NCBI GenBank assembly: GCA_009841265.1 | Contig: VXMB01000014.1 | Location: forward strand, 353,490-417,489 | Length of the DNA stretch: 64,000 bases | Reading direction: 5' to 3' | DNA from: Gemmatimonadota bacterium | GTDB taxonomy: Bacteria > JAAXHH01 | Shown here: one piece after another, positions 1-64,000 of the stretch | How positions within the stretch are numbered: the first letter of the stretch is position 1 | Layout of the letters: each line of letters starts with the position of its first letter | Notes under the pieces: model-generated | What the model was told of the DNA's origin: nothing | The model's database searches: none | What the model saw: only the letters and a program-made list of their open reading frames with translations | Position numbers and translations under genes: made by a program

Positions 1-241
1 CTCCAGCAGTACCTGGACCGGAACGATCGAGGAGTGGGTAAGGGTGTTTTCAACTGTCGCAGTCATCGGGACATTCGCCTCGCCGGCCCGACTGGGGGCC
101 TGAACGCGCTTGACAGGGCCTAGGGGCGATTTAAACTAATGCTTACCCCTTTGGTCAACCGACGCGGATTGCGTGTGTAACGTTTCTTATTTACAATAGG
201 TTAACTTATATCCTTTAGATAACGGGCGAAACGGACCGTTG

Positions 242-1519
242 TCAAGCCGGTTTTGGCGGGCCGGGGAACAGGAAAGCCGATACATCGTGGACGAATCGAT
301 CGAAGGCGGATCGGTATTCCGGCCCGATGCGGTGGGCGTTCCGGACATTCCTGATCATGGACCGGGTCTCCTTTCCCCGCCGGTCGTAACGGTCCGGCAA
401 TGGTTCTCCCGTGGTGAAGGGGAACTCGTGCACGCCCAGGTCGAGGCGCAGGACGGGCGCCGGATGCAGGTTCCATTCCGTCTGATCGGCGGATATGACC
501 CGGTCGGCGGGATTGACGACCACCAGCAACCGGTCCTGCAGGTCCTCCATACGCGCTGACAGTGCGTCGCCGTGAAACAGCACCTCCTTCAGCCAGCGCA
601 GCGGGGCATCGACCGCTTGACCGTGGAGTTGGCGGTGGCGGCCGTCGACCAAGTTTCCGTGGTAGCCGACATCAACAAGATGGCGGTCACGGCCATCGAC
701 CAGGTTACCGTGGCGGCCATCGACCGCGGCGCGCACCGGTAGCCCGTCCGGGAATGACCCGCCGCTAAGATACGCCGACAGCCCCTTCGCGGCCGAATCG
801 TCCATGATGAACAGGCTTTCGGGCCGGATGCCGCCGAGGGGCGCGCCGGACGCGAAGAGGGCGGCCCGCGCATCGGAGAACCGTCCGAAGGGATCGGTCA
901 GCAAAAGGACAAGGGCCAGATAGCCGCCCGCCGAGTATCCCAGGAATCGCACCCGCGCCCCGGCCCTGCAGGACGCATGATCGCCCCCTTCGATGCGCGC
1001 GACCAGGTCCGCGGCGTCGAAGCAGGACTGCAGCCCGCCCAGGCAGTACCGTTCGGGCGCCCGGTCCAGCCTTTCGCTGATCCGTCCGTTGAAGGGGCTG
1101 GTCCGCCCGTTGCCCGTCATGGCGGCGCGGCGGGCGGCGATCTGGGTCTGCTCCTGCACGCTCCAGCGATCCGATCGCCTCCCCACGTGGAAGGACAGGG
1201 GGAAAAGAATGACAGGGATGCCGAGCCGCAGGGCGAAGCTGCCGGCCCAGGGCAGCATCCTGGCGTAGCTGCCCTCGTTCAGCCCGTGGAAGATGACCAG
1301 GACCTCGCCGGCGCCCGCCGCGGGCAGATCGACCGGTTCCACCATGAGGTAGCTGAAACCGCGGTTCTCCGCAATGTCCCGGTCCTCCGGCAGCAGCAGG
1401 CCGGTCCAGCGGGATTCGAAACGGGGGCGGCGAAGCCGGAAGCGTCCGTCGTCGACGGGATCGCCGCCCTTCCGGTACAGCCGGTTCAACTCATCGGGCT
1501 CGTATACGTTTCCGGGCAT
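242..1519 (-). CDS. alpha/beta-fold hydrolase (esterase/lipase-like) with an internal repetitive insertion
   Basis: 425-aa ORF. GYSAGG nucleophile-elbow motif (GxSxG) and an HGLNEG/IFHG-type oxyanion region. It ends immediately before the next gene. Family assignment is from motifs only. Confidence 0.55.
   Translation of the reverse strand: MPGNVYEPDELNRLYRKGGDPVDDGRFRLRRPRFESRWTGLLLPEDRDIAENRGFSYLMVEPVDLPAAGAGEVLVIFHGLNEGSYARMLPWAGSFALRLGIPVILFPLSFHVGRRSDRWSVQEQTQIAARRAAMTGNGRTSPFNGRISERLDRAPERYCLGGLQSCFDAADLVARIEGGDHASCRAGARVRFLGYSAGGYLALVLLLTDPFGRFSDARAALFASGAPLGGIRPESLFIMDDSAAKGLSAYLSGGSFPDGLPVRAAVDGRHGNLVDGRDRHLVDVGYHGNLVDGRHRQLHGQAVDAPLRWLKEVLFHGDALSARMEDLQDRLLVVVNPADRVISADQTEWNLHPAPVLRLDLGVHEFPFTTGEPLPDRYDRRGKETRSMIRNVRNAHRIGPEYRSAFDRFVHDVSAFLFPGPPKPA
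647..745. repeat. imperfect in-frame tandem repeat (about 24-27 nt units x4) inside the hydrolase CDS
   Basis: DNA units gccgtcgaccaagtttccgtggta / gccgacatcaacaagatggcggtcacg / gccatcgaccaggttaccgtggcg / gccatcgaccgcggcgcgcaccgg. They encode VDGRHGNLVDGRDRHLVDVGYHGNLVDGRHRQLHG on the minus strand. Confidence 0.5.
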
Positions 1520-1596
1520 CCGGCAACCTCCTGCGCGTCCGTTCCAGGCTGCGCGTCCGGTTCGGGGCCGATGATCCGTACCGCGCTTATATTAAC

Positions 1597-3537
1597 ATGC
1601 GACCACCAGACCCCCGCCGCGTGACCCTCCGCTCGATCCTGATCGGGATCGTCCTGGCCGTTTTCATCAGCCTCTGGATCCCCTACAACGTCTGGGTCGT
1701 GCGCGGGACATTCATGGACTTCGAGCACGTCTCGGCGTCCCTGATGGCGCCCTTCCTGTTCTTCGTCATCGTCGTGAACGGACTGCTGCGCAAGTACCGC
1801 CCCGCGGCCACGTTCACCACGTCGGAACTCCTCGTCATCCTAGCCTTCGGCCTGATCGCGTCCACCGTGCCGTCCCACGCCTTTATGAGCTATTTCATCG
1901 GCGTGATCACCACTCCGTACTATTTTGCATCGCCCGAAAACCAGTGGGTAGAGGTTTTCTTTCAATACCTGCCGGCCTGGCTGCTGGTCGACCCCGAGGA
2001 CCACACCATCCGCTGGTTCTACGAAGGGCTGCCCGCCTACGCCCGGCTGCCGTGGCGCCCCTGGATCGTCCCGCTCTTCTGGTGGGGCACATTCTTCATC
2101 GCCCTGTTCTTCGCGGGGTCCTGCCTGGTGGTGATCCTGCGGAAACAGTGGATCGTCCACGAGAAGCTCAGCTTCCCGCTGGCCCAGGTCATCGCCCAGG
2201 TCATCGACGAACCCGGCGGCCGTTCGTTTCTGCCGCCCTTCATGCGGGGCAGGCTCTTCTGGATCGGGTTCTCGCTGCCGCTGGCCGTGATCGGCTGGAA
2301 CATCGTCGACTACTTCACGCCGGTCGGGGTGATCCCCATCGGACAGCCCTACGCGACGGACCTTGTCATCGGCCACCTGTTCCCCGCCATCAAGATCAAG
2401 ATCAACATCTACCTCCTCTGCTTCGCCCTCTTCTCTCCGGTGGACATCCTGTTCAGCATCTGGGTCTTTCACCTGCTGGCCATCCTCGAGTCCGGCGGCA
2501 TGAACGCCGTGGGCCTGCTAGAAACCGGGGCCTCGCCGGACGCCGCGGTGCGGCTGCAGGAGATCGGCGCCCTGATCGTATTCGTGCTGTGGGGGTTTTG
2601 GATCGCCCGGCGCCACCTGTGGGACGTGGCGCGGAAAGCCCTGGGCCGGGCACCGGAAGTGGACGATTCCGAGGAGTTCTTTTCCTACCGGGCGGCCGTC
2701 CTGGGCGTGTTGCTGGGCGTCGCCTACATGGCGGCCTTCCTGCACATGGCCGGCATGAGTCCTGTCATCATGGCGCCCTTCCTGGTTCTGCTCTTCATCT
2801 TCTACGTCGGCGTGGCCCGGATCGTGGCGGAGACCGGCCTGGTCGCCCTCGACCTGCCCATGAACTCCCACGAGTTCCTCATTCGCGGGGTGGGCTCCTC
2901 CGGCATAGATCCTTCGTCCCTGACGGTCTTTGGCCTGACCAATGCCTTCGCGCGGAACTGGAAGACCTTTACCATGGTCTCCGTCTCCCACATCACCCGG
3001 ATCGGGGACCGGGTCTGGACCGACAAGAAGCTGATGTTCGCCGTGATCTGCGGGGCCTTTGCCCTGGCGTTCCTGATCGGCGCCGCATACACCGTCTATT
3101 CAGGATATGAGACCGTCGGCGCATCGCAGTTCGACCAGTGGGCGTTCACCACCGGGAACATCCACTTCTTCGAGAGCGTCAAGGTATGGATCCAGAACCC
3201 GACCCGGTTGTCGGTCATGGAAACCGCCTGGTTCTTCCTCGGAGGTCTCGTCATGATGGTGCTGATCTTCCTCCGGTACAAGTTCCCGGGCTGGCCGCTG
3301 CATCCCGTGGGACTCACCATTGCCCGCGGGGTGGCGATCGACAACGGCGCCTTCACCCTCTTCGTCGCGTGGGCGGTCAAGGTTCTGCTGCTACGGTCCG
3401 GCGGCATCAGCCTGTTCCGCCGCGCCCAGCCGCTGATCATGGGGATGCTGGTGGGATTCTGCACGGGACTCGTCCTGTCCAACCTCGTGGACATCATCTG
3501 GTTCCCGGGACAGGGCCACCGGATACACGGCTGGTAG
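1597..3537 (+). CDS. polytopic integral membrane protein of unknown function
   Basis: 646-aa ORF with more than 12 hydrophobic helices. No catalytic motif recognised. The competing antisense ORFs are GC artefacts. Confidence 0.5.
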   Translation: MRPPDPRRVTLRSILIGIVLAVFISLWIPYNVWVVRGTFMDFEHVSASLMAPFLFFVIVVNGLLRKYRPAATFTTSELLVILAFGLIASTVPSHAFMSYFIGVITTPYYFASPENQWVEVFFQYLPAWLLVDPEDHTIRWFYEGLPAYARLPWRPWIVPLFWWGTFFIALFFAGSCLVVILRKQWIVHEKLSFPLAQVIAQVIDEPGGRSFLPPFMRGRLFWIGFSLPLAVIGWNIVDYFTPVGVIPIGQPYATDLVIGHLFPAIKIKINIYLLCFALFSPVDILFSIWVFHLLAILESGGMNAVGLLETGASPDAAVRLQEIGALIVFVLWGFWIARRHLWDVARKALGRAPEVDDSEEFFSYRAAVLGVLLGVAYMAAFLHMAGMSPVIMAPFLVLLFIFYVGVARIVAETGLVALDLPMNSHEFLIRGVGSSGIDPSSLTVFGLTNAFARNWKTFTMVSVSHITRIGDRVWTDKKLMFAVICGAFALAFLIGAAYTVYSGYETVGASQFDQWAFTTGNIHFFESVKVWIQNPTRLSVMETAWFFLGGLVMMVLIFLRYKFPGWPLHPVGLTIARGVAIDNGAFTLFVAWAVKVLLLRSGGISLFRRAQPLIMGMLVGFCTGLVLSNLVDIIWFPGQGHRIHGW

Positions 3538-3557
3538 GTGTTCCGGGCAGCCGGATA

Positions 3558-3628
3558 TACGGCCGGCAGGCGATCGGAGCGGCCGGTACACCCACGGCCG
3601 GCAGGCGTCCGGAGCCGCCGGTACACCC
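3558..3628. repeat. tandem direct repeat (about 35 bp x2, roughly 90% identical) upstream of the kor promoter
   Basis: acggccggcaggcgatcggagcggccggtacaccc followed directly by acggccggcaggcgtccggagccgccggtacaccc. Confidence 0.6.
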
Positions 3629-3674
3629 GGCGTGCGAGGGTGCGGGAAATGTTGCGATTCCATGACGAATAGAA

Positions 3675-3704
3675 TTGACATTCGGGTACCTAACCCCATA
3701 TAAT
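3675..3704 (+). promoter_or_regulatory. near-consensus sigma70-type promoter for korAB
   Basis: TTGACA (3675-3680), 18-nt spacer, TATAAT (3699-3704), about 50 nt upstream of the korA start. Confidence 0.5.
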
Positions 3705-3752
3705 CAAATGGTTTTGTGGATTTGAACCCGCCTGGAGATCGCCGAGGGCCGT

Positions 3753-5492
3753 TTGATGGATCAGCTTGACCTGACTATACGTATCGCCGGCGAGAACGGC
3801 GAAGGCGTGCTTACCGTCGGCGACGTGCTGGCCGAAGCTCTGGCCCGGTCCGGTCTGCACATCTATACCTTCAAGAACCTTCCCGCCGAAATCAAGGGCG
3901 GCGCGTCCATGACCCAGGTCAGGGTGCAGGACACGCCCGTGCGCTCGCCGGGCGACGCCCTGGACATCCTGATGGTCTGGAACCAGGAGAACTACGACAT
4001 TCACGTGGGCGAGGTCAAGCCCACCGGCGTCGTGATCTACGATCCGGACGAATGCGACGCGGACGAAAACCTGGCGCTGACGCAGATCGGCGTGCCGCTC
4101 CAGACGATCACGAAGACCGTCATCAAGACGATGAAGTCCAAGAACGTGCTGGCCTTCGGGATCCTGACCGCCTGCCTCGGCATTCCCTTCGATTCGGCAA
4201 AGCAGATGGTGTCCGAAAGCCGGTGGGGACGGCGCAAAGAGTTTCTCGAGTCCAATATCAACGCGTTGAAGCAGGCCTATGTCTACGTCGACGAAAACGG
4301 CATCGACCTGGGCCTCCGGGTCACCGTCGAACGCAAGAACGGACACGCCCAGCTGATCATGACGGGGAACGACGCGCTCTGCATGGGCGCCCTGGCCGCC
4401 GGCTGCCGGTACTACGCCGGGTATCCCATCACGCCGGCCAGCGACGTCATGGAGACGCTGGCGAAAGCGATGCCGAGGGTGGGCGGCGTCCTGATGCAGA
4501 CCGAAGACGAGATCGCCGCCATCACCGCTTCCATCGGTGCGTCCTTCACCGGCGCGAAGGTGATGACCGCCACGGCGGGGCCGGGCCTGTCCCTCATGGT
4601 CGAGGCCCTTGGCCTGGCGACCATGGAGGAGATCCCCCTCGTGGTCGTCGACGTCCAGCGCGGCGGTCCGAGTACCGGCATGCCCACCAAGACGGAGCAG
4701 TCGGACCTGAACCTGGCCATCCACGGAGCCCACGGCGAGGCGCCCCGTATCGTGATCGCGGCGACCAATACAGAAGACTGTTTCTACACGGCGGTCAAGG
4801 CCTTCAATCTCGCGGAGAAGTACCAGACCCCGGTCATCCTGCTCAGCGACCAGCATCTCTCACAGCGCGCGCAGGTCATGTCCCGCCCCGATCTGAGCCA
4901 GGTCGAGATCGTCGAGCGCAAGCAGCCTGAACTGAACGGCAGCGTCACGCCCGAGGAGTTCGACCGGTACGAGATGACGGAGGACTACGTCTCTCCCATG
5001 CCTCTGCCGGGCCGCCATGACCAGCACTATGTGGCCACGGGGCTGGAACACGACGAGCACGCCCACATCGATTACTCGCCCGAAGCCCATATCCGCATGA
5101 CCGAAAAGCGGCACCAGAAAATCGAATCCGCGGTAAACGAGCCCGGGTTCGTCCAGCGGTACGGCGCGGAGGACGCACAGCTCGGGCTGATCGGCTGGGG
5201 ATCGTCGGAAGGACCCATTCTGGAAGCGCTGGACCGGACCCTCGCGAAGGGGTACAAGGTGGCTGCCCTGATATTCAAGATGCTCCATCCCCTGCCGGAG
5301 AAGGAAGCGCGCGCCTTCATCGAATCCATCCCGGTGGTCTCGGTGGTGGAACTGAACGCCAGCGGGCAGTTCGCGAACTACCTGCAGGGCCGCCTGGCCG
5401 TTTCTCTCCAGCGGTTCAACATCATAACGGGACTGCCCTTCAAGGCGGGCGAGATCGAGGAATACATCGAAGGAGTGCTGCAGTATGGCTGA
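3753..5492 (+). CDS. korA: 2-oxoacid:ferredoxin oxidoreductase alpha subunit (KorA/OorA-type, fused alpha-gamma)
   Basis: 579 aa. The N-terminus MDQLDLTIRIAGENGEGV...KNLPAEIKGG is typical of KorA. It overlaps the start of the beta subunit by 8 nt. Confidence 0.85.
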   Translation: MMDQLDLTIRIAGENGEGVLTVGDVLAEALARSGLHIYTFKNLPAEIKGGASMTQVRVQDTPVRSPGDALDILMVWNQENYDIHVGEVKPTGVVIYDPDECDADENLALTQIGVPLQTITKTVIKTMKSKNVLAFGILTACLGIPFDSAKQMVSESRWGRRKEFLESNINALKQAYVYVDENGIDLGLRVTVERKNGHAQLIMTGNDALCMGALAAGCRYYAGYPITPASDVMETLAKAMPRVGGVLMQTEDEIAAITASIGASFTGAKVMTATAGPGLSLMVEALGLATMEEIPLVVVDVQRGGPSTGMPTKTEQSDLNLAIHGAHGEAPRIVIAATNTEDCFYTAVKAFNLAEKYQTPVILLSDQHLSQRAQVMSRPDLSQVEIVERKQPELNGSVTPEEFDRYEMTEDYVSPMPLPGRHDQHYVATGLEHDEHAHIDYSPEAHIRMTEKRHQKIESAVNEPGFVQRYGAEDAQLGLIGWGSSEGPILEALDRTLAKGYKVAALIFKMLHPLPEKEARAFIESIPVVSVVELNASGQFANYLQGRLAVSLQRFNIITGLPFKAGEIEEYIEGVLQYG

Positions 5493-6459
5493 AGTCCGTA
5501 CGGCCGACACCGCCAAGACCACGGCGCCCGAACAGCCCGGTCAGGCCAGTCAGTCAGCGCCGGCCGAGCCGCTCAAGCCGGCCGCAAAACGAACGCTCAA
5601 GGACTACCGGAGCGAAGTCAAGCCTACCTGGTGCCCCGGCTGCGGGGATTTCGGTGTGCTTGCCGCATTGCAGCGCGCGCTGGCCGAACGCAACCTGGAT
5701 CCCAGGGACGTGGTCATCGTGTCGGGTATCGGCTGTTCCGGCCGACTGCCTGAATTCGTCAATGCCTACGGCCTGCACGTGGTACACGGCCGGGCACTGC
5801 CCGCGGCCCAGGGCGTCAAGGCGGCCAATCCCGATCTGACCGTCATCGCCGTCGGCGGCGACGGCGACGGGTTCGCCATCGGAGGCGGCCACGTGCCCCA
5901 CGCGGTACGGCGCAACCAGGACATCACCTATATCGTGATGGACAACCAGGTGTACGGTCTGACCAAGGGCCAACCCTCACCCAGCACGCCCACGGGGATG
6001 CAGGCGCTGCGGCGGAGCGTTTCCATGCCCAAGATGGCGCCCTACGAAGGGGTGCTGGAAGGCCAGTTGAACATCCTGGCCATGGTGATCGTGTACGGCT
6101 GCAGTTTCGTTGCACGCACGTTCTCCAGCCAGGCGTCGGAAATGGCGAAAATCATCGGCCGGGGGCTCGATCACCCCGGGTTCGCCTTCGTCCACGCGAT
6201 GAGTCCCTGCCCCACCTTCTACAACACCTACGACCCCTGGAAAGAGTCTTTCATGCCGTTGCCGGACGATTGGGACACCGGCGACCGGATCAAGGCGATC
6301 GACATGGCCATGGAAGAGGTGGGCGACGGCGTCTTCCACAGCGGCGTGTTCTTCCAGGACGTGTACCGCACCTATACCGACAAGCTGCAGGACGTGTACG
6401 CCAAGGCCTACGGCGACGAGCAGGCGACCATCGACGCCCTGATGGACCAGTACGCCTGA
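5485..6459 (+). CDS. korB: 2-oxoacid:ferredoxin oxidoreductase beta subunit (TPP-binding)
   Basis: 324 aa. WCPGCGDFG motif and a GDG-x-(n)-N TPP-binding region. Translationally coupled to korA. Confidence 0.85.
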   Translation: MAEVRTADTAKTTAPEQPGQASQSAPAEPLKPAAKRTLKDYRSEVKPTWCPGCGDFGVLAALQRALAERNLDPRDVVIVSGIGCSGRLPEFVNAYGLHVVHGRALPAAQGVKAANPDLTVIAVGGDGDGFAIGGGHVPHAVRRNQDITYIVMDNQVYGLTKGQPSPSTPTGMQALRRSVSMPKMAPYEGVLEGQLNILAMVIVYGCSFVARTFSSQASEMAKIIGRGLDHPGFAFVHAMSPCPTFYNTYDPWKESFMPLPDDWDTGDRIKAIDMAMEEVGDGVFHSGVFFQDVYRTYTDKLQDVYAKAYGDEQATIDALMDQYA

Positions 6460-6588
6460 GCCTGCGGGCCCGGTACGCATGGCCGCATGGCCGCCTGGCG
6501 CGATCCGGCCCTGCCCGGCGTCGCCCGATCCTGGCATGGTCCGCCCGGACCGGCTTCCCCTCAGTAAAACCTCAGCATTCCCGGAACA

Positions 6589-7446
6589 TCACCGGAACAC
6601 CACGGTTCGGCGTCCGTTGATCAACACGCGCCGCTGTATGTGGTAGAGTACGGCCCGCGCCAGCACGATGCGTTCGATGTCGTGCCCCACGGCCGTCAGT
6701 TCCGCCGGAGACATGCGATGGGTCACGGTCTCCACGTCCTGCTCGATGATCGGACCTTCGTCGAGGTCGGCCGTCACGTAATGGGCGGTAGCGCCGATCA
6801 GCTTCACCCCGCGCCGATGGGCCTGGTGGTAGGGCCGGGCACCCTTGAATCCCGGCAGGAAGGAGTGGTGGATGTTGATGATGCGGCCCGCCATCCGCTC
6901 GCAGACCTCGGGGCCGATGATCCGCATGTACCGGGCCAGCACGACGAAATCGATGTTGTTTTCCTCGATCTCGTCGATCAGCCGTTCCTCCTGCTCGTCC
7001 TTGTTCTCCGGCGTGATGGGCAGGTGCAGGAAGTCGAGGCCCGATTCCTTCGCCAGCTGTCCGGCGTCCGGGTGATTGGAGATGATCAGCGGAATATCCA
7101 GCCTGAGCTTGTCCATGCGGGTGCGGTTCAGCAGGTCCAGCAGGCAGTGCAATTCCCGCGACACCATGATGAGCGCCCGGGGCCGCGTATCGTCGGAGGA
7201 CAGGTCCCACTGCATCTCGAGCTCATCCGCCAGGGGTGCGAAGGTCCGCCACAGGGATCCCAAGGTTACGGGACCGCCGAAATGGACGCGCATGAAGAAC
7301 CGCTCGCTGAACGGATCGATGTACGTGTCGCTTTCGATGACGTGGCAACCCTGTTCAGCCAGCCAGCGGGTCACGGTGTAGATCAGTCCCGTGCGCTTGG
7401 GACAGGACAGGGCCAGCAGGAAGTTCTTTACGGTGCGTGCCTTCAT
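6589..7446 (-). CDS. purU: formyltetrahydrofolate deformylase
   Basis: 285 aa. N-terminal ACT domain (LLALSCPKRTGLIYTVTRWL) plus a formyltransferase core (HHSFLPGFKGARPYHQA). Confidence 0.85.
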   Translation of the reverse strand: MKARTVKNFLLALSCPKRTGLIYTVTRWLAEQGCHVIESDTYIDPFSERFFMRVHFGGPVTLGSLWRTFAPLADELEMQWDLSSDDTRPRALIMVSRELHCLLDLLNRTRMDKLRLDIPLIISNHPDAGQLAKESGLDFLHLPITPENKDEQEERLIDEIEENNIDFVVLARYMRIIGPEVCERMAGRIINIHHSFLPGFKGARPYHQAHRRGVKLIGATAHYVTADLDEGPIIEQDVETVTHRMSPAELTAVGHDIERIVLARAVLYHIQRRVLINGRRTVVFR

Positions 7447-7683
7447 GAATGGAGACCGTTACCGTGGGTTTGTGGTTTGGCTGCGTACCGCGTGTCCTCT
7501 TCGGGGGGCAGGATCGAAGATGAAGAGGGCATGAAGGTGGACCCTTCCGCAGGGCCCGGTTGCCGTGGAGCGGCGGGCGAGATCAGGCGGGACCGGACGG
7601 AACCGGGCGGAATCGACGGACGCTGGTGTGCGAATAGCGGACGCTGGCGGGCGCTCCGCCCTGGCTTGATCGGCGCAGGGCCG

Positions 7684-7929
7684 TCAGTCGTCCGTGAAGA
7701 AATCCGCGTTGATCTGGATGTAGTTCTGCCATTCGTCCGGAGTGTCTTCTTCGGCGAAAATGGCCTCAACCGGACATTCGGGCTCGCAGGCGCCGCAGTC
7801 TATGCACTCTTCCGGATCGATGTACAGCATCCGTTCGCCGTCCTTGGTGTGAATGCAGTCCACCGGGCATACATCGACACAGCCCTTGTCCATTACGTCA
7901 ATGCATGGCTCTGCGATAATGTAGGTCAT
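7684..7929 (-). CDS. 7Fe-type ferredoxin (3Fe-4S/4Fe-4S)
   Basis: Starts MTYIIAEPCIDVMDKGCVDVCPVDCIH...CIDCGACEPECPV. AGGAG RBS 6 nt upstream. The longer 109-aa ORF call is an upstream extension. Confidence 0.8.
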   Translation of the reverse strand: MTYIIAEPCIDVMDKGCVDVCPVDCIHTKDGERMLYIDPEECIDCGACEPECPVEAIFAEEDTPDEWQNYIQINADFFTDD

Positions 7930-8130
7930 CCGAGTCTCCTCGCTAAAACACGCTTTCTTGAAACAAACCGGCTTTGAGGATGCGTCGAACCCGGTACCGT
8001 CGGGAACAAACAATCAAACCAGGCAACGGTTCCGCCGCCAAAATACCGTAGTATAATAGTCGGCCCGTCATGGCCTGTCAAGCCTGAATTCGTTTGACCG
8101 CGGACCGGTTCTTCCTTAAGTTCAAAGGCC

Positions 8131-8814
8131 ATGCCACCGTTCGCCGTACCCACCGAGCTGGCCCGCCGTTACGACGTCTGTTTCAAGTCCATAGCCATTG
8201 GCAAGTGGGTGAACCTGGACATGCTGGCGGTACGCGATCCCGATGTGCTCATCGACGAAATCGACCCGGAATTCTACGATGAGGATGAACGCCTGCCCTA
8301 CTGGGCGGAGATCTGGCCCTCGGCGATCGGTCTCGGCCGTCACCTGTTCGAGTACCCCGCGCCCGCCGGTTCCCGGATCCTGGAACTGGGCTGCGGCATC
8401 GGCCTGGCCGGTATCGCCGCGGCCGCGGCCGGACTGGCGGTCACCGCGTGCGATTACGAAGAAGACGCCCTGGCCTTCGCCCGGTACAATGCCAGGCTGA
8501 ATGCCCTGGATGGGCGCGTATCATTCCGCTTCCTGGACTGGAGAAACCCGGATCTCGACCGCAAGTACACCATTGTAATCGGCTCGGACATCCTGTACGA
8601 AAGGCCGAATCACGACCCGATCCAGCGCCTGCTCCACGAAACGCTGGAACCGGGCGGCATGTTCCTCGCGAGCGATCCCGACCGCCGGGCGGCCGCCCCC
8701 TTCGTCGAATCCATGATCACCCGGGGATACCGCCACAGCGCGCAGCCCCGAAAGGTGAAATTCGAAAGCAAGGACAACCGCATCATCGTCCATCGGTTTC
8801 TGAAGGAAGACTGA
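8131..8814 (+). CDS. class I SAM-dependent methyltransferase (Methyltransf_16 / protein-lysine MTase-like)
   Basis: 227 aa. LELGCGIGLAGIAAAAAG motif I and DILYE motif. Confidence 0.6.
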   Translation: MPPFAVPTELARRYDVCFKSIAIGKWVNLDMLAVRDPDVLIDEIDPEFYDEDERLPYWAEIWPSAIGLGRHLFEYPAPAGSRILELGCGIGLAGIAAAAAGLAVTACDYEEDALAFARYNARLNALDGRVSFRFLDWRNPDLDRKYTIVIGSDILYERPNHDPIQRLLHETLEPGGMFLASDPDRRAAAPFVESMITRGYRHSAQPRKVKFESKDNRIIVHRFLKED

Positions 8815-8838
8815 GCCGCTGCCCAGATCGGAAAGGAC

Positions 8839-10113
8839 ATGAAAGAAGCCATCGACCAACTGCCGGAGGGGATCCGCGGGCAACTGCGCCGGGCCGGCCG
8901 CCTGGCCGATGAATCGGGACTGGCGCTGTACCTGGTCGGCGGGACCGTACGGGACCTGCTGCTGGGACGTTCCAGGACGGATATCGACCTGGCCGTGGAA
9001 GGGGACGGCATGGGATTCGCCGCCCGGCTGGCCCGGGCGTCCGGAGCCCGTTCCACACCGAATGCCCGGTTCCTGACGGCCACCGTGGAAATGCCCGAAG
9101 GCCACAGCCTGGACGTAGCCACAGCCCGCAGCGAGACCTACGAGTGTCCGGGCGCGCTGCCCAGGGTGGCGTCCGCGACGATGAACGTGGACCTGGCGCG
9201 GCGGGATTTCACGATCAACGCCATGGCGGTCTCGCTGAACGGGCGAAGCTTCGGCGAACTGGTCGATCCGTTCGAGGGCAGGTCCGACCTGCGGAAGAAA
9301 CGGGTCCGCATTCTCCACGACCGGAGCTTCATCGACGATCCGACCCGCCTCTTCCGAGCCGTCCGGTTCGAACAGCGCCTTCGGTTCAGGCTCGAGGGCG
9401 GGACCGAACGAAGGTTCCGGGAAGCGGTCGCCGGGGGCATGATCGGGAACCTTTCGGGCCCCCGGTTGCTCGAGCAGCTGAAACTGGTCTGCTTCGAACC
9501 GGATCCCTGGCTGGTCTTCAACCGGCTGGAAGGACTCGAGGTCCTCCGGGCCATCCACCCCGCCCTCGGATCCGACGAAGGACTGAAGACGCTTGTCCGG
9601 GAGATCAGCCCGTCCGGCGTTCCGGCGTCTCCGGCCCGAGACGGCTGGTGGATCCTGTACCTGGTGGCACTGTTCGGCCCGCACCGGGCCGAGACGCTGC
9701 GGGGCGTCGTGGACCGGTTGAAGCCCAACCGGCGTCTCAGGAAGGCTATTGAGGACATGTCCCGGTGGTCCGCCGTGGAGCGGGCCGTCGAGTCCGGGGA
9801 AATCGATACGCCGGCGGACTTCTTCCGCGCGGTGCGAACGCTCTCGGAGGACACCATGCTGTTCGTCACACTGACCCACCCGGACGAAGGCATGCGGAAG
9901 CGTTGCGAAACCTATTACCACCAGCACCGGCACATGCGCCTGTCCATCGACGGAGGTACGCTCAAGGACCTGGGCATCGCGGAGGGTCCGGCTTACGGCA
10001 GAATCCTGGACGAAGTGCTTTCGATGAAGATAAACGGCGAAATCGGGACCGAGGAGGAGGAACGCCGTGCCGCGCGGGATCTTCGGTCGCGCCTTCACCC
10101 CCCCGAACCCTGA
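8839..10113 (+). CDS. CCA tRNA nucleotidyltransferase / poly(A) polymerase family protein
   Basis: 424 aa. LVGGTVRDLLLGRSRTDIDLAVEGD head-domain motif and ERRDFTINAMA. Confidence 0.75.
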   Translation: MKEAIDQLPEGIRGQLRRAGRLADESGLALYLVGGTVRDLLLGRSRTDIDLAVEGDGMGFAARLARASGARSTPNARFLTATVEMPEGHSLDVATARSETYECPGALPRVASATMNVDLARRDFTINAMAVSLNGRSFGELVDPFEGRSDLRKKRVRILHDRSFIDDPTRLFRAVRFEQRLRFRLEGGTERRFREAVAGGMIGNLSGPRLLEQLKLVCFEPDPWLVFNRLEGLEVLRAIHPALGSDEGLKTLVREISPSGVPASPARDGWWILYLVALFGPHRAETLRGVVDRLKPNRRLRKAIEDMSRWSAVERAVESGEIDTPADFFRAVRTLSEDTMLFVTLTHPDEGMRKRCETYYHQHRHMRLSIDGGTLKDLGIAEGPAYGRILDEVLSMKINGEIGTEEEERRAARDLRSRLHPPEP

Positions 10114-10144
10114 ATGGATCCGCTAGCCTAGCAAAGGAGTATCC

Positions 10145-10792
10145 ATGCCCGACTTTACGATCCTGTTCGTCGCCATGCCGGCGATCCTCTTCGCCCTGAC
10201 CTTTCACGAGTACGCCCATGCCTGGGCGGCGTGGAAACTGGGCGACCCCACGGCGCGCAGCATGGGACGGCTTTCGCTTAACCCCCTGGTGCATCTCGAC
10301 CCGGCCGGAACTATCATGCTGATCATCACCGTCATGAGCGGATTCGGCATCGGCTGGGCGAAACCCGTGCCGGTGGATCCCCGCTACCTGCGCAATCCAC
10401 GGAAGGACATGCTCTGGATCGCCCTAGCCGGGCCGGTGTCCAATATCATCCTGGCCTTCATCCTGGTGGGCGTCTTCACCCACATGCCCTCGAGCGGCGC
10501 CCTGACCGACACGCTGCGTCAGATGGTCCGGTACGGGATCATCATCAACCTGGCGCTGGCCTTCTTCAACATGCTGCCGATCCCCCCGTTGGACGGGTCG
10601 CGGGTCCTGAAGGGACTGCTGCCCCCGGCGCAGGCGCAGCGGTACGGCCAGCTGGAGATGTACGGCCCCATGCTGCTGATCGGCCTGATCATCGCGGACC
10701 AGATGCTCCGGCTGGGCATCATCCGGACGTGGATCGCCGTGCCCGCCCAGATCAGCCTGCGCCTGATGAGCGAAATCTTCAGCAGCTTCTAA
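10145..10792 (+). CDS. site-2 protease family (peptidase M50) membrane metalloprotease
   Basis: 215 aa. HEYAHAW (HExxH) in the first TM helix and an LDG motif. AGGAG RBS. Confidence 0.75.
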   Translation: MPDFTILFVAMPAILFALTFHEYAHAWAAWKLGDPTARSMGRLSLNPLVHLDPAGTIMLIITVMSGFGIGWAKPVPVDPRYLRNPRKDMLWIALAGPVSNIILAFILVGVFTHMPSSGALTDTLRQMVRYGIIINLALAFFNMLPIPPLDGSRVLKGLLPPAQAQRYGQLEMYGPMLLIGLIIADQMLRLGIIRTWIAVPAQISLRLMSEIFSSF

Positions 10793-10803
10793 GCGGGGGT
10801 ATC

Positions 10804-11817
10804 ATGCGGCTAAGCGCCGAGACGGTCCGCCTGGACCTCATCCATCCCTTCCGCATCGCCCGCGAGGTCAGCGATCACAAGCAAAACGTGCTCGTGCGCA
10901 TCTCCGACGGCGAGCTGACCGGCACGGGTGAAGCCGCACCTTCCCGCTACTACGGGGAAGACGCCGGTTCGGTCATCCGGGCGCTGGAGAAAGTGCCGCC
11001 GCTCCTCGGCGGTGATCCCTTCGAACTCGAAGAAACGACCGATCGCCTCGCGTCCGCGCTTCCGGGCGATCCGTCGGCACGCGCGGCCGTGGATATCGCG
11101 CTGCACGACCTGGCCGCACAGCGGCTCGGCGTACCGCTCTACCGGTGGCTCGGCCTCGATCCCGCGAAAACACCCGTCACTTCATTCACCATCGGCATCG
11201 ACGAGCCGGCAGCCGTCCGTCGCAAAGTGCGGGAGGCCGCCGGATACCCGGCGTTGAAGATCAAGCTCGGTTCGGAAAAGGACCTCGAGATCATGCGTGC
11301 GATCCGGGATGAAACGGATGCGCGCATCCGGATCGACGCCAACGCGGGGTGGACGGCGGACCAGGCCGTGGAAATGGTCGGCCGCCTGTCCGAGTTCGGC
11401 GTGGAACTCGTGGAGCAGCCCCTGCCCCCCGGTTCGCCCGCGGACTGGCGCAGGGTGCGGGAGGCGGCGGCCATGCCGGTCTTCGCCGACGAAAGCGTGC
11501 TGGTCTCCCCGGACGTGCCCGCCATGGCCGGCCTGGTGGACGGCGTCAACGTTAAACTGATGAAGTGCGGCGGGGTCCGCGAAGCGCTCCGCCTCATCCA
11601 CACCGCCCGGGCTCACGGGATGCGCGTCATGATCGGCTGCATGATCGAAACCTCCGTCGCCATCACCGCCGCGGCCCACCTCTCCCCATTGGCCGATTAT
11701 GCCGACCTGGACGGCAACCTGTTGATTTCCAACGATCTCTTCAGCGGTGCGGCCGTGCGGGGAGGACGCCTGGTCCTGCCCGAAGGACCGGGAACAGGGA
11801 TAACACCTCGGCCATAA
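10804..11817 (+). CDS. dipeptide epimerase (L-Ala-D/L-Glu epimerase-like, enolase superfamily)
   Basis: Starts MRLSAETVRLDLIHPFRIA. KIKLG and RIDANAGW metal-ligand region, and the C-terminal barrel motif GCMIETS. The ORF-track start at 10729 overlaps the upstream gene, so I chose the ATG at 10804. Confidence 0.75.
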   Translation: MRLSAETVRLDLIHPFRIAREVSDHKQNVLVRISDGELTGTGEAAPSRYYGEDAGSVIRALEKVPPLLGGDPFELEETTDRLASALPGDPSARAAVDIALHDLAAQRLGVPLYRWLGLDPAKTPVTSFTIGIDEPAAVRRKVREAAGYPALKIKLGSEKDLEIMRAIRDETDARIRIDANAGWTADQAVEMVGRLSEFGVELVEQPLPPGSPADWRRVREAAAMPVFADESVLVSPDVPAMAGLVDGVNVKLMKCGGVREALRLIHTARAHGMRVMIGCMIETSVAITAAAHLSPLADYADLDGNLLISNDLFSGAAVRGGRLVLPEGPGTGITPRP

Positions 11818-11929
11818 GCGCCGGGTGTTCGCCGGCGATCCACCGAACCCGTGTAAATCCGCAACCCGATGCCCCGGGCATGCCGGCCGGGTCTTCGCCC
11901 GGCAGCGTCTCATGGTTGTCTTCGAGGCA

Positions 11930-12350
11930 TAAAATACACCAATAAAAATTAGTTTAATCGTATTATAATGAGTTTCGCCTTCACGGCCCCGCCCCGATTT
12001 CCACCCTTGCCGGAACACGACTAGCCCCCCTTGCCTCCGGTCCTGTACCGCAAGTACGGACCCGGAGACCGCGCCCGTCGCAGAAAAAAAGCAAAAAAGT
12101 GTTGACTTGGATAAAACTAATTATTAATTAAGCAAATACGATAGAAAAATAAGATAAATCGAAATGAATATAAATGGTGTCGCTCAGAATAATCCAATCA
12201 TTCGAGACCGGAATTCACACAATCTCCGATCGTTTAACGACTGTCCATTTCACGCAATGCACAGGACGGGAAAGGAGGACATATAGATCCGTGCCTTAAC
12301 GAAGCAGCGATTTTACAGCAAAGAGTAACAATCGATAAACGGGAGACCAT
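11930..12350. other. AT-rich island (estimated 60-65% AT by eye) in an otherwise GC-rich genome, immediately upstream of the collagen-like gene
   Basis: Contains A7 and A6 homopolymer tracts, TTGACT/TAATTA-like promoter elements, and a hairpin ccggtcctgtaccgcaagtacggacccgg. Confidence 0.6.
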
Positions 12351-12351
12351 A

Positions 12352-13758
12352 ATGCATTACCTCATAGTATTTGTGATTGCGTTCGCGCTTTCCGTGATGG
12401 GCTGCGAAGGCAAGACAGGTCCGGCGGGTCCGACCGGCTCGGCGGGTGCCGCAGGTCCGGCGGGTCCGGCGGGTCCCCAGGGATCGACTGGTCCGACTGG
12501 CCCGGCTGGCCCGGCTGGCCCGAAAGGTGACACGGGTGATTCTGGTCCGGCGGGTCCGGCAGGTCCGGCAGGTCCGGCAGGCCCCGAAGGTCCGGCAGGT
12601 CCGGCAGGTCCGCAGGGTGATCCTGGTGACCCGGCCACCATTGATCCAGGCAGCATCGGTAACATCCTGGCGGCTATTCACGAGGTCACGCTGATCCAGG
12701 ATGGCAATGACGATGCCTCCAACACCTTCGCTGGTCCTGGTTTCGCTGAGGGCGATCCGGGTGATGACTGGAATGTTACGCTGGACATCGGTGCAACCAC
12801 TGAGATAGCCGCCACGGCTTCCGCGCAGAACGAGGAGTCCATCCCCGTCGCGTTTGCGTGGGCGTCGGAAGATGCCGAGGTCGCGACGGTCGATGACGGC
12901 GTTATCGAAGGAGTCGGCGCCGGGGAAACCGACATCTCTGTGACCGTTGTGGGACGCGGGATCAAGGTTTCCTTTGAAGTCACGGTCCTTTCGCAGGTCA
13001 AGAGTATCGTTATGGACAGCCCCGCTGACGGGTTCTTCCTCACCAATGGTGAATCTGTAGCCCTTGCAGCCACTGCCTATGACAAAGCTCAAGACGATAA
13101 GACGGCGGAAAGGGACGGCAAAGAGGTTCCAGTCAGTCCATCCTTCATGAGCTCCGACGACAGCGTGATCGAGATCGATGGTTCCGAGGCCAACGCGGTC
13201 GGCGTCGGTTCCGCCAAGATCACCGCGCACTACGGAGACGTTGCGTCCAAGGCGATTACGATCAACGTGACGCCGGGCGGCGATGTTACCCATAAGCTTA
13301 CCTACACCATAATTGCCGCCTCCAAGCGTACCTTCACCAGAATCTATCAGACCGATGGTGAGACGCTGATTTCAAATGATCCGGTTCGCGGCCCGAGTTA
13401 TGATCCTGGGGATGACGCCACCGCGGCTGGTTCCGGCGGCGTGGGCGAGAATGTCGTCTTTACAGTTCAGGTTAGAGAGTACGACTCAGAAGGCAATGCC
13501 CCGATAGACGAAGGCTTCTCCGGCTCCATAACAGCTACAATCCAGCAACAGGGTAGCGTACTTGGCGCCGTCGCCAGCTCGGTTTCTGTAGGCAATCCCA
13601 GCGCCGGCATCGTCCAGGTAACTGTGAATAACGACGGCGATGGTAGCCAAATCACCGGTGAAGGTACGGCGCGCATCATCCTGAGTCTCGACGGAGCGGA
13701 TGACATCGCCCTGCCGGCCGTAATCGTCAAGAAGCAGGTATTGGAGGAACCGAGCTGA
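12352..13758 (+). CDS. collagen-like triple-helix repeat lipoprotein with C-terminal Ig-like (Big_2-type) domains
   Basis: 468 aa. Signal plus lipobox (…ALSVMGC). About 24 uninterrupted Gly-X-Y triplets ([26 protein letters not shown]…). This is followed by beta-rich repeats with Big_2-like signatures ([43 protein letters not shown]). Confidence 0.75.
12418..12636 (+). repeat. 9-nt periodic collagen (GXY) coding repeats
   Basis: Repeated ggtccggc(a/g) units. They encode the G-P-A/G-P-T triplets. Confidence 0.7.
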
Positions 13759-13996
13759 CAACACGCTATCGGATAATCCGGGCCCGTAGCCAGGGTGCAG
13801 ACAGAGTCCTGGAGCATCAATTATAGTTCTGAGGTGTCGCCCGTGGTTATCCAGAGTGAGGGTTGCCTTCGCGTCCCACCCTCGGGTGGTACTATCACCC
13901 TCATGCATTTGTATCAGGCACCTTGGAACGCCTTCCCGTTCGCCCCGAGTAGGAGCCACGGCCACTGAAAGGGGCGAGCGGCCTGAAAGACGAAAG

Positions 13997-14029
13997 CCCC
14001 GGCGCCCGAGCGCGCCGAGGCGTTTTATT
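13997..14029. terminator. putative bidirectional rho-independent terminator
   Basis: Stem ccccggcgc / gcgccgagg (8 of 9 bp) with loop ccgagc. Followed by cgttttatt on the plus strand and ctttcgtctttc on the minus strand. It lies at the 3' end of the lpxH-like gene. Confidence 0.35.
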
Positions 14030-14774
14030 CTGCAGGTTGCTCCTCGTCCCCGTACTTCTCCAGGAACATCTCGCCTTCGCGCAACACGCCATAGGTACCG
14101 TGCCGGATCCAGTCCCCGAGGTTGATATACGCCTTCTCGCCTCGATACTGGAGCGTCGGGCTGTGGATGTGCCCGAAGACCACCGCGTCGTAGCCTTCGT
14201 CGAGCAGGTCGAAGGCAAGGTCCCGGTAGGCTTCCCGCGGATCCCAGTCCGTGGGGGATCCATGACGCCTGCTCATCCGCGATATCAGCCGGCCGATCTT
14301 GAAGCCGCAGTCCGGGTGAATCAGCTGGAACAGGCGGATGCTGATCGCGCTGTGCATGATTTTCGATACCGCGCGGTATCCGCGGTCCCTGGTGATCAGG
14401 CCGTGGCCGTGGGCGACATAAATCCTGCGTCCGTGGTGGGTAGCGGTAAGCGGACCCTCCGCCGTTTCCACGCCGACCTGCTCGTTCAGAAAGGTTCCCA
14501 GCCAGAAATCGTGATTCCCCGGGAGGTATACGACCCGCGTGCCGTTCTCCACGAGCGAGCTCAAGGCGTGCAGTACCGTGTAGTGCTGGCGGGGCACGAC
14601 GCTGCGGTACTCGAACCAGAAATCGAATAGATCACCCACGATGTACAATAGCGGGGTCCCGCCCCTTAAGCTTCGCAGGAAGTCCAGCAACCGGTTTCTT
14701 CTCTCTTCTTCCGCCTCGTAATCGTCGATACCGAGGTGGGCGTCGGAAATGAAATAGACGGGATCTTGGCTCAT
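14025..14774 (-). CDS. LpxH-like metallophosphoesterase (UDP-2,3-diacylglucosamine diphosphatase family)
   Basis: Starts MSQDPVYFISDAHLG. GDLFDFW and GNHD motifs. I took the internal ATG at 14774 rather than the ORF-track start at 14855. Confidence 0.7.
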   Translation of the reverse strand: MSQDPVYFISDAHLGIDDYEAEEERRNRLLDFLRSLRGGTPLLYIVGDLFDFWFEYRSVVPRQHYTVLHALSSLVENGTRVVYLPGNHDFWLGTFLNEQVGVETAEGPLTATHHGRRIYVAHGHGLITRDRGYRAVSKIMHSAISIRLFQLIHPDCGFKIGRLISRMSRRHGSPTDWDPREAYRDLAFDLLDEGYDAVVFGHIHSPTLQYRGEKAYINLGDWIRHGTYGVLREGEMFLEKYGDEEQPAE

Positions 14775-14984
14775 AACAGGATCAGACCCGAAAAAGCACG
14801 GCAACCAAACCAGCCGGTTTTCCGGGCAACAGGGAGTATAACTTTGGATTGACAATTCACCTCGCGTGCGTTAATTAAAATACAATAGGCCATACATTTA
14901 ACTAACGAAATCTTTGGTCGCAATCGCAGTGCGCGAATGCCTCGGATTCGAGGCGTCGGCGTGGTGAACCGGAGAAGAGAACAG

Positions 14985-15407
14985 ATGGCGAGAAAGAAGC
15001 TGTCGTCGTTGACGGACCTGGAAATCGACATCATGAATGTCGTCTGGCGGCTGGGACGGGCGACGGTGCGCCAGATCGTCGATTCGCTTCGAAACCAGCG
15101 TCCCCTGGCGTACACCACGGTACAGACGGTCCTGTCCATACTCACTCAGAAGGGCGTGGTCCGGTATACCCGAGAAGGCCGGGCCTATGTCTACACCGCC
15201 ATCCTGAAACCCGAGGGCGTGCGCCGGGAAACCGTCCGGGCTGTCGTGGACAAGCTGTTCGCCGGATCGCCGCAGTCCCTGGTGCTGCACCTGATCGAAT
15301 CGGACGCGTTGACCGCGGAAGAAGCCGAGAGCCTGCGCAAACTGCTGGACCGGATGGCCTCGGAGTCGGTGGCGTCGGAGTCGAATCCGGAGGCATCGGA
15401 TGCTTGA
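14985..15407 (+). CDS. BlaI/MecI/CopY-family transcriptional repressor
   Basis: MARKKLSSLTDLEIDIMNVVW…TTVQTVLSILTQKG winged helix. It overlaps the downstream M56 sensor gene by 8 nt. Confidence 0.8.
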   Translation: MARKKLSSLTDLEIDIMNVVWRLGRATVRQIVDSLRNQRPLAYTTVQTVLSILTQKGVVRYTREGRAYVYTAILKPEGVRRETVRAVVDKLFAGSPQSLVLHLIESDALTAEEAESLRKLLDRMASESVASESNPEASDA

Positions 15408-17286
15408 TGCCGTCCACGCCATAGGCCTCTTCGAGCGGTTCGGCCGGGAGGTCGTGGACCTGCTGTGGCTTCCGAGCCTTGAAGCGTTGCTTCTCGGCGT
15501 CATGGTCTGGGCCCTGCTATTCGTGAACCCGGGATGCCCAGCCAGGATTCGGCACTTCCTCTGGCTGCTGGTTCTGGCCAAACCGCTGCTGACCCTCGTG
15601 CTGCCCTGGCATGGACCGTTCGAGATCCCGTGGGCGTCGATGGCGAGCCATGGATTGCCCGCCGCGGGCGATCACAACGCCCTGGCATCCGGAGTCTACG
15701 CCGTCGCGGGGCTGGTCTGGATGGGTTTCGCCGGTTTCGGCCTCTACCGCATCGGTTCATCGGTCATCACCATGTCCCGGCGAAGGCGGCGGTCCGTTCC
15801 GGTCGCCGTCCCCCGGGTAAGCGCGCTATTCGATCGGTGCCTGGCCGAATCGGGCTTGAAGCGCAGAGTGGCCCTGAGGGTCTCCGACGAGTTCGAGGTA
15901 CCCGTGCTGATCGCCGCCGGGCGCCCCGCCGTCGTGATTCCCTCCTGGTGCATCCTGGAACTTTCCAGCGCGGAGCTGAGGCAGGTCCTGCTTCATGAGC
16001 TGGCCCACTATGCCCGCCGGGATCACCTTACGGTCTTCCTGGTCCAGTTCTGCAGGTTCTTTTTCTTCTTCCACCCCGCGGTATGGTACGCCGCGTACCG
16101 GGCCGGGATCGAGGCGGAGCGGGCCTGCGACGCGGACGTCGTCCGTGTTTCCAGGCAGCCGGAGCGCTATGCATCCACCCTGTTGAAAGTTGCTGCGGGC
16201 AGGGTCCGGACGCACTGGCAGGCCGCCCTCGAACTGGCGCGGTCGGCCTCCATGGCGGCCCAGCGTATCCGGGACGTGCTCGGTTCGACGGTGAACCGGA
16301 AGGACCGCGCCTTCTTCCCGCTGCTGGCCGCCAGTATCTGCTCGCTGCTCGCGGTCATGCCCCTGTTGCGGCCGGCGGTCGAGGCCCCCGGAGACGTGCC
16401 TGTACCGCCACGAACGAGCATGCCCGGCGAACCGACGGTTCCCGGCCGGGTCGATACGGCGCCCGGTACGCAGCATCACGAAGATCCGGGCCCTGAGACG
16501 CAGGTCGCGCGGGTGGCGGACACGCCCCTGCCGCCGGACCGTCCGGCCAGTCGCAGGACCATGGTAGACGGCCGGCCCGCACCGCGCAGATCCATGGCCG
16601 CCAGGATGATAAAACCGGCGGTACCCCCTCGAGAAGGGATAGTCGAATCCACGAAGCGTGACCGGATCAACCCCGCCGTGCTCGGCCACGCCGCCCCACC
16701 GGTCATCCCGGATCGGACTTTGTCCGCGGGGAACCAGGCCAGGCAGAGACGTATCGAGGTGCAGGGCGTGGGCCGGACCGGCAATGAGCTGTTCGATCCC
16801 GGTACGGTCTCCCTGAGCGCCGGCTATTTCATTACACCGACCCACCAGTTCGGAGGCGTGTTTTCGATTCGAAAGCCCAACGATACGGAAGCATTTGACG
16901 ATACCCGGCGGCCTTCCGGCGCCCCGTACGGCGGTTCCCTCCTTCGGGCCCGGAGACTGGCCGGTTTCGGGACCTCGTCGGCCCAGGGAACGGTGCTTGA
17001 AACCTCAGAGGATGAGCAGGCCGAACGGATCACCCGGATCGGCGCCTTCTACCGGTACAATCTGCTCGTTCCGGGCGATTCCTTCACGCCTTTCTTCGGA
17101 TGGGGCGCCGGCCTGGAGATCAGGCCGCAGAACCGGAACATGACCATGATCGACGCCGGGGTCGGGCTGCGTTACTTCTGGGAACGGCACGTCGCCGTGG
17201 TCGTACAGGCATCCTACCGGAAGGAACTGGATGTCATCTCTCGTCCTTACCCTGAGATGACGCTGGGCTTTTCCGCGATCTTCTAG
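15400..17286 (+). CDS. BlaR1-like M56 peptidase/signal transducer with a proline-rich spacer and a C-terminal beta-barrel-like domain
   Basis: 628 aa. N-terminal TM helices and an HELAHYARRDH (HExxH) M56 motif. Pro-rich region at about aa 330-420. The C-terminus shows alternating hydrophobic strands and ends …LGFSAIF. Confidence 0.7.
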   Translation: MLDAVHAIGLFERFGREVVDLLWLPSLEALLLGVMVWALLFVNPGCPARIRHFLWLLVLAKPLLTLVLPWHGPFEIPWASMASHGLPAAGDHNALASGVYAVAGLVWMGFAGFGLYRIGSSVITMSRRRRRSVPVAVPRVSALFDRCLAESGLKRRVALRVSDEFEVPVLIAAGRPAVVIPSWCILELSSAELRQVLLHELAHYARRDHLTVFLVQFCRFFFFFHPAVWYAAYRAGIEAERACDADVVRVSRQPERYASTLLKVAAGRVRTHWQAALELARSASMAAQRIRDVLGSTVNRKDRAFFPLLAASICSLLAVMPLLRPAVEAPGDVPVPPRTSMPGEPTVPGRVDTAPGTQHHEDPGPETQVARVADTPLPPDRPASRRTMVDGRPAPRRSMAARMIKPAVPPREGIVESTKRDRINPAVLGHAAPPVIPDRTLSAGNQARQRRIEVQGVGRTGNELFDPGTVSLSAGYFITPTHQFGGVFSIRKPNDTEAFDDTRRPSGAPYGGSLLRARRLAGFGTSSAQGTVLETSEDEQAERITRIGAFYRYNLLVPGDSFTPFFGWGAGLEIRPQNRNMTMIDAGVGLRYFWERHVAVVVQASYRKELDVISRPYPEMTLGFSAIF

Positions 17287-17326
17287 CTTCTTCCTTCGTC
17301 CACATGGCCATCTGAATATTCAGCAA

Positions 17327-18778
17327 ATGGATCATCATTCCCGAAGAGCGGTCCCGGCGCTCATCATCGCCGGCGGCGCGGGCGTGCGCCTTCAGGCGAT
17401 AACCGGCCCGGTGCCCAAACCTCTGTTGCACCTATGCGGCGTGCCGTTGATCAAGCGGATCATATTGACGGCCGCGCGTGCCGGCGTAACGCGCTTCGTG
17501 ATCGTAACGGGGTACGAGGCGGACCGATTTCACGAGGTCCTCTCCAACGATCCCGGTCTGGACGCCTGCCGGATTGAATGGGTGCACAACGAACGGTGGG
17601 ATCTGCCCAACGGGGTTTCCGCCCTGGCCGCCCGCTCCCGCCTGGCGGAACCGTTCGTGCTGCTCATGGCCGATCACCTCTTCGAGCAACGGACGCTGGA
17701 GCGTCTGCTCGAGGAACCGGTGGCCGAAGGGGAGTGCCTGCTCGCCGTCGACCGGAAAATCGACCGCGTGTACGACGTGGACGACGCGACCAAGGTCGAA
17801 GTGCGCGGGGATAAAGTGGTGCGCATCGACAAGGAACTGCAAGCGTTCAACGCGGTGGACACCGGCATGTTCCTCTGTACGCCGGCCCTGTTCGAAGCCC
17901 TCGATGCGGTGAACGGGCCGGAGGGATGCGCGTTGAGCGACGGCATCCGGGCGCTTGCCGCGGAAGGGCGGATGCGCGCCTTCGACGTGGGCGATGGTTA
18001 CTGGCAGGACGTGGATACGCCCGAGATGCTGGCCCAAGGCGAGAAGGCCCTGCTGGGACGCCTCGTAAAACCCACAGACGGATGGGTATCCCGGCATATC
18101 AACCGGCCGGTTTCAACCCGCATCAGCCGATGGCTGGTCCGGACGCCGGTCACGCCGAACATGGTGACCCTGGCCACCTTCCTTACCGGCCTGGCCGGGG
18201 CGTGGTTCGTGCTGGACGGCGCCTACTGGCCGGTGCTGCTGGGCGCGTTGCTTTTCCAGGTTTCGTCCATCCTCGACGGCTGCGACGGGGAGGTGGCGGT
18301 ACTGACCTTCCGTGAATCGAAATACGGCTCGTGGCTCGACACGATCACGGACAACCTGACCTACCTGGCGTTCTTCGCGGCCGTGGTCTGGGCCTACGCG
18401 GGCGGCTCCGGGGAAACGGTAATCCGGTACCTCGGCCTGGGATCCGTCGCCGTGGTGGCCGCCTCGATACTCGTAATGTACTATTATCTGCTGCAGACCG
18501 GGGGGAGCGGCAGCCTGGTCCGGTTCAACCGGGCCTTCGAAGCGCACGCCGTCGGACGGCGGCGCCATCTCTTCTCCAGGCTGCTCAACCTGTTCAGGAT
18601 GATGGCCAAACGAGATTTCTTTACCATGCTGCTGCTGTGTTTCGCCGCCCTCGACCTGCTGAACTGGATGTTCTGGACCGTTACGGCCGGCGGCCTGGCC
18701 ATGGGCCTGGCCATATTCATTTCGACGGGGAGGCTGCTGGCGCGGGACCGGGCGGTGGCCGGGGACATGCGCTCATGA
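17327..18778 (+). CDS. bifunctional sugar/alcohol-phosphate nucleotidyltransferase :: CDP-alcohol phosphotransferase (IPCT/DIPPS-like)
   Basis: 483 aa. N-terminus ALIIAGGAGVRL (NTP-transferase G-x-G-x-R-L). C-terminal TM domain with DGCDGEVAVLTFRESKYGSWLDTITD, matching D-x2-DG-x2-A(R)-x8-G-x3-D-x3-D with R replaced by V. HINRPVSTRISRWL precedes TM1. Confidence 0.7.
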   Translation: MDHHSRRAVPALIIAGGAGVRLQAITGPVPKPLLHLCGVPLIKRIILTAARAGVTRFVIVTGYEADRFHEVLSNDPGLDACRIEWVHNERWDLPNGVSALAARSRLAEPFVLLMADHLFEQRTLERLLEEPVAEGECLLAVDRKIDRVYDVDDATKVEVRGDKVVRIDKELQAFNAVDTGMFLCTPALFEALDAVNGPEGCALSDGIRALAAEGRMRAFDVGDGYWQDVDTPEMLAQGEKALLGRLVKPTDGWVSRHINRPVSTRISRWLVRTPVTPNMVTLATFLTGLAGAWFVLDGAYWPVLLGALLFQVSSILDGCDGEVAVLTFRESKYGSWLDTITDNLTYLAFFAAVVWAYAGGSGETVIRYLGLGSVAVVAASILVMYYYLLQTGGSGSLVRFNRAFEAHAVGRRRHLFSRLLNLFRMMAKRDFFTMLLLCFAALDLLNWMFWTVTAGGLAMGLAIFISTGRLLARDRAVAGDMRS

Positions 18779-19548
18779 GCGGATTGCTGGACCGTGCAAG
18801 GGGACTCTTCGCCCTCCGGCTCAGGAAGGACTTCAACTTCCGCAGGGCCCAGGAAACGGTCCCCGCGTTACGCTGGCTGAAGCCGCGCAAAGGCGAGCGT
18901 ATTCTCGATATCGGCTGCGGAGAAGGGACCTATGACTACCGGCTCGCCCTTCGGGGCGCCCGGGTGTTCGGTTTCGACCTGGACCGGAACCAGTTGCGCC
19001 GTGCCCAGGCCCACCACAAGACGCCCTTCACGGGTTTCGTCTGCGCCCATTCGGACGCGTTCCCCCTTCGGTCGGGGCAGTTCGACACGGTCATGAGCCT
19101 GTGTGTCTTCGAGCACCTGCCGGACGACAGGCAGACGCTGCGTGAGATGTGGCGCGTGTTGCGGCCCGGGGGGCGCATCCTGTTGACCCTGGACAGCCTG
19201 AGCCTCGAGGTGATCCGAGAGTCCTGGCGCGACGAGCACCGGAAACGCCATAGCGTCCTGCAGTTCTATACGCACCCGTCGGTCGGCTCGTTGCTGGAAG
19301 CCTGTGGATTCAGACTGATCAGGCACAGGTACCTGCTTCGTTCCCGGCTGGACCTGGCGTTGATCCGGCTGAGCTACGCCACGGAGCGCATGCACGCGGT
19401 CCCGGCGGCGTTGATCCGGTTGGGACTGGTATCGGCCGGCAGGATGGTATCCGCGGTCTTCAACCTGTTCACCGGGAACCAACGGGGATGGACCCTGTTG
19501 ATCGAAGCGGACAGGATGACCCCCGGTCCGGTGAATCCCCCATCATGA
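18775..19548 (+). CDS. class I SAM-dependent methyltransferase
   Basis: Starts MSGLLDRARG, overlapping the upstream stop as ATGA. ILDIGCGEGTY motif I and VFGFDLD motif II. The ORF-track start at 18331 is an out-of-context extension. Confidence 0.7.
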   Translation: MSGLLDRARGLFALRLRKDFNFRRAQETVPALRWLKPRKGERILDIGCGEGTYDYRLALRGARVFGFDLDRNQLRRAQAHHKTPFTGFVCAHSDAFPLRSGQFDTVMSLCVFEHLPDDRQTLREMWRVLRPGGRILLTLDSLSLEVIRESWRDEHRKRHSVLQFYTHPSVGSLLEACGFRLIRHRYLLRSRLDLALIRLSYATERMHAVPAALIRLGLVSAGRMVSAVFNLFTGNQRGWTLLIEADRMTPGPVNPPS

Positions 19549-21071
19549 CGCGTACCCAGGAACAGCCGGCTCCGACCCGGTCCCGGTCCGACGCATCGAC
19601 GATCGCCCGGGGCGCGGCCGTCAATTTCATTGGAACGGTAGCGCGGCTGATCAAGTCCGTGTCGTTCATCGTCCTAACGCGGCTGTTCGGCGCCGAGATC
19701 TTTGGGTTGTACATGCTCGGGTGGACCATCGTGGACCTCGTGTCGAAGGTCGGCCAGTTCTCGCTGGACAAGGGGCTGGTCAATTTCATCCCGCGCATGC
19801 GCGAGGACGGGGAAACGGAGGCCATCCACCGGACCATCGCGCAGGCCCTGGGCGTGGGCCTGCTGCTGAGCGCAGGGATCGGCGCCGCGCTCTATGCCGC
19901 TGCGGCTCCCCTGGCGGACGGCCTGCTCGACAAGCCCCGGCTTGCCGGCATGCTTCGGCTGCTGGCGGTCGGCCTGCCGCTCATCGCCCTGACCCAGATT
20001 ATCCTGGGCGTCACCCGGGCGCATAAGGTCATGAAGCACGACGCCATGGTCCGGGGCGCGGTCGAGCCGCTGGTGCTGTTCGGGGCGGCCTGTGTCCTGT
20101 TCTACCTGGGCTGGCGCACCTACGGCATCGCCGCGGCCCACCTGGCCGCGCTGGCCTGCGGCCTGCTATACGCCGTTTACGTGTTTACGAGGTTCTATTC
20201 CTGGCGGGCCTGTCTTGCCCACCTGCGCGCACTGCGGGCCGTCACCCCGCTGACCCGCTTCTCGCTGCCGGTCATGGGCTATGAACTGGTCTACATGTTC
20301 ATGATCCGCCTGGACGTGCTCATGGTCGGCTACTTTCTGCCGGCCGCACAGGTGGGGGTTTACGTGATCGCGGTCGAAATCGCCCTGGTGACCAAGAAGG
20401 TCCGGCAGTGGTTCGACCCCGTTTTCAGTCCCATCGTGGCCGAACTGAATCACCGCAACGACCTGCGGCGGCTGGAGCTCAACCTGCGGCTGGTCACCCG
20501 GTGGGTGCTGACCATCGGCCTGGCGTTCCTCTGCGTGGTGTCGCTGGTCGGTAACGAACTGCTTGGACTTTTCGGATCCGAATTCGTCGCGGGATTCATG
20601 ACGATGGTCGTCCTGGCCATGAGCCAGGTCGTCTACGCCGCCATGGGTTCGGGCGATACCGTGCTCATCATGTCGGGCCGGCCCTGGCTGAATCTCGTGA
20701 ATACGGTCGCGGTCGTGGCGGTCAATTTCGTCCTGAACCTGTGGCTGATACCGGCCCTGGGCATCCTGGGCGCGGCCCTGGGAACGCTGGCGGCTTTCGG
20801 GCTGTTGACGCTGATCCGCCTGGCCGAAGTGTATCACCTGTTCCGGATCCTTCCCCTGTCCTGGCGCATCCTGAAGCCATGCGCCGCAGCGGTCCCCGCC
20901 TTCGCGTGCGCTTACCTGGCGGGCGTCTACGCGCCGGATATCCCGTGGCTTCGCATGGCCGCGCTGCCCACGATCTTCCTGGCCGCCTACCTCGGCGTCC
21001 TGGGTCTCCTGGGGTTGGAAGAGGATGACCGGGTCGCCCTTCGACGCTTGCGCGGACGGGGCCGACCATGA
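19545..21071 (+). CDS. Wzx/MOP-superfamily polysaccharide or lipid flippase-like membrane protein
   Basis: About 508 aa from MTRTQEQP. Roughly 12-14 TM helices. The start overlaps the methyltransferase stop as ATGA. Confidence 0.65.
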   Translation: MTRTQEQPAPTRSRSDASTIARGAAVNFIGTVARLIKSVSFIVLTRLFGAEIFGLYMLGWTIVDLVSKVGQFSLDKGLVNFIPRMREDGETEAIHRTIAQALGVGLLLSAGIGAALYAAAAPLADGLLDKPRLAGMLRLLAVGLPLIALTQIILGVTRAHKVMKHDAMVRGAVEPLVLFGAACVLFYLGWRTYGIAAAHLAALACGLLYAVYVFTRFYSWRACLAHLRALRAVTPLTRFSLPVMGYELVYMFMIRLDVLMVGYFLPAAQVGVYVIAVEIALVTKKVRQWFDPVFSPIVAELNHRNDLRRLELNLRLVTRWVLTIGLAFLCVVSLVGNELLGLFGSEFVAGFMTMVVLAMSQVVYAAMGSGDTVLIMSGRPWLNLVNTVAVVAVNFVLNLWLIPALGILGAALGTLAAFGLLTLIRLAEVYHLFRILPLSWRILKPCAAAVPAFACAYLAGVYAPDIPWLRMAALPTIFLAAYLGVLGLLGLEEDDRVALRRLRGRGRP

Positions 21072-22357
21072 GATTCAGCGTAGTCCTGTTCGCGGATACG
21101 GACGCCCTGGCGGCCGGAGCCGGCCGGTCGATTTACGGCATATCGCTGCTGGAGCGACACCTCCGGGTCTTCGCATCCCTGGGGGCCCGGCAGGTCACGG
21201 TCGTCGGACCTTCGCCCGGGCGGGGATCGAACGTCCGGGAATCGAATATCCGGGTCGAGGGATTCGACGATCGCTGGTTCCGGGAACTGGACGCCGTCCA
21301 TTACGTACGTGCGGACGAAAGCCCCACCCGGTGGCTGCCCGGGAAGGACGAAAGGGCCCTGGTCATGGACGCCGGCCACCTGTACGACCCTCGGGTTCTA
21401 CGGGCCATGATCGACGGCAGCCCGAACCGGAGAGCCGAGGACTCGTCGGTCAGGGAATCCTGCAGGCTGCTGGTGGCGGACGCGGACCTCCTTGCAGGGA
21501 TCACGACGTCCTGGACCGGCTCCGAGTCGCTGTGGTCCGCGCTGGACTCGGTGCAGGAATCGGCCTGCCCGGTATTCGACCTGCGCGAAATGGATCCCTA
21601 TATCGTGGATCTGAGACGAAGTCTGCCCCCCTGGTGGCTGGTCGTCGATTCGGACCTGAAGATCCGCCGTGCGGAGGCCCTGCTGACCGACGCCGCGCAG
21701 AAGGGCACGCTGGATTTTCCCGCGGAGTTCATCCATCCGCCCCTTGAAAACCTGCTTACGAAATGGATTTCGGCCAGTACTGTGACGCCGAACCAGGTAA
21801 CCACCCTCTCTATACTGCTCGCCTTTCTGACCACCGGTCTTCTGGCCGCGGGACAGATGGGTACGGGATACCTGGCCGCCGGACTGGCGATCGCCTTTAT
21901 CGTCGGGGTGCTGGACGGTGTCGACGGCAAGTTGGCCCGCGTGACGGTGCGGTGCACCCGGTTCGGGGACCGTTACGAACATATCCTTGATGTGGTCTGG
22001 GAACTGACCTGGTATTGGGCACTGGGGTGGATGCTCAGTGCCGGCGGCGAGGCGGTCGGTCCTTTTGTGCTCGCCACGGTGATCACGTTATTTTACCTGT
22101 TTGACAAGGCGGCCACGGGGATGTTCAAGTCCAGGCAGGGCATAGAACTGTTTGACTATGCGCCCGTGGATCGCTTCTTTCGCCGTATCGGCGCCCGGCG
22201 AAATACGAATGTCCTGTTGCTGCTCGCGGGTATGGCGGTCGGCATGCTGGAGGAAGCGTTCACCTGCGTGGCGATCTGGACGGTGATCACGGCGGCGTTC
22301 CATTGGACGCGGGCGATCTGGCTGCTGTCGCAACCGTCGCCTGCCGACAGGTCCTGA
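21068..22357 (+). CDS. CDP-alcohol phosphotransferase with a divergent N-terminal cytoplasmic (nucleotidyltransferase-like?) domain
   Basis: 429 aa. The C-terminal TM domain has a canonical DGVDGKLARVTVRCTRFGDRYEHILD motif. The N-terminal 230 aa show no clear G-x-G-T-R motif. The start overlaps the flippase stop. Confidence 0.65.
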   Translation: MRFSVVLFADTDALAAGAGRSIYGISLLERHLRVFASLGARQVTVVGPSPGRGSNVRESNIRVEGFDDRWFRELDAVHYVRADESPTRWLPGKDERALVMDAGHLYDPRVLRAMIDGSPNRRAEDSSVRESCRLLVADADLLAGITTSWTGSESLWSALDSVQESACPVFDLREMDPYIVDLRRSLPPWWLVVDSDLKIRRAEALLTDAAQKGTLDFPAEFIHPPLENLLTKWISASTVTPNQVTTLSILLAFLTTGLLAAGQMGTGYLAAGLAIAFIVGVLDGVDGKLARVTVRCTRFGDRYEHILDVVWELTWYWALGWMLSAGGEAVGPFVLATVITLFYLFDKAATGMFKSRQGIELFDYAPVDRFFRRIGARRNTNVLLLLAGMAVGMLEEAFTCVAIWTVITAAFHWTRAIWLLSQPSPADRS

Positions 22358-22646
22358 TTCCGCCGGTCGAGAGAACTAAGGGAACCGGGTACGCTCGCCG
22401 GATGTGCCACTTCCGTGCATGGACCGGCCATCGCTATTTGTTGGATCAATAGGTGGACAGATGCGTCTAATATACTTGAGAAAGCGAGCATTTACGATTG
22501 CGGTGGGTCGACGCGTGAAGCGAGTCGGCGATTACGGCGACCACAGTGAGTCGGCGACTACATCGATTATGGCGGGTCGGCGACCACAGATATCACGGCG
22601 CGTCGACCCGTACGGTGAGAAGACCCCTGCGAGAAGCGGAGGCATC

Positions 22647-24050
22647 GTGTTTCGTGTTCTGGCTCACATCCTGGCGGTATTGCTGATCGCGGGGCCGGTA
22701 TTCGCGCAGAGCCCGAACGGACCCGTCCAGGCCGACCAGGATGACCAGGCCGTCCGGTCCGTCCAGGCTGTCCGGATGACGCTGGAACAATGCGTGGATC
22801 GGGCGCTGCGGGTCAGTCCGGATATCGAACAGGCTGTCCTTACCGTCGAAGGCCTGGAAGCCAGGTTGAGCGAAGCGAGATTCGCGGGCATCACACCCCG
22901 GTTGCAATGGACCAATATCTTCGGTCCCGCGCCGGGCATAGAAGGCGACACGGAACAGATCGAGACCATCCGGAGCGACCTGACCGATCTGGGCGTTTTC
23001 TCACGCACGCAGATCGAACTGGTTCAGCCACTGTACACCTTCGGGAAGCTCAGTAACGCGAAGAAGGCGGCCGGGTACGGTCTCGAAGCGGGCGAGGCGG
23101 CCGTGGAATCCCGGAAGTTCGACGTGGCGTTCCAGGTGAAGAAGCTGTTCTACGGACTCGTACTGGCGGGGGAACTCAGGGACATCATCCTGGATAGCGT
23201 AGAAAAGGTACAGGAGGCCCGGGACCGCGTAAACGAGATGATCGAGGAGGACTCGGAAGACGTCGGCCAGAACGACCTGTTGAAAATCGATGTCTTCGAA
23301 TTCGAGGTGCAGCAGAGCCGGGCGCGGGCCGAGAAGTCGATCGAAATGGGGAGGGCGGCGCTGAAGACCCTGCTCGAAATAGACCGCTCCGTTGATTTCG
23401 ATATCGTCCATACAGCCGCGGAGATCGAACCGGCGGACCTCGAAGAACTGGACGATTATATAGAACGGGCGAAGAACCGGCGGTACGACATCCGGCAGCT
23501 GAGGGCCGGAGTGCTGGCCCGCCGGGCGCTGCTGAAGGTGGCCAGGAGCGACTTCTACCCCCAGATCGCCCTGGCGGGATCGCTCCAGTGGGGCATCGCA
23601 CCGCACAGGCCGGAGCTCGACAATCCTTTTCTCAGGGACGAGTTCAATTTCCTTCGCGGCGGTGCCGTGATTACCTTGCGCCAGAACTTCAACTTCGGCC
23701 TGACCCGCGCGAAGTACATTGCCCGCAAGGTGGAACTGGAAGCGCTGGTGAGCAAGGAATCCCAGGCGATGAGCGCGGTCGCGCTGCAGGTGGAGCAGAC
23801 CTACCGCGACGTGATCGAGGCCCGTACCAACGTGGTCAACAGCGACCGGGCCCTTCGCTCCGCCAGGGCATGGCTGACATCGGCTCAACTGGGTTTCGAT
23901 GTTACCGGAGACAGTTCGGAACTGCTGGACGCGTTTACCGCGCATGCGAAGATGCAACATGCGTACCGGCAGTCGCTGTACCAGTACCGGGTTTCGCTGG
24001 CCGAACTCGGTCATGTGACCGGCAACGGGATTTACAATGGGCGGCGCTGA
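22647..24050 (+). CDS. TolC-family outer-membrane efflux protein
   Basis: GTG start 5 nt after GGAGG. Signal peptide VFRVLAHILAVLLIAGPVFAQ. Two repeated coiled-coil/barrel halves typical of OEP family members. Confidence 0.7.
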   Translation: MFRVLAHILAVLLIAGPVFAQSPNGPVQADQDDQAVRSVQAVRMTLEQCVDRALRVSPDIEQAVLTVEGLEARLSEARFAGITPRLQWTNIFGPAPGIEGDTEQIETIRSDLTDLGVFSRTQIELVQPLYTFGKLSNAKKAAGYGLEAGEAAVESRKFDVAFQVKKLFYGLVLAGELRDIILDSVEKVQEARDRVNEMIEEDSEDVGQNDLLKIDVFEFEVQQSRARAEKSIEMGRAALKTLLEIDRSVDFDIVHTAAEIEPADLEELDDYIERAKNRRYDIRQLRAGVLARRALLKVARSDFYPQIALAGSLQWGIAPHRPELDNPFLRDEFNFLRGGAVITLRQNFNFGLTRAKYIARKVELEALVSKESQAMSAVALQVEQTYRDVIEARTNVVNSDRALRSARAWLTSAQLGFDVTGDSSELLDAFTAHAKMQHAYRQSLYQYRVSLAELGHVTGNGIYNGRR

Positions 24051-24083
24051 TCACGGTGCCGCGTTTGAAGCACGGAACGGAGG

Positions 24084-25070
24084 ATGGGAATGAACCATAG
24101 GCGTGGGGAGGCGGGTTTGGGACGTGGTACATCGGCGCGCAAGGCGCGGTGCACGCCGGCGTACAAGGTGCAGAGCACGCCGGCAAGCAGAGCGCGGGGT
24201 TGGCCGGCCGGCAGGGCGTTCGGATTGCTGGCGGGCGCGGGCCTGCTGATCTGCGCCGCGTTCATCGATCCGTCTTCCGTCCTTCGCACGGACTCGGAGC
24301 CACAGGTGCTGACGGCCCCAGAGTCCAGGACGGCCTGGACGGTTTGGCCGCGGACCGCCTCGTTCTTTCCGGGTGTCGCGCGGGCGGACCATGCGGACCA
24401 TGCGGGCTATGCGGACTATGCGTCCCCTCCCCAGCGGGGCGATGGCCAACGAAAGTCCATCACGATCGAAGCCTTCGACGATTCGGCCCCGGGCGGCTTT
24501 CCCCTGACCTGGAAAGCCTGGCGGGGCGACGACGACCTGGCCCGCAGTTTGTACACGATACGGGAGGAGAAGGGCAACCGGTATCTCCACGCGGCAGACG
24601 ACGGCTCCTCCGTCATCATTCTCAAGCAAGTCAATGAATGGGATGCGAACGAATACCCGGTGCTGTCCTGGCGATGGAGGGCGACGGTCCTGCCCGAAGA
24701 CGGCGATGAACGCATCCGATCCAAAAACGACAGTTCCGTGGCCGTATACGTGGTCCTGGACCAGAACTTCATCGGCGTGCCCAAGACCCTGAAATATGTC
24801 TGGAGCACCACCGTGCCGGTCGGTACCCATTACCGCCGCGAAGGTATCGGCCGCCCCCACGTGATCGTACTCGAGACCGGAAAGGAGAAACTCGGACAGT
24901 GGGTCGAGGAGTCGGTCGACGTGCATGCGGACTATGTCCGGATCTTCGGGAAGAAGCCGCCCAGGAAAGCCGTCGGGATCGGCATTCTGACGGATGGCAA
25001 CGCGACGGGAACGGATTCCAGGGGAGATTACGACGACTTCGTGGTTCATCGCCGGGACTCCGGGTCCTGA
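24084..25070 (+). CDS. DUF3047-like secreted/membrane-anchored protein
   Basis: 328 aa. Hydrophobic N-terminal anchor. The C-terminal about 200 aa (FPLTWKAWRGDD…VLSWRWRATVLPEDGDE…YVVLDQNF) resembles the DUF3047 family. Assigned from memory only. Confidence 0.45.
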   Translation: MGMNHRRGEAGLGRGTSARKARCTPAYKVQSTPASRARGWPAGRAFGLLAGAGLLICAAFIDPSSVLRTDSEPQVLTAPESRTAWTVWPRTASFFPGVARADHADHAGYADYASPPQRGDGQRKSITIEAFDDSAPGGFPLTWKAWRGDDDLARSLYTIREEKGNRYLHAADDGSSVIILKQVNEWDANEYPVLSWRWRATVLPEDGDERIRSKNDSSVAVYVVLDQNFIGVPKTLKYVWSTTVPVGTHYRREGIGRPHVIVLETGKEKLGQWVEESVDVHADYVRIFGKKPPRKAVGIGILTDGNATGTDSRGDYDDFVVHRRDSGS

Positions 25071-25104
25071 TCCGGCCTGCAGCAAGAAAGGATGGAGGTG
25101 GGAA

Positions 25105-25704
25105 ATGCATGTGAATCGCCGTGCGGTCCGCCGCCTGGGACGCTTTACCGCCTGGGCTGCGGTGTCGCTGCTGGCTTTCGGGAGTTACGCGCAGGAATAC
25201 TCGCCCATCGAGACGCTGAAGCAGCGGGACGCCGCGCTACGCGCCCTGGACGGGGCCGCCACCGAAGCGGCAATGGACAGCCTGGTGCGCCATGCCGTCG
25301 TCTCCGGGTTCGATTTCGAACGGCACAGCCGCATTTCACTCGGCAGGCACTGGCGGGAGCGGACGGACACCGAGCGGGAGGAGTTCGTTTCGGTCCTGCG
25401 CAGGTGGACCGAAAGCCGGGCACTGGACAAGCTGCGCAAGCGATCGGACAGGACGACGTACGACGGGGAAGAAACCCGGGGCAGCCGGTCGCTGGTGAGA
25501 ACGACGCTATGGTACAAGGGCACTAAAACGCTCGTCGATTACAAGATGGAGCTCAAAGCGGGCGAATGGCTCATCTATGACATGGTGATCGACGGGGCGA
25601 GTGTCGCGCTGGCCAACCGGGACGCATTCTACAAGAAGATCAGCAGGACATCCTACGACGAATTGCTCAACACCCTGCGTGCGAAAACCCTTGAAATAGA
25701 ATAG
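25105..25704 (+). CDS. MlaC/Ttg2D-family periplasmic lipid-binding protein
   Basis: Starts MHVNRRAVRRLGRFTAWAAVSLLAFGSYA (signal peptide). GGAGG RBS. Typical MlaC length and helical composition. Confidence 0.65.
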   Translation: MHVNRRAVRRLGRFTAWAAVSLLAFGSYAQEYSPIETLKQRDAALRALDGAATEAAMDSLVRHAVVSGFDFERHSRISLGRHWRERTDTEREEFVSVLRRWTESRALDKLRKRSDRTTYDGEETRGSRSLVRTTLWYKGTKTLVDYKMELKAGEWLIYDMVIDGASVALANRDAFYKKISRTSYDELLNTLRAKTLEIE

Positions 25705-25784
25705 CGAAACGAGTATACTTTCAAGCCTGTACTGTATACTCGAATTGAGTAATGTAACGATGTCCTATGTTTTTAGGAGACGGA

Positions 25785-27227
25785 ATGGCGGCGACTGCCT
25801 ACAATCGATGTATCTTTTTCCTCGTCGACGGCGCACGGGAAGACGTCATGCGGAAAATGATCGAGGCCGGCGAACTTCCGTCCCTGCGGCGATACATCCT
25901 CGACCGGGGAGATTACCGGAAAGCGGTGACCTCGTTCCCGTCCACGACCGGTCCGGCCCATGTGCCCTTTTTGACCGGCTGTACGCCCGGTACGTGCAAT
26001 CTCCCCGGCATCCGCTGGTTCGACCGGTCCCAGCCGGAGGGGCTTACCCATTTCCGGCAGGCGCGCAGTTACGTGGGACCGGGTGGACTTTATATCGACA
26101 GCGATCTTAGGGACGGTATCCACACCATCTTCGAATATTTCGAACGCCCGGCGGGGGTGTTCAGCCTGGTGAACAAGGGGTTGGGCATATTCGAAAACCG
26201 GACGTTGCTGACCAGGAACTGGTACCTGTATTACGCCCATTTATCCGGCCGGTGGCAGGTCATGGACGCCGCGGCCTGGAGGTACATCGACCGGGCCGTC
26301 GACCGGGGCGTGGATTTCCTGTCGGTCGTATTCCCGGCGGTGGACGAATACTCCCATTATACCGATCCGTTTTCGGACACCACGTTGGAGGCCTACCGGG
26401 CATTCGACCGGGGATTCGGCGGGCTGGCGGAGCGGCTTCAGCAGCTGAACATGCTGGACGACACGCTTCTCGTGGTCTCCAGCGATCATGGCCTGACCTC
26501 CACCCATACGCATTTCGAGCTATGGTCCTTTCTCGACGAAATCGGATTCAATACGCTGTACTATCCCCGGATCCTGCGCGGTGGATGCGACGCGGCAATG
26601 ATGGTCTCGGGCAACGGCATGGCGCATATCTACCTGAAGAAGGGCGAAACCTGGGAAGAAAGGCCTTCATACGATGAGATCCGCGCATTGGGGGAAACCG
26701 ATCCCATCGAGGCCCTGCTCGAACAGGAGGCGGTAGACCTGGTGGCGGCGACCCGGGAGGACTCGGTCATCGTCTGCGGGCGCCGGGGGATCAGTGAAAT
26801 CAGGGAGATGCCCGGCGGTATCGGGTACCGGGTGCTCGAGGGCAAGGATCCTTTCGGCTACGGCGGCATGCCGGCCGAAGCGTCCCATGAGCAGATGCTC
26901 TCCGCCACGTACGACTCGGACTATCCCGACGCGCTTTACCAACTGCTGCGCGTCTTCGGTTCGCCGCGGTCCGGAGACATGATCGTCAGCGCCCGAAAGG
27001 GCTACGATCTGAGATTCCGGCATGAACATCCCGAGCACAAGTCGACCCACGGTTCATTGCATCGCGACCATATGCACGTGCCTTTGATGATGAACACGGA
27101 CATTGCGGCGGAATGCGTCCGCACCGTGGACGTGTTCCCCGCCATGCTGAACCTGACGGGACGTTCCGTCAGGGGTACCATAGACGGCAGAGATTCCGTC
27201 ACCGCCGCCACGCGCGCGGTGGCGTAG
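25785..27227 (+). CDS. alkaline-phosphatase-superfamily phosphodiesterase/nucleotide pyrophosphatase-like enzyme
   Basis: 481 aa from MAATAYNRCIFFLVDGARED (metal-binding D-G-x-R). AGGAG RBS. Type I phosphodiesterase fold signatures (SFPSTTGPAH, SSDHG). Confidence 0.65.
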   Translation: MAATAYNRCIFFLVDGAREDVMRKMIEAGELPSLRRYILDRGDYRKAVTSFPSTTGPAHVPFLTGCTPGTCNLPGIRWFDRSQPEGLTHFRQARSYVGPGGLYIDSDLRDGIHTIFEYFERPAGVFSLVNKGLGIFENRTLLTRNWYLYYAHLSGRWQVMDAAAWRYIDRAVDRGVDFLSVVFPAVDEYSHYTDPFSDTTLEAYRAFDRGFGGLAERLQQLNMLDDTLLVVSSDHGLTSTHTHFELWSFLDEIGFNTLYYPRILRGGCDAAMMVSGNGMAHIYLKKGETWEERPSYDEIRALGETDPIEALLEQEAVDLVAATREDSVIVCGRRGISEIREMPGGIGYRVLEGKDPFGYGGMPAEASHEQMLSATYDSDYPDALYQLLRVFGSPRSGDMIVSARKGYDLRFRHEHPEHKSTHGSLHRDHMHVPLMMNTDIAAECVRTVDVFPAMLNLTGRSVRGTIDGRDSVTAATRAVA

Positions 27228-27237
27228 GAGCATATTC

Positions 27238-28347
27238 ATGTCCGAACAGGTTCAGATCTCACCGGCGGTGGAACCCATCGCGCCGTCTCCCGCGCATCCC
27301 GGACCACCCGCACCGCCCGTACTGCAGCCGGACGCGGGCTATCTCGGATACGACCGCACGTTGTTGCGGCCCATGTCCTTCGCCACGAAGCTTCGCGCCT
27401 TGCTCAAATACGTTTGGGTGCGAATAAAGGGCGGACCGATGGCGGTAAACATGGAGGTGACCTACCTCTGCAACGCCACCTGCGATTTCTGTGATTACTG
27501 GAAGACGAAACGTTCGGGCAAGCTGGGCGACTACGATTACGTGGCGGCGCTTCGGAAGCTGAACCCCCTGACGGTCACCCTGACCGGCGGCGAACCCACG
27601 ATCAACAAGCAACTGCCCGAGGCGGTCAGGCGCATCAAGGAATCCCTGGGATTCGTCTACATCGGCATGGTCACCCACGGATCTCTTCTGACCGTGGAAA
27701 AGGCCATGGCCCTGTGGGATGCCGGCCTGGACCACATCTCGATTTCGTTGAATTACATCGGACGCGAACATGACGAGGAACGGGGCATCGAGGGTCTCTA
27801 CGAGCATATCACCACGCTCGTGCCCCATTTGACGGCCCGGGGGGTCAACGTGATCTTCAACACAGTGATCATGCGGGAGAACCTGGACCACGTCGTACCC
27901 ATAGCGCACCTGGCGCGTACCATGGGCGCGAAGGTTTCCTACAGCTGTTACAGCGACTTCAAGAACGGGAACGAAACCCACCTGGTGGATTCGGCCCACG
28001 CCGAACGGCTGGAGTCCGTGATCGAAGATCTGATTTATCAGAAATCACGCTTAGGGAACATCGTCAGTTCCGCCTGGTACTTGCGCCGCATTCCCGCCTA
28101 TTTCCAGGATTCCCTACCACGGTCCTGCACGGCGGCGGGCAAGTGGCTGGTGCAACTGACCCCCGACGGTGACATAAAGACCTGCGCGGAACTGCCCGTA
28201 TCGTCCGGATACGCCGACTTCAAAAAGGTCTCGAAGAAGATCGACTGCAACCGGTGCTGGTACAGTTGCCGGGGCGAGACGGAATCTTCGTTAAAGATCG
28301 GAAGGTTGCTGGAGGGCCTGGAAAGGGTCTGGAAAGCGGGCGTCTAA
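27238..28347 (+). CDS. radical SAM enzyme (C-terminal Cys-rich, SPASM/twitch-like)
   Basis: 369 aa. CNATCDFCDYW (CxxxCxxC). C-terminal cysteines CTAAG…C…CNRCWYSC. Confidence 0.7.
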   Translation: MSEQVQISPAVEPIAPSPAHPGPPAPPVLQPDAGYLGYDRTLLRPMSFATKLRALLKYVWVRIKGGPMAVNMEVTYLCNATCDFCDYWKTKRSGKLGDYDYVAALRKLNPLTVTLTGGEPTINKQLPEAVRRIKESLGFVYIGMVTHGSLLTVEKAMALWDAGLDHISISLNYIGREHDEERGIEGLYEHITTLVPHLTARGVNVIFNTVIMRENLDHVVPIAHLARTMGAKVSYSCYSDFKNGNETHLVDSAHAERLESVIEDLIYQKSRLGNIVSSAWYLRRIPAYFQDSLPRSCTAAGKWLVQLTPDGDIKTCAELPVSSGYADFKKVSKKIDCNRCWYSCRGETESSLKIGRLLEGLERVWKAGV

Positions 28348-31300
28348 TCGACCGCCGTCAACTCCCTCGACAGTATCCGCCCGGTATGGGAAAGCGAACC
28401 GGCGATTTCCTCGGGCGTCCCCGCGGCAACCACGTGACCGCCCCGGTCACCGCCTTCCGGTCCGAGGTCGACGATCCAGTCGGCCGTCTTGATGATGTCC
28501 AGGTTGTGCTCGATCACCAGCACCGTATTCCCCTTGTCCACCAACCGGTTCAGGACCGTCAACAGCTTGCGGATGTCGTCGAAGTGGAGCCCCGTGGTCG
28601 GCTCGTCGAGCAGGTAGATGGTCTTGCCGGTGCCCGGCCGGGAGAGTTCCTTCGCGAGCTTGACGCGCTGCGCCTCGCCCCCTGACAGCGTGACGGCCGA
28701 CTGGCCGAGCTTGATGTAGTCGAGTCCCACGTCGTACAGCGTCTGGAGCATGCGCCGGATGCGGGGCACGTTCTCGAAATGCTCGAGGGCCTCGGCCACG
28801 GTCATGTCCAGGACATCGGCGATGGTCCTACCCTTGTAGGTCACCTCCAGCGTCTCCTTCATGTAGCGCTTCCCGTCGCAGACCTCGCAGGTCATCCACA
28901 CGTCCGCCAGGAAGTGCATCTCGATCTTGCGTACGCCGAGTCCCTGGCAGGCTTCGCAGCGGCCCGCGGGCACGTTGAAGCTGAACCGCCGGGGTTCGTA
29001 CCCCCGCATGCGGGCCTCCACGGTCCGGGCGAAGAGCTGGCGGATCGGCGCGAAGAGCCCGACGTAGGTGCACGGGTCCGACCGCGGGGAATGGCCGATA
29101 GGCGTCTGGTCGATGTTGATGACCTTGTCCACGAAGCGCAGCCCCTTGATCTCGTCGTGGGGACCGGGATTGACCTGGGCGCGGTGCAGGGTGGAGGCCA
29201 GCACGGGATACAGGATATCGTTGACGAGAGAGCTCTTCCCCGACCCGGACACCCCCGTTACGCAGATGAAGAGGCCGAGGGGCAGCGTCACGTCGATGTT
29301 CTTCAGGTTGTTCTGGCGGGCCCCGATGATGCGAAGCCTGTTGCGGCCCGGCTTGCGGCGGTCCGTGGGCACTTCGATGCGCAGCCGGTCGGCGAGGTAG
29401 CGCCCGGTGAGCGATGTCTCGTGTTCCTTTAGGGTCCCGGGCGCGCCTTCGCCCACGATCCTACCCCCGAACACGCCGGCCCCTGGACCGAAATCCACCA
29501 GGTTGTCGGCATGCTCCAGCGTGTCGCGGTCGTGTTCGACCATGATGAGGGTATTGCCGAGATCGCGCAGGTTCTCCAGGGCCTCGATCAGCCGGAGGTT
29601 ATCCCGCGGGTGGAGTCCGATCGTGGGTTCGTCCAGCACGTAGAGCACGCCGGTCAGTCCCGATCCGATCTGGCTGGCCAGGCGTATCCGCTGCGCCTCG
29701 CCGCCCGAAAGCGTGGGCGCACGGCGGTCGAGCGTCAGGTATTCCAGCCCCACGTCCAGCAGGAAGCGCACGCGGTTACGGATTTCCGTCAACACCTCGC
29801 CCGCGACTTCACGCTGGGAAGTGGAGAGTTCCAGCTTCTCGATGAAGTCCATGGCGCGGTCGACGGGAAGGGCGCAGAGCCCGGCAATGGACACGCCGTC
29901 GATCAGCACGGAGAGGCTCTCGGGCCTGAGGCGCCCGCCCTCACAGGCCGGACAGGGCGTCGGTTGCAACATACGGGCCAGTTCAGGGAAGCGGTTCGCG
30001 TACCGGGCGACCAGTTCCACCGTCGGGAAGATGCCCCGGAACTGGAAGGACAGGCCGGGTACCCGCTGATCGTCCACCCACTGGTCGCTTCCATAGAGTA
30101 ACACCTGGAGCTGTTCCGGTGACAAGGCGTCGACCGGCGTCTTGAGGGTAAACCCATGCGAGGACCCCACCTGTTCCAGCAGGTCGAGCAGGGACCGCTC
30201 GCCCATGGCACTTTCACCGGCTGCGCCTTCACCCCAGATCGCGTCCGCGGCTTCACGCACCGGTTTCGCGCGATGGGGTATCAACAGGTCGAGATCGATC
30301 CCGGGCTGGGTACCGAGTCCCTCGCATTCGGGGCACATGCCCGACCGGTGGTTGAAAGAGAAGCTCTGGGGCGTGGGTTCGTCGTAGCTGTTCCCACAGG
30401 ACGGACAGGAATAGTACCGGCTGAAACGGATGTCGCGGGGTCCGCCGGCATCCGGCTCCTCCACCTCGGCGATCAGCAACCCTCCCGACAGTTCCAGGGC
30501 CGTCTCCACCGAGTCGGCCAGGCGCTGGCGCACGTCGCCCTGCATGACGATCCGGTCCACCACAACGCACAACTCGTGACGCCGTCGGCGGTCGATCTCT
30601 ATGTCCTCTTCGAGCCGCCGCAATTCGCCGTCGATGCGCACCCGGATGAACCCATTCCGGCGGGCCCGGTCCAGGAGGACCTCATACCCCTCGGCGCCTT
30701 CGGGTTCCAGCGGGGCGTGGAGCGTGGCGCGGGTCCGGTCCGGCAGGGTCATGATGCGGTCCACGATCTGGCTGGGCGTCTGCGCGCCGATGGGCACCCG
30801 GCAGGCCGGACAGTGGGGGACGCCCACGAGGGCGTAGAGCCCGCGCAGGTATTCGTAGATCTCCGTGATGGTACCCACCGTGGAACGGGGGTTCCGGCCC
30901 GGTGACTTCTGTTCGATGGAAATGGCCGGGGACAGGCCGACGATGTGGTCCACCTTCGGTTTCTGCATCTGCTGAAGGAACTGCCGCGCATAGGCGGACA
31001 GGGATTCCACGTACCGCCGCTGGCCTTCCGCGTAAATCGTATCGAGGGCCAGGGATGTCTTCCCCGAGCCCGATACGCCCGTGAATACCGTCATCCGGTC
31101 CCGGGGGATCGTCACGGAGAGATCGTTCAGGTTGTGTTCCCGCGCGCCGCGCACGGTGATCTCCCGGATGTGGCCGTCCGCACCGGCGGTCCGGTCGTCT
31201 GCGCCGGCGGTCCGGTACGCAGACCGCGATGATTCCGGAATCGCCGGCGTCGCCGATGGAGGTCCTTGCGACATGCGAGGCCGCAGCGCCTTTGCCAGGA

Positions 31301-34160
31301 TCTGTCCCGTGGACGAACCGGCGACGCCCGCGACGGTCTCCGGCGTTCCCTCGGCGATGACGCGTCCGCCCGCTTCTCCGCCCTCCGGCCCCAGGTCGAT
31401 GATCCAGTCGGCCGTCTTGATCACGTCGATGTTGTGCTCGATGACGACGACGGTGTTGCCTTTGTCCACGAAGGCGTTCAGCACGGCGAGCAGGTGGGTG
31501 ATGTCTTCGAAGTGCAGGCCGGTCGTGGGTTCGTCCAGCACGTACATGGTCCGCCCCGTGCTGCGCTTGCACAGCTCGCGCCCCAGCTTGATGCGCTGCG
31601 CCTCGCCGCCCGACAGCGTAGGCGCGGGCTGGCCCAGCTTGATATACCCCAGGCCCACGTCGTAAAGGGTCCGGAGCACCCGGGCGATGGAAGGAACGTG
31701 TTCGAAGATATCCAGCGCTTCCTGCACGTCCAGCCCGAGCACGTCGGCGATGGAATGCCCCTTGTACTTCACCTCCAGGGTCTCACGGTCGAACCTCCTG
31801 CCCTCGCAGACGGGACAGGAAACCCACATGTCCGCCAGGAAATCCATCTCCACCCGCGTCGCGCCGTTGCCTTCGCAGGCCTCGCACCGGCCGCCCCGCA
31901 CGTTGAAGCTGAACCGGCCCGGCTTGTAGCCGCGCAACCTGGCCTCCGGGGTTTCGGCGAAGAGGGCGCGGATCGCGTCGAAGACCTTCGTATAGGTCGC
32001 CGGATTCGATCTCGGCGTGCGGCCGATGGGCGCCTGGTCGATGTTGATGACCTTGTCCAGGTAACTCACGCCCTTGAGGCCGTCGAACACGCCCGGCTGG
32101 GTGCCGGCCTTGTTCAGCGACCGGGCCAGGGCCGCGTACAGGATATCGTTGATCAGCGAGCTTTTGCCCGAACCGGACACGCCCGTGACGCAGGTGAACC
32201 GGCCCACGGGCAGACGGACGTCCAGGTTCTTCAGGTTGTTCTGACGGGCGCCCAGGATCGTCAGCCAACTGTCGTTAACGCCGCGGCGGGAGACCGGAAC
32301 GGGGATCGACTTCTTCCCGCACAGGTACTGGCCGGTCAGCGAAGCCGTGCTGGCCGCCACGACACCGGGACGGCCCTCGGCCACGATCTCGCCGCCGTTG
32401 ACGCCGGCTCCCGGTCCGAAATCCACGATGTGGTCGGAGGCCCACATGGTCTCTTCATCGTGTTCGACGATGATGACCGTATTGCCCTGGTCCCGCAAAT
32501 GGCCGAGGGTATCCAGCAGCCGCCGGTTGTCCCTGGGATGCAGGCCGATGCTCGGTTCGTCGAGCACGTACATCACGCCGACGAGCCCGCGGCCGATCTG
32601 GCTTGCAAGCCGTATGCGCTGCGCCTCCCCGCCGGAGAGCGTCGGCGCCGTACGTTCCAGCGTCAGGTATTCGAGGCCCACGTTGAGCAGGAAGTCGAGC
32701 CGTGCGACGATCTCCTTGAGCGCTTCGTCGCCGATCTGGCGTTCGGCGTCCGACAGGGACAGTTTCTCGAAGAACGCGCGGATGTCCAGGATGGGCAGCC
32801 GGCACAGCGCGGCGATGGAGAGGCCGCCCAGGGTGACGGACAGCGCTTCGGGCTTCAGGCGTTCGCCGTGGCATTGGTCGCACTCCCCGATGGCCATGTA
32901 CCGTTCGAGTTCGGCCTTGTGCCGCTGGGACTTGAGCGTATGGTACCGCTTTTCGAGGTCGTTTACGACCCCGTTGAACCGGTCCTTGTGCGACCATTCG
33001 CCGCCCTTTCCGTTGCGGAACGTAAAGGTGATGCGCTTGTAGCCCAGTCCGTACAGCACCACCCGCCGCGCCTCTTCGGCCAGGCGCTCCCACGGCGTAT
33101 CCAGGCTGAATCCCACGTGCTGGGCGATCCCTTCGTAAAAGTGCCGTTTCCAGAGATTGGCGATCGTGCCGAGGGGTTCGATCGCCCCTTCGTTGATGGA
33201 CTTCGACGGATCGGGCACGATGAGCCGTGGTTCGATCCGCATCATGGTGCCCAGGCCGTGGCAGTTGGCGCACATGCCCTGCGGACTGTTGAAGGAGAAC
33301 AGCTGCGGCGTCGGTTCCTCGTAACTCAGATCGCACTTGTTACAGGCGTACCGGGTGCTGAAGAGCAGGTCGGAGGTCCGGCCGTCTTCCTCCTGCTGGA
33401 CCATGACGGTACCCTGTCCCAGGTGCAAAGCGCCTTCGACGGCTTCGACCAGCCGGGTGCGGATGTCGTTCCGCATGACGAGGCGGTCCGTCACCACTTC
33501 GATCGTGTGCCGCATGTTGCGGTCGAGGTCGGGATCTTCGGAGAGGTTGACGACCTCGCCGTTCACCCGCGCGCGCAGATAGCCTTGCCGGCGCAGGTCC
33601 TCGAACAGGTCCCGGTACTCGCCGCGGCGCCCCTGGATCACCGGCGCCATCACGAGCATCCGCGTTCCTTCCGGAAGCGCCAGGATCCGGGCGACGATCT
33701 GTTCGAGGGTCTGCGCCCCGATCCGTTCCCCGCACTTCGTGCAGTGCGGCACCCCCACCCGGGCGTAGAGCACGCGCAGGAAGTCGTAGATCTCCGTGAT
33801 CGTCCCGACGGTGGACCGGGGATTCAGCCCGGCGGCTTTCTGTTCGATGGAAATGGCGGGCGCCAGTCCCGTTATCCGGTCGACGTCGGGTTTCTGCATC
33901 TGGCCGAGGAACTGCCTCGCGTAGGCGGAGAGCGATTCGACGTACCGCCGCTGGCCCTCGGCGTAGAGGGTGTCGAAGGCCAGCGAGGACTTGCCGGAAC
34001 CGGATACGCCGGTGAAGCAGATCAGCGCGTCTTTCGGAAGGTCCAGGTTCACGTTCTTCAGGTTGTGAACGCGGGCCCCTTTGATCTGTATGGTCGTTCC
34101 GGCCATGGGAAGAAGGTCGGGTTCCGGGGGTTTGAAAATCGGGTCGTTTCGCGCCGGCAC
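28344..34160 (-). CDS. uvrA: tandem-duplicated UvrA fusion (two complete excinuclease ABC subunit A modules)
   Basis: 1938 aa. Module 1 covers aa about 20-955 and module 2 about 985-1938. Each carries two ABC ATPase cassettes (GVSGSGKSS Walker A x4, LSGGEAQR signature x4), zinc-finger cysteines and a UvrB-binding-like region. The start could instead be M19 (MAGTT…). Confidence 0.85.
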   Translation of the reverse strand: MPARNDPIFKPPEPDLLPMAGTTIQIKGARVHNLKNVNLDLPKDALICFTGVSGSGKSSLAFDTLYAEGQRRYVESLSAYARQFLGQMQKPDVDRITGLAPAISIEQKAAGLNPRSTVGTITEIYDFLRVLYARVGVPHCTKCGERIGAQTLEQIVARILALPEGTRMLVMAPVIQGRRGEYRDLFEDLRRQGYLRARVNGEVVNLSEDPDLDRNMRHTIEVVTDRLVMRNDIRTRLVEAVEGALHLGQGTVMVQQEEDGRTSDLLFSTRYACNKCDLSYEEPTPQLFSFNSPQGMCANCHGLGTMMRIEPRLIVPDPSKSINEGAIEPLGTIANLWKRHFYEGIAQHVGFSLDTPWERLAEEARRVVLYGLGYKRITFTFRNGKGGEWSHKDRFNGVVNDLEKRYHTLKSQRHKAELERYMAIGECDQCHGERLKPEALSVTLGGLSIAALCRLPILDIRAFFEKLSLSDAERQIGDEALKEIVARLDFLLNVGLEYLTLERTAPTLSGGEAQRIRLASQIGRGLVGVMYVLDEPSIGLHPRDNRRLLDTLGHLRDQGNTVIIVEHDEETMWASDHIVDFGPGAGVNGGEIVAEGRPGVVAASTASLTGQYLCGKKSIPVPVSRRGVNDSWLTILGARQNNLKNLDVRLPVGRFTCVTGVSGSGKSSLINDILYAALARSLNKAGTQPGVFDGLKGVSYLDKVINIDQAPIGRTPRSNPATYTKVFDAIRALFAETPEARLRGYKPGRFSFNVRGGRCEACEGNGATRVEMDFLADMWVSCPVCEGRRFDRETLEVKYKGHSIADVLGLDVQEALDIFEHVPSIARVLRTLYDVGLGYIKLGQPAPTLSGGEAQRIKLGRELCKRSTGRTMYVLDEPTTGLHFEDITHLLAVLNAFVDKGNTVVVIEHNIDVIKTADWIIDLGPEGGEAGGRVIAEGTPETVAGVAGSSTGQILAKALRPRMSQGPPSATPAIPESSRSAYRTAGADDRTAGADGHIREITVRGAREHNLNDLSVTIPRDRMTVFTGVSGSGKTSLALDTIYAEGQRRYVESLSAYARQFLQQMQKPKVDHIVGLSPAISIEQKSPGRNPRSTVGTITEIYEYLRGLYALVGVPHCPACRVPIGAQTPSQIVDRIMTLPDRTRATLHAPLEPEGAEGYEVLLDRARRNGFIRVRIDGELRRLEEDIEIDRRRRHELCVVVDRIVMQGDVRQRLADSVETALELSGGLLIAEVEEPDAGGPRDIRFSRYYSCPSCGNSYDEPTPQSFSFNHRSGMCPECEGLGTQPGIDLDLLIPHRAKPVREAADAIWGEGAAGESAMGERSLLDLLEQVGSSHGFTLKTPVDALSPEQLQVLLYGSDQWVDDQRVPGLSFQFRGIFPTVELVARYANRFPELARMLQPTPCPACEGGRLRPESLSVLIDGVSIAGLCALPVDRAMDFIEKLELSTSQREVAGEVLTEIRNRVRFLLDVGLEYLTLDRRAPTLSGGEAQRIRLASQIGSGLTGVLYVLDEPTIGLHPRDNLRLIEALENLRDLGNTLIMVEHDRDTLEHADNLVDFGPGAGVFGGRIVGEGAPGTLKEHETSLTGRYLADRLRIEVPTDRRKPGRNRLRIIGARQNNLKNIDVTLPLGLFICVTGVSGSGKSSLVNDILYPVLASTLHRAQVNPGPHDEIKGLRFVDKVINIDQTPIGHSPRSDPCTYVGLFAPIRQLFARTVEARMRGYEPRRFSFNVPAGRCEACQGLGVRKIEMHFLADVWMTCEVCDGKRYMKETLEVTYKGRTIADVLDMTVAEALEHFENVPRIRRMLQTLYDVGLDYIKLGQSAVTLSGGEAQRVKLAKELSRPGTGKTIYLLDEPTTGLHFDDIRKLLTVLNRLVDKGNTVLVIEHNLDIIKTADWIVDLGPEGGDRGGHVVAAGTPEEIAGSLSHTGRILSRELTAVD

Positions 34161-34363
34161 AGCAACCGGAAGTTGCTATACGGGTGTTTAGAAATCAAGG
34201 TATTTTAACGACACCCGGATGATCCCGTAAAAGATGCTTGAAATACGTGTCGGCGGGGGTTAATCTGAGGCGGTCGGTCCTGGATTTCGACCATGTGTCC
34301 CTCGATGCGGCAGGCGGCCGATCCTGCTTTGCCGACAGCGTACAGACGGCCGGAGCAATCATC

Positions 34364-35086
34364 ATGACCAATCCCTGGTACGTCGATTACTTCGGCGAAG
34401 ATTACTACCATTTCGACCACCACGAGGACACGGACCTCGAAGTGGATGGCCTCGCGCGCCTGATCGGGCGTCCGGACGGGAGCGGGGTCCTGGACCTCGG
34501 CTGCGGTTACGGACGGGTGAGCACGCCACTGAGAAAACGCGGATACCGGGTCGTGGGATACGACCTGTCTCCCCCGCTGCTGAAACGTGCCCGCGAGCGG
34601 GACCCCGCGGGGACCTGGGTAAGGGGCGATATGCGCTTCCTGCCTTTTTCCGGGCAGTTCGACACGGTCATCAGCCTGTTCAACACCCTGGGGTACTTCG
34701 AAGAGGAAGACGAGAACTTCAGGGTACTGAAATCGGTCTCCGAGGCACTGCGGCCCGGCGGGCGGCTCGTGTGCCAGCTCGTCAACCGCGACTACCTGGT
34801 CCGCCGGTTCGCCGCCCAGGAAGTCCATCGGCGGGACGGCCGCATCCTGCTCGAAGAGCGCGAATTCGATCCCGTGGCCAACCGAGTCCATACACAATCG
34901 ACCGTGCTCAACGGCGCCGAAAAACGGACGTACGCGTCATCCATACGGGTCTACACGGTGACCGAACTGGACTTGCTCCTGGCCGCCGCGGGCATGACGA
35001 TCGGGGCGGTCCACGGCGGGCTCGATTTCAGGCCGTACGACTGGGATACGAACCAGTTGGTCATCGTCGCCGAACGGACCGGATAG
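34364..35086 (+). CDS. class I SAM-dependent methyltransferase (Methyltransf_11-like)
   Basis: Starts MTNPWYVDYFGEDYY. VLDLGCGYGRVS motif I and VVGYDLS. GGAG RBS 8 nt upstream. Confidence 0.65.
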   Translation: MTNPWYVDYFGEDYYHFDHHEDTDLEVDGLARLIGRPDGSGVLDLGCGYGRVSTPLRKRGYRVVGYDLSPPLLKRARERDPAGTWVRGDMRFLPFSGQFDTVISLFNTLGYFEEEDENFRVLKSVSEALRPGGRLVCQLVNRDYLVRRFAAQEVHRRDGRILLEEREFDPVANRVHTQSTVLNGAEKRTYASSIRVYTVTELDLLLAAAGMTIGAVHGGLDFRPYDWDTNQLVIVAERTG

Positions 35087-35202
35087 CGCCGAACCCGGGC
35101 CGGATCCAGCCCCCAATCTGCTTGACAAAACCCCCCTCCGCCCGTAGGATTCAGTGTCGTTTCATTGCATCCGGGCAAGGATAGAACGCAAAGGAAATTT
35201 AC

Positions 35203-36246
35203 ATGGCATCCGACCCGTTGCGCGTGGGGGTGATCGGGCTTGGATTCGGCCAGTACCACGTCCGCGGCTACCAGGCCTGCCCCGGCGTGGTGGTCGAGAC
35301 CGTCTGCAGCCGGACCGCGGCGACCGCCCAGCGCGTGGCGAAGGACTACGGGATCGCAGAGACCCACACGGATTACCGCGCGGTGCTGGATCGCGGGGAC
35401 ATCGACGCGGTGAGCATCTGCACGCCCGTGAACCTCCACCGGCAGATGGTCATGGAGGCCCTGGAAGCCGGCAAGCACGTGCTGTGCGAGAAGCCGCTCG
35501 GACTGAACGCCGAAGAGGCCAAAGACATGCTCGAAAGCGCCCGCCGGAGCGGCAAGGTCCACATGACCAACTTCGGCTGGCGGTTCAATGGTCCGGCCTT
35601 TCGCATGAAATCCCTGCTCGAAGAGGGGTATATCGGCAGGGTCTACCACCTGAACGCCCGCTACATGATGGGTTACCGGGCGAGTCCCCGGAAGGCGCAC
35701 AGCTGGCGGGAGCGGCGCCTGGAGGCGGGACTCGGCGCCATGGGCGACCTCGGCGTGCACCTGATCGACATGACGCGGTGGTGGGCCGGCGAGTTCGAAC
35801 GGGTGTGCGCGCTGATGCACACGCTCATTCCCGAACGCCGCGCGCCGGACTCCTCCGCCATGCGGGAATCCGAGCTCGAAGACGCCTGCGCCTTCATCGC
35901 CCAGATGCAGGGCGGGGTCCAGGCCGTGTTCCACGTAAGCCGTTGCGCACTGTACACGGACTTCATTCACATCGACATCCACGGGAGCGACGGCGCGCTG
36001 CATTTCCAGTTCGTACGGGACACCATGCAGGCCAGTCTGAAGGGCGGCCAGGGGCTGCGGGGCAACCTCCAGCCGCTGTCCGTACCGTCCCAGCAAGGCG
36101 CGCTGTCTCCGCAGCGGCACTTCGTCGAAGCGATCCGGTCCGGCGTCGAAGCCGATCCGAGTTTCCACGAAGGGTACTGCGTGCAACAGGTCGCCGACGC
36201 CATAACCATCTCGGAGGAGCAGCAGACATGGGTATCCCTTTCCTGA
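35203..36246 (+). CDS. Gfo/Idh/MocA-family NAD(P)-dependent oxidoreductase
   Basis: LRVGVIGLGFGQYH Rossmann fold and the EKPLGLNAEEA motif. Confidence 0.8.
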   Translation: MASDPLRVGVIGLGFGQYHVRGYQACPGVVVETVCSRTAATAQRVAKDYGIAETHTDYRAVLDRGDIDAVSICTPVNLHRQMVMEALEAGKHVLCEKPLGLNAEEAKDMLESARRSGKVHMTNFGWRFNGPAFRMKSLLEEGYIGRVYHLNARYMMGYRASPRKAHSWRERRLEAGLGAMGDLGVHLIDMTRWWAGEFERVCALMHTLIPERRAPDSSAMRESELEDACAFIAQMQGGVQAVFHVSRCALYTDFIHIDIHGSDGALHFQFVRDTMQASLKGGQGLRGNLQPLSVPSQQGALSPQRHFVEAIRSGVEADPSFHEGYCVQQVADAITISEEQQTWVSLS

Positions 36247-37184
36247 CATCGCGGCGGGTTCCGCGACGGGTTCCGCGGCGAACTCGGCCCCGGATTACGA
36301 CCATGCTGATGATCCCCCTGTGCCTCTTCTGGCTCGCCGGCTGCGCCGGACAGGAATCGGAGCCGGAAACCGCGGACGCGGTCCCCGATCAGGCCCAGGT
36401 CATCGCGGAAGAGGTAATGGAGGCCATGGGGGGGCGGGATAACTGGGACGCCACCAGGTACATCCGGTTTTCGTTCTTCGGGTTCCGCACCCACTACTGG
36501 GACAAGCACGACGGTCGGCACCGCCTTTCCTGGACCGACCGCGAAAGCGGGCAGTCCCACGTGATCCTGATGAATCTGAATACGGGGGAAGGGCAGGCGT
36601 TCGTTGACGGCTCGGAAGTCACGGACATGGAGGCGCAGAACCAATCCCTGGAGCGTGCCCGGGGCGCATGGATAAACGACACCTACTGGCTGCTGATGCC
36701 CTACAAGCTGCAGGACCCGGGTGTTGACCTGGCCTACGATGGCGAGGAAGTCGTAGACGGCACCGTCTACGACAAGCTGCATCTCAGTTTCAATGAGGTG
36801 GGGAATACACCGGGCGACGAGTACTGGGCCTATATCAACCGGGAAACCCGTCTCATGGACAAATGGGTCTATCTCCTGCAGTTGCGGGAGGGCCAGGACG
36901 AGCGAAGCCGGGGCGAATGGAAGTGGAACGACTGGCGCAGCCATGGCGACATCCTGTTGTCCGCGGAACGCGAGCGGATGGACGGCCAGAAGCGGTCCCA
37001 CGAAGACCTGGCGGTGCTCGAGTTCGTAGACGATCGGGTATTTACGTCGCCCGACCCGGTATCTCCCGAGATGGTACGGGAGCGAACCGGGCAGCCTGGT
37101 CCCGGCGCGTCCGAGTCGTCCGGCGCGTCCGAGTCAACCGGAGTTCCGAGCGCCACCACACAGCCTGCCGAAGGGTCGGAGTGA
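36228..37184 (+). CDS. putative lipoprotein of unknown function
   Basis: Signal plus lipobox …MLMIPLCLFWLAGCAG. The start is ambiguous between ATG 36228 and ATG 36303. It is the tail of the artefactual 676-aa ORF in the track. Confidence 0.45.
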   Translation: MGIPFLTSRRVPRRVPRRTRPRITTMLMIPLCLFWLAGCAGQESEPETADAVPDQAQVIAEEVMEAMGGRDNWDATRYIRFSFFGFRTHYWDKHDGRHRLSWTDRESGQSHVILMNLNTGEGQAFVDGSEVTDMEAQNQSLERARGAWINDTYWLLMPYKLQDPGVDLAYDGEEVVDGTVYDKLHLSFNEVGNTPGDEYWAYINRETRLMDKWVYLLQLREGQDERSRGEWKWNDWRSHGDILLSAERERMDGQKRSHEDLAVLEFVDDRVFTSPDPVSPEMVRERTGQPGPGASESSGASESTGVPSATTQPAEGSE

Positions 37185-37194
37185 CAAAGCCGTC

Positions 37195-37548
37195 ATGTCC
37201 ACCGCACCGCCCTCGCCCGAACACGTTGCCCTCGATCACCCGGAAAAGGGCGAACTGACCGTATTCTGGAACGACGGCAGCGCAAGAAAGTACGCCCTGG
37301 CCGATCTTCGTAAGGCCTGTCCCTGTGCCACCTGCCGCGATCTGAGGGATCAGTTGTCCTCCGCCGCCGGGTTGACCTTGCTTGCCAACGAATCGCTGGA
37401 TCCGAGCGTCGAGGTGGTCGACATGAGTACCGTCGGACGCTACGCGCTGCAGTTTACCTGGAAAGACGGCCATAATACCGGCATCTACACGTACGAGTAC
37501 CTGTACGGCACGGGCCAGGACCTCGACGGGGAAGGAAAGGATCGATGA
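37195..37548 (+). CDS. DUF971 (gamma-butyrobetaine-hydroxylase N-terminal-like) zinc-binding small protein
   Basis: 117 aa. CPCATC motif. Overlaps the next gene by 4 nt. Confidence 0.55.
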   Translation: MSTAPPSPEHVALDHPEKGELTVFWNDGSARKYALADLRKACPCATCRDLRDQLSSAAGLTLLANESLDPSVEVVDMSTVGRYALQFTWKDGHNTGIYTYEYLYGTGQDLDGEGKDR

Positions 37549-38690
37549 AGGTCAAGGTTGGTTTCCTGGGGGTGGCCCATCCGCACGCCCTTCCCCATTT
37601 CCGCACCCTGGAGCTGCTGGACGAGGTATCGGGCATCGTGGCCTGGGACGAGGATGACGAAGCGCTGGAACGGTTGCGGCGCGAGGACCATCCGAAGCTG
37701 GAACCCGGGCGGACCACCTTCGACCGGATCATGGAGCGGGAGGACATCCCCATCGTCGTTTCACTGGCGACGAACGACCGGAATCCCGAATGGGTGATCC
37801 GGGCGGCGAAGGCGGGAAAGCACGTCCTGACCGAGAAACCGGTCGCGGCCAGCAGCGCGGACATGGCGCCCCTGCTCGACGCGGTTCGCGGTGCCGGGGT
37901 TCGCCTGGGGGTCTACTACACCTGGCGGTCTCACCCCATCGTCAATGATCTCAGGGTGTTGATCGACGCGGGCGTTATCGGAAAGCTGTTGTCCGTGGAA
38001 GGCCGGATGGTCACGTCCCAGGTCCGTTTCCGCGACCCTGCGCACTGGCTGTTCCGGAAGCGGATTGCCGGCGGCGGCATCCTCAGCTGGCTGGGCTGCC
38101 ACTGGATCGACGCGATCCGGTACGTCACGCGGGACGAGGTCACGGCCGTTACCGCCATGGTGGATACGTTGAACGAGCAGCCCATCGACGTGGAGGATAC
38201 GGCCGGGGTAATCATGCGGATGGGCAGCGGCGCGATCGCCACGCTTCACGCCGGATACCTCCTGCCCATCAGCCAGGCCGGGTACCTGTCGGGCAGCTAC
38301 GACACCTACCTGGGTTTCCGCGGTCTGGAAGGCAACATCACCTGGTATCCCACCGATGAGGACCGGCCCGTCGTCGTCGAGAGCACGTCGAAGGCCTGGG
38401 ACGCCACGCCCCGCCGTGAATTGAAGTACGTCGTCGCGGAATCCGAAGCATATGGGGGCCGGTACGGCCAGGACTTCGTCGGCCGGTTCATCGCCTCGGC
38501 CATGGGGGACGGTCAATCGGCCGGTACGGTCAGCCCGGTCAGCCCGGACGGCCCGGACGGCCTTCCAGAACCGCAAGCCCCATACGATGACGGGGAGAAC
38601 GCCTTGCGTGTTCTGCAGATTATAGAAGCCGCGTATCGTTCCAGCGAAACGGGCCGCATGGTTTCCCTGGAACAGGACCGGGAGGGTTAG
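37545..38690 (+). CDS. Gfo/Idh/MocA-family oxidoreductase
   Basis: MKVKVGFLGVAHPHA and the EKP motif. Confidence 0.75.
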   Translation: MKVKVGFLGVAHPHALPHFRTLELLDEVSGIVAWDEDDEALERLRREDHPKLEPGRTTFDRIMEREDIPIVVSLATNDRNPEWVIRAAKAGKHVLTEKPVAASSADMAPLLDAVRGAGVRLGVYYTWRSHPIVNDLRVLIDAGVIGKLLSVEGRMVTSQVRFRDPAHWLFRKRIAGGGILSWLGCHWIDAIRYVTRDEVTAVTAMVDTLNEQPIDVEDTAGVIMRMGSGAIATLHAGYLLPISQAGYLSGSYDTYLGFRGLEGNITWYPTDEDRPVVVESTSKAWDATPRRELKYVVAESEAYGGRYGQDFVGRFIASAMGDGQSAGTVSPVSPDGPDGLPEPQAPYDDGENALRVLQIIEAAYRSSETGRMVSLEQDREG

Positions 38691-38696
38691 GCGCTC

Positions 38697-39524
38697 ATGG
38701 CTTCGATGGGTGGCAAAGTGGTGGTGGTTACCGGTGCATCGACCGGTATCGGGCAGTCGGCGGCCGAGGCCTTTGCCCGCGAAGGCGCCACGGTCGTCCT
38801 GACGGCCCGTTCCGAGGGAAGGCTGGAACGTATCGCCGCGGACATCGAGAAGGCGGGTGGACGGGCTGTCCCCATGGCCGTGGACGTCACGGACCGGTCC
38901 GCCGTGTTCGAGAAAATGAAAGAGATTGCGGCGTCCCAGGGAAGTATAGACGTGCTGGTCAACAACGCGGGCATCGGCCTGCTGAGCCCGGTGGAGGGTA
39001 TGGATCCGGAGGAATTGAAGCGGATCTTCGACGTGAATTTCTTCGGCCTGATCTGGTGCACGCAGGCGGTGCTGCCCCACATGATCAAGCAGAAAAGCGG
39101 CCGGATCGTCAATATCTCATCCGTCGCCGGTAAGCGCGCGCTGCCCCACATCTCGGCCTACTGCGCAAGCAAATTCGCCGTGCAGGCCTTCTCGGACAGC
39201 CTGCGCATGGAGGTGGCCGAACACGGCATCACCGTTACGGTCCTCTGCCCGCCCCGGGTCGACACGACCTTCCACGACACGCCCCTGATGAGACAGAAAG
39301 GGCAGCGGATGAGCGCCCCTTCGATCTCCGCGGAATACGTGGCTGCGGCCATTGTCCGCGCCGCCCGACGGGGAAGCCGGGAAGTCGTGGTGTCCTTCTA
39401 TGGCAAGTTCTTCGTCTTCTTCCACTGGCTGTCGCCCCGCCTCCTGGAATGGATCATGAAGCACCTCTGGATGCGGCTTGACACGAAGAAGACCGAAAGG
39501 ACGGGCAGCGACGAGCAACCTTGA
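38697..39524 (+). CDS. short-chain dehydrogenase/reductase (SDR)
   Basis: TGASTGIG and YCASK motifs. Confidence 0.8.
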   Translation: MASMGGKVVVVTGASTGIGQSAAEAFAREGATVVLTARSEGRLERIAADIEKAGGRAVPMAVDVTDRSAVFEKMKEIAASQGSIDVLVNNAGIGLLSPVEGMDPEELKRIFDVNFFGLIWCTQAVLPHMIKQKSGRIVNISSVAGKRALPHISAYCASKFAVQAFSDSLRMEVAEHGITVTVLCPPRVDTTFHDTPLMRQKGQRMSAPSISAEYVAAAIVRAARRGSREVVVSFYGKFFVFFHWLSPRLLEWIMKHLWMRLDTKKTERTGSDEQP

Positions 39525-39546
39525 AGTCCGCCCTGAAGATCCCCGG

Positions 39547-40971
39547 CTATCCGTTCACCGATTTCGAAATCTCCTCGACCGCACCGAGTAGTTTATCCAC
39601 CTCGGCCGCCGTGACCATGATATGCATCGAGGCGCGGTTGGCGTCCCAGCCGACCTGCATGTGGGTCACGCTGCGGATGTAGATGTTGTAATCCTCCAAC
39701 AGCTTTGAATTCAGATCCCGTGTCGGCACCCCCTTGATTCGGAAGGGGACCAGACCCGCGTGAAGCCGTGGATCCTCGGAAGCGAACACCTCTACGCCGT
39801 CGATATTGCGGAGTCCGTTGGCCAGTTTGCCGGCCAGGTAGCGGATGCGGGCCTCGATCCCTTCAGGGGTCAGGTGGTTGTGGAAATCGAGCGCCGCGTT
39901 CACGGCCGTCCACTTTGCATAGCAGCTGGAACCCCGCCGCGTATACTGGCCGGCCGAGTTCATCCGCTCGAGCCACCGCTCGTTCGTGGAGAGATCCTCG
40001 CCGTACATGTTCTTGCCCGCGAAGGGCGTGGTCGAGGTGACGGGCTGAATCCGGTCGAACATGTCCTCTTTCACATAGAAGAACCCGGACTGCATGGAGG
40101 CCAGCATCCACTTGTGCGACGGGCCGGCGTACATGTCGCATCCGAGGTCGTGCATGTCGAGCTTGACCATGCCCGGTGGTTGGGCGCCGTCGACCAGCGT
40201 GATAACGCCCTTTGACCGCGCCATCTCGCAGATCTCCTTGACCGGCATGAACAGTCCGTCCGTGTAGTTCGTATGACAGAAGCTGAGCAGCTTGGTCCGT
40301 GGCGTGATCGCGGCTTCGAAGGCCTTCAGGAGGTCGTCCGGCGACTTCGGCGGGTGAAGCTTCGGATCGGAAAGGTCGATGACGCCTACCTTCAGCTTGT
40401 CCCGGTGCGCCCGGTTCAGCACGGGGTTCGTGCCGGCACCGTGGCAGTGGTTGGTATAGAGGATCTCGTCCCCGGGTTCGAGAACGGGTCCGAAAGTACC
40501 CGTGATCATCCCGTCGGTCGTATTGTTCGCCAGGGCGAGTTCGTTGGGTTTGCAGCCGACGTACGCGGCGAATTTGGCCATGAACGCGTCGGCATAGTCC
40601 ATGGTATAGTGATTTAGCCTGAAATCCACGTAATCGTTGTTGAGGCGATTCAACGCTTCGATCTGCGCCATGTGGACGCTGCGCGGCGATGGTCCCCGCG
40701 TTCCGGTGTTCATGTAGGCGAGGTCAGGGCGGATCAGGAACTGTTTGGTGACCAGTTTCCAGAACTGTTCGTCATCGGGCGCGGCCGCCGCGCCCATGTC
40801 GTTCATGTCCACCGACGCTCGGGCGGATTTCGTTCCCAGCGACAGCAGGGCGGCGCCTGCCAGCGTGCCGCCGAGAAAGCGGCCCAGGAAACCCCTGCGG
40901 TTGAGCGCCGCCAGTTCCCTGGGATCTTCGAATCTCGGATCGAAGTTCAGATCCGGTAAGAGGGGGTTCAT
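39547..40971 (-). CDS. Tat-exported aminotransferase class-V-fold PLP-dependent enzyme
   Basis: 474 aa. Twin-arginine signal NRRGFLGRFLGGTLAGAALLSLG. Class V fold (cysteine desulfurase/isopenicillin-N-epimerase-like) with a PLP lysine region SHKWM. Confidence 0.7.
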   Translation of the reverse strand: MNPLLPDLNFDPRFEDPRELAALNRRGFLGRFLGGTLAGAALLSLGTKSARASVDMNDMGAAAAPDDEQFWKLVTKQFLIRPDLAYMNTGTRGPSPRSVHMAQIEALNRLNNDYVDFRLNHYTMDYADAFMAKFAAYVGCKPNELALANNTTDGMITGTFGPVLEPGDEILYTNHCHGAGTNPVLNRAHRDKLKVGVIDLSDPKLHPPKSPDDLLKAFEAAITPRTKLLSFCHTNYTDGLFMPVKEICEMARSKGVITLVDGAQPPGMVKLDMHDLGCDMYAGPSHKWMLASMQSGFFYVKEDMFDRIQPVTSTTPFAGKNMYGEDLSTNERWLERMNSAGQYTRRGSSCYAKWTAVNAALDFHNHLTPEGIEARIRYLAGKLANGLRNIDGVEVFASEDPRLHAGLVPFRIKGVPTRDLNSKLLEDYNIYIRSVTHMQVGWDANRASMHIMVTAAEVDKLLGAVEEISKSVNG

Positions 40972-41141
40972 GGAAGTACCTCCGAATCAGCCGTCCGCAA
41001 CCGGCGCTGCACCGGGTGGTTCCAGCACGGTATTCATCCGGTTGAAGGCGATCATGAAAAGCTGGGGAAGAGATACTCTTATTTATGCGTCACGGCCCGA
41101 TTTTAAGCAACCTGTTTTTGATTCGAAGGCTAAGAAATCAC

Positions 41142-41169
41142 TTGACAAGGCACCCCCCTTCCGTATATT
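41142..41169 (+). promoter_or_regulatory. candidate sigma70 promoter and long 5' leader for cspA
   Basis: TTGACA, 16-nt spacer, TATATT. About 150-nt leader, as is typical for cold-shock genes. Confidence 0.35.
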
Positions 41170-41316
41170 TGCCCGAAGGAGCAAATCCTTTAATCCTCAT
41201 CCCCGACAACCTATGCGCGACCACCGACCAGGCATCCCACCGTCTTTGTCGGTGCCGTGTATTCATTGAGGTTGTCAGGGAGACCATTTCTTCCTATGAA
41301 GGGCAGGAGTGTCAGT

Positions 41317-41523
41317 ATGGAACGCGGCACGGTAAAGTGGTTTAACGAACGCAAGGGGTTCGGATTCATCGCGCGTGACGATGGGGACGATGTGTTCGTT
41401 CACTATTCGGCGATCGTCGCACAGGGATTCAAGACGCTGAATGAAGGCGATGAAGTCACCTTTGACATAACTGAAGGTCCCAAGGGACTCCAGGCCGCTA
41501 ACGTAACCAAGGTGTCCGGTTAG
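41317..41523 (+). CDS. cspA: cold-shock protein (CspA family)
   Basis: [18 protein letters not shown]…FVHYSAI. RNP1 and RNP2 motifs. AGGAG RBS. Confidence 0.9.
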
Positions 41524-41554
41524 AGACGCCGTCACAGCACAGTACGCAAGTGTG

Positions 41555-41591
41555 ATAGCCCGTGGACTGATCCGCACAGTACACGGGCTAT
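41555..41591 (+). terminator. hairpin downstream of cspA (candidate terminator)
   Basis: Perfect 10-bp inverted repeat atagcccgtg … cacgggctat with a 17-nt loop. Only a weak U-tract follows. Confidence 0.3.
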
Positions 41592-41700
41592 TGTGTATCG
41601 ATGGACACAGTGCTAACGGACGCGCTGTCAACGGACGCGCTGCCAACGGACCGACCCCGTACGGACCCGCCCGAACACTGGGCGCCCTGGAGATGCCCGT

Positions 41701-42597
41701 ATGCCCGGCAGAGACTCGCCTGTTCCGGTAACCGACTTCGACACGCCCTCCCTCGAGTTTGACTTCCCCCGCCTGAGCATCGGATTCGCCGAGTACGACG
41801 AAGGCCCGACCGGATGTACCGTCTTCCTTTTCGACGAAGGCTTCGTCACGGCCGTCGACGTGCGCGGCGGCATGCCCGGCGTGGTCGAATCCGAGTACCA
41901 GTTCCACCACGCCATCTGCTTCGCAGGGGGTTCGTTGCACGGGCTGGAAGCCGTTTCCGGCGTGCGGGCCGTCCTGACCGCTGCGGCGGCGCCGGGCAAT
42001 CCCCCGCCCCTCCCGCTCGTCGCCGGCGCGATCATCTTCGACTGGTTCAACCGGAAGGGTTTCGTGTATCCGGACAAGGCGCTTGGAAAAGCGGCCGCGG
42101 AGGCGGCGTCACCGGGCCGGTTCTTCTACGGCCGGCGTGGCGCGGGACGCTGGGCGGGCGTCGGCCAGGGAGGCGCTTTTCGCGAGATCGGCGCGACGAA
42201 GATCGCCGTTTTCACCGTGGTGAACGCCCTGGGTGACATCGTGGACCGCGAAGGCCGGGTCCGCACGCGGGATCATCGTCATCCCTACGACAAGCTGGAA
42301 GCGCGCCTCGCCAGGGGCTCGAAATCCAGGTCCGACCAGGTGGGCAGGCATACCACGCTGACGCTGGTCGTGACCAACCAGAAATGGACCCAGGGTGAAC
42401 TGAACCAGATCGGCAGGCAGGTCCACGCGTCCATGGCCCGGGCGATCCAGCCTTTTCACACGACGCGGGACGGGGACGTGCTGTTTACGGCGACGACGGG
42501 CGAGGTGGAGAACAGGCGTCTGAAGAGCACGACCGATTTCGGGATGATCGCCTCGGAACTGGCCTGGGACGCCGTGCTGAACAGCCTGGGAGCGTGA
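41701..42597 (+). CDS. DmpA/ArgJ-fold (peptidase S58 / P1 family) aminopeptidase
   Basis: GPTGCTVFLF motif and a self-processing-site-like GG/S region. Confidence 0.65.
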   Translation: MPGRDSPVPVTDFDTPSLEFDFPRLSIGFAEYDEGPTGCTVFLFDEGFVTAVDVRGGMPGVVESEYQFHHAICFAGGSLHGLEAVSGVRAVLTAAAAPGNPPPLPLVAGAIIFDWFNRKGFVYPDKALGKAAAEAASPGRFFYGRRGAGRWAGVGQGGAFREIGATKIAVFTVVNALGDIVDREGRVRTRDHRHPYDKLEARLARGSKSRSDQVGRHTTLTLVVTNQKWTQGELNQIGRQVHASMARAIQPFHTTRDGDVLFTATTGEVENRRLKSTTDFGMIASELAWDAVLNSLGA

Positions 42598-42616
42598 GCC
42601 ACGGTCACCCGGCCGT

Positions 42617-45154
42617 TCAACGAGCGAGGTTCTCGTACACCGCACGGGCTTCCCGGAACTGGCCGATCACGTGATCGATTTCCTCTTGCGAACGCCAGCC
42701 AGGATGTGCTTCGGCCATTTCGATGAGCCGGTCGATCCACCGGACGAAGTACCGGGCGGAATCCGGGTTGCGGATCGGGTCATCGCCCGCGTAGACCCGA
42801 ATGGACTGCGTGGTGGCCAGCGGATAGCGGTCGTCGATGGGATGGGTCCACGGGGCGCCCTCGGCCTGGAGGGTGTACCATCCGCTTTCGCGAACGGTCA
42901 TCTCTTCCTCGAAAACCGCTTCCGTACCTTTTCCGGACAGCGGGATCTCCTTCAGAATCCGGCCGTTCCGGTAGACCATGACCTTCTCGAGGGGTACGAT
43001 GCTCCGGACCTCTCCGCGAAGGGTGATCGAACCGCCTTCTGCCGGAAGCCGGATGACCTCGCCGGGCATCGCATCGTCGATGGTGAATTCAAGCAGCGGT
43101 CCATTGGTGGCGAAGGTCCGTCCGGCCCGCAGCGCTGACAGCCAGGCATCCCAGGACAGGGGCTTGTCGCCCAGGTAGACGTAGGACCGCACCTGTCCGA
43201 CGATGGCGGTGCGGTACATGCTGCTGATGGAGTCCTCCCCGCCCGTCAGCACGATGTTGATGTCGTTGTTGAGCAGGTGATGCCACACGTCGAGTACGGC
43301 GTGTCCCGCCCCCGAGATCTCGAGGGCTTCCACGGTACCCAGCGCCGCGTCCACGGGAAATGCCTTGGCGCTGCCCAGCGTCGGATTTTCGCCGCCCAGT
43401 GGATCGGCCTCTCCGAAATAGGGATGGACGTATGCCCTGAATGCGCCCTGCTCACCGGCAAGCTTCAGCATATCCGTGTTCGACGGGTACAGGCTGTATA
43501 TCGCGGTGCCCTCGTAACCGGACGCGAAGGGCGACAGGAGGAAGTCCGAAAGCCCGATGAAGTATACATGCCCGTGGAAAGCGGGACGGTACTCCTCACC
43601 CACGTGCAGGACGTGATCCGGCGTGGAAAGGGCGTCGGGCTTGCCCGTGAAGAACTGGTAGTCGAGCATGCGGTTGTCCTTGTTGGCCACGAGTTCGTTG
43701 ACCACGGACTGGTCCTCCGCCTCCGACATGTGCATCAGGTTCTCCAACGTGTTGTGCAGGTCCCCCGCGTAGTTCATGTGAATGTGGGTGCTGCCGCTGT
43801 ACCATCCCTTTTTCCGCATGTCCGTCATGCGCCGCAGCGTCAGGGCCACGGCAGTGGTCTTCCCGTCCTCGATCTCGACGGTCGTGCTGGCGGGATGGTA
43901 TTCGAACCCCTTCATGGCTTCCACGGTCAGCGGACCGGCCGGGACATCCAGGATAATCGATCCGGGTGCGTGAAAGAAGTGTTCCCGGAGCCGGCCGACG
44001 CGGTGGTACGCGCCTTCCGCGGCATAGGACTTGCCGTCGGATGCCCGGGCATAGACGCGGACCGTGGCCGGTTTCCCCGTTTCGCCGTCCAGCACGGTGA
44101 CCGCCGCCCGGCCGTGGGGACCGCGCCAGCGCTTTTCCTCGATCACGATGTCGGTAAGCTTGCCGCCTACCGTCTCCATGATCCGCAGAACTGGCAGGCC
44201 GTTTTCATTGGTGATGTAGGCAATTCTGGACCCGTCCGGCGACCAGCGGGGATAGAAGTCGTCCCAATCTCCGAAGGTGATCTTGTAGGGATGGCCCCCA
44301 TCGGCGGGCAGCAGGTAGAGTTTCGTGTACTGGCCGCCGCGGTGGGACGCGTACACGAAGCGGGACCCGTCCGGCGACCAGTGCGGCCGAGTCCGGTACA
44401 GCGTCTGTTCTTCGAATACGACTCGGGCCCGGTCGATGCCGAACGGCTCGACGGGCATCCGCCAGACGGCGCCGGATCCGAGGGGAATGCCGCGGTTGCC
44501 GATGAACATCAGCTCACTGCCGTCCGGCGACCAGCTCGGTTCGATGTGGAGGTCATAGGCGCCGAAGTACAGGCGGCTCCTGCCATAGTCGTTGTCGCGG
44601 GTCAGCTGTATCGGGTCTCCGGCTGCGCTGCCGTCCGCCATGTCCTGCACGAAGATGTTGAAATAACCGTTGGGTTCCGTGGACACGTAGGCCAGCCTGG
44701 AACCGTCGGGCGACCAGGCGGGGTCGAGATAGAGGTGATCCCCGGTCTTCAGCGGACGGGAAACCCCGGTTTCGACGTTCAGGACCATGAGATCGATCGT
44801 CCGGTTGTCGGCTTCCGCCGAGTAGGCGATCCATGCGCCGTCGGGCGACCAGGCCGGTGAGGAGTCGTAGGTTTCGTTGTCCGTGAGTTCGTAAGCCGTG
44901 CGTTCGCCCAGTCGCATCCGCCATATCGAACCGTGCAGCGCGAAGGCCAGTGTCTCGCCGTCGGGGGACCATGCCGGCCGGCGGGGCGTGGTCGTGGAAG
45001 GCGGCGGCAGGTAGAAGTTGTGCATGTAGTTGCCGCCGGTACGGGCAGCCTGGTAGGCCGTTGGAGGAGGCTGCTGGGCTTCCGTACCGTTTGCCGCCAC
45101 GATGAGGCCGGCGGCGAGGACGAGGCGCAGGGACGCGGATATCCGCTGGATCAT
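42617..45154 (-). CDS. secreted TolB-like WD40/PD40 beta-propeller fused to a PHP/CehA-McbA-type metallohydrolase domain
   Basis: Start chosen at MIQRISASLRLVLAAGLIVAA (signal peptide, GGGAGG RBS). Five to six 'SPDGxxxAY' PD40 repeats. His-rich C-terminal region (STHIHMNYAGD, HVYFIG, HPYFGE). The ORF-track 5' extension to 45565 overlaps the upstream gene. Confidence 0.6.
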   Translation of the reverse strand: MIQRISASLRLVLAAGLIVAANGTEAQQPPPTAYQAARTGGNYMHNFYLPPPSTTTPRRPAWSPDGETLAFALHGSIWRMRLGERTAYELTDNETYDSSPAWSPDGAWIAYSAEADNRTIDLMVLNVETGVSRPLKTGDHLYLDPAWSPDGSRLAYVSTEPNGYFNIFVQDMADGSAAGDPIQLTRDNDYGRSRLYFGAYDLHIEPSWSPDGSELMFIGNRGIPLGSGAVWRMPVEPFGIDRARVVFEEQTLYRTRPHWSPDGSRFVYASHRGGQYTKLYLLPADGGHPYKITFGDWDDFYPRWSPDGSRIAYITNENGLPVLRIMETVGGKLTDIVIEEKRWRGPHGRAAVTVLDGETGKPATVRVYARASDGKSYAAEGAYHRVGRLREHFFHAPGSIILDVPAGPLTVEAMKGFEYHPASTTVEIEDGKTTAVALTLRRMTDMRKKGWYSGSTHIHMNYAGDLHNTLENLMHMSEAEDQSVVNELVANKDNRMLDYQFFTGKPDALSTPDHVLHVGEEYRPAFHGHVYFIGLSDFLLSPFASGYEGTAIYSLYPSNTDMLKLAGEQGAFRAYVHPYFGEADPLGGENPTLGSAKAFPVDAALGTVEALEISGAGHAVLDVWHHLLNNDINIVLTGGEDSISSMYRTAIVGQVRSYVYLGDKPLSWDAWLSALRAGRTFATNGPLLEFTIDDAMPGEVIRLPAEGGSITLRGEVRSIVPLEKVMVYRNGRILKEIPLSGKGTEAVFEEEMTVRESGWYTLQAEGAPWTHPIDDRYPLATTQSIRVYAGDDPIRNPDSARYFVRWIDRLIEMAEAHPGWRSQEEIDHVIGQFREARAVYENLAR

Positions 45155-45966
45155 ATTGTAACACCTCCCAGTGCCTTCTCCACTTCGGATTCCCACGTGC
45201 CGTCCACGCGAACGCCGTACTCCGCCACCCCTCCCGTCGCCCGTGGTCCGGTGACATAGGGCCGGTAGTCGCGGCCGTCCGCGATGAGTTGCTCCGGCGC
45301 GTAGTCCGCGCGCAGAAAGTGGAAGGCGATGCCCGCGCGGGACCGGTCCGTCCGGTTGTGGCCGGTGCAGTGCGCGGTGCCGTAGCAGAAGAACAGGGCG
45401 CCGCCCGCTTTCAGTTCGATGGTGTCCGCCTGTTCCTCCGGCGGATAGCAGCGGATGTGGTGATCGCTGTAGGGGTCCCGGCTGTGCTCGTAGGGTGTCC
45501 GGTAACTGCCGGGAATCACCTGCATGGTGCCGTTCTCGACGGTGGCGTCGTGCACGGCGATCCACATGGCCGTTCCCATGAGCGGATCGCGGATCTTGAA
45601 ATAGGCGTTATCCTGGTGCCAGTGGGTGCCCATGCCGTCTCCGCCCGGCTTGAGAAAGACCTGGTCCAGGTGAAGAATAAAGGGATCTCCGATTAACTGG
45701 GAGATGGCACCGGCCACGTCGGGCTGGAACGGAAGAGCCCTGAACAGGTCGCTGTGCCGGTACATCGGGCACAGTTGCAGATTGCGCTGCGTGGTGGACG
45801 TCGTCTTCCCGTCGCCCTCCGTGGCGACGTTGCGCAGGGCGCCGTCTTCCATGAGACGATCGATCTCGGCCTGGAGGGCCCGGGTCTCCCGGTCCGTGAA
45901 GAATCCCGGTCTGACCACGTAGCCGTGGGTGCTGAAATGGGCGACTTCGTCGCTTGTCAAAGTCAT
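45151..45966 (-). CDS. PhyH-family Fe(II)/2-oxoglutarate dioxygenase
   Basis: 271 aa. THWHQD…H facial triad region. The stop overlaps the downstream start as ATGA. Confidence 0.75.
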   Translation of the reverse strand: MTLTSDEVAHFSTHGYVVRPGFFTDRETRALQAEIDRLMEDGALRNVATEGDGKTTSTTQRNLQLCPMYRHSDLFRALPFQPDVAGAISQLIGDPFILHLDQVFLKPGGDGMGTHWHQDNAYFKIRDPLMGTAMWIAVHDATVENGTMQVIPGSYRTPYEHSRDPYSDHHIRCYPPEEQADTIELKAGGALFFCYGTAHCTGHNRTDRSRAGIAFHFLRADYAPEQLIADGRDYRPYVTGPRATGGVAEYGVRVDGTWESEVEKALGGVTI

Positions 45967-46102
45967 CTTCTGGAAGTCCTTTATCTGTGGGGATTATCTG
46001 TGGAGGTATTTTAGCAGGTTCATTCGGTGTCTGAAACGCATGCGGCCGGCAGGTATGTGCACTATGACCAACCCGGGCTTGCATAGTCAAGCGGAAGATG
46101 GC

Positions 46103-47587
46103 CTACACGCCAACCGGGGTTGTTTCCGAAATCGCCTCGTTTCCGAAACGTTCGATGGCTTCCAGGGTTTCGCGCACGTCGTCCCAGGTCGTGGTGTAGT
46201 TGACGATGCAGAGCCTGAGTGTAAACCTGCCCCGCAACAGGGTCGATGACATGAGGGCGGGGTCCTCCCAGAAGACGCGGGCGAGCACTTTCCGGTTTAT
46301 TCTCTCGAGCGATCCCTCATCGAGGTCTGCGGCGGCGGAATTGACGCGGAAGCATACGATACCGAGCGATGACGGCAACAACAATTCCAGGGTCCCGCTG
46401 TTCCGGATATGCTCCTCGGCCCGCCCGGCCAGTTCCATGCCATTGGAAACGGCGTTTCGGAATGCAGTCATTCCAAAGGTCTTCACGGACACCCAGATTT
46501 TCAGGGCCCGTACCGACCGGCTCAGTTGCAGGCCCCGGTCCGAGAAGTTGGGGTGGTTCGCGCCCCATATCGTGTCCTGGAGGATATCGTGCCGTACGGC
46601 GAATGCGCGCTCGAGGTGGCCTAAGTCCTTCACCATCAGGCAGCCGGCTTCGTAGGGTTGAAAGAACAGCTTGTGCGCGTCCAGACCGATGGAGTCCGCC
46701 CGTTCGATGCCGCGCAGGAGGTCCTTTCCCTTTTCGGTGATTACCGTAAAACCGCCGTAGGCGGCATCGACGTGGAGCCAGATGCCGTCCGCCTCGCAGA
46801 AATCCGCGATCGTTTCGAGCGGATCGATTGCGCCTGTACTGGCCGCCCCGGCGTTGGCGCAGACCGCCACCGGTTCTAATCCCGCGGCCCGGTCCGCTGC
46901 CACCGTTTGCTTCAGCGCCTCCGGATCCATCCGGAAAAGCGCGTCGGTAGGAATCAAACGCACGTTTTCGGATCGTATGCCCATGATCCTGGCCGCCCGG
47001 ACCAGCGCGCTATGGCTCTGGTCGCTCATATAGACCGTGCCGCGTTCGGGCGCGCCCGCAGACTCCCGTGCCGCGACCAGGGCTTCCAGGCTGGCCGCGG
47101 AGCCTCCGGAAGTCATCAGGCCGCCGGCGGTGTCCGGATACCCCAGCCAGCGCCGGATCCAGTCCATGACGACCAGTTCCATCTGGCTCGCCCCACTTGA
47201 TGTGAGCCATGTACACTGGTTGACCTGGTAGGCGGAGACCATGAAGTCCGCCAATATGCCGGGCCAGGTCGGCGCCGAAGGGATGAACGCGAAGGACCGG
47301 GGGTGGTCAAGCCGGGCGCCCAGGGGTAGTATGTCCTTTGCCGCCCTCCCCAGGACCTCCAGCGCGGGGCTGCCGTGTTCGGGCGGATCCTCCATGAGCT
47401 GATCTTCCAGTTCTTGCTTGAACTCGCCGTCCCAGGCCTGTTCATCCGGAAGATTCCTGATACGTTCTATAATGATTTCCGCCGTCCTGGTCGCGAGCTC
47501 GAGCATGACGTCGGGGGTCATCTGGAGGCTGTTAAGCGCTTCCGCACTTGATTCTGCGTGCTGCTTTTCCCGATTCTCCCGACACAT
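46103..47587 (-). CDS. group II PLP-dependent decarboxylase (aromatic-amino-acid/diaminobutyrate decarboxylase family)
   Basis: DAAYGG and PLP lysine region SIGLDAHKLFFQPYEAG. Start taken at the ATG (MCREN…) preceded by GGAAGAGG. A GTG at 47626 is an alternative. Confidence 0.7.
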   Translation of the reverse strand: MCRENREKQHAESSAEALNSLQMTPDVMLELATRTAEIIIERIRNLPDEQAWDGEFKQELEDQLMEDPPEHGSPALEVLGRAAKDILPLGARLDHPRSFAFIPSAPTWPGILADFMVSAYQVNQCTWLTSSGASQMELVVMDWIRRWLGYPDTAGGLMTSGGSAASLEALVAARESAGAPERGTVYMSDQSHSALVRAARIMGIRSENVRLIPTDALFRMDPEALKQTVAADRAAGLEPVAVCANAGAASTGAIDPLETIADFCEADGIWLHVDAAYGGFTVITEKGKDLLRGIERADSIGLDAHKLFFQPYEAGCLMVKDLGHLERAFAVRHDILQDTIWGANHPNFSDRGLQLSRSVRALKIWVSVKTFGMTAFRNAVSNGMELAGRAEEHIRNSGTLELLLPSSLGIVCFRVNSAAADLDEGSLERINRKVLARVFWEDPALMSSTLLRGRFTLRLCIVNYTTTWDDVRETLEAIERFGNEAISETTPVGV

Positions 47588-47633
47588 TTTTAACCTCTTC
47601 CGATACCCGTTATCGCTCAGTGTCACGAAACGC

Positions 47634-48881
47634 TCAGTGCCACGAATCCAGGTACGCCTTCTGTTCCGGCGTCAACTCGTCCACGGCCAATCCCATGCTC
47701 GCGAGCTTCAGGCCGGCGATCTCGCGGTCGATTTCATCCGGCAGGGTGTGTACTCCGGGTGTCATTTCCTCGTGCCTGGCTGCCAGGTGCTCCGCCGCCA
47801 GGGCCTGGTTGGCGAAGGACAGGTCCATGACCGCGGCGGGATGTCCCTCGCCGGCAACCAGGTTGACCAGCCGGCCCTCGCCGAGGAGATACAGTCTCCG
47901 GCCGTTCGCCAGGACGTACTCCTCCACCCATGGGCGCAGGGACTGTCGCTCGACCGCGAGGGCGTCCAGGGCCTGCACGTCGATTTCCACGTCGAAATGT
48001 CCGGCGTTGGCCAGCATGGCGCCGTCTTTCATGGCTTCCAGGTGATCGCGGCGTATGACCCCGCGGTTTCCGGTCACGGTAATGAACAGGTCGCCCAGTG
48101 CGGCCGCCTCGGCCATGGGCAGTACCCGGAATCCTTCCATGGCGGCTTCCAGGGCCGCGACGGGGTCCACTTCCGTTACGATGACCTGACCGCCCAGGCC
48201 CCTGGCCCGGGATGCCACGCCCCGTCCGCACCAGCCGTAGCCGCAAACCACCACGGTTTTGCCCGCGATCAGCGCATTGGTTGCCCGGAGGATGCCGTCG
48301 AGCGCGCTTTGCCCCGTGCCGAACCGGTTGTCGAATTGGTGCTTGGTTTTTGAATCGTTGACCGCGATGACCGGAAAGGTCAGGTCGCCGTTCCGGACCA
48401 TGCTTCGGAGCCGGTTAACGCCCGTGGTCGTCTCTTCCGTTCCGCCGATGATCTTGTCCAGCTGTTGGCGGTGGTCCCGATGCGCCGTGGTAACCAGGTC
48501 GGCCCCGTCGTCCAGCAGGAGATCCGGCTGCGCATCCAGCACGGTGTGCAGGTGCCGGCTGAATGTGCCGGAGTCTTCCCCTCTTTTCGCAAATACGGGC
48601 ACCCCGTGATGCGCGACCAGGCTGGCAGCCACGTCGTCCTGCGTGCTCAAGGGATTGGACGCGCAGACGATGGGTTCCGCGCCGCCCGCTTTGATCGCCG
48701 TGACCAGGTTGGCCGTCTTGGTCGAAATGTGCAGGCACACGCCGACGCGCAGGTTACGAAGGGGCTGTTCCCGCACGAACCGGTCTTTTATCGCGCGCAA
48801 GACCGGCATCTGGCGGGCGTCCCACGCCATGCGCGCCGCGCCGGCCTCGGCGAGATCGGGATCACGGATGTCAGATTCCAT
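47634..48881 (-). CDS. ahcY: adenosylhomocysteinase (short/archaeal-type)
   Basis: CASNPLSTQDD, the GYGWCGRG NAD-binding motif and HFDVEID. Start at MESD… (48881) or MTVAMESD… (48893). The ORF-track TTG at 48920 lies inside a -35-like hexamer. Confidence 0.85.
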   Translation of the reverse strand: MESDIRDPDLAEAGAARMAWDARQMPVLRAIKDRFVREQPLRNLRVGVCLHISTKTANLVTAIKAGGAEPIVCASNPLSTQDDVAASLVAHHGVPVFAKRGEDSGTFSRHLHTVLDAQPDLLLDDGADLVTTAHRDHRQQLDKIIGGTEETTTGVNRLRSMVRNGDLTFPVIAVNDSKTKHQFDNRFGTGQSALDGILRATNALIAGKTVVVCGYGWCGRGVASRARGLGGQVIVTEVDPVAALEAAMEGFRVLPMAEAAALGDLFITVTGNRGVIRRDHLEAMKDGAMLANAGHFDVEIDVQALDALAVERQSLRPWVEEYVLANGRRLYLLGEGRLVNLVAGEGHPAAVMDLSFANQALAAEHLAARHEEMTPGVHTLPDEIDREIAGLKLASMGLAVDELTPEQKAYLDSWH

Positions 48882-49104
48882 GGCTACTGTCATTATGGCT
48901 TTCGGCGCATGGCACGTCAAGGTTATTACCGAAAGCGAATATTCGTATTGTTTTATTTACTTGATATAAAATAGACACCCTTCCGCGGTGCCCTCATATG
49001 CCCTTGACATCCGGGGTTTTCAACAACTAACATGGTGAGATTTCACTTCCGGGTAAGTGACTGATTTATAGCGTTTTACATGGACCGTTCTTCGTTTCCT
49101 CCGT

Positions 49105-50463
49105 TTGTTCGGACACTCCATGCTCGACCTCTCCAGAAAACGCCTCAACCGTACCATCCTTACCCTCGCATGGCCGGCCATTCTCGAGAACCTGATGCAC
49201 ACGACGGTGTACATCGTCGACAGCATCTTCATCGGTACCCTCGGAACGCTGGCTTTCGCCGCCGTCGGCCAGAGTTCCATGATCCTCTTTACCGTGGTAT
49301 TCGTGTTCTACGGGATCGGGGTGGCGACGGGCGCCGTCGTGGCGAGGAACCTGGGCCGGGGCAACCAGAAGACGGCCTGCGAGGCCGCCGGCCAGGGAAT
49401 CATACTCGGAACGTCCATCGGCCTTATGGTGGCCGCGCTGGGTCTGATGTTCGGCGAGGATCTCATGGTGTTTCTGGGTACGGAGCCGGACGTCGTCGAA
49501 CGTGCCCAGGAGTACATGCCGATCGTCTTCGCCTTCAGCGTGCTGCGTCTTTTCATCTATACCAGCAGCGGGATCCTGCGCGCGGCCGGCGACACCAAGA
49601 CGCCCATGTGGATCACCGGCGTCATGAACGTGTACAACATCTTCGCCGACTGGGTGCTGATCTTCGGCATCGGACCCTTCCCGGAACTGGGCATAACGGG
49701 CGCGGCCCTTGCCACGGGCACGGCTTACGTCCTGGGCGCCGTCCTGCTCCTGTACAGGCTGTTCCGCCGTCATGCGAGATTCAGGCTGTGCGGCAGCGAC
49801 ATCGGTATTATCAGATCCGAGCACCTGCGGACCATCATACGGATCGCCGTGCCGAATCTCGGAGAACAGTCCGTCATGCAATGCGCCTATTTCTCGTTCA
49901 TGTGGATCGTGACCAGCCTGGGCACGACAGCGCTCACGGCGCATTTCATGACCATACGGGTGGAGATGGTATCCTTCATGCCCGTATTCGGACTTTCCAT
50001 GGCCGTGGCCACCGTGGTCGGACAGAGCCTGGGCGCCGAGCGCCCCGAAATCGCCGAGCTCGCCGTGAAGAAGGCTGCTCGAATCGGCCTGATCGCCATG
50101 AGCGCGCTGGGTCTTATCTTCGTCGCCGTACCCGGTCTGCTCGTCGGCATCTACAGCCCGTCGCCGGAAGTGTATGACCTGGCCGTGCTCTGCGTGCGTA
50201 TCGCCGCCCTCGAACTGCCGACGTCGGCTTTGCTGATGATCTACACCGGCGCCATGCGGGGCGCGGGAGACACCGTTAGCCCCATGCTGATCAGCATATT
50301 CGGCGCGATCTTCCTGCGGATCGGCATGATGTACGTGCTGGTGATCGAACTGGGCTGGGGATTGCCGGGGGTATGGTACGGTACGGCGCTGGACTGGGGT
50401 ATCCGCCTGGTGATCGCCTGGTTCCTGTTCCGGCGGGGACGCTGGAAGAGGATAAAGATTTAG
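49105..50463 (+). CDS. MATE-family efflux transporter
   Basis: 452 aa with 12 TM helices. The N-terminus [27 protein letters not shown] is typical of MATE. Confidence 0.8.
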
Positions 50464-50476
50464 GGGGTATGAATCG

Positions 50477-50920
50477 ATGCGGGTAGTATTGCAGCGCGTC
50501 TCCAGCGCTTCCGTCAAAATCGACGGCGCGGTAACCGGAGAAATCGGTCCCGGTCTCGTACTGCTCCTCGGTATTGCGAAGGACGATGCGCCAGAGGACG
50601 TGGAGTACGTCGTTAACAAATGCGCCGGACTCCGGATCTTCGGCGACGAACAGGGGAAGATGAATCGTTCTCTGCACGACGTGGGGGGCGAAGTGCTGGC
50701 CATTTCGCAGTTTACCCTGTTCGGAGATACCCGCAAGGGCCGCAGGCCCAGCTTCGAAAGCGCCGCGCCGCCCGAACAGGCCGAACCACTGTACGAGCTG
50801 GCGGTCGAACGCCTCAGGGAGCGCGGTATACGGGTCGCCACCGGCCGTTTCGGCGCCTACATGGAAGTGTCGCTGGTCAACGATGGGCCCGTGACCTTGA
50901 CCGTCGAGTCCCGCCGATGA
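50477..50920 (+). CDS. dtd: D-aminoacyl-tRNA deacylase
   Basis: [13 protein letters not shown]…SQFTL…NDGPVT motifs. Confidence 0.85.
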
Positions 50921-51501
50921 AGCAGATCGTCCTGGCCTCTTCCTCGCCCCGTCGGTCCAGCCTGCTCCGGCAGATCGGGATAACCTTCGAGATTGTGCTG
51001 CCGGACGTCGACGAATCCCGGTTTTCCTTTGAAGGCGATCCTTCCGGAACGGCAGAACGGCTCGCATTGGCCAAGGCGAAGAGCGCCGCCTGCCGGGTCG
51101 ACCCCCGCGGCCGCCTGGTACTTGGCGCGGACACGGTGGTCCTGTTCGAGGACGAGGTCATCGGCAAGCCGAAAGATGCGGAAGACGCGTTCGCCATGTT
51201 GCAAAAGCTGGCCGGCCGTTCTCACCGTGTGCTCACGGGGTTCGCGCTGCTGGATCCGCAGGCGGACCGGGCGGTGACGGGACACGAGTGGACGACCGTC
51301 TCCATGCGGGAGTTAACCGACGCTAAAATCCGCGCGTACGTGGATACGGGCGAGCCTCTGGACAAGGCGGGATCCTATGGCGCCCATGCGTTGGGCGCCG
51401 GACTCATCACCCGCGTGGAGGGCTGTTTCTACAACGTGATCGGCCTTCCCCTCGCCCGGCTGCTGACGACTCTGGAAAACTTCGATGACCAAGCGCCGTG
51501 A
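50917..51501 (+). CDS. maf: Maf-like nucleoside triphosphate pyrophosphatase
   Basis: [17 protein letters not shown]. Overlaps the dtd stop as ATGA. Confidence 0.8.
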
Positions 51502-51584
51502 CCAGGGTCGCATCGGCGCGACCAATGTCGCAACGGTGTGATTAAGGACGGCACGGCAGGCCCAGGGGCCGACCGGGTAACGCC

Positions 51585-52103
51585 ATGGCCGATTTCAGAG
51601 GACACGTCTGGGGCGGTTTCTTCGCCACGCTCATCTCCATGTCGCTCTGTGCCGCCGGACTTTGGTGGACGGAACTGCTCGATCCTTATTGGACCCTGGA
51701 CGTCTGGCCCAGGGTGCTTCTGCTGCTCTCCATCGGGCTGTTGTCGGCCTGTTTTCCGGACGTGGACACCGAGAGTAAATCGCAGCGGCTGTTCTACCGC
51801 CTGTTGATTCTGCTGGACATCTGGTTTATCTTGATCGGGGATTACAGGACGGCGGCCCTTCTGGGACTCGGCGCCATGCTGCCGCTGCTCGGCAAGCACA
51901 GGGGATGGACCCATACCTGGCTGGCCATGCTGCTGGTGCCGGCGTTGTTCCTGCTCGTCCCCATGTACCTGAAAGGGTCCGTTGAGTCCTTTCCAATCGT
52001 CTGCTACATCGTATCGGTCTCGGCCTATGCCAGCCACCTGGTGCTCGACGGATATATAGAACAGACGGGCCGGCGTATCCGACGCCTGGTCGCGGGAAAC
52101 TGA
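51585..52103 (+). CDS. membrane-bound metal-dependent hydrolase-like protein (DUF457-like)
   Basis: 172 aa with 4-5 TM helices and His/Asp-rich loops. Weak assignment. Confidence 0.4.
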   Translation: MADFRGHVWGGFFATLISMSLCAAGLWWTELLDPYWTLDVWPRVLLLLSIGLLSACFPDVDTESKSQRLFYRLLILLDIWFILIGDYRTAALLGLGAMLPLLGKHRGWTHTWLAMLLVPALFLLVPMYLKGSVESFPIVCYIVSVSAYASHLVLDGYIEQTGRRIRRLVAGN

Positions 52104-52155
52104 GCGGCGTCCGCCATCAATACCGAGCGGCGTCCGCCATCGATCCGGAGATACC

Positions 52156-52449
52156 ATGAAAAGCGCACTGGAAATCGCCATGGAGAAGACCGCCGGCGCA
52201 CAGCAGGGCGGCAAGCTGACGGACGAGCAGCGTAAGGGGATCGCCGACCTGGAAAAGGAATACCAGGCCAAGATCGCGGAACAGGAGATCATGATCGAAT
52301 CGAAAATCAAGGCGTTGGCGGCCCAGGCCCAGGGCCACGAGTTCCAGCAGCAGGTACACGCCCTGCGGGAACAACTCGTCCAGGAGCGGGAACGCCTGGA
52401 AGCGGAGAAGAATGCGAAAATACAGGCGGTCCGCGATCGGAGATCTTGA
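52156..52449 (+). CDS. small coiled-coil protein of unknown function
   Basis: 97 aa, highly charged with a heptad pattern. GGAG RBS 5 nt upstream. Confidence 0.4.
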   Translation: MKSALEIAMEKTAGAQQGGKLTDEQRKGIADLEKEYQAKIAEQEIMIESKIKALAAQAQGHEFQQQVHALREQLVQERERLEAEKNAKIQAVRDRRS

Positions 52450-52450
52450 C

Positions 52451-53434
52451 ATGGCAAAGAAGCGTCTGCGCGTCGCCCTGATCGGCTGCGGAGGCAACAT
52501 GCGGGGCGCCCACGTGCCGCGCATCCAGACCGACGGCGCGGTCGAAATCGCGGCGGTTGCGGATACCTCGGAAGAAGCCGCCCGGGCGTTGATGGACCGA
52601 TGGGGCAGCCCGGTGCCCTGCTACGCCGACTACCGGGACATGATAGAGGGTCACCGGCTCGACGCGGTCATGGTGAGTTCACCCCATGCCCTGCACTACG
52701 AGCAGGTGGACTATGCCCTGGATCAAGGTCTGCATACGCTCGTCGAGAAGCCGCTCACCATTTCGTCCAGCCATACGTGCGCCTTGATCGGAAAGGCGGA
52801 AGAAAAGCGCCGGATTCTGTTGGTGAGCTACCAGCGCAATTTCATGGCGCCCCATGTCTATGCCCGGGAGCTGATTCGGAAGGGCGCTATCGGCGAGCTG
52901 CGCGGCGTCGTGGCCTACGTCACGCAGAACTGGGGCGGCACGCGCGGGTGGCGGCTCGACCCGGTCCTGTCGGGCGGCGGCATGTTTCTCGATACGGGCA
53001 GTCACCTGGTGGCTTCCACGCTGTGGATTACGGATCTCAAGCCCCTCGAGGTGAGCGCATTCCTGGACAAGGCCGGGAGGGACGTGGATATCAACATGGT
53101 GGTGGCGGTGCGGTTCAGGGACGGCGCGTACGGTACGCTGAACACCTTCGGAAACGCTTCCCGCCATGACGAACGCATCGCGATACACGGCAGCGAAGGA
53201 AGCCTCGTCTTTCACCTGCACCAGTGGCAGGTCAAGTCGGTCCTTCTGAATGACGAGCCGCTGAAGATCCCGGCGAGGATCCGGGAGGACACGCCGGACG
53301 CCGCGTTCTTCCGCATGATCCGCAACGGCGGGAAGGAGTATGAGCCTCCCCATTTCGCCCTGGCCGTTTCCCAGGTCAGCGAGGCGGCCTACCGGTCAGT
53401 GGATGCAGGGAAACCGGTTCAGGTCGCCGGGTAG
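52451..53434 (+). CDS. Gfo/Idh/MocA-family oxidoreductase
   Basis: Starts MAKKRLRVALIGCGGNMRGAH. EKP motif. Confidence 0.75.
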   Translation: MAKKRLRVALIGCGGNMRGAHVPRIQTDGAVEIAAVADTSEEAARALMDRWGSPVPCYADYRDMIEGHRLDAVMVSSPHALHYEQVDYALDQGLHTLVEKPLTISSSHTCALIGKAEEKRRILLVSYQRNFMAPHVYARELIRKGAIGELRGVVAYVTQNWGGTRGWRLDPVLSGGGMFLDTGSHLVASTLWITDLKPLEVSAFLDKAGRDVDINMVVAVRFRDGAYGTLNTFGNASRHDERIAIHGSEGSLVFHLHQWQVKSVLLNDEPLKIPARIREDTPDAAFFRMIRNGGKEYEPPHFALAVSQVSEAAYRSVDAGKPVQVAG

Positions 53435-53509
53435 TTCCGGGCGCGGCCGGCACCAGGAGACTCAAGGGATCAGGAGATCAGGAGCATCAGGAGCACCGGG
53501 AGACTGTAC

Positions 53510-54301
53510 ATGAGTGCGACAGGACGTCTGGCGGAAAAGCGGGCGGTCGTCACCGGAGCGGGGAGCGGTATCGGCCGCGCCATCGCGCTGAGACTCGCGC
53601 AGGAAGGCGCGCACGTGGCGGCCGTGGACATCGATCGCGACAGCGCGGAAGCTACGGCGGACCGGATCCGTGACGGCGGCGGCACCGCGGCGGCTTTGAC
53701 CGTCGACCTGGTCCAGGTCGACCGCATCGTACCCATGATCGACGAAGCCGTTTCCGCCCTGGGCAGGCTGGATATCCTGGTCAACAACGCGGGACGGGTT
53801 GAAATCAAGCCCTTCCTCGATCTGACCGAGATGGAATGGGACCAGGTCATCGATCTCAATCTTAAAGGGACGTACTTCTGCATGCAGGCGGGGGCCCGCC
53901 AGATGATCCGGCAGGGCGGCGGCGGCCGTATCATCAACATGTCCTCCATCTCGGGCAGACACGGCCGGGCCGATTCGAGCGCATACGCCGCCAGCAAGAT
54001 GGCCGTCATCAGCATCACGCAGTCCGCGGCCCTGGCGCTGGCGGATCACGGGATCCTGGTCAACGCGCTGTGTCCGGGCGTCGTGGCCACACCTATGTGG
54101 GACCACATCGACGAGGACCGCGCCCGCCTGTTCGGATACGAGCCGGGTACGGCCCGGGCCCGGCTTGTGGAGAAGATCCCCCTCAAACGGGTCTCCGAGC
54201 CGGAGGAGATCGCCGCCGCGGCGGTCTTCGTCGCCTCCGACGAGAACACGCTGATCACCGGCCAGGCGATCAATGTCGACGGCGGGATGGAAATGAACTG
54301 A
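53510..54301 (+). CDS. SDR-family oxidoreductase (glucose/3-oxoacyl reductase-like)
   Basis: TGAGSGIG and YAASK motifs. Confidence 0.8.
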   Translation: MSATGRLAEKRAVVTGAGSGIGRAIALRLAQEGAHVAAVDIDRDSAEATADRIRDGGGTAAALTVDLVQVDRIVPMIDEAVSALGRLDILVNNAGRVEIKPFLDLTEMEWDQVIDLNLKGTYFCMQAGARQMIRQGGGGRIINMSSISGRHGRADSSAYAASKMAVISITQSAALALADHGILVNALCPGVVATPMWDHIDEDRARLFGYEPGTARARLVEKIPLKRVSEPEEIAAAAVFVASDENTLITGQAINVDGGMEMN

Positions 54302-54367
54302 AACCGGGGACGGCGCTTGCAGGACTGCGCCCGCCGGTCGGCAGCGAAGCAGCCGTTCGGGTTTGAT

Positions 54368-54396
54368 CTTGACAGTGCGCAACGCCCGCCGTATAC
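54368..54396 (+). promoter_or_regulatory. candidate sigma70 promoter upstream of kptA
   Basis: TTGACA, 17-nt spacer, TATACT. Confidence 0.4.
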
Positions 54397-54531
54397 TCGG
54401 TAGGTTCCTTTTCACAGCAAGTTCTGGTACATTGCATCGGCCGGCATGGCCTGCACAGTCTGCATAGCCTGCACAGCCATCGTGGCCGCCATATTCCGCT
54501 CAGGCAAGACTCCATCAGAAAGACTCCATCA

Positions 54532-55134
54532 ATGGATCCACGAAGACGCGAAAGACTCTCCAAGCTCCTCTCCCTGATTCTCCGTCATAAACCCGAAAGA
54601 TTCGACATAACGCTCGACGAAAGGGGTTACGCGTCAATCGACGAGATCGTCGAGGCCATCCAGGAGAAGTTCGATCTGCTGGCGAGGGATGAAATCCTCG
54701 AGATCGCCGACGGCGCTGAGAAGAGAAGATTCGAGGTGGAGGAAGACCGCATCCGGGCGCGTTACGGACATAGTTTTCCCATCGACCTGGGGCTGCCTCC
54801 CGCGGATCCGCCCGAGTACCTCTATTACGCGACCGTACCCGCGCGGGCCTCGGTCATCACCAATGGCGGACTGACGCCCAGCGACCGCCAGTACGTCCAC
54901 CTTTCCCTTTCCGAAGATATCGCCGCACAGGTAGCCAGGAACCAGACGGATACGCCGGTCGTCTTCCGCATCAGTGCGCGGCAGGCCACCGAAGCCGGCG
55001 TGAACTTCTACGATCGCTCTCCGGTCATCCTGACCACGGGCGTGCCCTCCGAGTTCATCGATGTGCTGCAGGAGGCCCCGCCACCTCCCGCCGAGTTCGG
55101 CCGCCGGAAGCGGAAGGCCCCTCCGCGCAGATAA
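54532..55134 (+). CDS. kptA: RNA 2'-phosphotransferase (Tpt1/KptA)
   Basis: LSKLLSLILRHKPE…RYGHS. Typical Tpt1 N-terminus and H-x-H. Confidence 0.8.
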   Translation: MDPRRRERLSKLLSLILRHKPERFDITLDERGYASIDEIVEAIQEKFDLLARDEILEIADGAEKRRFEVEEDRIRARYGHSFPIDLGLPPADPPEYLYYATVPARASVITNGGLTPSDRQYVHLSLSEDIAAQVARNQTDTPVVFRISARQATEAGVNFYDRSPVILTTGVPSEFIDVLQEAPPPPAEFGRRKRKAPPRR

Positions 55135-55135
55135 C

Positions 55136-56251
55136 ATGCGCCGCCTCGTCCTCCCTTTCCTCGGCCTGTTGCTTGCCGTCTGCCTGCTGTTGTTCGACCT
55201 GACCATTCTGTGGTCGGGGCGCACCGCCATACGCCCCGTGATGCAAAAGGGCGTCGCCCTGGGGGTGTTCAAGGCCTCGGAGGGGATGTCCTACTACCGG
55301 TCCTCCCTGGAAGACATCGCGGCCCTGGGCGCTTCCCACCTTTCCGTCCCCGTATTCATCCTGCAGGATTCCGTGGATTCCGTCACCCATTTCACACGCC
55401 CGTCGGACGGCGCCACGGGGGAACAGCACGAACGCGTGATCCGGGAGGTCATCGACTACGCTCACCGGATGGGGTTGAAGGTCATGCTGACGCCCATCGT
55501 CAACCTGGACCGCCCCGGCGAGAGGGAATGGCGCGGTACCATATCCCCGGGCGATTGGGAGGCGTGGTTTGAAAGTTACCGCGGAATGGTCCGCCATTAC
55601 GCCCGGCTGGCCGCGGAAATGGACGTGGAGTATCTGAGCGTGGGTACCGAGCTCGTATCGGCCGAAAGGTTCACCGGGCAATGGAGGGAGACCATCTCCG
55701 AGGTGCGTGGGATCTTCCCGGGGCAACTCACCTATTCCGCGAACTGGGACCGGTACGACCGGGTCGCGTTCTGGGACGATCTCGACTTCGCGGGGATATC
55801 GGCTTACTACGAACTATCGGAATCCGAGGATCCCACCGTGGAACAACTGGTCTCCGCCTGGCGTCCGGTCAAGGCGGACCTGCTGCGCTGGCAGGCCCGG
55901 TGGAACAAACCCCTTTTGTTCACCGAAGTCGGATACATGAGCCAGTCCGGTGTCGCCGCCCATCCCTGGAATTACGTGTCGGAGAAGCCCCTCGATCTGG
56001 AGGCGCAGCGGCGTTGTTACGAGGCCCTGCGGCTGGCCTGGGAAGGGGAAGAGCGGTTTGCCGGCCTGTACCTTTGGATCTGGGAACCGGACAAGCGGGG
56101 TGGGCAAGACCGGGGATACAATTTCGCGGGCAAGCCCGCGGAAGAGGTCGTTCGCGACTGGTACCACAGCGTGCCGGACAACGCCAACGTCCTCGACTAC
56201 GCCGTCAATGGCATGGAGCGGTTTCTGCGGACCCTGCGGCAAGGGTTGTGA
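55136..56251 (+). CDS. secreted glycoside-hydrolase-like TIM-barrel protein (GH113/GH26-like mannanase fold?)
   Basis: Signal/TM MRRLVLPFLGLLLAVCLLL. Conserved acid residues in VGTELVS and FTEVGY contexts. Family uncertain. Confidence 0.5.
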   Translation: MRRLVLPFLGLLLAVCLLLFDLTILWSGRTAIRPVMQKGVALGVFKASEGMSYYRSSLEDIAALGASHLSVPVFILQDSVDSVTHFTRPSDGATGEQHERVIREVIDYAHRMGLKVMLTPIVNLDRPGEREWRGTISPGDWEAWFESYRGMVRHYARLAAEMDVEYLSVGTELVSAERFTGQWRETISEVRGIFPGQLTYSANWDRYDRVAFWDDLDFAGISAYYELSESEDPTVEQLVSAWRPVKADLLRWQARWNKPLLFTEVGYMSQSGVAAHPWNYVSEKPLDLEAQRRCYEALRLAWEGEERFAGLYLWIWEPDKRGGQDRGYNFAGKPAEEVVRDWYHSVPDNANVLDYAVNGMERFLRTLRQGL

Positions 56252-56316
56252 GGAAACCGGCGCGCCGACCTGGCGTGCCGTACTGTTCTGGAGTGCCGGC
56301 CTGGCCGGGCTGGCCG

Positions 56317-57324
56317 CTAAGGCACGGCGGAAGGATCGGCGGTCCTGCGCAGGTTCTTCAGGTTGTCGCGCTTTCCCATGACGATCAGGATGTCTCCGGA
56401 CGCCAGCGTCCGGTCGCTTCCCGGGTTGAACAGGACGTTGCCACCGGACCCCTGGACGGCGATGACGATGACGTCATGGTTCGATCCGATGGCTCCTTCC
56501 CCAACGGATGATCCCGCGAGCCCCGATCCAGACCCGATCTCGATCTGGTCGAGTTCCAGGTCGAGCTTGTCCGCCATGGATGCCAGCTCCATGAAGTCGG
56601 CCACGGCTGGCTTGAGCAGCATCTGCGCCATCTGCCGGGAACCCGTGATGACCGGCGAGACCACCTTGTCCGCACCGGCGCGGGTCAGCCTGGGAATGAC
56701 GGACTCCTCGTTGGCCCGGGCCACGATGTGGATGTCCGGGTTCAGATCCCGCGCCGTCAGGGTGATGTACAGGTTCTCCGGGTCGGAAGACACGGCGCAC
56801 ACGATGCCCCTTGCCCGCTCGATCCCCGCAGACTTCAACACTTCCTCCTTCGTGGCGTCGCCCTTCAGCACGCGGTAATCGTCCGATTCAAAGGGTTCTG
56901 CCCGGTCTTCGGTCTCGATGAGCACGCAGTCCAGGCCGCGGGCGGTTATTTCCTGCCCGATTCTCCTGCCGACGCGGCCCGCGCCACAGACGATGTAGTG
57001 GTCATTCAGTTCCTGGATTTCGTTCATGAGGCGTCTCTTCCCCAGTGAGGAGACGATTTCGAGCGATACGACCGACTGTACGGCGACGGACAGCGCGTAG
57101 CCCAGCGTCCCGACGCCCACGACGATCAGCAGCGTGCCAAAGTAGCGGCCGTTTTCGGTGAGGCCGGCCGGTTCGGTATATCCGATGGTCGTGATGGTGA
57201 TCAGGGTGAAGTAGAAGCTTTCGAACCAGGTCCATTCCGTCAGCAACTTGTATCCCAGGGTTCCGAATCCAAGGATGACCACGATGGCGACGGAGGCCCC
57301 TATGAGTTTGTTCTTGGGATTCAT
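56317..57324 (-). CDS. two-TM K+-channel-like pore fused to TrkA-N/TrkA-C (RCK) domains
   Basis: Pore helix/filter LITITTIGYTEP. GAGRVG Rossmann fold. C-terminal TrkA-C. Confidence 0.75.
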   Translation of the reverse strand: MNPKNKLIGASVAIVVILGFGTLGYKLLTEWTWFESFYFTLITITTIGYTEPAGLTENGRYFGTLLIVVGVGTLGYALSVAVQSVVSLEIVSSLGKRRLMNEIQELNDHYIVCGAGRVGRRIGQEITARGLDCVLIETEDRAEPFESDDYRVLKGDATKEEVLKSAGIERARGIVCAVSSDPENLYITLTARDLNPDIHIVARANEESVIPRLTRAGADKVVSPVITGSRQMAQMLLKPAVADFMELASMADKLDLELDQIEIGSGSGLAGSSVGEGAIGSNHDVIVIAVQGSGGNVLFNPGSDRTLASGDILIVMGKRDNLKNLRRTADPSAVP

Positions 57325-57400
57325 TTATCCGGATCGCCTGGGCCGCCAAGGCCGCGTGGTCCGCCAAGGCCGCGTGGTCCGCCCGGACCGCCTGGAGCGT

Positions 57401-59329
57401 CTAGACGGACGCCGGCGCCGCGTGACCACCGTAGCCGAGGGTTTCCACGTCCCGGTGCAGGCGTTCCAGCACACGGGACCTGACCTCTTCGAAGAGCTCC
57501 CGGGTCAGGAAATGCACACCGGGCAGGTCGCCCTTGGCCTGACCAATGAAGACGTCGGCCGGCATGTCGTATTCGTCCGGGGTGATCCCCTGTTTCTGCT
57601 CGAGGGCGAAACCCAGGATATGGGCCCGGTAGGTGGCGTCCAGCACCCGATCGGCCGAGAAGGGCACCCCGAAGACGGACTCTATGCCTTCGCTGACCTG
57701 GTCCGGCGGGGCCATGGTGAACAGGCATCCCCCGTGCAGGTCCTTGTTCACCATCTTCCAGCCTTCCTCGGTGATGTTGTGGACCCAGTAATCGGCGGAA
57801 TCGGGCTTGCAGTCCGGGTCCATCACGTACAGCAGGAAGGTGCGCATGGACATGTGGCCGCCAGCCACGGCGAAGGGATAGCCCGGATTGGTCTGACCCA
57901 GGTAGGCGGAGAACTCGACCCCCTTGGCATGCATGGCGAAAGCCTTTCCGCCTATCTCTTCGGCGATCGCCTGGACGCCCTTGCCGAAGAGAGGTTCGCG
58001 TCCGTAGGCGATATCCTCCTTGAGCCGCCGGGCGCCTTCCGCGTCGCCGAAGGTGACGCCGCCCGCGACGGTGCCGTTGCCCCGGGCATTGTAATCCATC
58101 AGGAAGGAGATCACGACGTTGGCCGAAATGGTATCGAACCCCAGGTCGTCGTCCAGCCGGGCAAGCTCCAGGTTGTCATGGGGATCCAGAATGCCCAGGT
58201 TGGCGCCGGACAGTTCCATGGGTTCGAACTCGAATCGGCCCAGGTACTCTCCGTGGTTCCTTCGGGCCTTACGCCAGTCGGGATCCTTGCCGCCTTCCGG
58301 GACGTCGTAGAAGTCCTGGTGGCAGGTAATCTGGCAGCCGTAGCAACTCTTGTCGATGACGATGAAATCGTCCGATTCCCGCATGGTCTCCAGGTGTACG
58401 GGGACGGCTACGTTCTCGCCGGGCGGCTCGAAGTTTCTGTAGGGCAGCACCCCGAATCCGTCGAGTATCTTGCTGTTCTTGCCCGTGCCGCCCAGTCCGT
58501 TCCGGTTGTGCGGATGGCGGTATCCCCGGCTCTGCTCGCCCCGTCCGATCTCGTTGTTGATGACCTTGAGCCGGTCGTCACCCTTGCGGTAATAGTCGTT
58601 CTCCGCCCTGGCCACGATGCCGAGGATGTTCTTGGAACCGAGCACGGATCCCATGCCGAGCCGGCCCGCGAAACGCCACTTGTCTTCCCCGCTCATCAAC
58701 TGTTCCTGGGTCGACCCCACCACGGCCGCGTACCAGACCGTTTCCCAGTGCTCGCCTGCGGGCCCGAGGACGGCGAAATGGGCGTGGTAGTTCTTGTCGC
58801 CATCGTTGTAGCGCTCGTCCAGGTAGACCATCTTGTCCCTGACCCGTGCGCCGACCAGGTGTGCAGGGGCTTCGACCAGGGAAAGATCGGGGCCGTCGTC
58901 GGTCTGCCTGATCACCAGGAAGCTCGGTACGACCGCGCGGCCGGTGAGGATCAGGTCGCCGATGCCGGTATAGGAGAACTTGCGGCCGAAACTCCCGCTC
59001 ATGGCCGACCATACGGGCATGGGCATGCCGGCCCGGGTGCGCTTAAGGGGAGAATAGCCGGAGAAATACGCCCGCAGACCGGTCATGAACTGCGTGCCGG
59101 TGAAGCAGCCCGTATTGATGACCAGTGGGACGTCCGGCGCAAAGGGATCGCTCACGTCGTAACCCGATAGGATCTTGAAGGACCGGCCGATGCCGCCCAG
59201 GAAGTCCATATCGTCCTGGACGCGGTGGTCCTCGACGCTGACTTCGCGGCCTTCGGCCAGATCGTATTCGATACGGGTATAGCAATAATCGGTCACGTCT
59301 CCCGGCGCGCCGTTCGCAGGTTTCAGCAC
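57401..59329 (-). CDS. aldehyde:ferredoxin oxidoreductase (tungstopterin AOR family)
   Basis: 642 aa. N-terminal AFOR_N and C-terminal 4Fe-4S/pterin-binding regions (CYGCQITC). The antisense 640-aa ORF is an artefact. Confidence 0.85.
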   Translation of the reverse strand: MLKPANGAPGDVTDYCYTRIEYDLAEGREVSVEDHRVQDDMDFLGGIGRSFKILSGYDVSDPFAPDVPLVINTGCFTGTQFMTGLRAYFSGYSPLKRTRAGMPMPVWSAMSGSFGRKFSYTGIGDLILTGRAVVPSFLVIRQTDDGPDLSLVEAPAHLVGARVRDKMVYLDERYNDGDKNYHAHFAVLGPAGEHWETVWYAAVVGSTQEQLMSGEDKWRFAGRLGMGSVLGSKNILGIVARAENDYYRKGDDRLKVINNEIGRGEQSRGYRHPHNRNGLGGTGKNSKILDGFGVLPYRNFEPPGENVAVPVHLETMRESDDFIVIDKSCYGCQITCHQDFYDVPEGGKDPDWRKARRNHGEYLGRFEFEPMELSGANLGILDPHDNLELARLDDDLGFDTISANVVISFLMDYNARGNGTVAGGVTFGDAEGARRLKEDIAYGREPLFGKGVQAIAEEIGGKAFAMHAKGVEFSAYLGQTNPGYPFAVAGGHMSMRTFLLYVMDPDCKPDSADYWVHNITEEGWKMVNKDLHGGCLFTMAPPDQVSEGIESVFGVPFSADRVLDATYRAHILGFALEQKQGITPDEYDMPADVFIGQAKGDLPGVHFLTRELFEEVRSRVLERLHRDVETLGYGGHAAPASV

Positions 59330-59633
59330 AATATCCCCCTCGCTGTTGGACTCGAATCGTATGCCATCTGAATCGGTTTGGATTTCAAACGGGACCGCGA
59401 CGGATTACCCCGCGGCTTCGTTCGAACGGGACCGCGCCGCATTAGCGCGCGGGTACGATTAATATAAAGGAATGACCGCGCGAAAACAGCAATAATCCCG
59501 GTGCCGTAAAATAAACCATGCGGAGCAATGGACGGTTGACAAAACCCCCGCGTTTCATTAAGAATAACGCCAGGAACGACTCCGTTCCGCGCTCAAATTC
59601 ACCGCCCTGAACCGAATGTCGCCGAGGCCAGCC

Positions 59634-60563
59634 ATGACCATGACCGACCTTTCCCAGCAGACCGAACCCGCGATCGAAGTCCCCCGGATTGTGGACGATG
59701 AGCAGATCCAGTTCTACGTGGACAACGGCTATCTCGTCGTTCCCGACCTGATGACCGGCGAGGAACTGCAGGAACTGAAGGACGACCTGGTGGACGTGGC
59801 GCGGGGGAAGTATCCCTGCCGGGGACTCGATCCGCCGAAGCCCGACGACACCGACGAGGACGTGCTGCAACGCATCCTGTGCATACACCAGCCGCACTTC
59901 GTCAGCCAGGTGATCGAGAAGTACGTGCGCCATCCGAAGATCTGCGGCGTGCTGAGCCAGATTACCGCGGCCCACCTGCCCTACTGGGACGGTAGTGTCA
60001 AGTGCATGCAGTCCATGTACTTCATCAAACCGCCCCGGTTCCAGGGCCAGGCGTGGCACCAGGACGAGATCTTCATCCCCACGCGGGACCGGTCCCTGAT
60101 CGGCGCATGGATCGCCGTGGACGACGCCACCATCGAAAACGGGTGCCTGTACGTCATCCCCGGTTCCCATCGCAACGGCTACCTGTACCCCCAGCGGGCT
60201 CACGAGAACCCCGATGAGTTCGACTTCGCCCCCGAGAGTTACGGCTTCGACGAATCAGTGGAAGTGCCGGTCGAAGTCGGCGCCGGCGCCCTGGTCTTCT
60301 TCAACGGCTATCTCCTGCACCGGTCCTACAAGAACCGGAGCGACCAGCCCCGTCGCGTGCTGGTGAACCACTACTGCAACGCGTGGAGCCTGCTGCCGTG
60401 GGGTATCGAGGAGGGCGAGCGCCCTGCCACGGCCGACCGGCGCGTAATCGTTCCGGTTTCCGGCACCGACCCCTACGCCTGGAAGGGCTACGAACCCACG
60501 CAGGACGAGATCTGGATCCGCAACTGCAAGGCGGCGGATGAGATGAAGGAGGAGGCGCACTAG
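59634..60563 (+). CDS. PhyH-family Fe(II)/2OG dioxygenase
   Basis: WHQDE…H triad region. Start ambiguous (59616 or 59634). Confidence 0.7.
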   Translation: MTMTDLSQQTEPAIEVPRIVDDEQIQFYVDNGYLVVPDLMTGEELQELKDDLVDVARGKYPCRGLDPPKPDDTDEDVLQRILCIHQPHFVSQVIEKYVRHPKICGVLSQITAAHLPYWDGSVKCMQSMYFIKPPRFQGQAWHQDEIFIPTRDRSLIGAWIAVDDATIENGCLYVIPGSHRNGYLYPQRAHENPDEFDFAPESYGFDESVEVPVEVGAGALVFFNGYLLHRSYKNRSDQPRRVLVNHYCNAWSLLPWGIEEGERPATADRRVIVPVSGTDPYAWKGYEPTQDEIWIRNCKAADEMKEEAH

Positions 60564-60588
60564 GCGGTCTCTCTTGGACCCCGTACAG

Positions 60589-61344
60589 TCACTCCCTGAC
60601 CGCCTCGAACCCGATGATGGGGGGCGCGGCCATGAATTCGTCCCAGAACTTGTTGTTCCGCTCGGACGGATGCAACTGCGGGTCGACCCAGCGAAAACCC
60701 GTAAAGCCAGCTTCCTCGAAGACCCTGCAGTAGGTTCCTGGCGACAGATAGTAGTTGTTGAACTCGAACCGCGTGCCGTCGTCGTTCGTGAACCGGTAGA
60801 CTATGGGGTCGCCTTCGTTCGGCGCCTCGGCCCTCCTCGTGTATACCTTCTCAAATCCATACCGGGCGTATGAGACCGTGCCGCCGGGTGCATTCAGGAC
60901 ATTGTCGTTGAAACCCACGAACCGCCCGCCCGGTTTCAGCGCGCCGTGGGCCGCCCGGACGAAACGAAGGAGTTCGTCCGCGTCTCGGGCGTAGTTCAGC
61001 AGGTACAAGGCCACGACGAGATCGACCGGTTCGTCCAGGACCAAGGCCGCCGCGTCCCGGTTCAGATACCGGCAACCCGTGGGGCGCGCGCGTTCCTCGG
61101 CCTCCGCCAGCCGGATCATTTCGGCCGAGACGTCGACGCCGAGCACCTCACCGGCGCCGGCCTGTTTCAGCTTGCGCGTATAAAACCCCTCGCCGCAGGC
61201 CAGGTCGAGCGCCTTCACCCCGCTGATGTCCCCAAGCATTTCGAAAAGCGTGTATTCCTCGATGTATTTGCGAAAAGACAGTTGCTTGGAGTCTTTGTAG
61301 GCCCCGGCGATGGCGTCGTATTCGGATTCGGCTGGTTGCGTCAT
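60589..61344 (-). CDS. class I SAM-dependent methyltransferase
   Basis: LDLACGEGFYTRKL motif I and VLGVDVS. Confidence 0.75.
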   Translation of the reverse strand: MTQPAESEYDAIAGAYKDSKQLSFRKYIEEYTLFEMLGDISGVKALDLACGEGFYTRKLKQAGAGEVLGVDVSAEMIRLAEAEERARPTGCRYLNRDAAALVLDEPVDLVVALYLLNYARDADELLRFVRAAHGALKPGGRFVGFNDNVLNAPGGTVSYARYGFEKVYTRRAEAPNEGDPIVYRFTNDDGTRFEFNNYYLSPGTYCRVFEEAGFTGFRWVDPQLHPSERNNKFWDEFMAAPPIIGFEAVRE

Positions 61345-61560
61345 ATAGGTTTCCCTTTGCTTTGCCTCTCACATTATACCTGAACAGAACAGTGTTTCAA
61401 GTTCCATTGTCTCATTCAGAAGCGGTTTACACGGCCCGCAGGTCCATGCGCTTCGCCCGCAATTCCGTTGACGAAACGGCCTCCTCCGCATAGTTTTCCC
61501 ATTATTTGAAAAACCGGATCCCATTGTAAAAGTAACGTCCCGTTTCCCTGTGGAGCTCCC

Positions 61561-63057
61561 GTGAACGTCATCTGCGTCTGCCTGGACACCTTTCGCGCCG
61601 ACATCATCGGCCCGGGCAGGAAGTACAGCCACGCGTACACACCCAATCTCGACGCGTTTCACCGCAGCAGCATCCGGTTCAACCGCGCCTTCGGAGAGGG
61701 ACAGCCCACGCTTCAGGTACGCCGGGCGCTGTTCACCGGGATGCGAAGTTTCCCGTGGCGGTACAACTTCGATCGGCGCGGACACTGGCACCATGCGCCC
61801 GGCTGGCACAAGATCCCGCCGGAGCAGGACACGATCGCGGAGGTCCTGCTGGAACGGGGGTACCTTACTGCCCTCATCGCCGACACGTACCACATGTTCA
61901 AGCCCACCATGAACTTCTCCCGGGGGTTCGCCCATCTGGATTTCGTGCGGGGACAGGAATCGGACAACTGGAAGAGTGGCGATCCGAAACTGGTCGAAGC
62001 GCAACTCGCCCGGCACGTGAGGCAGCCCGTGGACATGTTGAGGCATGCGGGACTGGTGAACTACCTGCTGAACCAGCGCCACAGGAAGGACAAGGACGAC
62101 TACCAGTGCGCCCGGGTGTTCAATTCGGCCAGCGCGTGGCTCGCGGACAACCATACGGCGGGGCCCTTCTTCCTGTGGGTCGACAGCTTTGATCCCCATG
62201 AGCCCTGGGACCCGCCGACGGAATACGCCGACCGGTATTTCGAGCACGACGGTCTCGATTTCATCGTACCCGGTCCCGCATACGCCCGTGACGGATCAGG
62301 CAGACCAGGCGGATCAGGCGGACCAGGCGAGCCAGGCGGACCAGGCCAACCGGGCGGTCCGTCGGAAGCGGAACTCCGTCGCATCGAGGCGCTGTACCTG
62401 GGGGAGGTCACCCTGGTGGACGAGTACGTGGGCCGGTTGCTGAATGCGGTGGCGGACCTGAACCTCCTCGATGAAACCCTGATCGTGATCCTGTCGGACC
62501 ATGGGACCCAGTTGCTCGACCAGGGGAGCTTCGGCAAGGGACCAAACGAACTGCATCCCTTCAATACACAGCTCAACCTCATGATGCATGTACCTGGCGG
62601 TCCGACGGACGTGGACGTGGACGCCTTCGTGCAGAACCACGACCTCATGCCCACGCTGCTCGGCCGGCTCGGGGTACGGGCGGACTGGACGGACGGCGAG
62701 GACCTGTGGCCGCTGGTCACGGGTGAAAAGGCCGCCATCCGTGATCGGATCGTGACCGGGTGGGCGTCCTTCATCACGGGCAACGCCGTGGGCCGGGCCA
62801 GTGTGCGGGACGACCGCTGGAACTTCTGCACGTCGGTGGGCTACGAGGACGAGAACGGCGATGAACTCTTCGACCTGGAGGACGATCCGGAAGAACGGCG
62901 GAATGTCGCAGGACAGCATCCTGACGTTGTCTCGGAGCGCCGAAGCGACGTGGAGGCGGTCCTGGGCCAGCCCCTCCCCGGCCGGATGGTGGAAGTATGC
63001 GATCCCGCCCCGGCGCCCATGACGCACTGGCTGGAGCAACGGTTGCGGAGTAGCTGA
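61561..63057 (+). CDS. sulfatase-family (arylsulfatase-like) enzyme with a Gly-X-Y insertion
   Basis: GTG start. CVCLDTFRAD sulfatase signature (C-x-P/A-x-R-type formylglycine motif variant) and SDHG. Confidence 0.7.
   Translation: MNVICVCLDTFRADIIGPGRKYSHAYTPNLDAFHRSSIRFNRAFGEGQPTLQVRRALFTGMRSFPWRYNFDRRGHWHHAPGWHKIPPEQDTIAEVLLERGYLTALIADTYHMFKPTMNFSRGFAHLDFVRGQESDNWKSGDPKLVEAQLARHVRQPVDMLRHAGLVNYLLNQRHRKDKDDYQCARVFNSASAWLADNHTAGPFFLWVDSFDPHEPWDPPTEYADRYFEHDGLDFIVPGPAYARDGSGRPGGSGGPGEPGGPGQPGGPSEAELRRIEALYLGEVTLVDEYVGRLLNAVADLNLLDETLIVILSDHGTQLLDQGSFGKGPNELHPFNTQLNLMMHVPGGPTDVDVDAFVQNHDLMPTLLGRLGVRADWTDGEDLWPLVTGEKAAIRDRIVTGWASFITGNAVGRASVRDDRWNFCTSVGYEDENGDELFDLEDDPEERRNVAGQHPDVVSERRSDVEAVLGQPLPGRMVEVCDPAPAPMTHWLEQRLRSS
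62291..62359 (+). repeat. 9-nt tandem repeats encoding 8 Gly-X-Y triplets inside the sulfatase
   Basis: ggatcaggc aga ccaggc ggatcaggc ggaccaggc gagccaggc ggaccaggc caaccgggc ggtccg, encoding DGSGRPGGSGGPGEPGGPGQPGGP. Confidence 0.6.
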
Positions 63058-63150
63058 CCTTAAGGGGATGCAATTCGCGGGGATTCGCATGGACTTGTAC
63101 AATTGTACAACTATCCACCACGAGCACGTCGTGTCGCCGACGGAGTGGCC

Positions 63151-63933
63151 ATGCGACTAGCGAAAAAGGCCGCGATCGTGACGGGCGCGGGGGACGGAAT
63201 AGGACGGGGCATCGCGCTGGCGCTCGCCCGGGAAGGCGCCGCGGTGGCGGTGTGCGACATCAACGCCCAAACCGTCGCGGAGACCGGCCGCCTGGTCGCG
63301 GACACGGGCCGGCCCGTCCTGGCGGAAGCGCTGGACATCACCGACCATGACCGGGTTCGGTCCTTCGTGGACGACGCGGCGTCCCGGTTCGGCAGGATCG
63401 ACGTCCTGGTCAACAACGCCGCCATCATGCCCGTAAGCCCCATCGAGGACCAGGATGAGGAGACCATGTCCCGCATCCTCTCCGTCAACCTGCTGGCACC
63501 GGCCGTCTTCAGCAAGTACTGCATTCCGCATATGCGGGCGGCAGGCGGCGGATCGATCATCCACATGGCCAGCGTGACGGGCCATAACGGCCATCCGGGC
63601 GTGGCCGTCTACGGGGCGACGAAAGGTGGACTGATCGCCCTGGCCCGGGGCCAGGCCATGGAACTGGCCGAAGACGGTATCAGGGTCAACACGGTTTCAC
63701 CCGGCACGGTGGATTCGCCCATGCTGCACAACTTCGTGAAGGAGAACGCCGGGGATCCGGAGGCGGCACTCAGGGCTTTCGACCGCCTGCATCCCATCGG
63801 CCGGGTCGCCACCATCGGGGAGGTCGCCAACGTCTTCGTTTTCCTGGCGAGCGACGAATCCAGCGACATCACGGCGACGGACATCCGGTGCGACGGCGGC
63901 TACGCGGTCCAGGGACGACAGCCGACCGAATAG
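63151..63933 (+). CDS. SDR-family oxidoreductase
   Basis: Starts MRLAKKAAIVTGAGDGIGRG. YGATK motif. Confidence 0.8.
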   Translation: MRLAKKAAIVTGAGDGIGRGIALALAREGAAVAVCDINAQTVAETGRLVADTGRPVLAEALDITDHDRVRSFVDDAASRFGRIDVLVNNAAIMPVSPIEDQDEETMSRILSVNLLAPAVFSKYCIPHMRAAGGGSIIHMASVTGHNGHPGVAVYGATKGGLIALARGQAMELAEDGIRVNTVSPGTVDSPMLHNFVKENAGDPEAALRAFDRLHPIGRVATIGEVANVFVFLASDESSDITATDIRCDGGYAVQGRQPTE

Positions 63934-64000
63934 CGACAGGCAATCGAGGCAATGACGGCAATGAGCACCAGCGGCAAGGAGAACCTATGTCAGTAGGAGT

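What the first reader, a model, noticed from the sequence alone, without database searches (positions are those of the whole stretch)
17327..18778. IPCT/DIPPS-like fusion with a non-canonical catalytic motif (conserved Arg replaced by Val)
The CDP-alcohol phosphotransferase signature reads DGCDGEVAVLTF…G-SWL-D-TIT-D. It keeps all four Asp residues and both Gly residues but has Val where the family's conserved Arg (DG-x2-A-R) sits. This could mean an altered substrate (a different CDP-alcohol or acceptor) or a different geometry for binding the phosphates.
Basis: seen in the sequence. Interest (0 to 1): 0.55.

Follow-up and report, generated by a model that had tools for sequence, protein, structure and literature searches.

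The report
Lipid-type IPCT/CDP-alcohol transferase with Val-for-Arg
This gene encodes a two-domain membrane enzyme in which a supposedly invariant arginine is a valine; the enzyme still looks active, but the change is one of several such replacements in an uncharacterised bacterial subfamily that probably makes an envelope lipid rather than the solute di-inositol-phosphate.

Summary
ORF 17327-18778 (+) encodes 483 aa: an IPCT-like cytidylyltransferase fused to a six-helix CDP-alcohol phosphotransferase. The signature reads D317-G-C-D320-G321-E-V-A324-V325...G334...D338...D342. Ungapped alignments to solved structures (4MND, AF2299, MtPgsA1) put V325 (GTA, 18299-18301) on the canonical Arg, so the register is not shifted.

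The Val is not an error. All 33 members of a monophyletic Gemmatimonadota clade have it, four Val codons are used, and dN/dS of the motif region is 0.02-0.10.

It is not unique either. The protein belongs to a bacterial "TDN" subfamily in which this position is mostly Lys or Arg. The basic residue was lost at least four or five times (V, L, Q, N, S, T, M). In the archaeal/AF2299-like "LDR[YF]" subfamily it is nearly always Arg.

The TDN subfamily also lacks the Arg after D4 that marks enzymes using inositol phosphate as acceptor. Its members are fused to, or encoded beside, lipid flippase and lipid transport genes. "DIPPS" is therefore probably the wrong label. A Kennedy-type (BEPIS-like) phospho-alcohol-to-lipid transferase fits better.

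What replaces the Arg in three dimensions could not be checked. Interest is moderate.

The parts
17327..18778 (+). F1: bifunctional IPCT-like cytidylyltransferase / CDP-alcohol phosphotransferase, 483 aa
   Evidence: ORF; Pfam domains; NCBIfam; PDB homologues; AF2 model pLDDT 90.9 and pTM 0.87; Foldseek 4MND TMt 0.86
17357..18046 (+). N-terminal cytidylyltransferase domain (residues 11-240). The GxGxR...PK nucleotide-binding motif (G17, G19, R21, P30, K31; 17375-17419) is intact
   Evidence: Pfam; G17, G19, R21 and K31 are invariant and P30 nearly invariant in 107 homologues; best structural matches are the IPCTs 4JD0 and 2XME, TMt 0.85-0.90
18062..18775 (+). C-terminal membrane domain (residues 246-483): a juxtamembrane helix, TM helices and two short helices between TM4 and TM5, consistent with the six-TM CDP-alcohol phosphotransferase fold
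   Evidence: AF2 helices 253-270, 277-295, 300-326, 332-361, 364-391, 398-409, 415-426, 429-441, 445-482; profile hits AF2299 at 8.7e-40 and 4MND at 1e-28
18275..18352 (+). CDP-alcohol phosphotransferase signature D317xxD320G321xxA324[V325]x8G334xxxD338xxxD342
   Evidence: Sequence; ungapped alignments; dN/dS of residues 300-360 is 0.02-0.10 within the clade
18299..18301 (+). Codon GTA = Val325, at the position of the canonical signature Arg
   Evidence: Val in 33 of 33 clade members; four synonymous Val codons among genomes; the sister-clade locus L001 has AAA (Lys)
18353..18355 (+). Codon AAC = Asn343, directly after catalytic D4. DIPPS, AF2299 and PIP synthases have Arg here
   Evidence: role of the Arg (R94 in MtPgsA1) from PMC6506517
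18775..19548 (+). SAM-dependent methyltransferase; its ATG overlaps the F1 stop codon (ATGA)
   Evidence: Pfam Methyltransf_11 at 7.4e-23; NCBIfam DVU_1556 family at 82 bits, below cut-off; overlap seen
19488..21071 (+). MOP/Wzx-type flippase (Polysacc_synt)
21068..22357 (+). F2: second CDP-alcohol phosphotransferase with a degenerate N-terminal domain. Its motif at 21914-21991 is DGVDGKLAR...GDRYEHILD: it keeps AR but has Glu (GAA, 21977-21979) at D3
22404..24050 (+). TolC-like outer-membrane protein (OEP)
   Evidence: found next to F1 homologues in Gemmatimonadota and Latescibacterota and within the locus in Cytophagia and KSB1
24084..25070 (+). DUF3047 protein
   Evidence: linkage conserved
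24994..25704 (+). MlaC/HpnM-like periplasmic lipid-binding protein. The true start is probably at 25105, followed by a signal-peptide-like stretch
   Evidence: Pfam MlaC; best NCBIfam hit is HpnM at 52.9 bits, below cut-off; N-terminus; linkage conserved
25767..27227 (+). Alkaline-phosphatase-superfamily phosphodiesterase (PF01663)
   Evidence: syntenic in the sister clade
27238..28347 (+). Radical SAM protein of unknown specificity
   Evidence: a homologue lies directly after F1 homologues in Nitrospira, Myxococcota and Methylomirabilales loci
14937..17286 (+). BlaI-like repressor (14937-15407) and BlaR1-like M56 sensor protease (15400-17286), directly upstream of F1 with a 40-nt gap
   Evidence: the same order is seen in the Lys-type sister clade and in all Val-clade loci

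Best explanation
F1 is a functional two-step enzyme of an uncharacterised bacterial subfamily, here called 'TDN' after the residues around the fourth Asp. Step 1 (inferred from homology): the N-terminal IPCT-like domain condenses CTP with an alcohol phosphate to give a soluble CDP-alcohol. That alcohol phosphate is most probably myo-inositol-1-phosphate or a related polyol phosphate. Step 2: the six-helix membrane domain uses its intact Asp tetrad (D317, D320, D338, D342) and bound metal to transfer the phospho-alcohol to an acceptor hydroxyl, releasing CMP. The acceptor is most likely a membrane lipid alcohol, as in the Kennedy pathway and the Rhodothermus BEPIS reaction. It is unlikely to be inositol-1-phosphate as in DIPP synthase. 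The product would then be flipped (MOP flippase here, a fused MprF-type flippase domain in relatives) and carried to the outer membrane (MlaC/HpnM-like protein, TolC-like OEP, DUF3047). The signature Arg is an alpha-phosphate clamp and charge compensator. In this subfamily it was already softened to Lys, and one Gemmatimonadota clade replaced it with Val and then kept the Val under selection. The Val is therefore a tolerated and maintained variant of a non-essential contact. It does not mark a new chemistry. The metals and other basic residues probably supply the charge; candidates are R329 and K332 in the TM2-TM3 loop and R411-R413 in the TM4-TM5 loop.
For: Shown:
- Domains and fold.
- An intact GxGxR...K motif and Asp tetrad across 107 homologues.
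- Val is fixed in 33 of 33 clade members with four synonymous codons, and dN/dS is 0.09-0.17 for the membrane domain and 0.02-0.10 for TM2-TM3. The catalytic core is thus the most constrained part of the protein.
- Among 197 relatives the pairs (Arg-position residue, residue after D4) are (K,N) 67, (R,R) 43, (R,N) 36, (V,N) 33, plus S, T, M and Q. No member with Arg after D4 lacks the signature Arg in this set.
- An NJ tree with Fitch parsimony gives at least four independent losses of the basic residue.
- 50%-identity representatives add N, L, Q and V variants.
- C. albicans Cho1 R133A keeps wild-type activity (PMC8727905).

Arguments for a lipid acceptor:
- N343 replaces the Arg (MtPgsA1 R94) that is conserved in enzymes using inositol phosphate and is crucial for activity (PMC6506517; alignment).
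- All 10 tested ~800-aa TDN relatives carry a C-terminal LPG_synthase_TM flippase-type domain, whereas all 5 tested ~700-aa LDR[YF] relatives carry a HAD phosphatase.
- OEP and MlaC, with DUF3047 or an MMPL transporter in many loci, are linked to F1 homologues in several phyla.
- A GT4 glycosyltransferase plus a flippase follow another homologue.
- Precedent exists for CDP-inositol plus a lipid alcohol in Rhodothermus, and a similar route is proposed for Bacteroides/Prevotella.
Against: There is no biochemical evidence for any member of this subfamily. The identity of the alcohol rests only on the cytidylyltransferase domain being closest to IPCTs. No inositol-1-phosphate synthase gene was found in the window or in six neighbour tables. 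In other CDP-alcohol transferases, replacing the Arg by Ala or Met lowered activity strongly (yeast Cpt1 and A. fulgidus DIPPS, as cited in PMC8727905). The proposed compensating residues are only weakly supported: K/R enrichment at positions 411-412 rests on 5 lineages in a gappy loop of low pLDDT, and one Val-clade member (P0022) lacks R329. Gene linkage and domain fusions suggest a lipid product but do not identify it.
Confidence: 0.6

Rival explanations
1. One reading: the Arg-to-Val change re-tunes the active site for a different CDP-alcohol donor or acceptor, or for a different way of holding the diphosphate. On this view the Val clade makes a different product from its Lys and Arg relatives.
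For: The Arg contacts the donor alpha-phosphate. Val is fixed and selectively maintained rather than drifting. A few other substitutions are fixed in the Val clade (A296L, P411R, A460G, Q473R, and A16G in the nucleotide loop). All Val-clade loci carry the extra methyltransferase-flippase-F2 module.
Against: The contacted group (CMP-phosphate) is common to all donors, so this residue is a poor determinant of specificity. The Lys-type sister clade has the same flanking genes. The methyltransferase-flippase-F2 module also occurs with Lys-type F1 (L010; shared contig lengths). The same position varies freely among K, S, T, M and N within one closely related group at >60% identity.
Confidence: 0.2
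2. The F1 membrane domain is a catalytically dead scaffold. F1 only supplies the CDP-alcohol, and the neighbouring paralogue F2, which keeps Ala-Arg but has a degenerate nucleotidyltransferase domain, does the transfer, perhaps as an F1-F2 heterodimer.
For: F2 lacks a working cytidylyltransferase motif and must obtain its CDP-alcohol elsewhere. F2 retains the signature Arg. The genes are translationally coupled in one operon. CDP-alcohol transferases are dimers.
Against: The F1 motif region has the lowest dN/dS of the protein, and all metal-binding Asp and Gly residues are invariant. No F2 was detected in the held sequence around F1 of the KSB1 Val variant or the Latescibacterota S/T variants. 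Lys-type F1 genes coexist with F2. F2 itself has Glu in place of D3.
Confidence: 0.1
3. F1 is a genuine IPCT/DIPP synthase that makes the compatible solute di-myo-inositol phosphate.
For: The best full-length hits are the IPCT/DIPPS family and the 4MND structure. Several database sources name relatives this way.
Against: The score is 241 bits against the equivalog cut-off of 580. The Arg after D4 that is tied to inositol-phosphate acceptors is Asn. No phosphatase or MIPS gene lies nearby. The HAD-phosphatase fusions that fit DIPP chemistry are confined to the LDR[YF] subfamily, while TDN relatives are fused to a lipid flippase-type domain. The genomic context is envelope lipid transport.
Confidence: 0.05
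4. The Val is a sequencing or assembly error, or the motif is mis-registered.
For: None found.
Against: Thirty-three independent sequences from many assemblies carry Val, encoded by four different codons. Alignments to three solved structures are ungapped across the motif.
Confidence: 0.01

Closest known systems
Bifunctional IPCT/DIPPS of Archaeoglobus fulgidus (AF0263, PDB 4MND; NCBIfam NF041135)
   Same: It has the same two-domain architecture and fold (Foldseek TMt 0.86, 28% identity; phmmer 2.6e-52). The cytidylyltransferase motif is intact. The DGCDGE...G...D...D core is almost identical.
   Different: The score is far below the equivalog cut-off (241 vs 580 bits). The signature Arg is Val. 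The Arg after D4 is Asn. The organism is a bacterium, and the gene neighbours are lipid flippase and transport genes, not inositol-phosphate synthase or phosphatase genes.
AF2299 (PDB 4O6M/4O6N/4Q7C), a CDP-alcohol phosphotransferase of unknown acceptor
   Same: It is the closest solved sequence to the membrane domain (profile E 8.7e-40). The TM2-TM3 loop is nearly identical (LKFMESKYGAWLD vs LTFRESKYGSWLD).
   Different: AF2299 keeps Ala-Arg and LDRY. From my recollection of the AF2299 structure paper, its N-terminal domain is a non-catalytic cytidylyltransferase-like domain. That architecture resembles the neighbouring F2, which has no detectable NTP-transferase match and lacks the PK of the motif, more than it resembles F1.
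Rhodothermus marinus IPCT + BEPIS pathway (CDP-inositol + dialkylether glycerol -> ether glycerophosphoinositol)
   Same: This is the best functional analogue: a CDP-alcohol-family enzyme that takes soluble CDP-inositol as donor and a lipid alcohol as acceptor, in a bacterium (summarised in PMC4587543, and partly from my memory of Jorge et al. 2015).
   Different: No BEPIS sequence was available to me, so homology at subfamily level is untested. In Rhodothermus the genes sit with an inositol-phosphate synthase gene, which was not found here.
Putative alternative inositol-lipid cluster of Bacteroides vulgatus / Prevotella (NTP transferase + CDP-alcohol phosphatidyltransferase + HAD)
   Same: It follows the same proposed Kennedy-like logic (PMC9246714). 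An MprF-type (LPG synthase) gene is noted near those clusters, in parallel with the flippase-domain fusions seen here.
   Different: That pathway is itself unproven. Its proteins are separate rather than fused, it is linked to MIPS, and no link to OEP, MlaC or DUF3047 has been described.
PIP synthases (M. tuberculosis PgsA1 6H53, R. salmoninarum 5D92) and eukaryotic CPT1/CEPT1
   Same: They share the catalytic signature and metal-dependent mechanism. They provide the structural assignment of the two Arg residues discussed here.
   Different: Their donor is CDP-diacylglycerol (PIPS), or they have ten TM helices (CPT/CEPT). All keep the signature Arg.

Membership tests
CDP-alcohol phosphotransferase superfamily (Pfam PF01066) | Profile match above the curated threshold | tested here: met
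   29.3 bits against a cut-off of 22, residues 276-383
CDP-alcohol phosphotransferase superfamily (Pfam PF01066) | Signature residues D1xxD2G1xxA...G2xxxD3xxxD4 (four Asp, two Gly, Ala) | tested here: met
   D317, D320, G321, A324, G334, D338 and D342 are present and aligned without gaps to 4MND, AF2299 and 6H53
CDP-alcohol phosphotransferase superfamily (Pfam PF01066) | Signature Arg after the Ala ('absolutely conserved' according to PMC4634129) | tested here: not met
   Val325 in this protein. The subfamily has K, R, V, S, T, M, N, Q or L here
CDP-alcohol phosphotransferase superfamily (Pfam PF01066) | Six-TM fold with the motif on TM2 and TM3 | tested here: met
   AF2 model with pLDDT 90.9; helices 300-326 and 332-361 carry the motif; TMt is 0.86 to 4MND and 0.73-0.77 to AF2299
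CDP-alcohol phosphotransferase superfamily (Pfam PF01066) | Transfer of a substituted phosphate from a CDP-alcohol with release of CMP | not testable with these tools
   Needs an enzyme assay. Purifying selection on the catalytic region (dN/dS 0.02-0.10) argues only indirectly for activity
IPCT/DIPPS (NF041135 equivalog) | Score at or above the curated equivalog cut-off | tested here: not met
   241.5 bits against 580
IPCT/DIPPS (NF041135 equivalog) | Functional IPCT-type cytidylyltransferase domain | tested here: inconclusive
   The GxGxR...PK motif is intact and the closest structures are IPCTs 4JD0 and 2XME. Specificity for inositol-1-phosphate cannot be read from sequence
IPCT/DIPPS (NF041135 equivalog) | Arg directly after D4, conserved in CDP-alcohol transferases that take inositol phosphate as acceptor (R94 of MtPgsA1) | tested here: not met
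   Asn343 here; 4MND has LDRF and AF2299 has LDRY
IPCT/DIPPS (NF041135 equivalog) | Pathway context: inositol-1-phosphate synthase and a DIPP phosphatase | tested here: not met
   No MIPS or HAD domain in any of the ~55 window ORFs scanned, nor in the neighbour tables of relatives. The rest of the genome could not be searched
Kennedy-type / BEPIS-like CDP-alcohol:lipid phosphotransferase | Soluble CDP-alcohol donor made by a dedicated cytidylyltransferase | tested here: inconclusive
   Fusion to an intact cytidylyltransferase domain implies this. Not demonstrated
Kennedy-type / BEPIS-like CDP-alcohol:lipid phosphotransferase | Lipid acceptor / lipid product | tested here: inconclusive
   Indirect only. 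All 10 tested long TDN relatives are fused to LPG_synthase_TM, against 5 of 5 LDR[YF] relatives fused to HAD. There is linkage to MlaC/HpnM-like, OEP, MMPL and MOP flippase genes
Kennedy-type / BEPIS-like CDP-alcohol:lipid phosphotransferase | Sequence relationship to characterised BEPIS | not tested

The most novel reading that the evidence does not exclude
The TDN subfamily and its linked genes (MprF-type or MOP flippase; MlaC/HpnM-like carrier; TolC-like OEP; DUF3047 or MMPL; radical SAM) could form an undescribed pathway. It is widespread in Gemmatimonadota, Latescibacterota, Zixibacteria, Nitrospirota, Myxococcota and Bacteroidota. It would build an inositol- or polyol-phosphate lipid by a Kennedy-like CDP-alcohol route and export it to the outer membrane. 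Within it, the Gemmatimonadota Val clade would be a natural demonstration that the 'absolutely conserved' signature Arg of CDP-alcohol phosphotransferases can be dispensed with. The charge may have been relocated to the TM4-TM5 loop (R411-R413), or F1 (Arg lost) and F2 (D3 replaced by Glu) may work as a heterodimer.
Probability: 0.3. Interest if true: 0.65.

Novelty: new variant of a known kind. Interest (0 to 1): 0.42.

Why it matters
Structural papers describe the eight signature residues of CDP-alcohol phosphotransferases as invariant, and they serve as a search pattern for phospholipid synthases. A clade that has kept Val in place of the Arg under strong purifying selection shows this contact is not universally required. 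It complements the single laboratory observation that Cho1 R133A stays active. Motif-based searches such as DX2DGX2AR would miss these enzymes. The analysis also separates two groups that automatic annotation lumps together as 'IPCT/DIPPS'. One has LDR[YF] and is fused to phosphatases. The other has TDN and is fused or linked to lipid flippases and outer-membrane lipid transport genes. The second group points to an unstudied envelope phospholipid pathway in several poorly cultured phyla. This is a testable lead, not an established finding.

Tried and rejected
1. Register shift: rejected. HMMER alignments to 4MND, AF2299 and 6H53 are ungapped across the motif.
2. Sequencing error: rejected by 33 sequences and four Val codons.
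3. 'Val arose because the extra paralogue F2 took over': rejected as a strict link. I first saw that the Lys-type sister locus L001/L002 lacks the methyltransferase-flippase-F2 module. However, L010 has Lys-type F1 together with the module. The KSB1 Val variant L036 shows no F2 within the held sequence.
4. Compensating basic residue: searched in two ways. The first was fixed differences between the Val clade and the Lys sister clade, which gave P411R and Q473R. The second was K/R enrichment across five non-basic lineages, which gave positions 411-412 and weakly 329. The result is suggestive only. The loop is gappy, has low pLDDT, and Lys-type Latescibacterota also carry basic residues there.
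5. Viewing the Arg site in the AlphaFold model: not possible, because no coordinates are exposed.
6. Looking for an inositol-1-phosphate synthase gene: none in the window or in six neighbour tables.
7. Literature on AF2299, the DVU_1551/1556 families and BEPIS: nothing that characterises this subfamily.
8. Organism names for the fused and variant representatives: all come from uncultured MAGs.
9. The radical SAM neighbour: only generic matches (PqqE, MoaA, PTO1314 family below cut-off), so no function could be assigned.
Full report
**1. What is there**

The window is GC-rich (about 63%). The closest named relatives of its genes come from Gemmatimonadota MAGs. ORF 17327-18778 (+) encodes a 483-aa protein, called F1 here. 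Pfam finds a nucleotidyltransferase domain (residues 11-240) and a CDP-alcohol phosphatidyltransferase domain (276-383, 29.3 bits against a cut-off of 22). The NCBIfam equivalog model for bifunctional IPCT/DIPPS aligns end to end (E 1.6e-71) but scores only 241.5 bits against a cut-off of 580.

Against solved structures the best hits are A. fulgidus IPCT/DIPPS 4MND (2.6e-52), AF2299 (1e-26) and the stand-alone IPCTs 4JD0 and 2XME (about 2.5e-24). An AlphaFold2 model built on 107 homologues is confident (pLDDT 90.9, pTM 0.87). Foldseek ranks 4MND first (TM 0.86 normalised to the target, rmsd 3.5 A). The N-terminal half matches the IPCTs with TM 0.85-0.90.

**2. The observation**

The DNA at 18275-18355 translates to D317 G C D320 G321 E V A324 V325 L T F R E S K Y G334 S W L D338 T I T D342 N343. 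The HMMER alignments to three solved structures have no gaps across this stretch:
- 4MND: DGCDGEIARASLKMSKKGGYVDSILDRF
- AF2299: DGCDGEIARLKFMESKYGAWLDGVLDRY
- M. tuberculosis PgsA1: DMLDGAMARERGGGTRFGAVLDATCDRIS

V325 (codon GTA, 18299-18301) therefore sits exactly where the signature Arg sits. The register is not shifted. The four Asp, two Gly and the Ala are all in place.

**3. Is the Val real and maintained?**

A search of 5.8 billion proteins returned 570 relatives at E <= 1e-10, of which the best 120 were listed. All sequences of the closest clade carry Ala-Val. In the combined alignment that clade has 33 members at 68-96% identity and is monophyletic in an NJ tree.

In seven genomes the Val codon is GTA, GTG, GTC (four times) or GTT. 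A sister-clade locus (L001) has AAA (Lys), which is two nucleotide changes away.

Pairwise dN/dS within the clade is 0.09-0.17 for the membrane domain. For residues 300-360 (TM2-loop-TM3) it is 0.02-0.10, the most constrained part of the protein. The cytidylyltransferase motif residues G17, G19, R21 and K31 and the catalytic residues D317, D320, G321, G334 and D342 are invariant in 107 homologues; D338 is nearly so. This is the pattern of a working enzyme, not of a decaying domain or an assembly error.

**4. How unusual is it?**

In 197 aligned relatives I tabulated two positions together: the residue at the Arg position and the residue directly after D4. The counts were (K,N) 67, (R,R) 43, (R,N) 36 and (V,N) 33, plus S, T, M and Q with N.

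Two subfamilies emerge:
- **LDR[YF] subfamily.** This includes 4MND and AF2299. It has Arg after D4 and kept the signature Arg in all 43 cases.
- **TDN subfamily.** F1 belongs here. It has Asn after D4 and tolerates K (most common), R, V, S, T, M and Q at the signature position.

Fitch parsimony on the NJ tree gives at least four independent non-basic lineages:
- the Gemmatimonadota Val clade;
- a group labelled Latescibacterota or Gemmatimonadota in which closely related sequences (>60% identity) carry K, S, T, M or N;
- a Cytophagia lineage with Gln;
- a KSB1 lineage with Val.

A profile search of 1.84 billion 50%-identity representatives found 2,989 proteins at E <= 1e-30. Among the top 150 it added Asn, Leu, Gln and another Val variant. 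In that sample 71 of the 73 members with Arg after D4 keep the signature Arg and the other two have Lys. So the Val is a genuine departure from the textbook motif, but it is one endpoint of a relaxation that affects the whole subfamily.

**5. What the missing Arg normally does**

Clarke et al. describe the eight signature residues as absolutely conserved (PMC4634129). In M. tuberculosis PgsA1, G72 and R76 coordinate the alpha-phosphoryl group of CDP-DAG (PMC6506517). In M. jannaschii PSS the conserved Arg49, which I take to be the signature Arg, coordinates CDP-DAG and compensates the charge of its phosphates (PMC8633023).

Mutating it lowered activity in yeast Cpt1 (to Ala) and A. fulgidus DIPPS (to Met). 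In C. albicans Cho1, R133A kept wild-type activity and only R133E lost more than half; the authors suggested that neighbouring basic residues compensate (PMC8727905). The residue therefore helps rather than catalyses. It also touches the part of the donor that is common to every CDP-alcohol, which makes it an unlikely switch of substrate specificity.

**6. What the enzyme most likely does**

Grave et al. report that R94 of PgsA1, the residue directly after catalytic D93 (= D4), is conserved in CDP-alcohol transferases that use inositol phosphate. It lies next to the acceptor's phosphate and is crucial for activity. F1 and the whole TDN subfamily have Asn there, whereas DIPPS has Arg. That argues against inositol-1-phosphate as acceptor and so against DIPP synthase activity.

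Domain fusions give the same split:
- All 10 Pfam-tested relatives of about 800 aa with the TDN motif carry a C-terminal LPG_synthase_TM domain, the flippase-type membrane domain of MprF.
- All 5 tested relatives of about 700 aa with LDR[YF] carry a C-terminal HAD phosphatase. That is what a phosphorylated product such as DIPP would need.

Gene linkage agrees. In the window F1 is followed by:
- a methyltransferase, whose ATG overlaps the F1 stop as ATGA;
- a MOP flippase;
- a second CDP-alcohol transferase (F2), again with an ATGA overlap;
- a TolC-like OEP;
- DUF3047;
- an MlaC-like protein, whose best NCBIfam match is the hopanoid-associated HpnM (below cut-off);
- a phosphodiesterase;
- a radical SAM protein.

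An LpxH-like gene and a BlaI/BlaR1 pair lie upstream.

Elsewhere, OEP and MlaC flank F1 homologues in Latescibacterota, where one locus examined in detail also encodes an MMPL (HpnN-like) transporter. OEP, MlaC and DUF3047 also occur in the Cytophagia and KSB1 loci. Another homologue is followed by a GT4 glycosyltransferase and a flippase.

There is precedent for the chemistry. Rhodothermus marinus uses IPCT plus 'BEPIS' to transfer inositol phosphate from CDP-inositol to a dialkylether glycerol (summarised in PMC4587543). A similar Kennedy-like route has been proposed for Bacteroides and Prevotella (PMC9246714).

My best reading is this. F1 makes a CDP-alcohol in its N-terminal domain; inositol is the best guess, because the domain is closest to IPCTs. 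It then transfers the phospho-alcohol to a lipid, which is flipped and exported to the outer membrane. The donor alcohol, the acceptor and the export steps are inferred, not shown. No inositol-phosphate synthase gene was found in the window or in neighbour tables. The alcohol therefore remains open.

**7. Ideas tested and dropped**

I first suspected that the Val arose because the paralogue F2, which retains Ala-Arg, had taken over catalysis. The Lys-type sister locus L001/L002 lacks the methyltransferase-flippase-F2 module while keeping all other neighbours. The link does not hold, for three reasons:
- A Latescibacterota locus combines Lys-type F1 with the module (L010).
- No F2 was detected in the held sequence around the independent Val, Ser and Thr variants.

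F2 is itself non-canonical, with Glu at D3.

A search for a compensating basic residue found two fixed gains of Arg in the Val clade (P411R, Q473R). It also found K/R enrichment at positions 411-412 in five non-basic lineages (0.58-0.72 against 0.12-0.13). These positions lie in a gappy loop of low confidence, and some Lys-type sequences are also basic there. I treat this as a lead only. I could not inspect the modelled active site because no coordinates are available to me.

**8. Verdict**

The label 'IPCT/DIPPS-like' is right for ancestry and fold but probably wrong for function. The proposed meaning of the Val (altered substrate) is not supported. The better-supported view is a tolerated and selectively maintained loss of an auxiliary phosphate contact, in a subfamily where that contact was already relaxed. 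The finding is a new natural variant of a known enzyme kind. The wider and more interesting lead is the uncharacterised, apparently lipid-directed TDN subfamily and its outer-membrane transport neighbourhood.

Noticed in passing
window 21068-22357 (motif 21914-21991; codon 21977-21979): The paralogue F2 keeps Ala-Arg but has Glu instead of the third signature Asp (GDRYEHILD). The Glu is conserved in Gemmatimonadota, Latescibacterota and Zixibacteria relatives, while more distant relatives have Asp. Its N-terminal domain has no detectable NTP-transferase match and lacks the PK of the nucleotide-binding motif.
   Followed up: partly
window 18775-22357 compared with L001 7841-8320 and L002: The three-gene module of methyltransferase, MOP flippase and F2 lies between F1 and the OEP gene in the window and in all Val-clade loci. 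It is absent from an otherwise syntenic Lys-type sister locus, which has only a 480-bp spacer there. This is an indel of a whole module.
   Followed up: yes
relatives P0276-P0359 (about 800 aa) and P0347-P0381 (about 700 aa): Domain fusions divide the family cleanly. TDN-motif proteins are fused to an MprF-type LPG_synthase_TM domain. LDR[YF]-motif proteins are fused to a HAD phosphatase, or to DUF4202/HD.
   Followed up: yes
window 15400-17286: The BlaR1-like M56 protein has a C-terminal extension of about 330 residues with no Pfam match. It ends in ...TLGFSAIF, which resembles the C-terminal signature of outer-membrane beta-barrels. The BlaI/BlaR1 pair directly precedes F1 in both the Val and the Lys clades, which suggests envelope-signal control of the operon.
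   Followed up: no
window 27238-28347; L025, L027, L028, L047: A radical SAM gene (36-45% identical in the aligned segments) lies immediately downstream of F1 homologues in Nitrospira, Myxococcota and Methylomirabilales loci that lack the OEP and MlaC genes. F1 and this radical SAM protein may be the conserved functional core. Its specificity is unknown.
   Followed up: partly
window 28344-34160 (-): A 1,938-aa protein has two sets of UvrA interaction and DNA-binding domains plus ABC ATPase modules, i.e. a tandem-duplicated UvrA-like protein. It is conserved at the same place in the sister clade (1,956 aa).
   Followed up: no
window 12352-13758 (+): An ORF encodes collagen triple-helix repeats plus a Big_2 domain. 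It lies in the lowest-GC stretch of the window (0.574 in 12001-14000). The same position is not occupied in the syntenic sister locus, so it may be an insertion.
   Followed up: no
window 35203-36246, 37545-38690, 52412-53434; also L003 and L086: Several GFO/IDH/MocA oxidoreductases (the inositol-dehydrogenase family) occur in the window and near F1 homologues in other phyla. This may be coincidental or may relate to cyclitol metabolism.
   Followed up: no
L047 6667-7788 and 10001-11338: A Methylomirabilales contig carries two F1-type genes a few kilobases apart, with motifs ...FDFWGDNV and ...LDVVGDGL. This shows further diversification of the residue after D4.
   Followed up: no

Follow-up and report, generated by a model that had tools for sequence, protein, structure and literature searches.

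A double-length UvrA with two predicted class I modules: a putative single-chain pseudo-dimer from a distinct family of fused UvrAs

The protomers of UvrA meet through ATP-binding domain I, where the contacting residue pairs are R54-L507, Y55-Y55, Y55-P83/A84/I85, S58-I85, F66-F66, G80-M508, L81-L507 and P83-L507/V510; the residues Y62, Q65 and F66 make up the DNA 'wedge' (PMC12796330). The domain set of a class I protomer comprises ATP-binding domains I and II, signature domains I and II, three zinc modules, a UvrB-binding domain and an insertion domain. Class II UvrAs lack the UvrB-binding domain and stand outside classical nucleotide excision repair (NER) (PMC5128194; bioRxiv 10.1101/2022.02.02.478902). 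A double-length gene has been described in Chlamydia trachomatis, where uvrA (CT333) spans 5,361 bp and encodes 1,786 aa (PMC6686042), and NCBIfam includes a curated 1809-position model of double-length UvrA, NF001885. We found no discussion of the fused architecture itself in the open-access literature. It is an open problem how UvrA2UvrB2, a symmetric complex, gives rise to a pre-incision complex that is asymmetric and has a single UvrB, placed on the damaged strand (PMC11985968).

Here we analyze a fused uvrA encoded in a 64-kb stretch of DNA, referred to below as the window. On the minus strand, one unbroken open reading frame (ORF) of 1938 codons runs from a GTG to the stop codon (Table 1). 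A prior reading of the window (the sequence-only reading) had reported this frame as a 1938-aa polypeptide; the single uninterrupted frame stands, while the length should be revised to 1920 aa, as translation probably starts at the ATG of codon 19 (window position 34106) and not at the GTG. We prefer the ATG because nearly all homologues have their first module starting at residue 3, and because GenBank entries that use this ATG give an identical 1920-aa product. Read from M19, the window ORF is 100% identical to the protein P0282, which corresponds to MXX03076.1/MYD26957.1 and is named "excinuclease ABC subunit UvrA [Gemmatimonadetes bacterium]". The same sequence had been public before under the name UvrA, and its annotation is unchanged. 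The taxonomic labels of close relatives conflict: the locus L003 (JAJEAN010000001.1) and the genome records with 90-94% identical proteins are labeled Candidatus Latescibacterota, while the identical (MXX03076.1) and a 96%-identical (MCY3714517.1) GenBank protein are labeled Gemmatimonadetes/Gemmatimonadota.

Table 1. Features of the fused uvrA. Positions are those of the window; residues and Walker A lysines follow the 1938-aa numbering, which is 18 higher than that of the 1920-aa protein.
Feature	Position	Strand	Residues	Remarks
Longest ORF, GTG to stop	28344..34160	-		1938 codons; extent given in the sequence-only reading
Likeliest CDS, ATG (codon 19) to stop	28344..34106	-		1920 aa; matches GenBank MXX03076.1/MYD26957.1
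N module, complete class I UvrA unit	31281..34097	-	22-960	Walker A lysines K57, K666
N-module UvrB-binding domain	33327..33743	-	140-278	Pfam UvrA_inter, profile mapping
N-module insertion (DNA-binding) domain	32904..33236	-	309-419	Pfam UvrA_DNA-bind
Inter-module linker	31170..31280	-	961-997	37 residues; Pro/Ser/Ala-rich, not conserved, relaxed selection
21-nt tandem repeat in linker (RTAGADD/RTAGADG)	31173..31216	-		copy number varies between close strains
C module, second complete class I UvrA unit	28356..31169	-	998-1935	Walker A lysines K1034, K1642
C-module UvrB-binding domain	30390..30812	-	1117-1257	family-wide C-specific G160E (E. coli numbering)
C-module insertion domain	29976..30299	-	1288-1395	most divergent region; canonical Arg pair lost

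The borders of the modules and the linker were drawn from profile mapping. Pfam detects UvrA_inter (PF17760, UvrB-binding) and UvrA_DNA-bind (PF17755, insertion domain) twice each, and the NCBIfam models NF001503 (2742.9 bits against a cut-off of 1147) and TIGR00630 (2647.7 bits against 729.8) both match two stretches of the chain. Together with the profile mapping, these results bear out the earlier proposal that two complete UvrA units are fused head to tail. Walker A, the ABC signature, Walker B and the H-loop are each present in four intact copies at the expected positions, and 12 CxxC motifs form three Cys4 zinc modules per half, with positions matching between the halves. As had been proposed, each half therefore contains both ATPase cassettes, the zinc modules and a UvrB-binding region, and neither half lacks ATPase motifs. 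By BLASTP, the N and C halves share 56% identity across 950 aligned columns. The peptides that had been quoted to illustrate their clear divergence, CTKCGERIGAQT and CPACRVPIGAQT, are both present. The insertion domain is the sole strongly divergent stretch, with the C copy only 29% identical to the N copy.

Both halves align end to end with the class I structure 9gxk (1215 and 1113 bits), and both match the further class I structures 2r6f, 3zqj and 3pih over their full length. The class II structures 2vf7 and 7sh1 match either half more weakly than the class I structures do. We also considered the window protein as a class II UvrA and rejected this assignment on the basis of the UvrB-binding domain in both modules. 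Thus, by every sequence criterion tested, each module is classed as a class I UvrA. What the whole chain does not share with class I is the single ~940-aa subunit of a homodimer: the chain is 1920 aa long and holds two non-identical modules.

The linker contains a 21-nt direct repeat encoding RTAGADD/RTAGADG, as had been noticed. Its units, CGGACCGCCGGCGCAGACGAC and CGGACCGCCGGTGCGGACGGC, are identical at 18/21 positions, and TRF reports a period of 21, 2.0 copies and 90% matches. The unit is confined to the lineage of the window protein. When its length is counted between the TGQILAK and HIRE motifs, both conserved, the linker spans 39 to 70 residues in strains that are at least 90% identical (P0001, P0282-P0295); it holds about 1-5 units resembling (R)TAGAD(D/G) and stays in frame despite this variation. 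Restriction to a single lineage and a copy number that differs among such close strains argue against a conserved role. The repeat is instead a strain-variable element within a flexible, non-conserved tether. Across the fused family, linker length has a median of 22, a sharp mode at 20 and a minimum of 17 residues, and none of the fused UvrAs of any type has a linker shorter than 10 residues.

A repeat at this position could in principle cause assembly errors, and we asked whether two adjacent uvrA genes had been wrongly joined, or a stop codon or frameshift in the linker missed. More than 130 independent assemblies, drawn from different projects and phyla and including contigs of 0.7-8 Mb, carry the two-module gene as one continuous ORF, which effectively excludes a misassembly or frameshift. 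In addition, the linker keeps its frame at every length, and the identical protein was called independently in GenBank. A 987-aa cluster member (P0289) was considered as a split gene and rejected, as its call starts at an internal Met of the linker. An artefact is therefore vanishingly unlikely.

The sequence-only reading had implied that such a protein is rare, and here it does not hold. In a search with the full protein, 119 of the 120 clusters among the matches listed are 1,880-2,519 aa long with two complete modules; the one remaining cluster is a fragment with the same two-module architecture, and 15 fetched genome loci also carry it. A scan of species-representative genomes recovered the fused gene at 90-94% identity in metagenome-assembled genomes (MAGs) labeled Candidatus Latescibacterota, at 70% in Zixibacteria, and at ~50-57% in Pirellulaceae, Gemmataceae, Planctomycetaceae, Poribacteria and one Verrucomicrobia MAG, with some of the contigs megabase-sized. 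The fusion is also carried by the complete genome OY843748.1 (3.94 Mb), as a 90% identical protein. We also ran an exhaustive search with half A as the query over 1.84 billion 50%-identity representatives and inspected the best 150. Two complete UvrA modules are carried by 116 of these 150, and only 4 are complete single-module proteins. Single-chain UvrAs are widespread and already annotated, and the window gene is no one-off. The family of the window protein amounts to 136 fused proteins, from MAGs labeled Latescibacterota or Gemmatimonadota and from Zixibacteria, Planctomycetota and Poribacteria, and is a distinct, uncharacterised group of fused UvrAs.

Two side observations were made among these homologues. 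Many family members (P0121, P0026, P0039 and about 20 others, labeled Planctomycetota or Armatimonadota; L008-L013) carry an extra C-terminal extension, mostly of about 340-430 aa and in three cases of about 205-215 aa, with the internal repeat PWExDGRxWH...; this extension has no Pfam match. For L040 (Christensenella sp. UBA6880), a single UvrA ORF of 941 aa exceeded the profile threshold within a tblastn match of 7.7 kb; another UvrA-like or ABC gene, more distantly related, may follow directly downstream.

To place each half in a phylogeny, as the sequence-only reading had suggested, the N and C modules of 251 fused proteins were treated as separate sequences and aligned to a single profile along with 67 single UvrAs, of which 66 came from the searches and the other was E. 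coli UvrA. A set of 675 core columns was used for neighbor-joining on corrected distances with 100 bootstraps. The N module of the window protein falls in a clade of 136 N modules (bootstrap 80), and its C module falls in another clade of 136 C modules (bootstrap 72) drawn from the identical set of proteins. The split of these N and C clades from the 66 canonical UvrAs has a moderate bootstrap of 64, obtained by neighbor-joining and not by maximum likelihood. Within the family, N-N and C-C distances are correlated with r = 0.95. Because the N and C clades mirror each other and their distances run in parallel, the family is traced to a single ancient tandem duplication and fusion followed by co-divergence; a series of recent duplications does not fit this pattern. 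Evolution is about 14% faster in the C module, whose mean core distance is 0.340 as compared to 0.299 for N. Other fused families form mirrored N/C clade pairs of their own (44/43, 30/31, 18/16 and more) and are equidistant from the N modules of the window family, its C modules and canonical UvrAs. The single-module protein P0244, which groups weakly with the C clade, was considered as split-gene (Rosetta-stone) evidence and rejected: only AT-rich non-coding DNA lies upstream of it, and it is an ordinary single gene.

To measure constraint on each module, dN/dS was computed against five relatives. Values were 0.10-0.14 for the whole N module and 0.09-0.14 for the C module, 0.12-0.20 and 0.10-0.18 for the respective UvrB-binding domains, 0.08-0.25 and 0.12-0.39 for the insertion domains, and 0.3-0.7 for the linker. 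Both modules are under strong purifying selection (dN/dS ~0.1), and neither is decaying. Domain by domain, the conservation of both modules is similar to that of canonical UvrAs among themselves. Mean identity is lower in C than in N for the UvrB-binding domain (0.46 vs 0.52), the insertion domain (0.33 vs 0.38) and the signature II/Zn3 region (0.64 vs 0.72). The insertion domain of the C module, although divergent, is nevertheless conserved inside the family.

To analyze the dimer interface, we transferred the Ct-UvrA numbering of PMC12796330 to the profile through the 9gxk alignment; the wedge positions N270/N271 were left out because they do not fit cleanly to profile columns. Family-wide, both module types keep R54, Y55, S58, Y62, A63, Q65, F66, L67, G80, L81, P83, L507 and V510. 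Three contact positions differ between the modules: S82 is S or A in N and S in C, A84 is T, A or S in N and A in C, and M508 is V in N and T in C. At D74, which adjoins the contact positions, N has D and C has K. Because both modules are constrained and the listed interface and wedge residues are kept in both, the best reading is a covalent pseudo-dimer, as the sequence-only reading had proposed, and the linker floor of ~17 and mode of 20 fit it as well. We consider it fairly probable that the product is a working single-chain class I UvrA of this kind. We infer the intramolecular pairing of N with C, the function in NER and the stoichiometry with UvrB.

The same interface conservation is equally compatible with pairing between chains, either N:N and C:C or N:C in trans, which would build a four-module assembly or chains, unlike UvrA2; conservation in both modules does not say which module pairs with which. 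Some linkers in the family are also just 17-20 residues long. However, S82, A84, M508 and the change of D74 to K are fixed differently in the two modules, which is expected for a heterotypic N:C interface and less so for N:N plus C:C. The sharp mode at 20 residues and the hard floor suggest a defined intramolecular span. As a general principle, the high local concentration of tethered domains strongly favors intramolecular pairing. Pairing between chains is thus unlikely, and we prefer the single-chain pseudo-dimer.

At the origin of the proposed pseudo-dimer, an ancestral uvrA was duplicated in tandem and the copies fused, and the fusion has been inherited intact across several phyla. The N and C modules would fold as ordinary UvrA protomers and would pair through the canonical interface of ATP-binding domain I, with a flexible stretch of ~20-40 residues tethering them. 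A single chain of 212 kDa would then replace the UvrA2 homodimer, scanning DNA and sensing distortion with four ATPase sites, and would recruit UvrB through its UvrB-binding domains before the hand-off to UvrB and UvrC. Asymmetry between the modules is mild in the window family; in other fused families it extends to the loss of one insertion domain or one UvrB-binding domain. The modules can evolve asymmetrically because the 'protomers' are now separate sequences.

Such asymmetry is visible at near-invariant sites. Canonical UvrA has 338 columns with a conservation of at least 90%; 296 of these are kept in N modules and 282 in C modules. Changes fixed family-wide in C alone (E. coli numbering), at sites kept in N modules and in canonical UvrAs, include D72K, D74E, K459 and G725, together with K159/G160E in the UvrB-binding domain. 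Further C-only changes are fixed in the insertion domain (R381/R382) and in signature domain II (R691/T692S), a domain described as contacting UvrB and DNA. These C-module changes could make the two UvrB sites non-equivalent. The sequence-only reading had suggested that one half might be specialized for damage sensing and the other for UvrB loading. This division is not supported for the window protein: both modules keep the UvrB-binding and insertion domains under purifying selection, and they diverge only by a small set of fixed module-specific substitutions. Judged from these sites, specialization of the modules in the window family appears subtle.

Larger asymmetries are found elsewhere. 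Both modules are complete in 172 of the 251 fused proteins. The insertion domain is missing from module 2 in 39 (including two Poribacteria members of the window family) and from module 1 in 5, and the UvrB-binding domain is missing from module 2 in 5 and from module 1 in 1; another 26 are class II-type doubles, and 3 show other combinations. In the Candidatus Poribacteria loci L016 and L017, module 2 has no insertion domain (profile positions about 290-406), in contrast to module 1. Asymmetric domain loss is recurrent among fused UvrAs. Because a homodimer cannot lose a domain from one protomer alone, fusion opens the way to such asymmetry. Judging from which losses are tolerated, a single insertion domain, and at times a single UvrB-binding domain, may suffice.

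A bolder reading is that the protein is an obligately asymmetric sensor, in which a single insertion domain serves as the lesion-recognition domain and UvrB is loaded preferentially on one side. It would be based on G160E and the loss of the insertion-domain Arg pair in the C module, and on the R691/T692 changes in signature domain II. We regard this proposal as doubtful. If true, the fusion would hard-wire the single UvrB and the choice of strand, which are otherwise generated dynamically by symmetric UvrA2UvrB2, and the recurrent one-sided loss of an insertion or UvrB-binding domain in other fused families would be the final stage of that trend.

The neighborhood and the genome bear on whether the fused protein is the main NER damage sensor. 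Additional UvrA paralogues occur in many bacteria (PMC5128194; bioRxiv 10.1101/2022.02.02.478902), and the fused protein might be a specialized paralogue beside a canonical uvrA. At least one Planctomycetia MAG contig (L065) does carry a canonical-length UvrA. In the window, tblastn found no other UvrA-like sequence, in agreement with the earlier statement that no canonical-length uvrA lies there. Neither uvrB nor uvrC is present among the large ORFs scanned in the 64-kb window, so that the fused uvrA shows no linkage to either gene there, a point against the preferred reading. The immediate neighbors are a radical SAM enzyme, a phosphodiesterase and a methyltransferase, and the neighboring genes form no biosynthetic or resistance cluster. 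Moreover, the UvrB-binding domain, absent from class II proteins, is present in both modules; their scores lie far above the cut-offs of the UvrA equivalogs, and D. radiodurans UvrA2 and Ecm16 are more distant from them than the class I structures are. To our knowledge, the double-length uvrA of C. trachomatis is its only uvrA. Taken together, a role as a specialized paralogue is quite improbable, and we retain the single-chain pseudo-dimer acting in NER as the preferred reading.

Elsewhere in the window, a 468-aa ORF at 12352..13758 (+) with collagen triple-helix repeats (Pfam PF01391) encodes a bacterial collagen-like protein and sits in the lowest-GC stretch (0.574). Just upstream of uvrA, two long candidate ORFs overlap on opposite strands, one at 34951..36249 (-) of 432 aa and one at 35154..37184 (+) of 676 aa; neither matches Pfam.

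A natural single-chain UvrA would allow the ATPase sites, the insertion domain and the UvrB-binding domain to be mutated in one 'protomer' at a time, which is hard with a homodimer. Its value lies in being a natural "linked dimer" for studying asymmetry in the hand-off from UvrA to UvrB. The gene itself is routine and annotated, and the commonness and age of single-chain UvrAs might be new to repair specialists. The comparative picture, of one ancient fusion in the window family and repeated one-sided domain loss in other families, is more useful than the annotation.

How, then, does the window protein compare with known UvrA systems? Each of its modules has the same full domain set as canonical class I UvrA (E. 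coli; 2R6F, 3PIH, 3ZQJ, 9GXK). It differs in having two modules per chain in place of the canonical homodimer of ~940-aa subunits, and in a C module changed at the near-invariant sites D72K, G160E, R381/R382 and R691/T692 (E. coli numbering). The chlamydial double UvrA (CT333; NF001885/PRK00635) is likewise a tandem two-module protein and is named simply UvrA (PMC6686042). It is a separate lineage, as the window protein scores 1389.3 bits against the NF001885 cut-off of 3054. Membership in the chlamydial family was accordingly rejected for the window protein, and five representatives of ~1,800 aa also fall under this cut-off. In the examined fused proteins of the ~1,780-1,830 aa size class, among which the chlamydial sequence is not included, module 2 lacks the insertion domain, whereas the window protein has both.

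Class II UvrAs (D. radiodurans UvrA2, DrrC, Ecm16) belong to the same superfamily, and the window protein is set apart from them by the UvrB-binding domain in both of its modules. Tandem doubles of class II type, in which neither module has a UvrB-binding domain, also exist: P0157, P0178, P0180 and about 25 other representatives, of about 1,590-1,680 aa, form mirrored N/C clades of their own. Outside the UvrA superfamily, full-length ABC transporters are fused half-transporters that act as pseudo-symmetric heterodimers. The fused UvrA may follow the same logic, in which a homodimeric ABC ATPase becomes one chain and its halves diverge. UvrA differs from these transporters in being soluble and DNA-binding, and in having two nucleotide-binding domains in each protomer, so that fusion gives four ATPase sites per chain.
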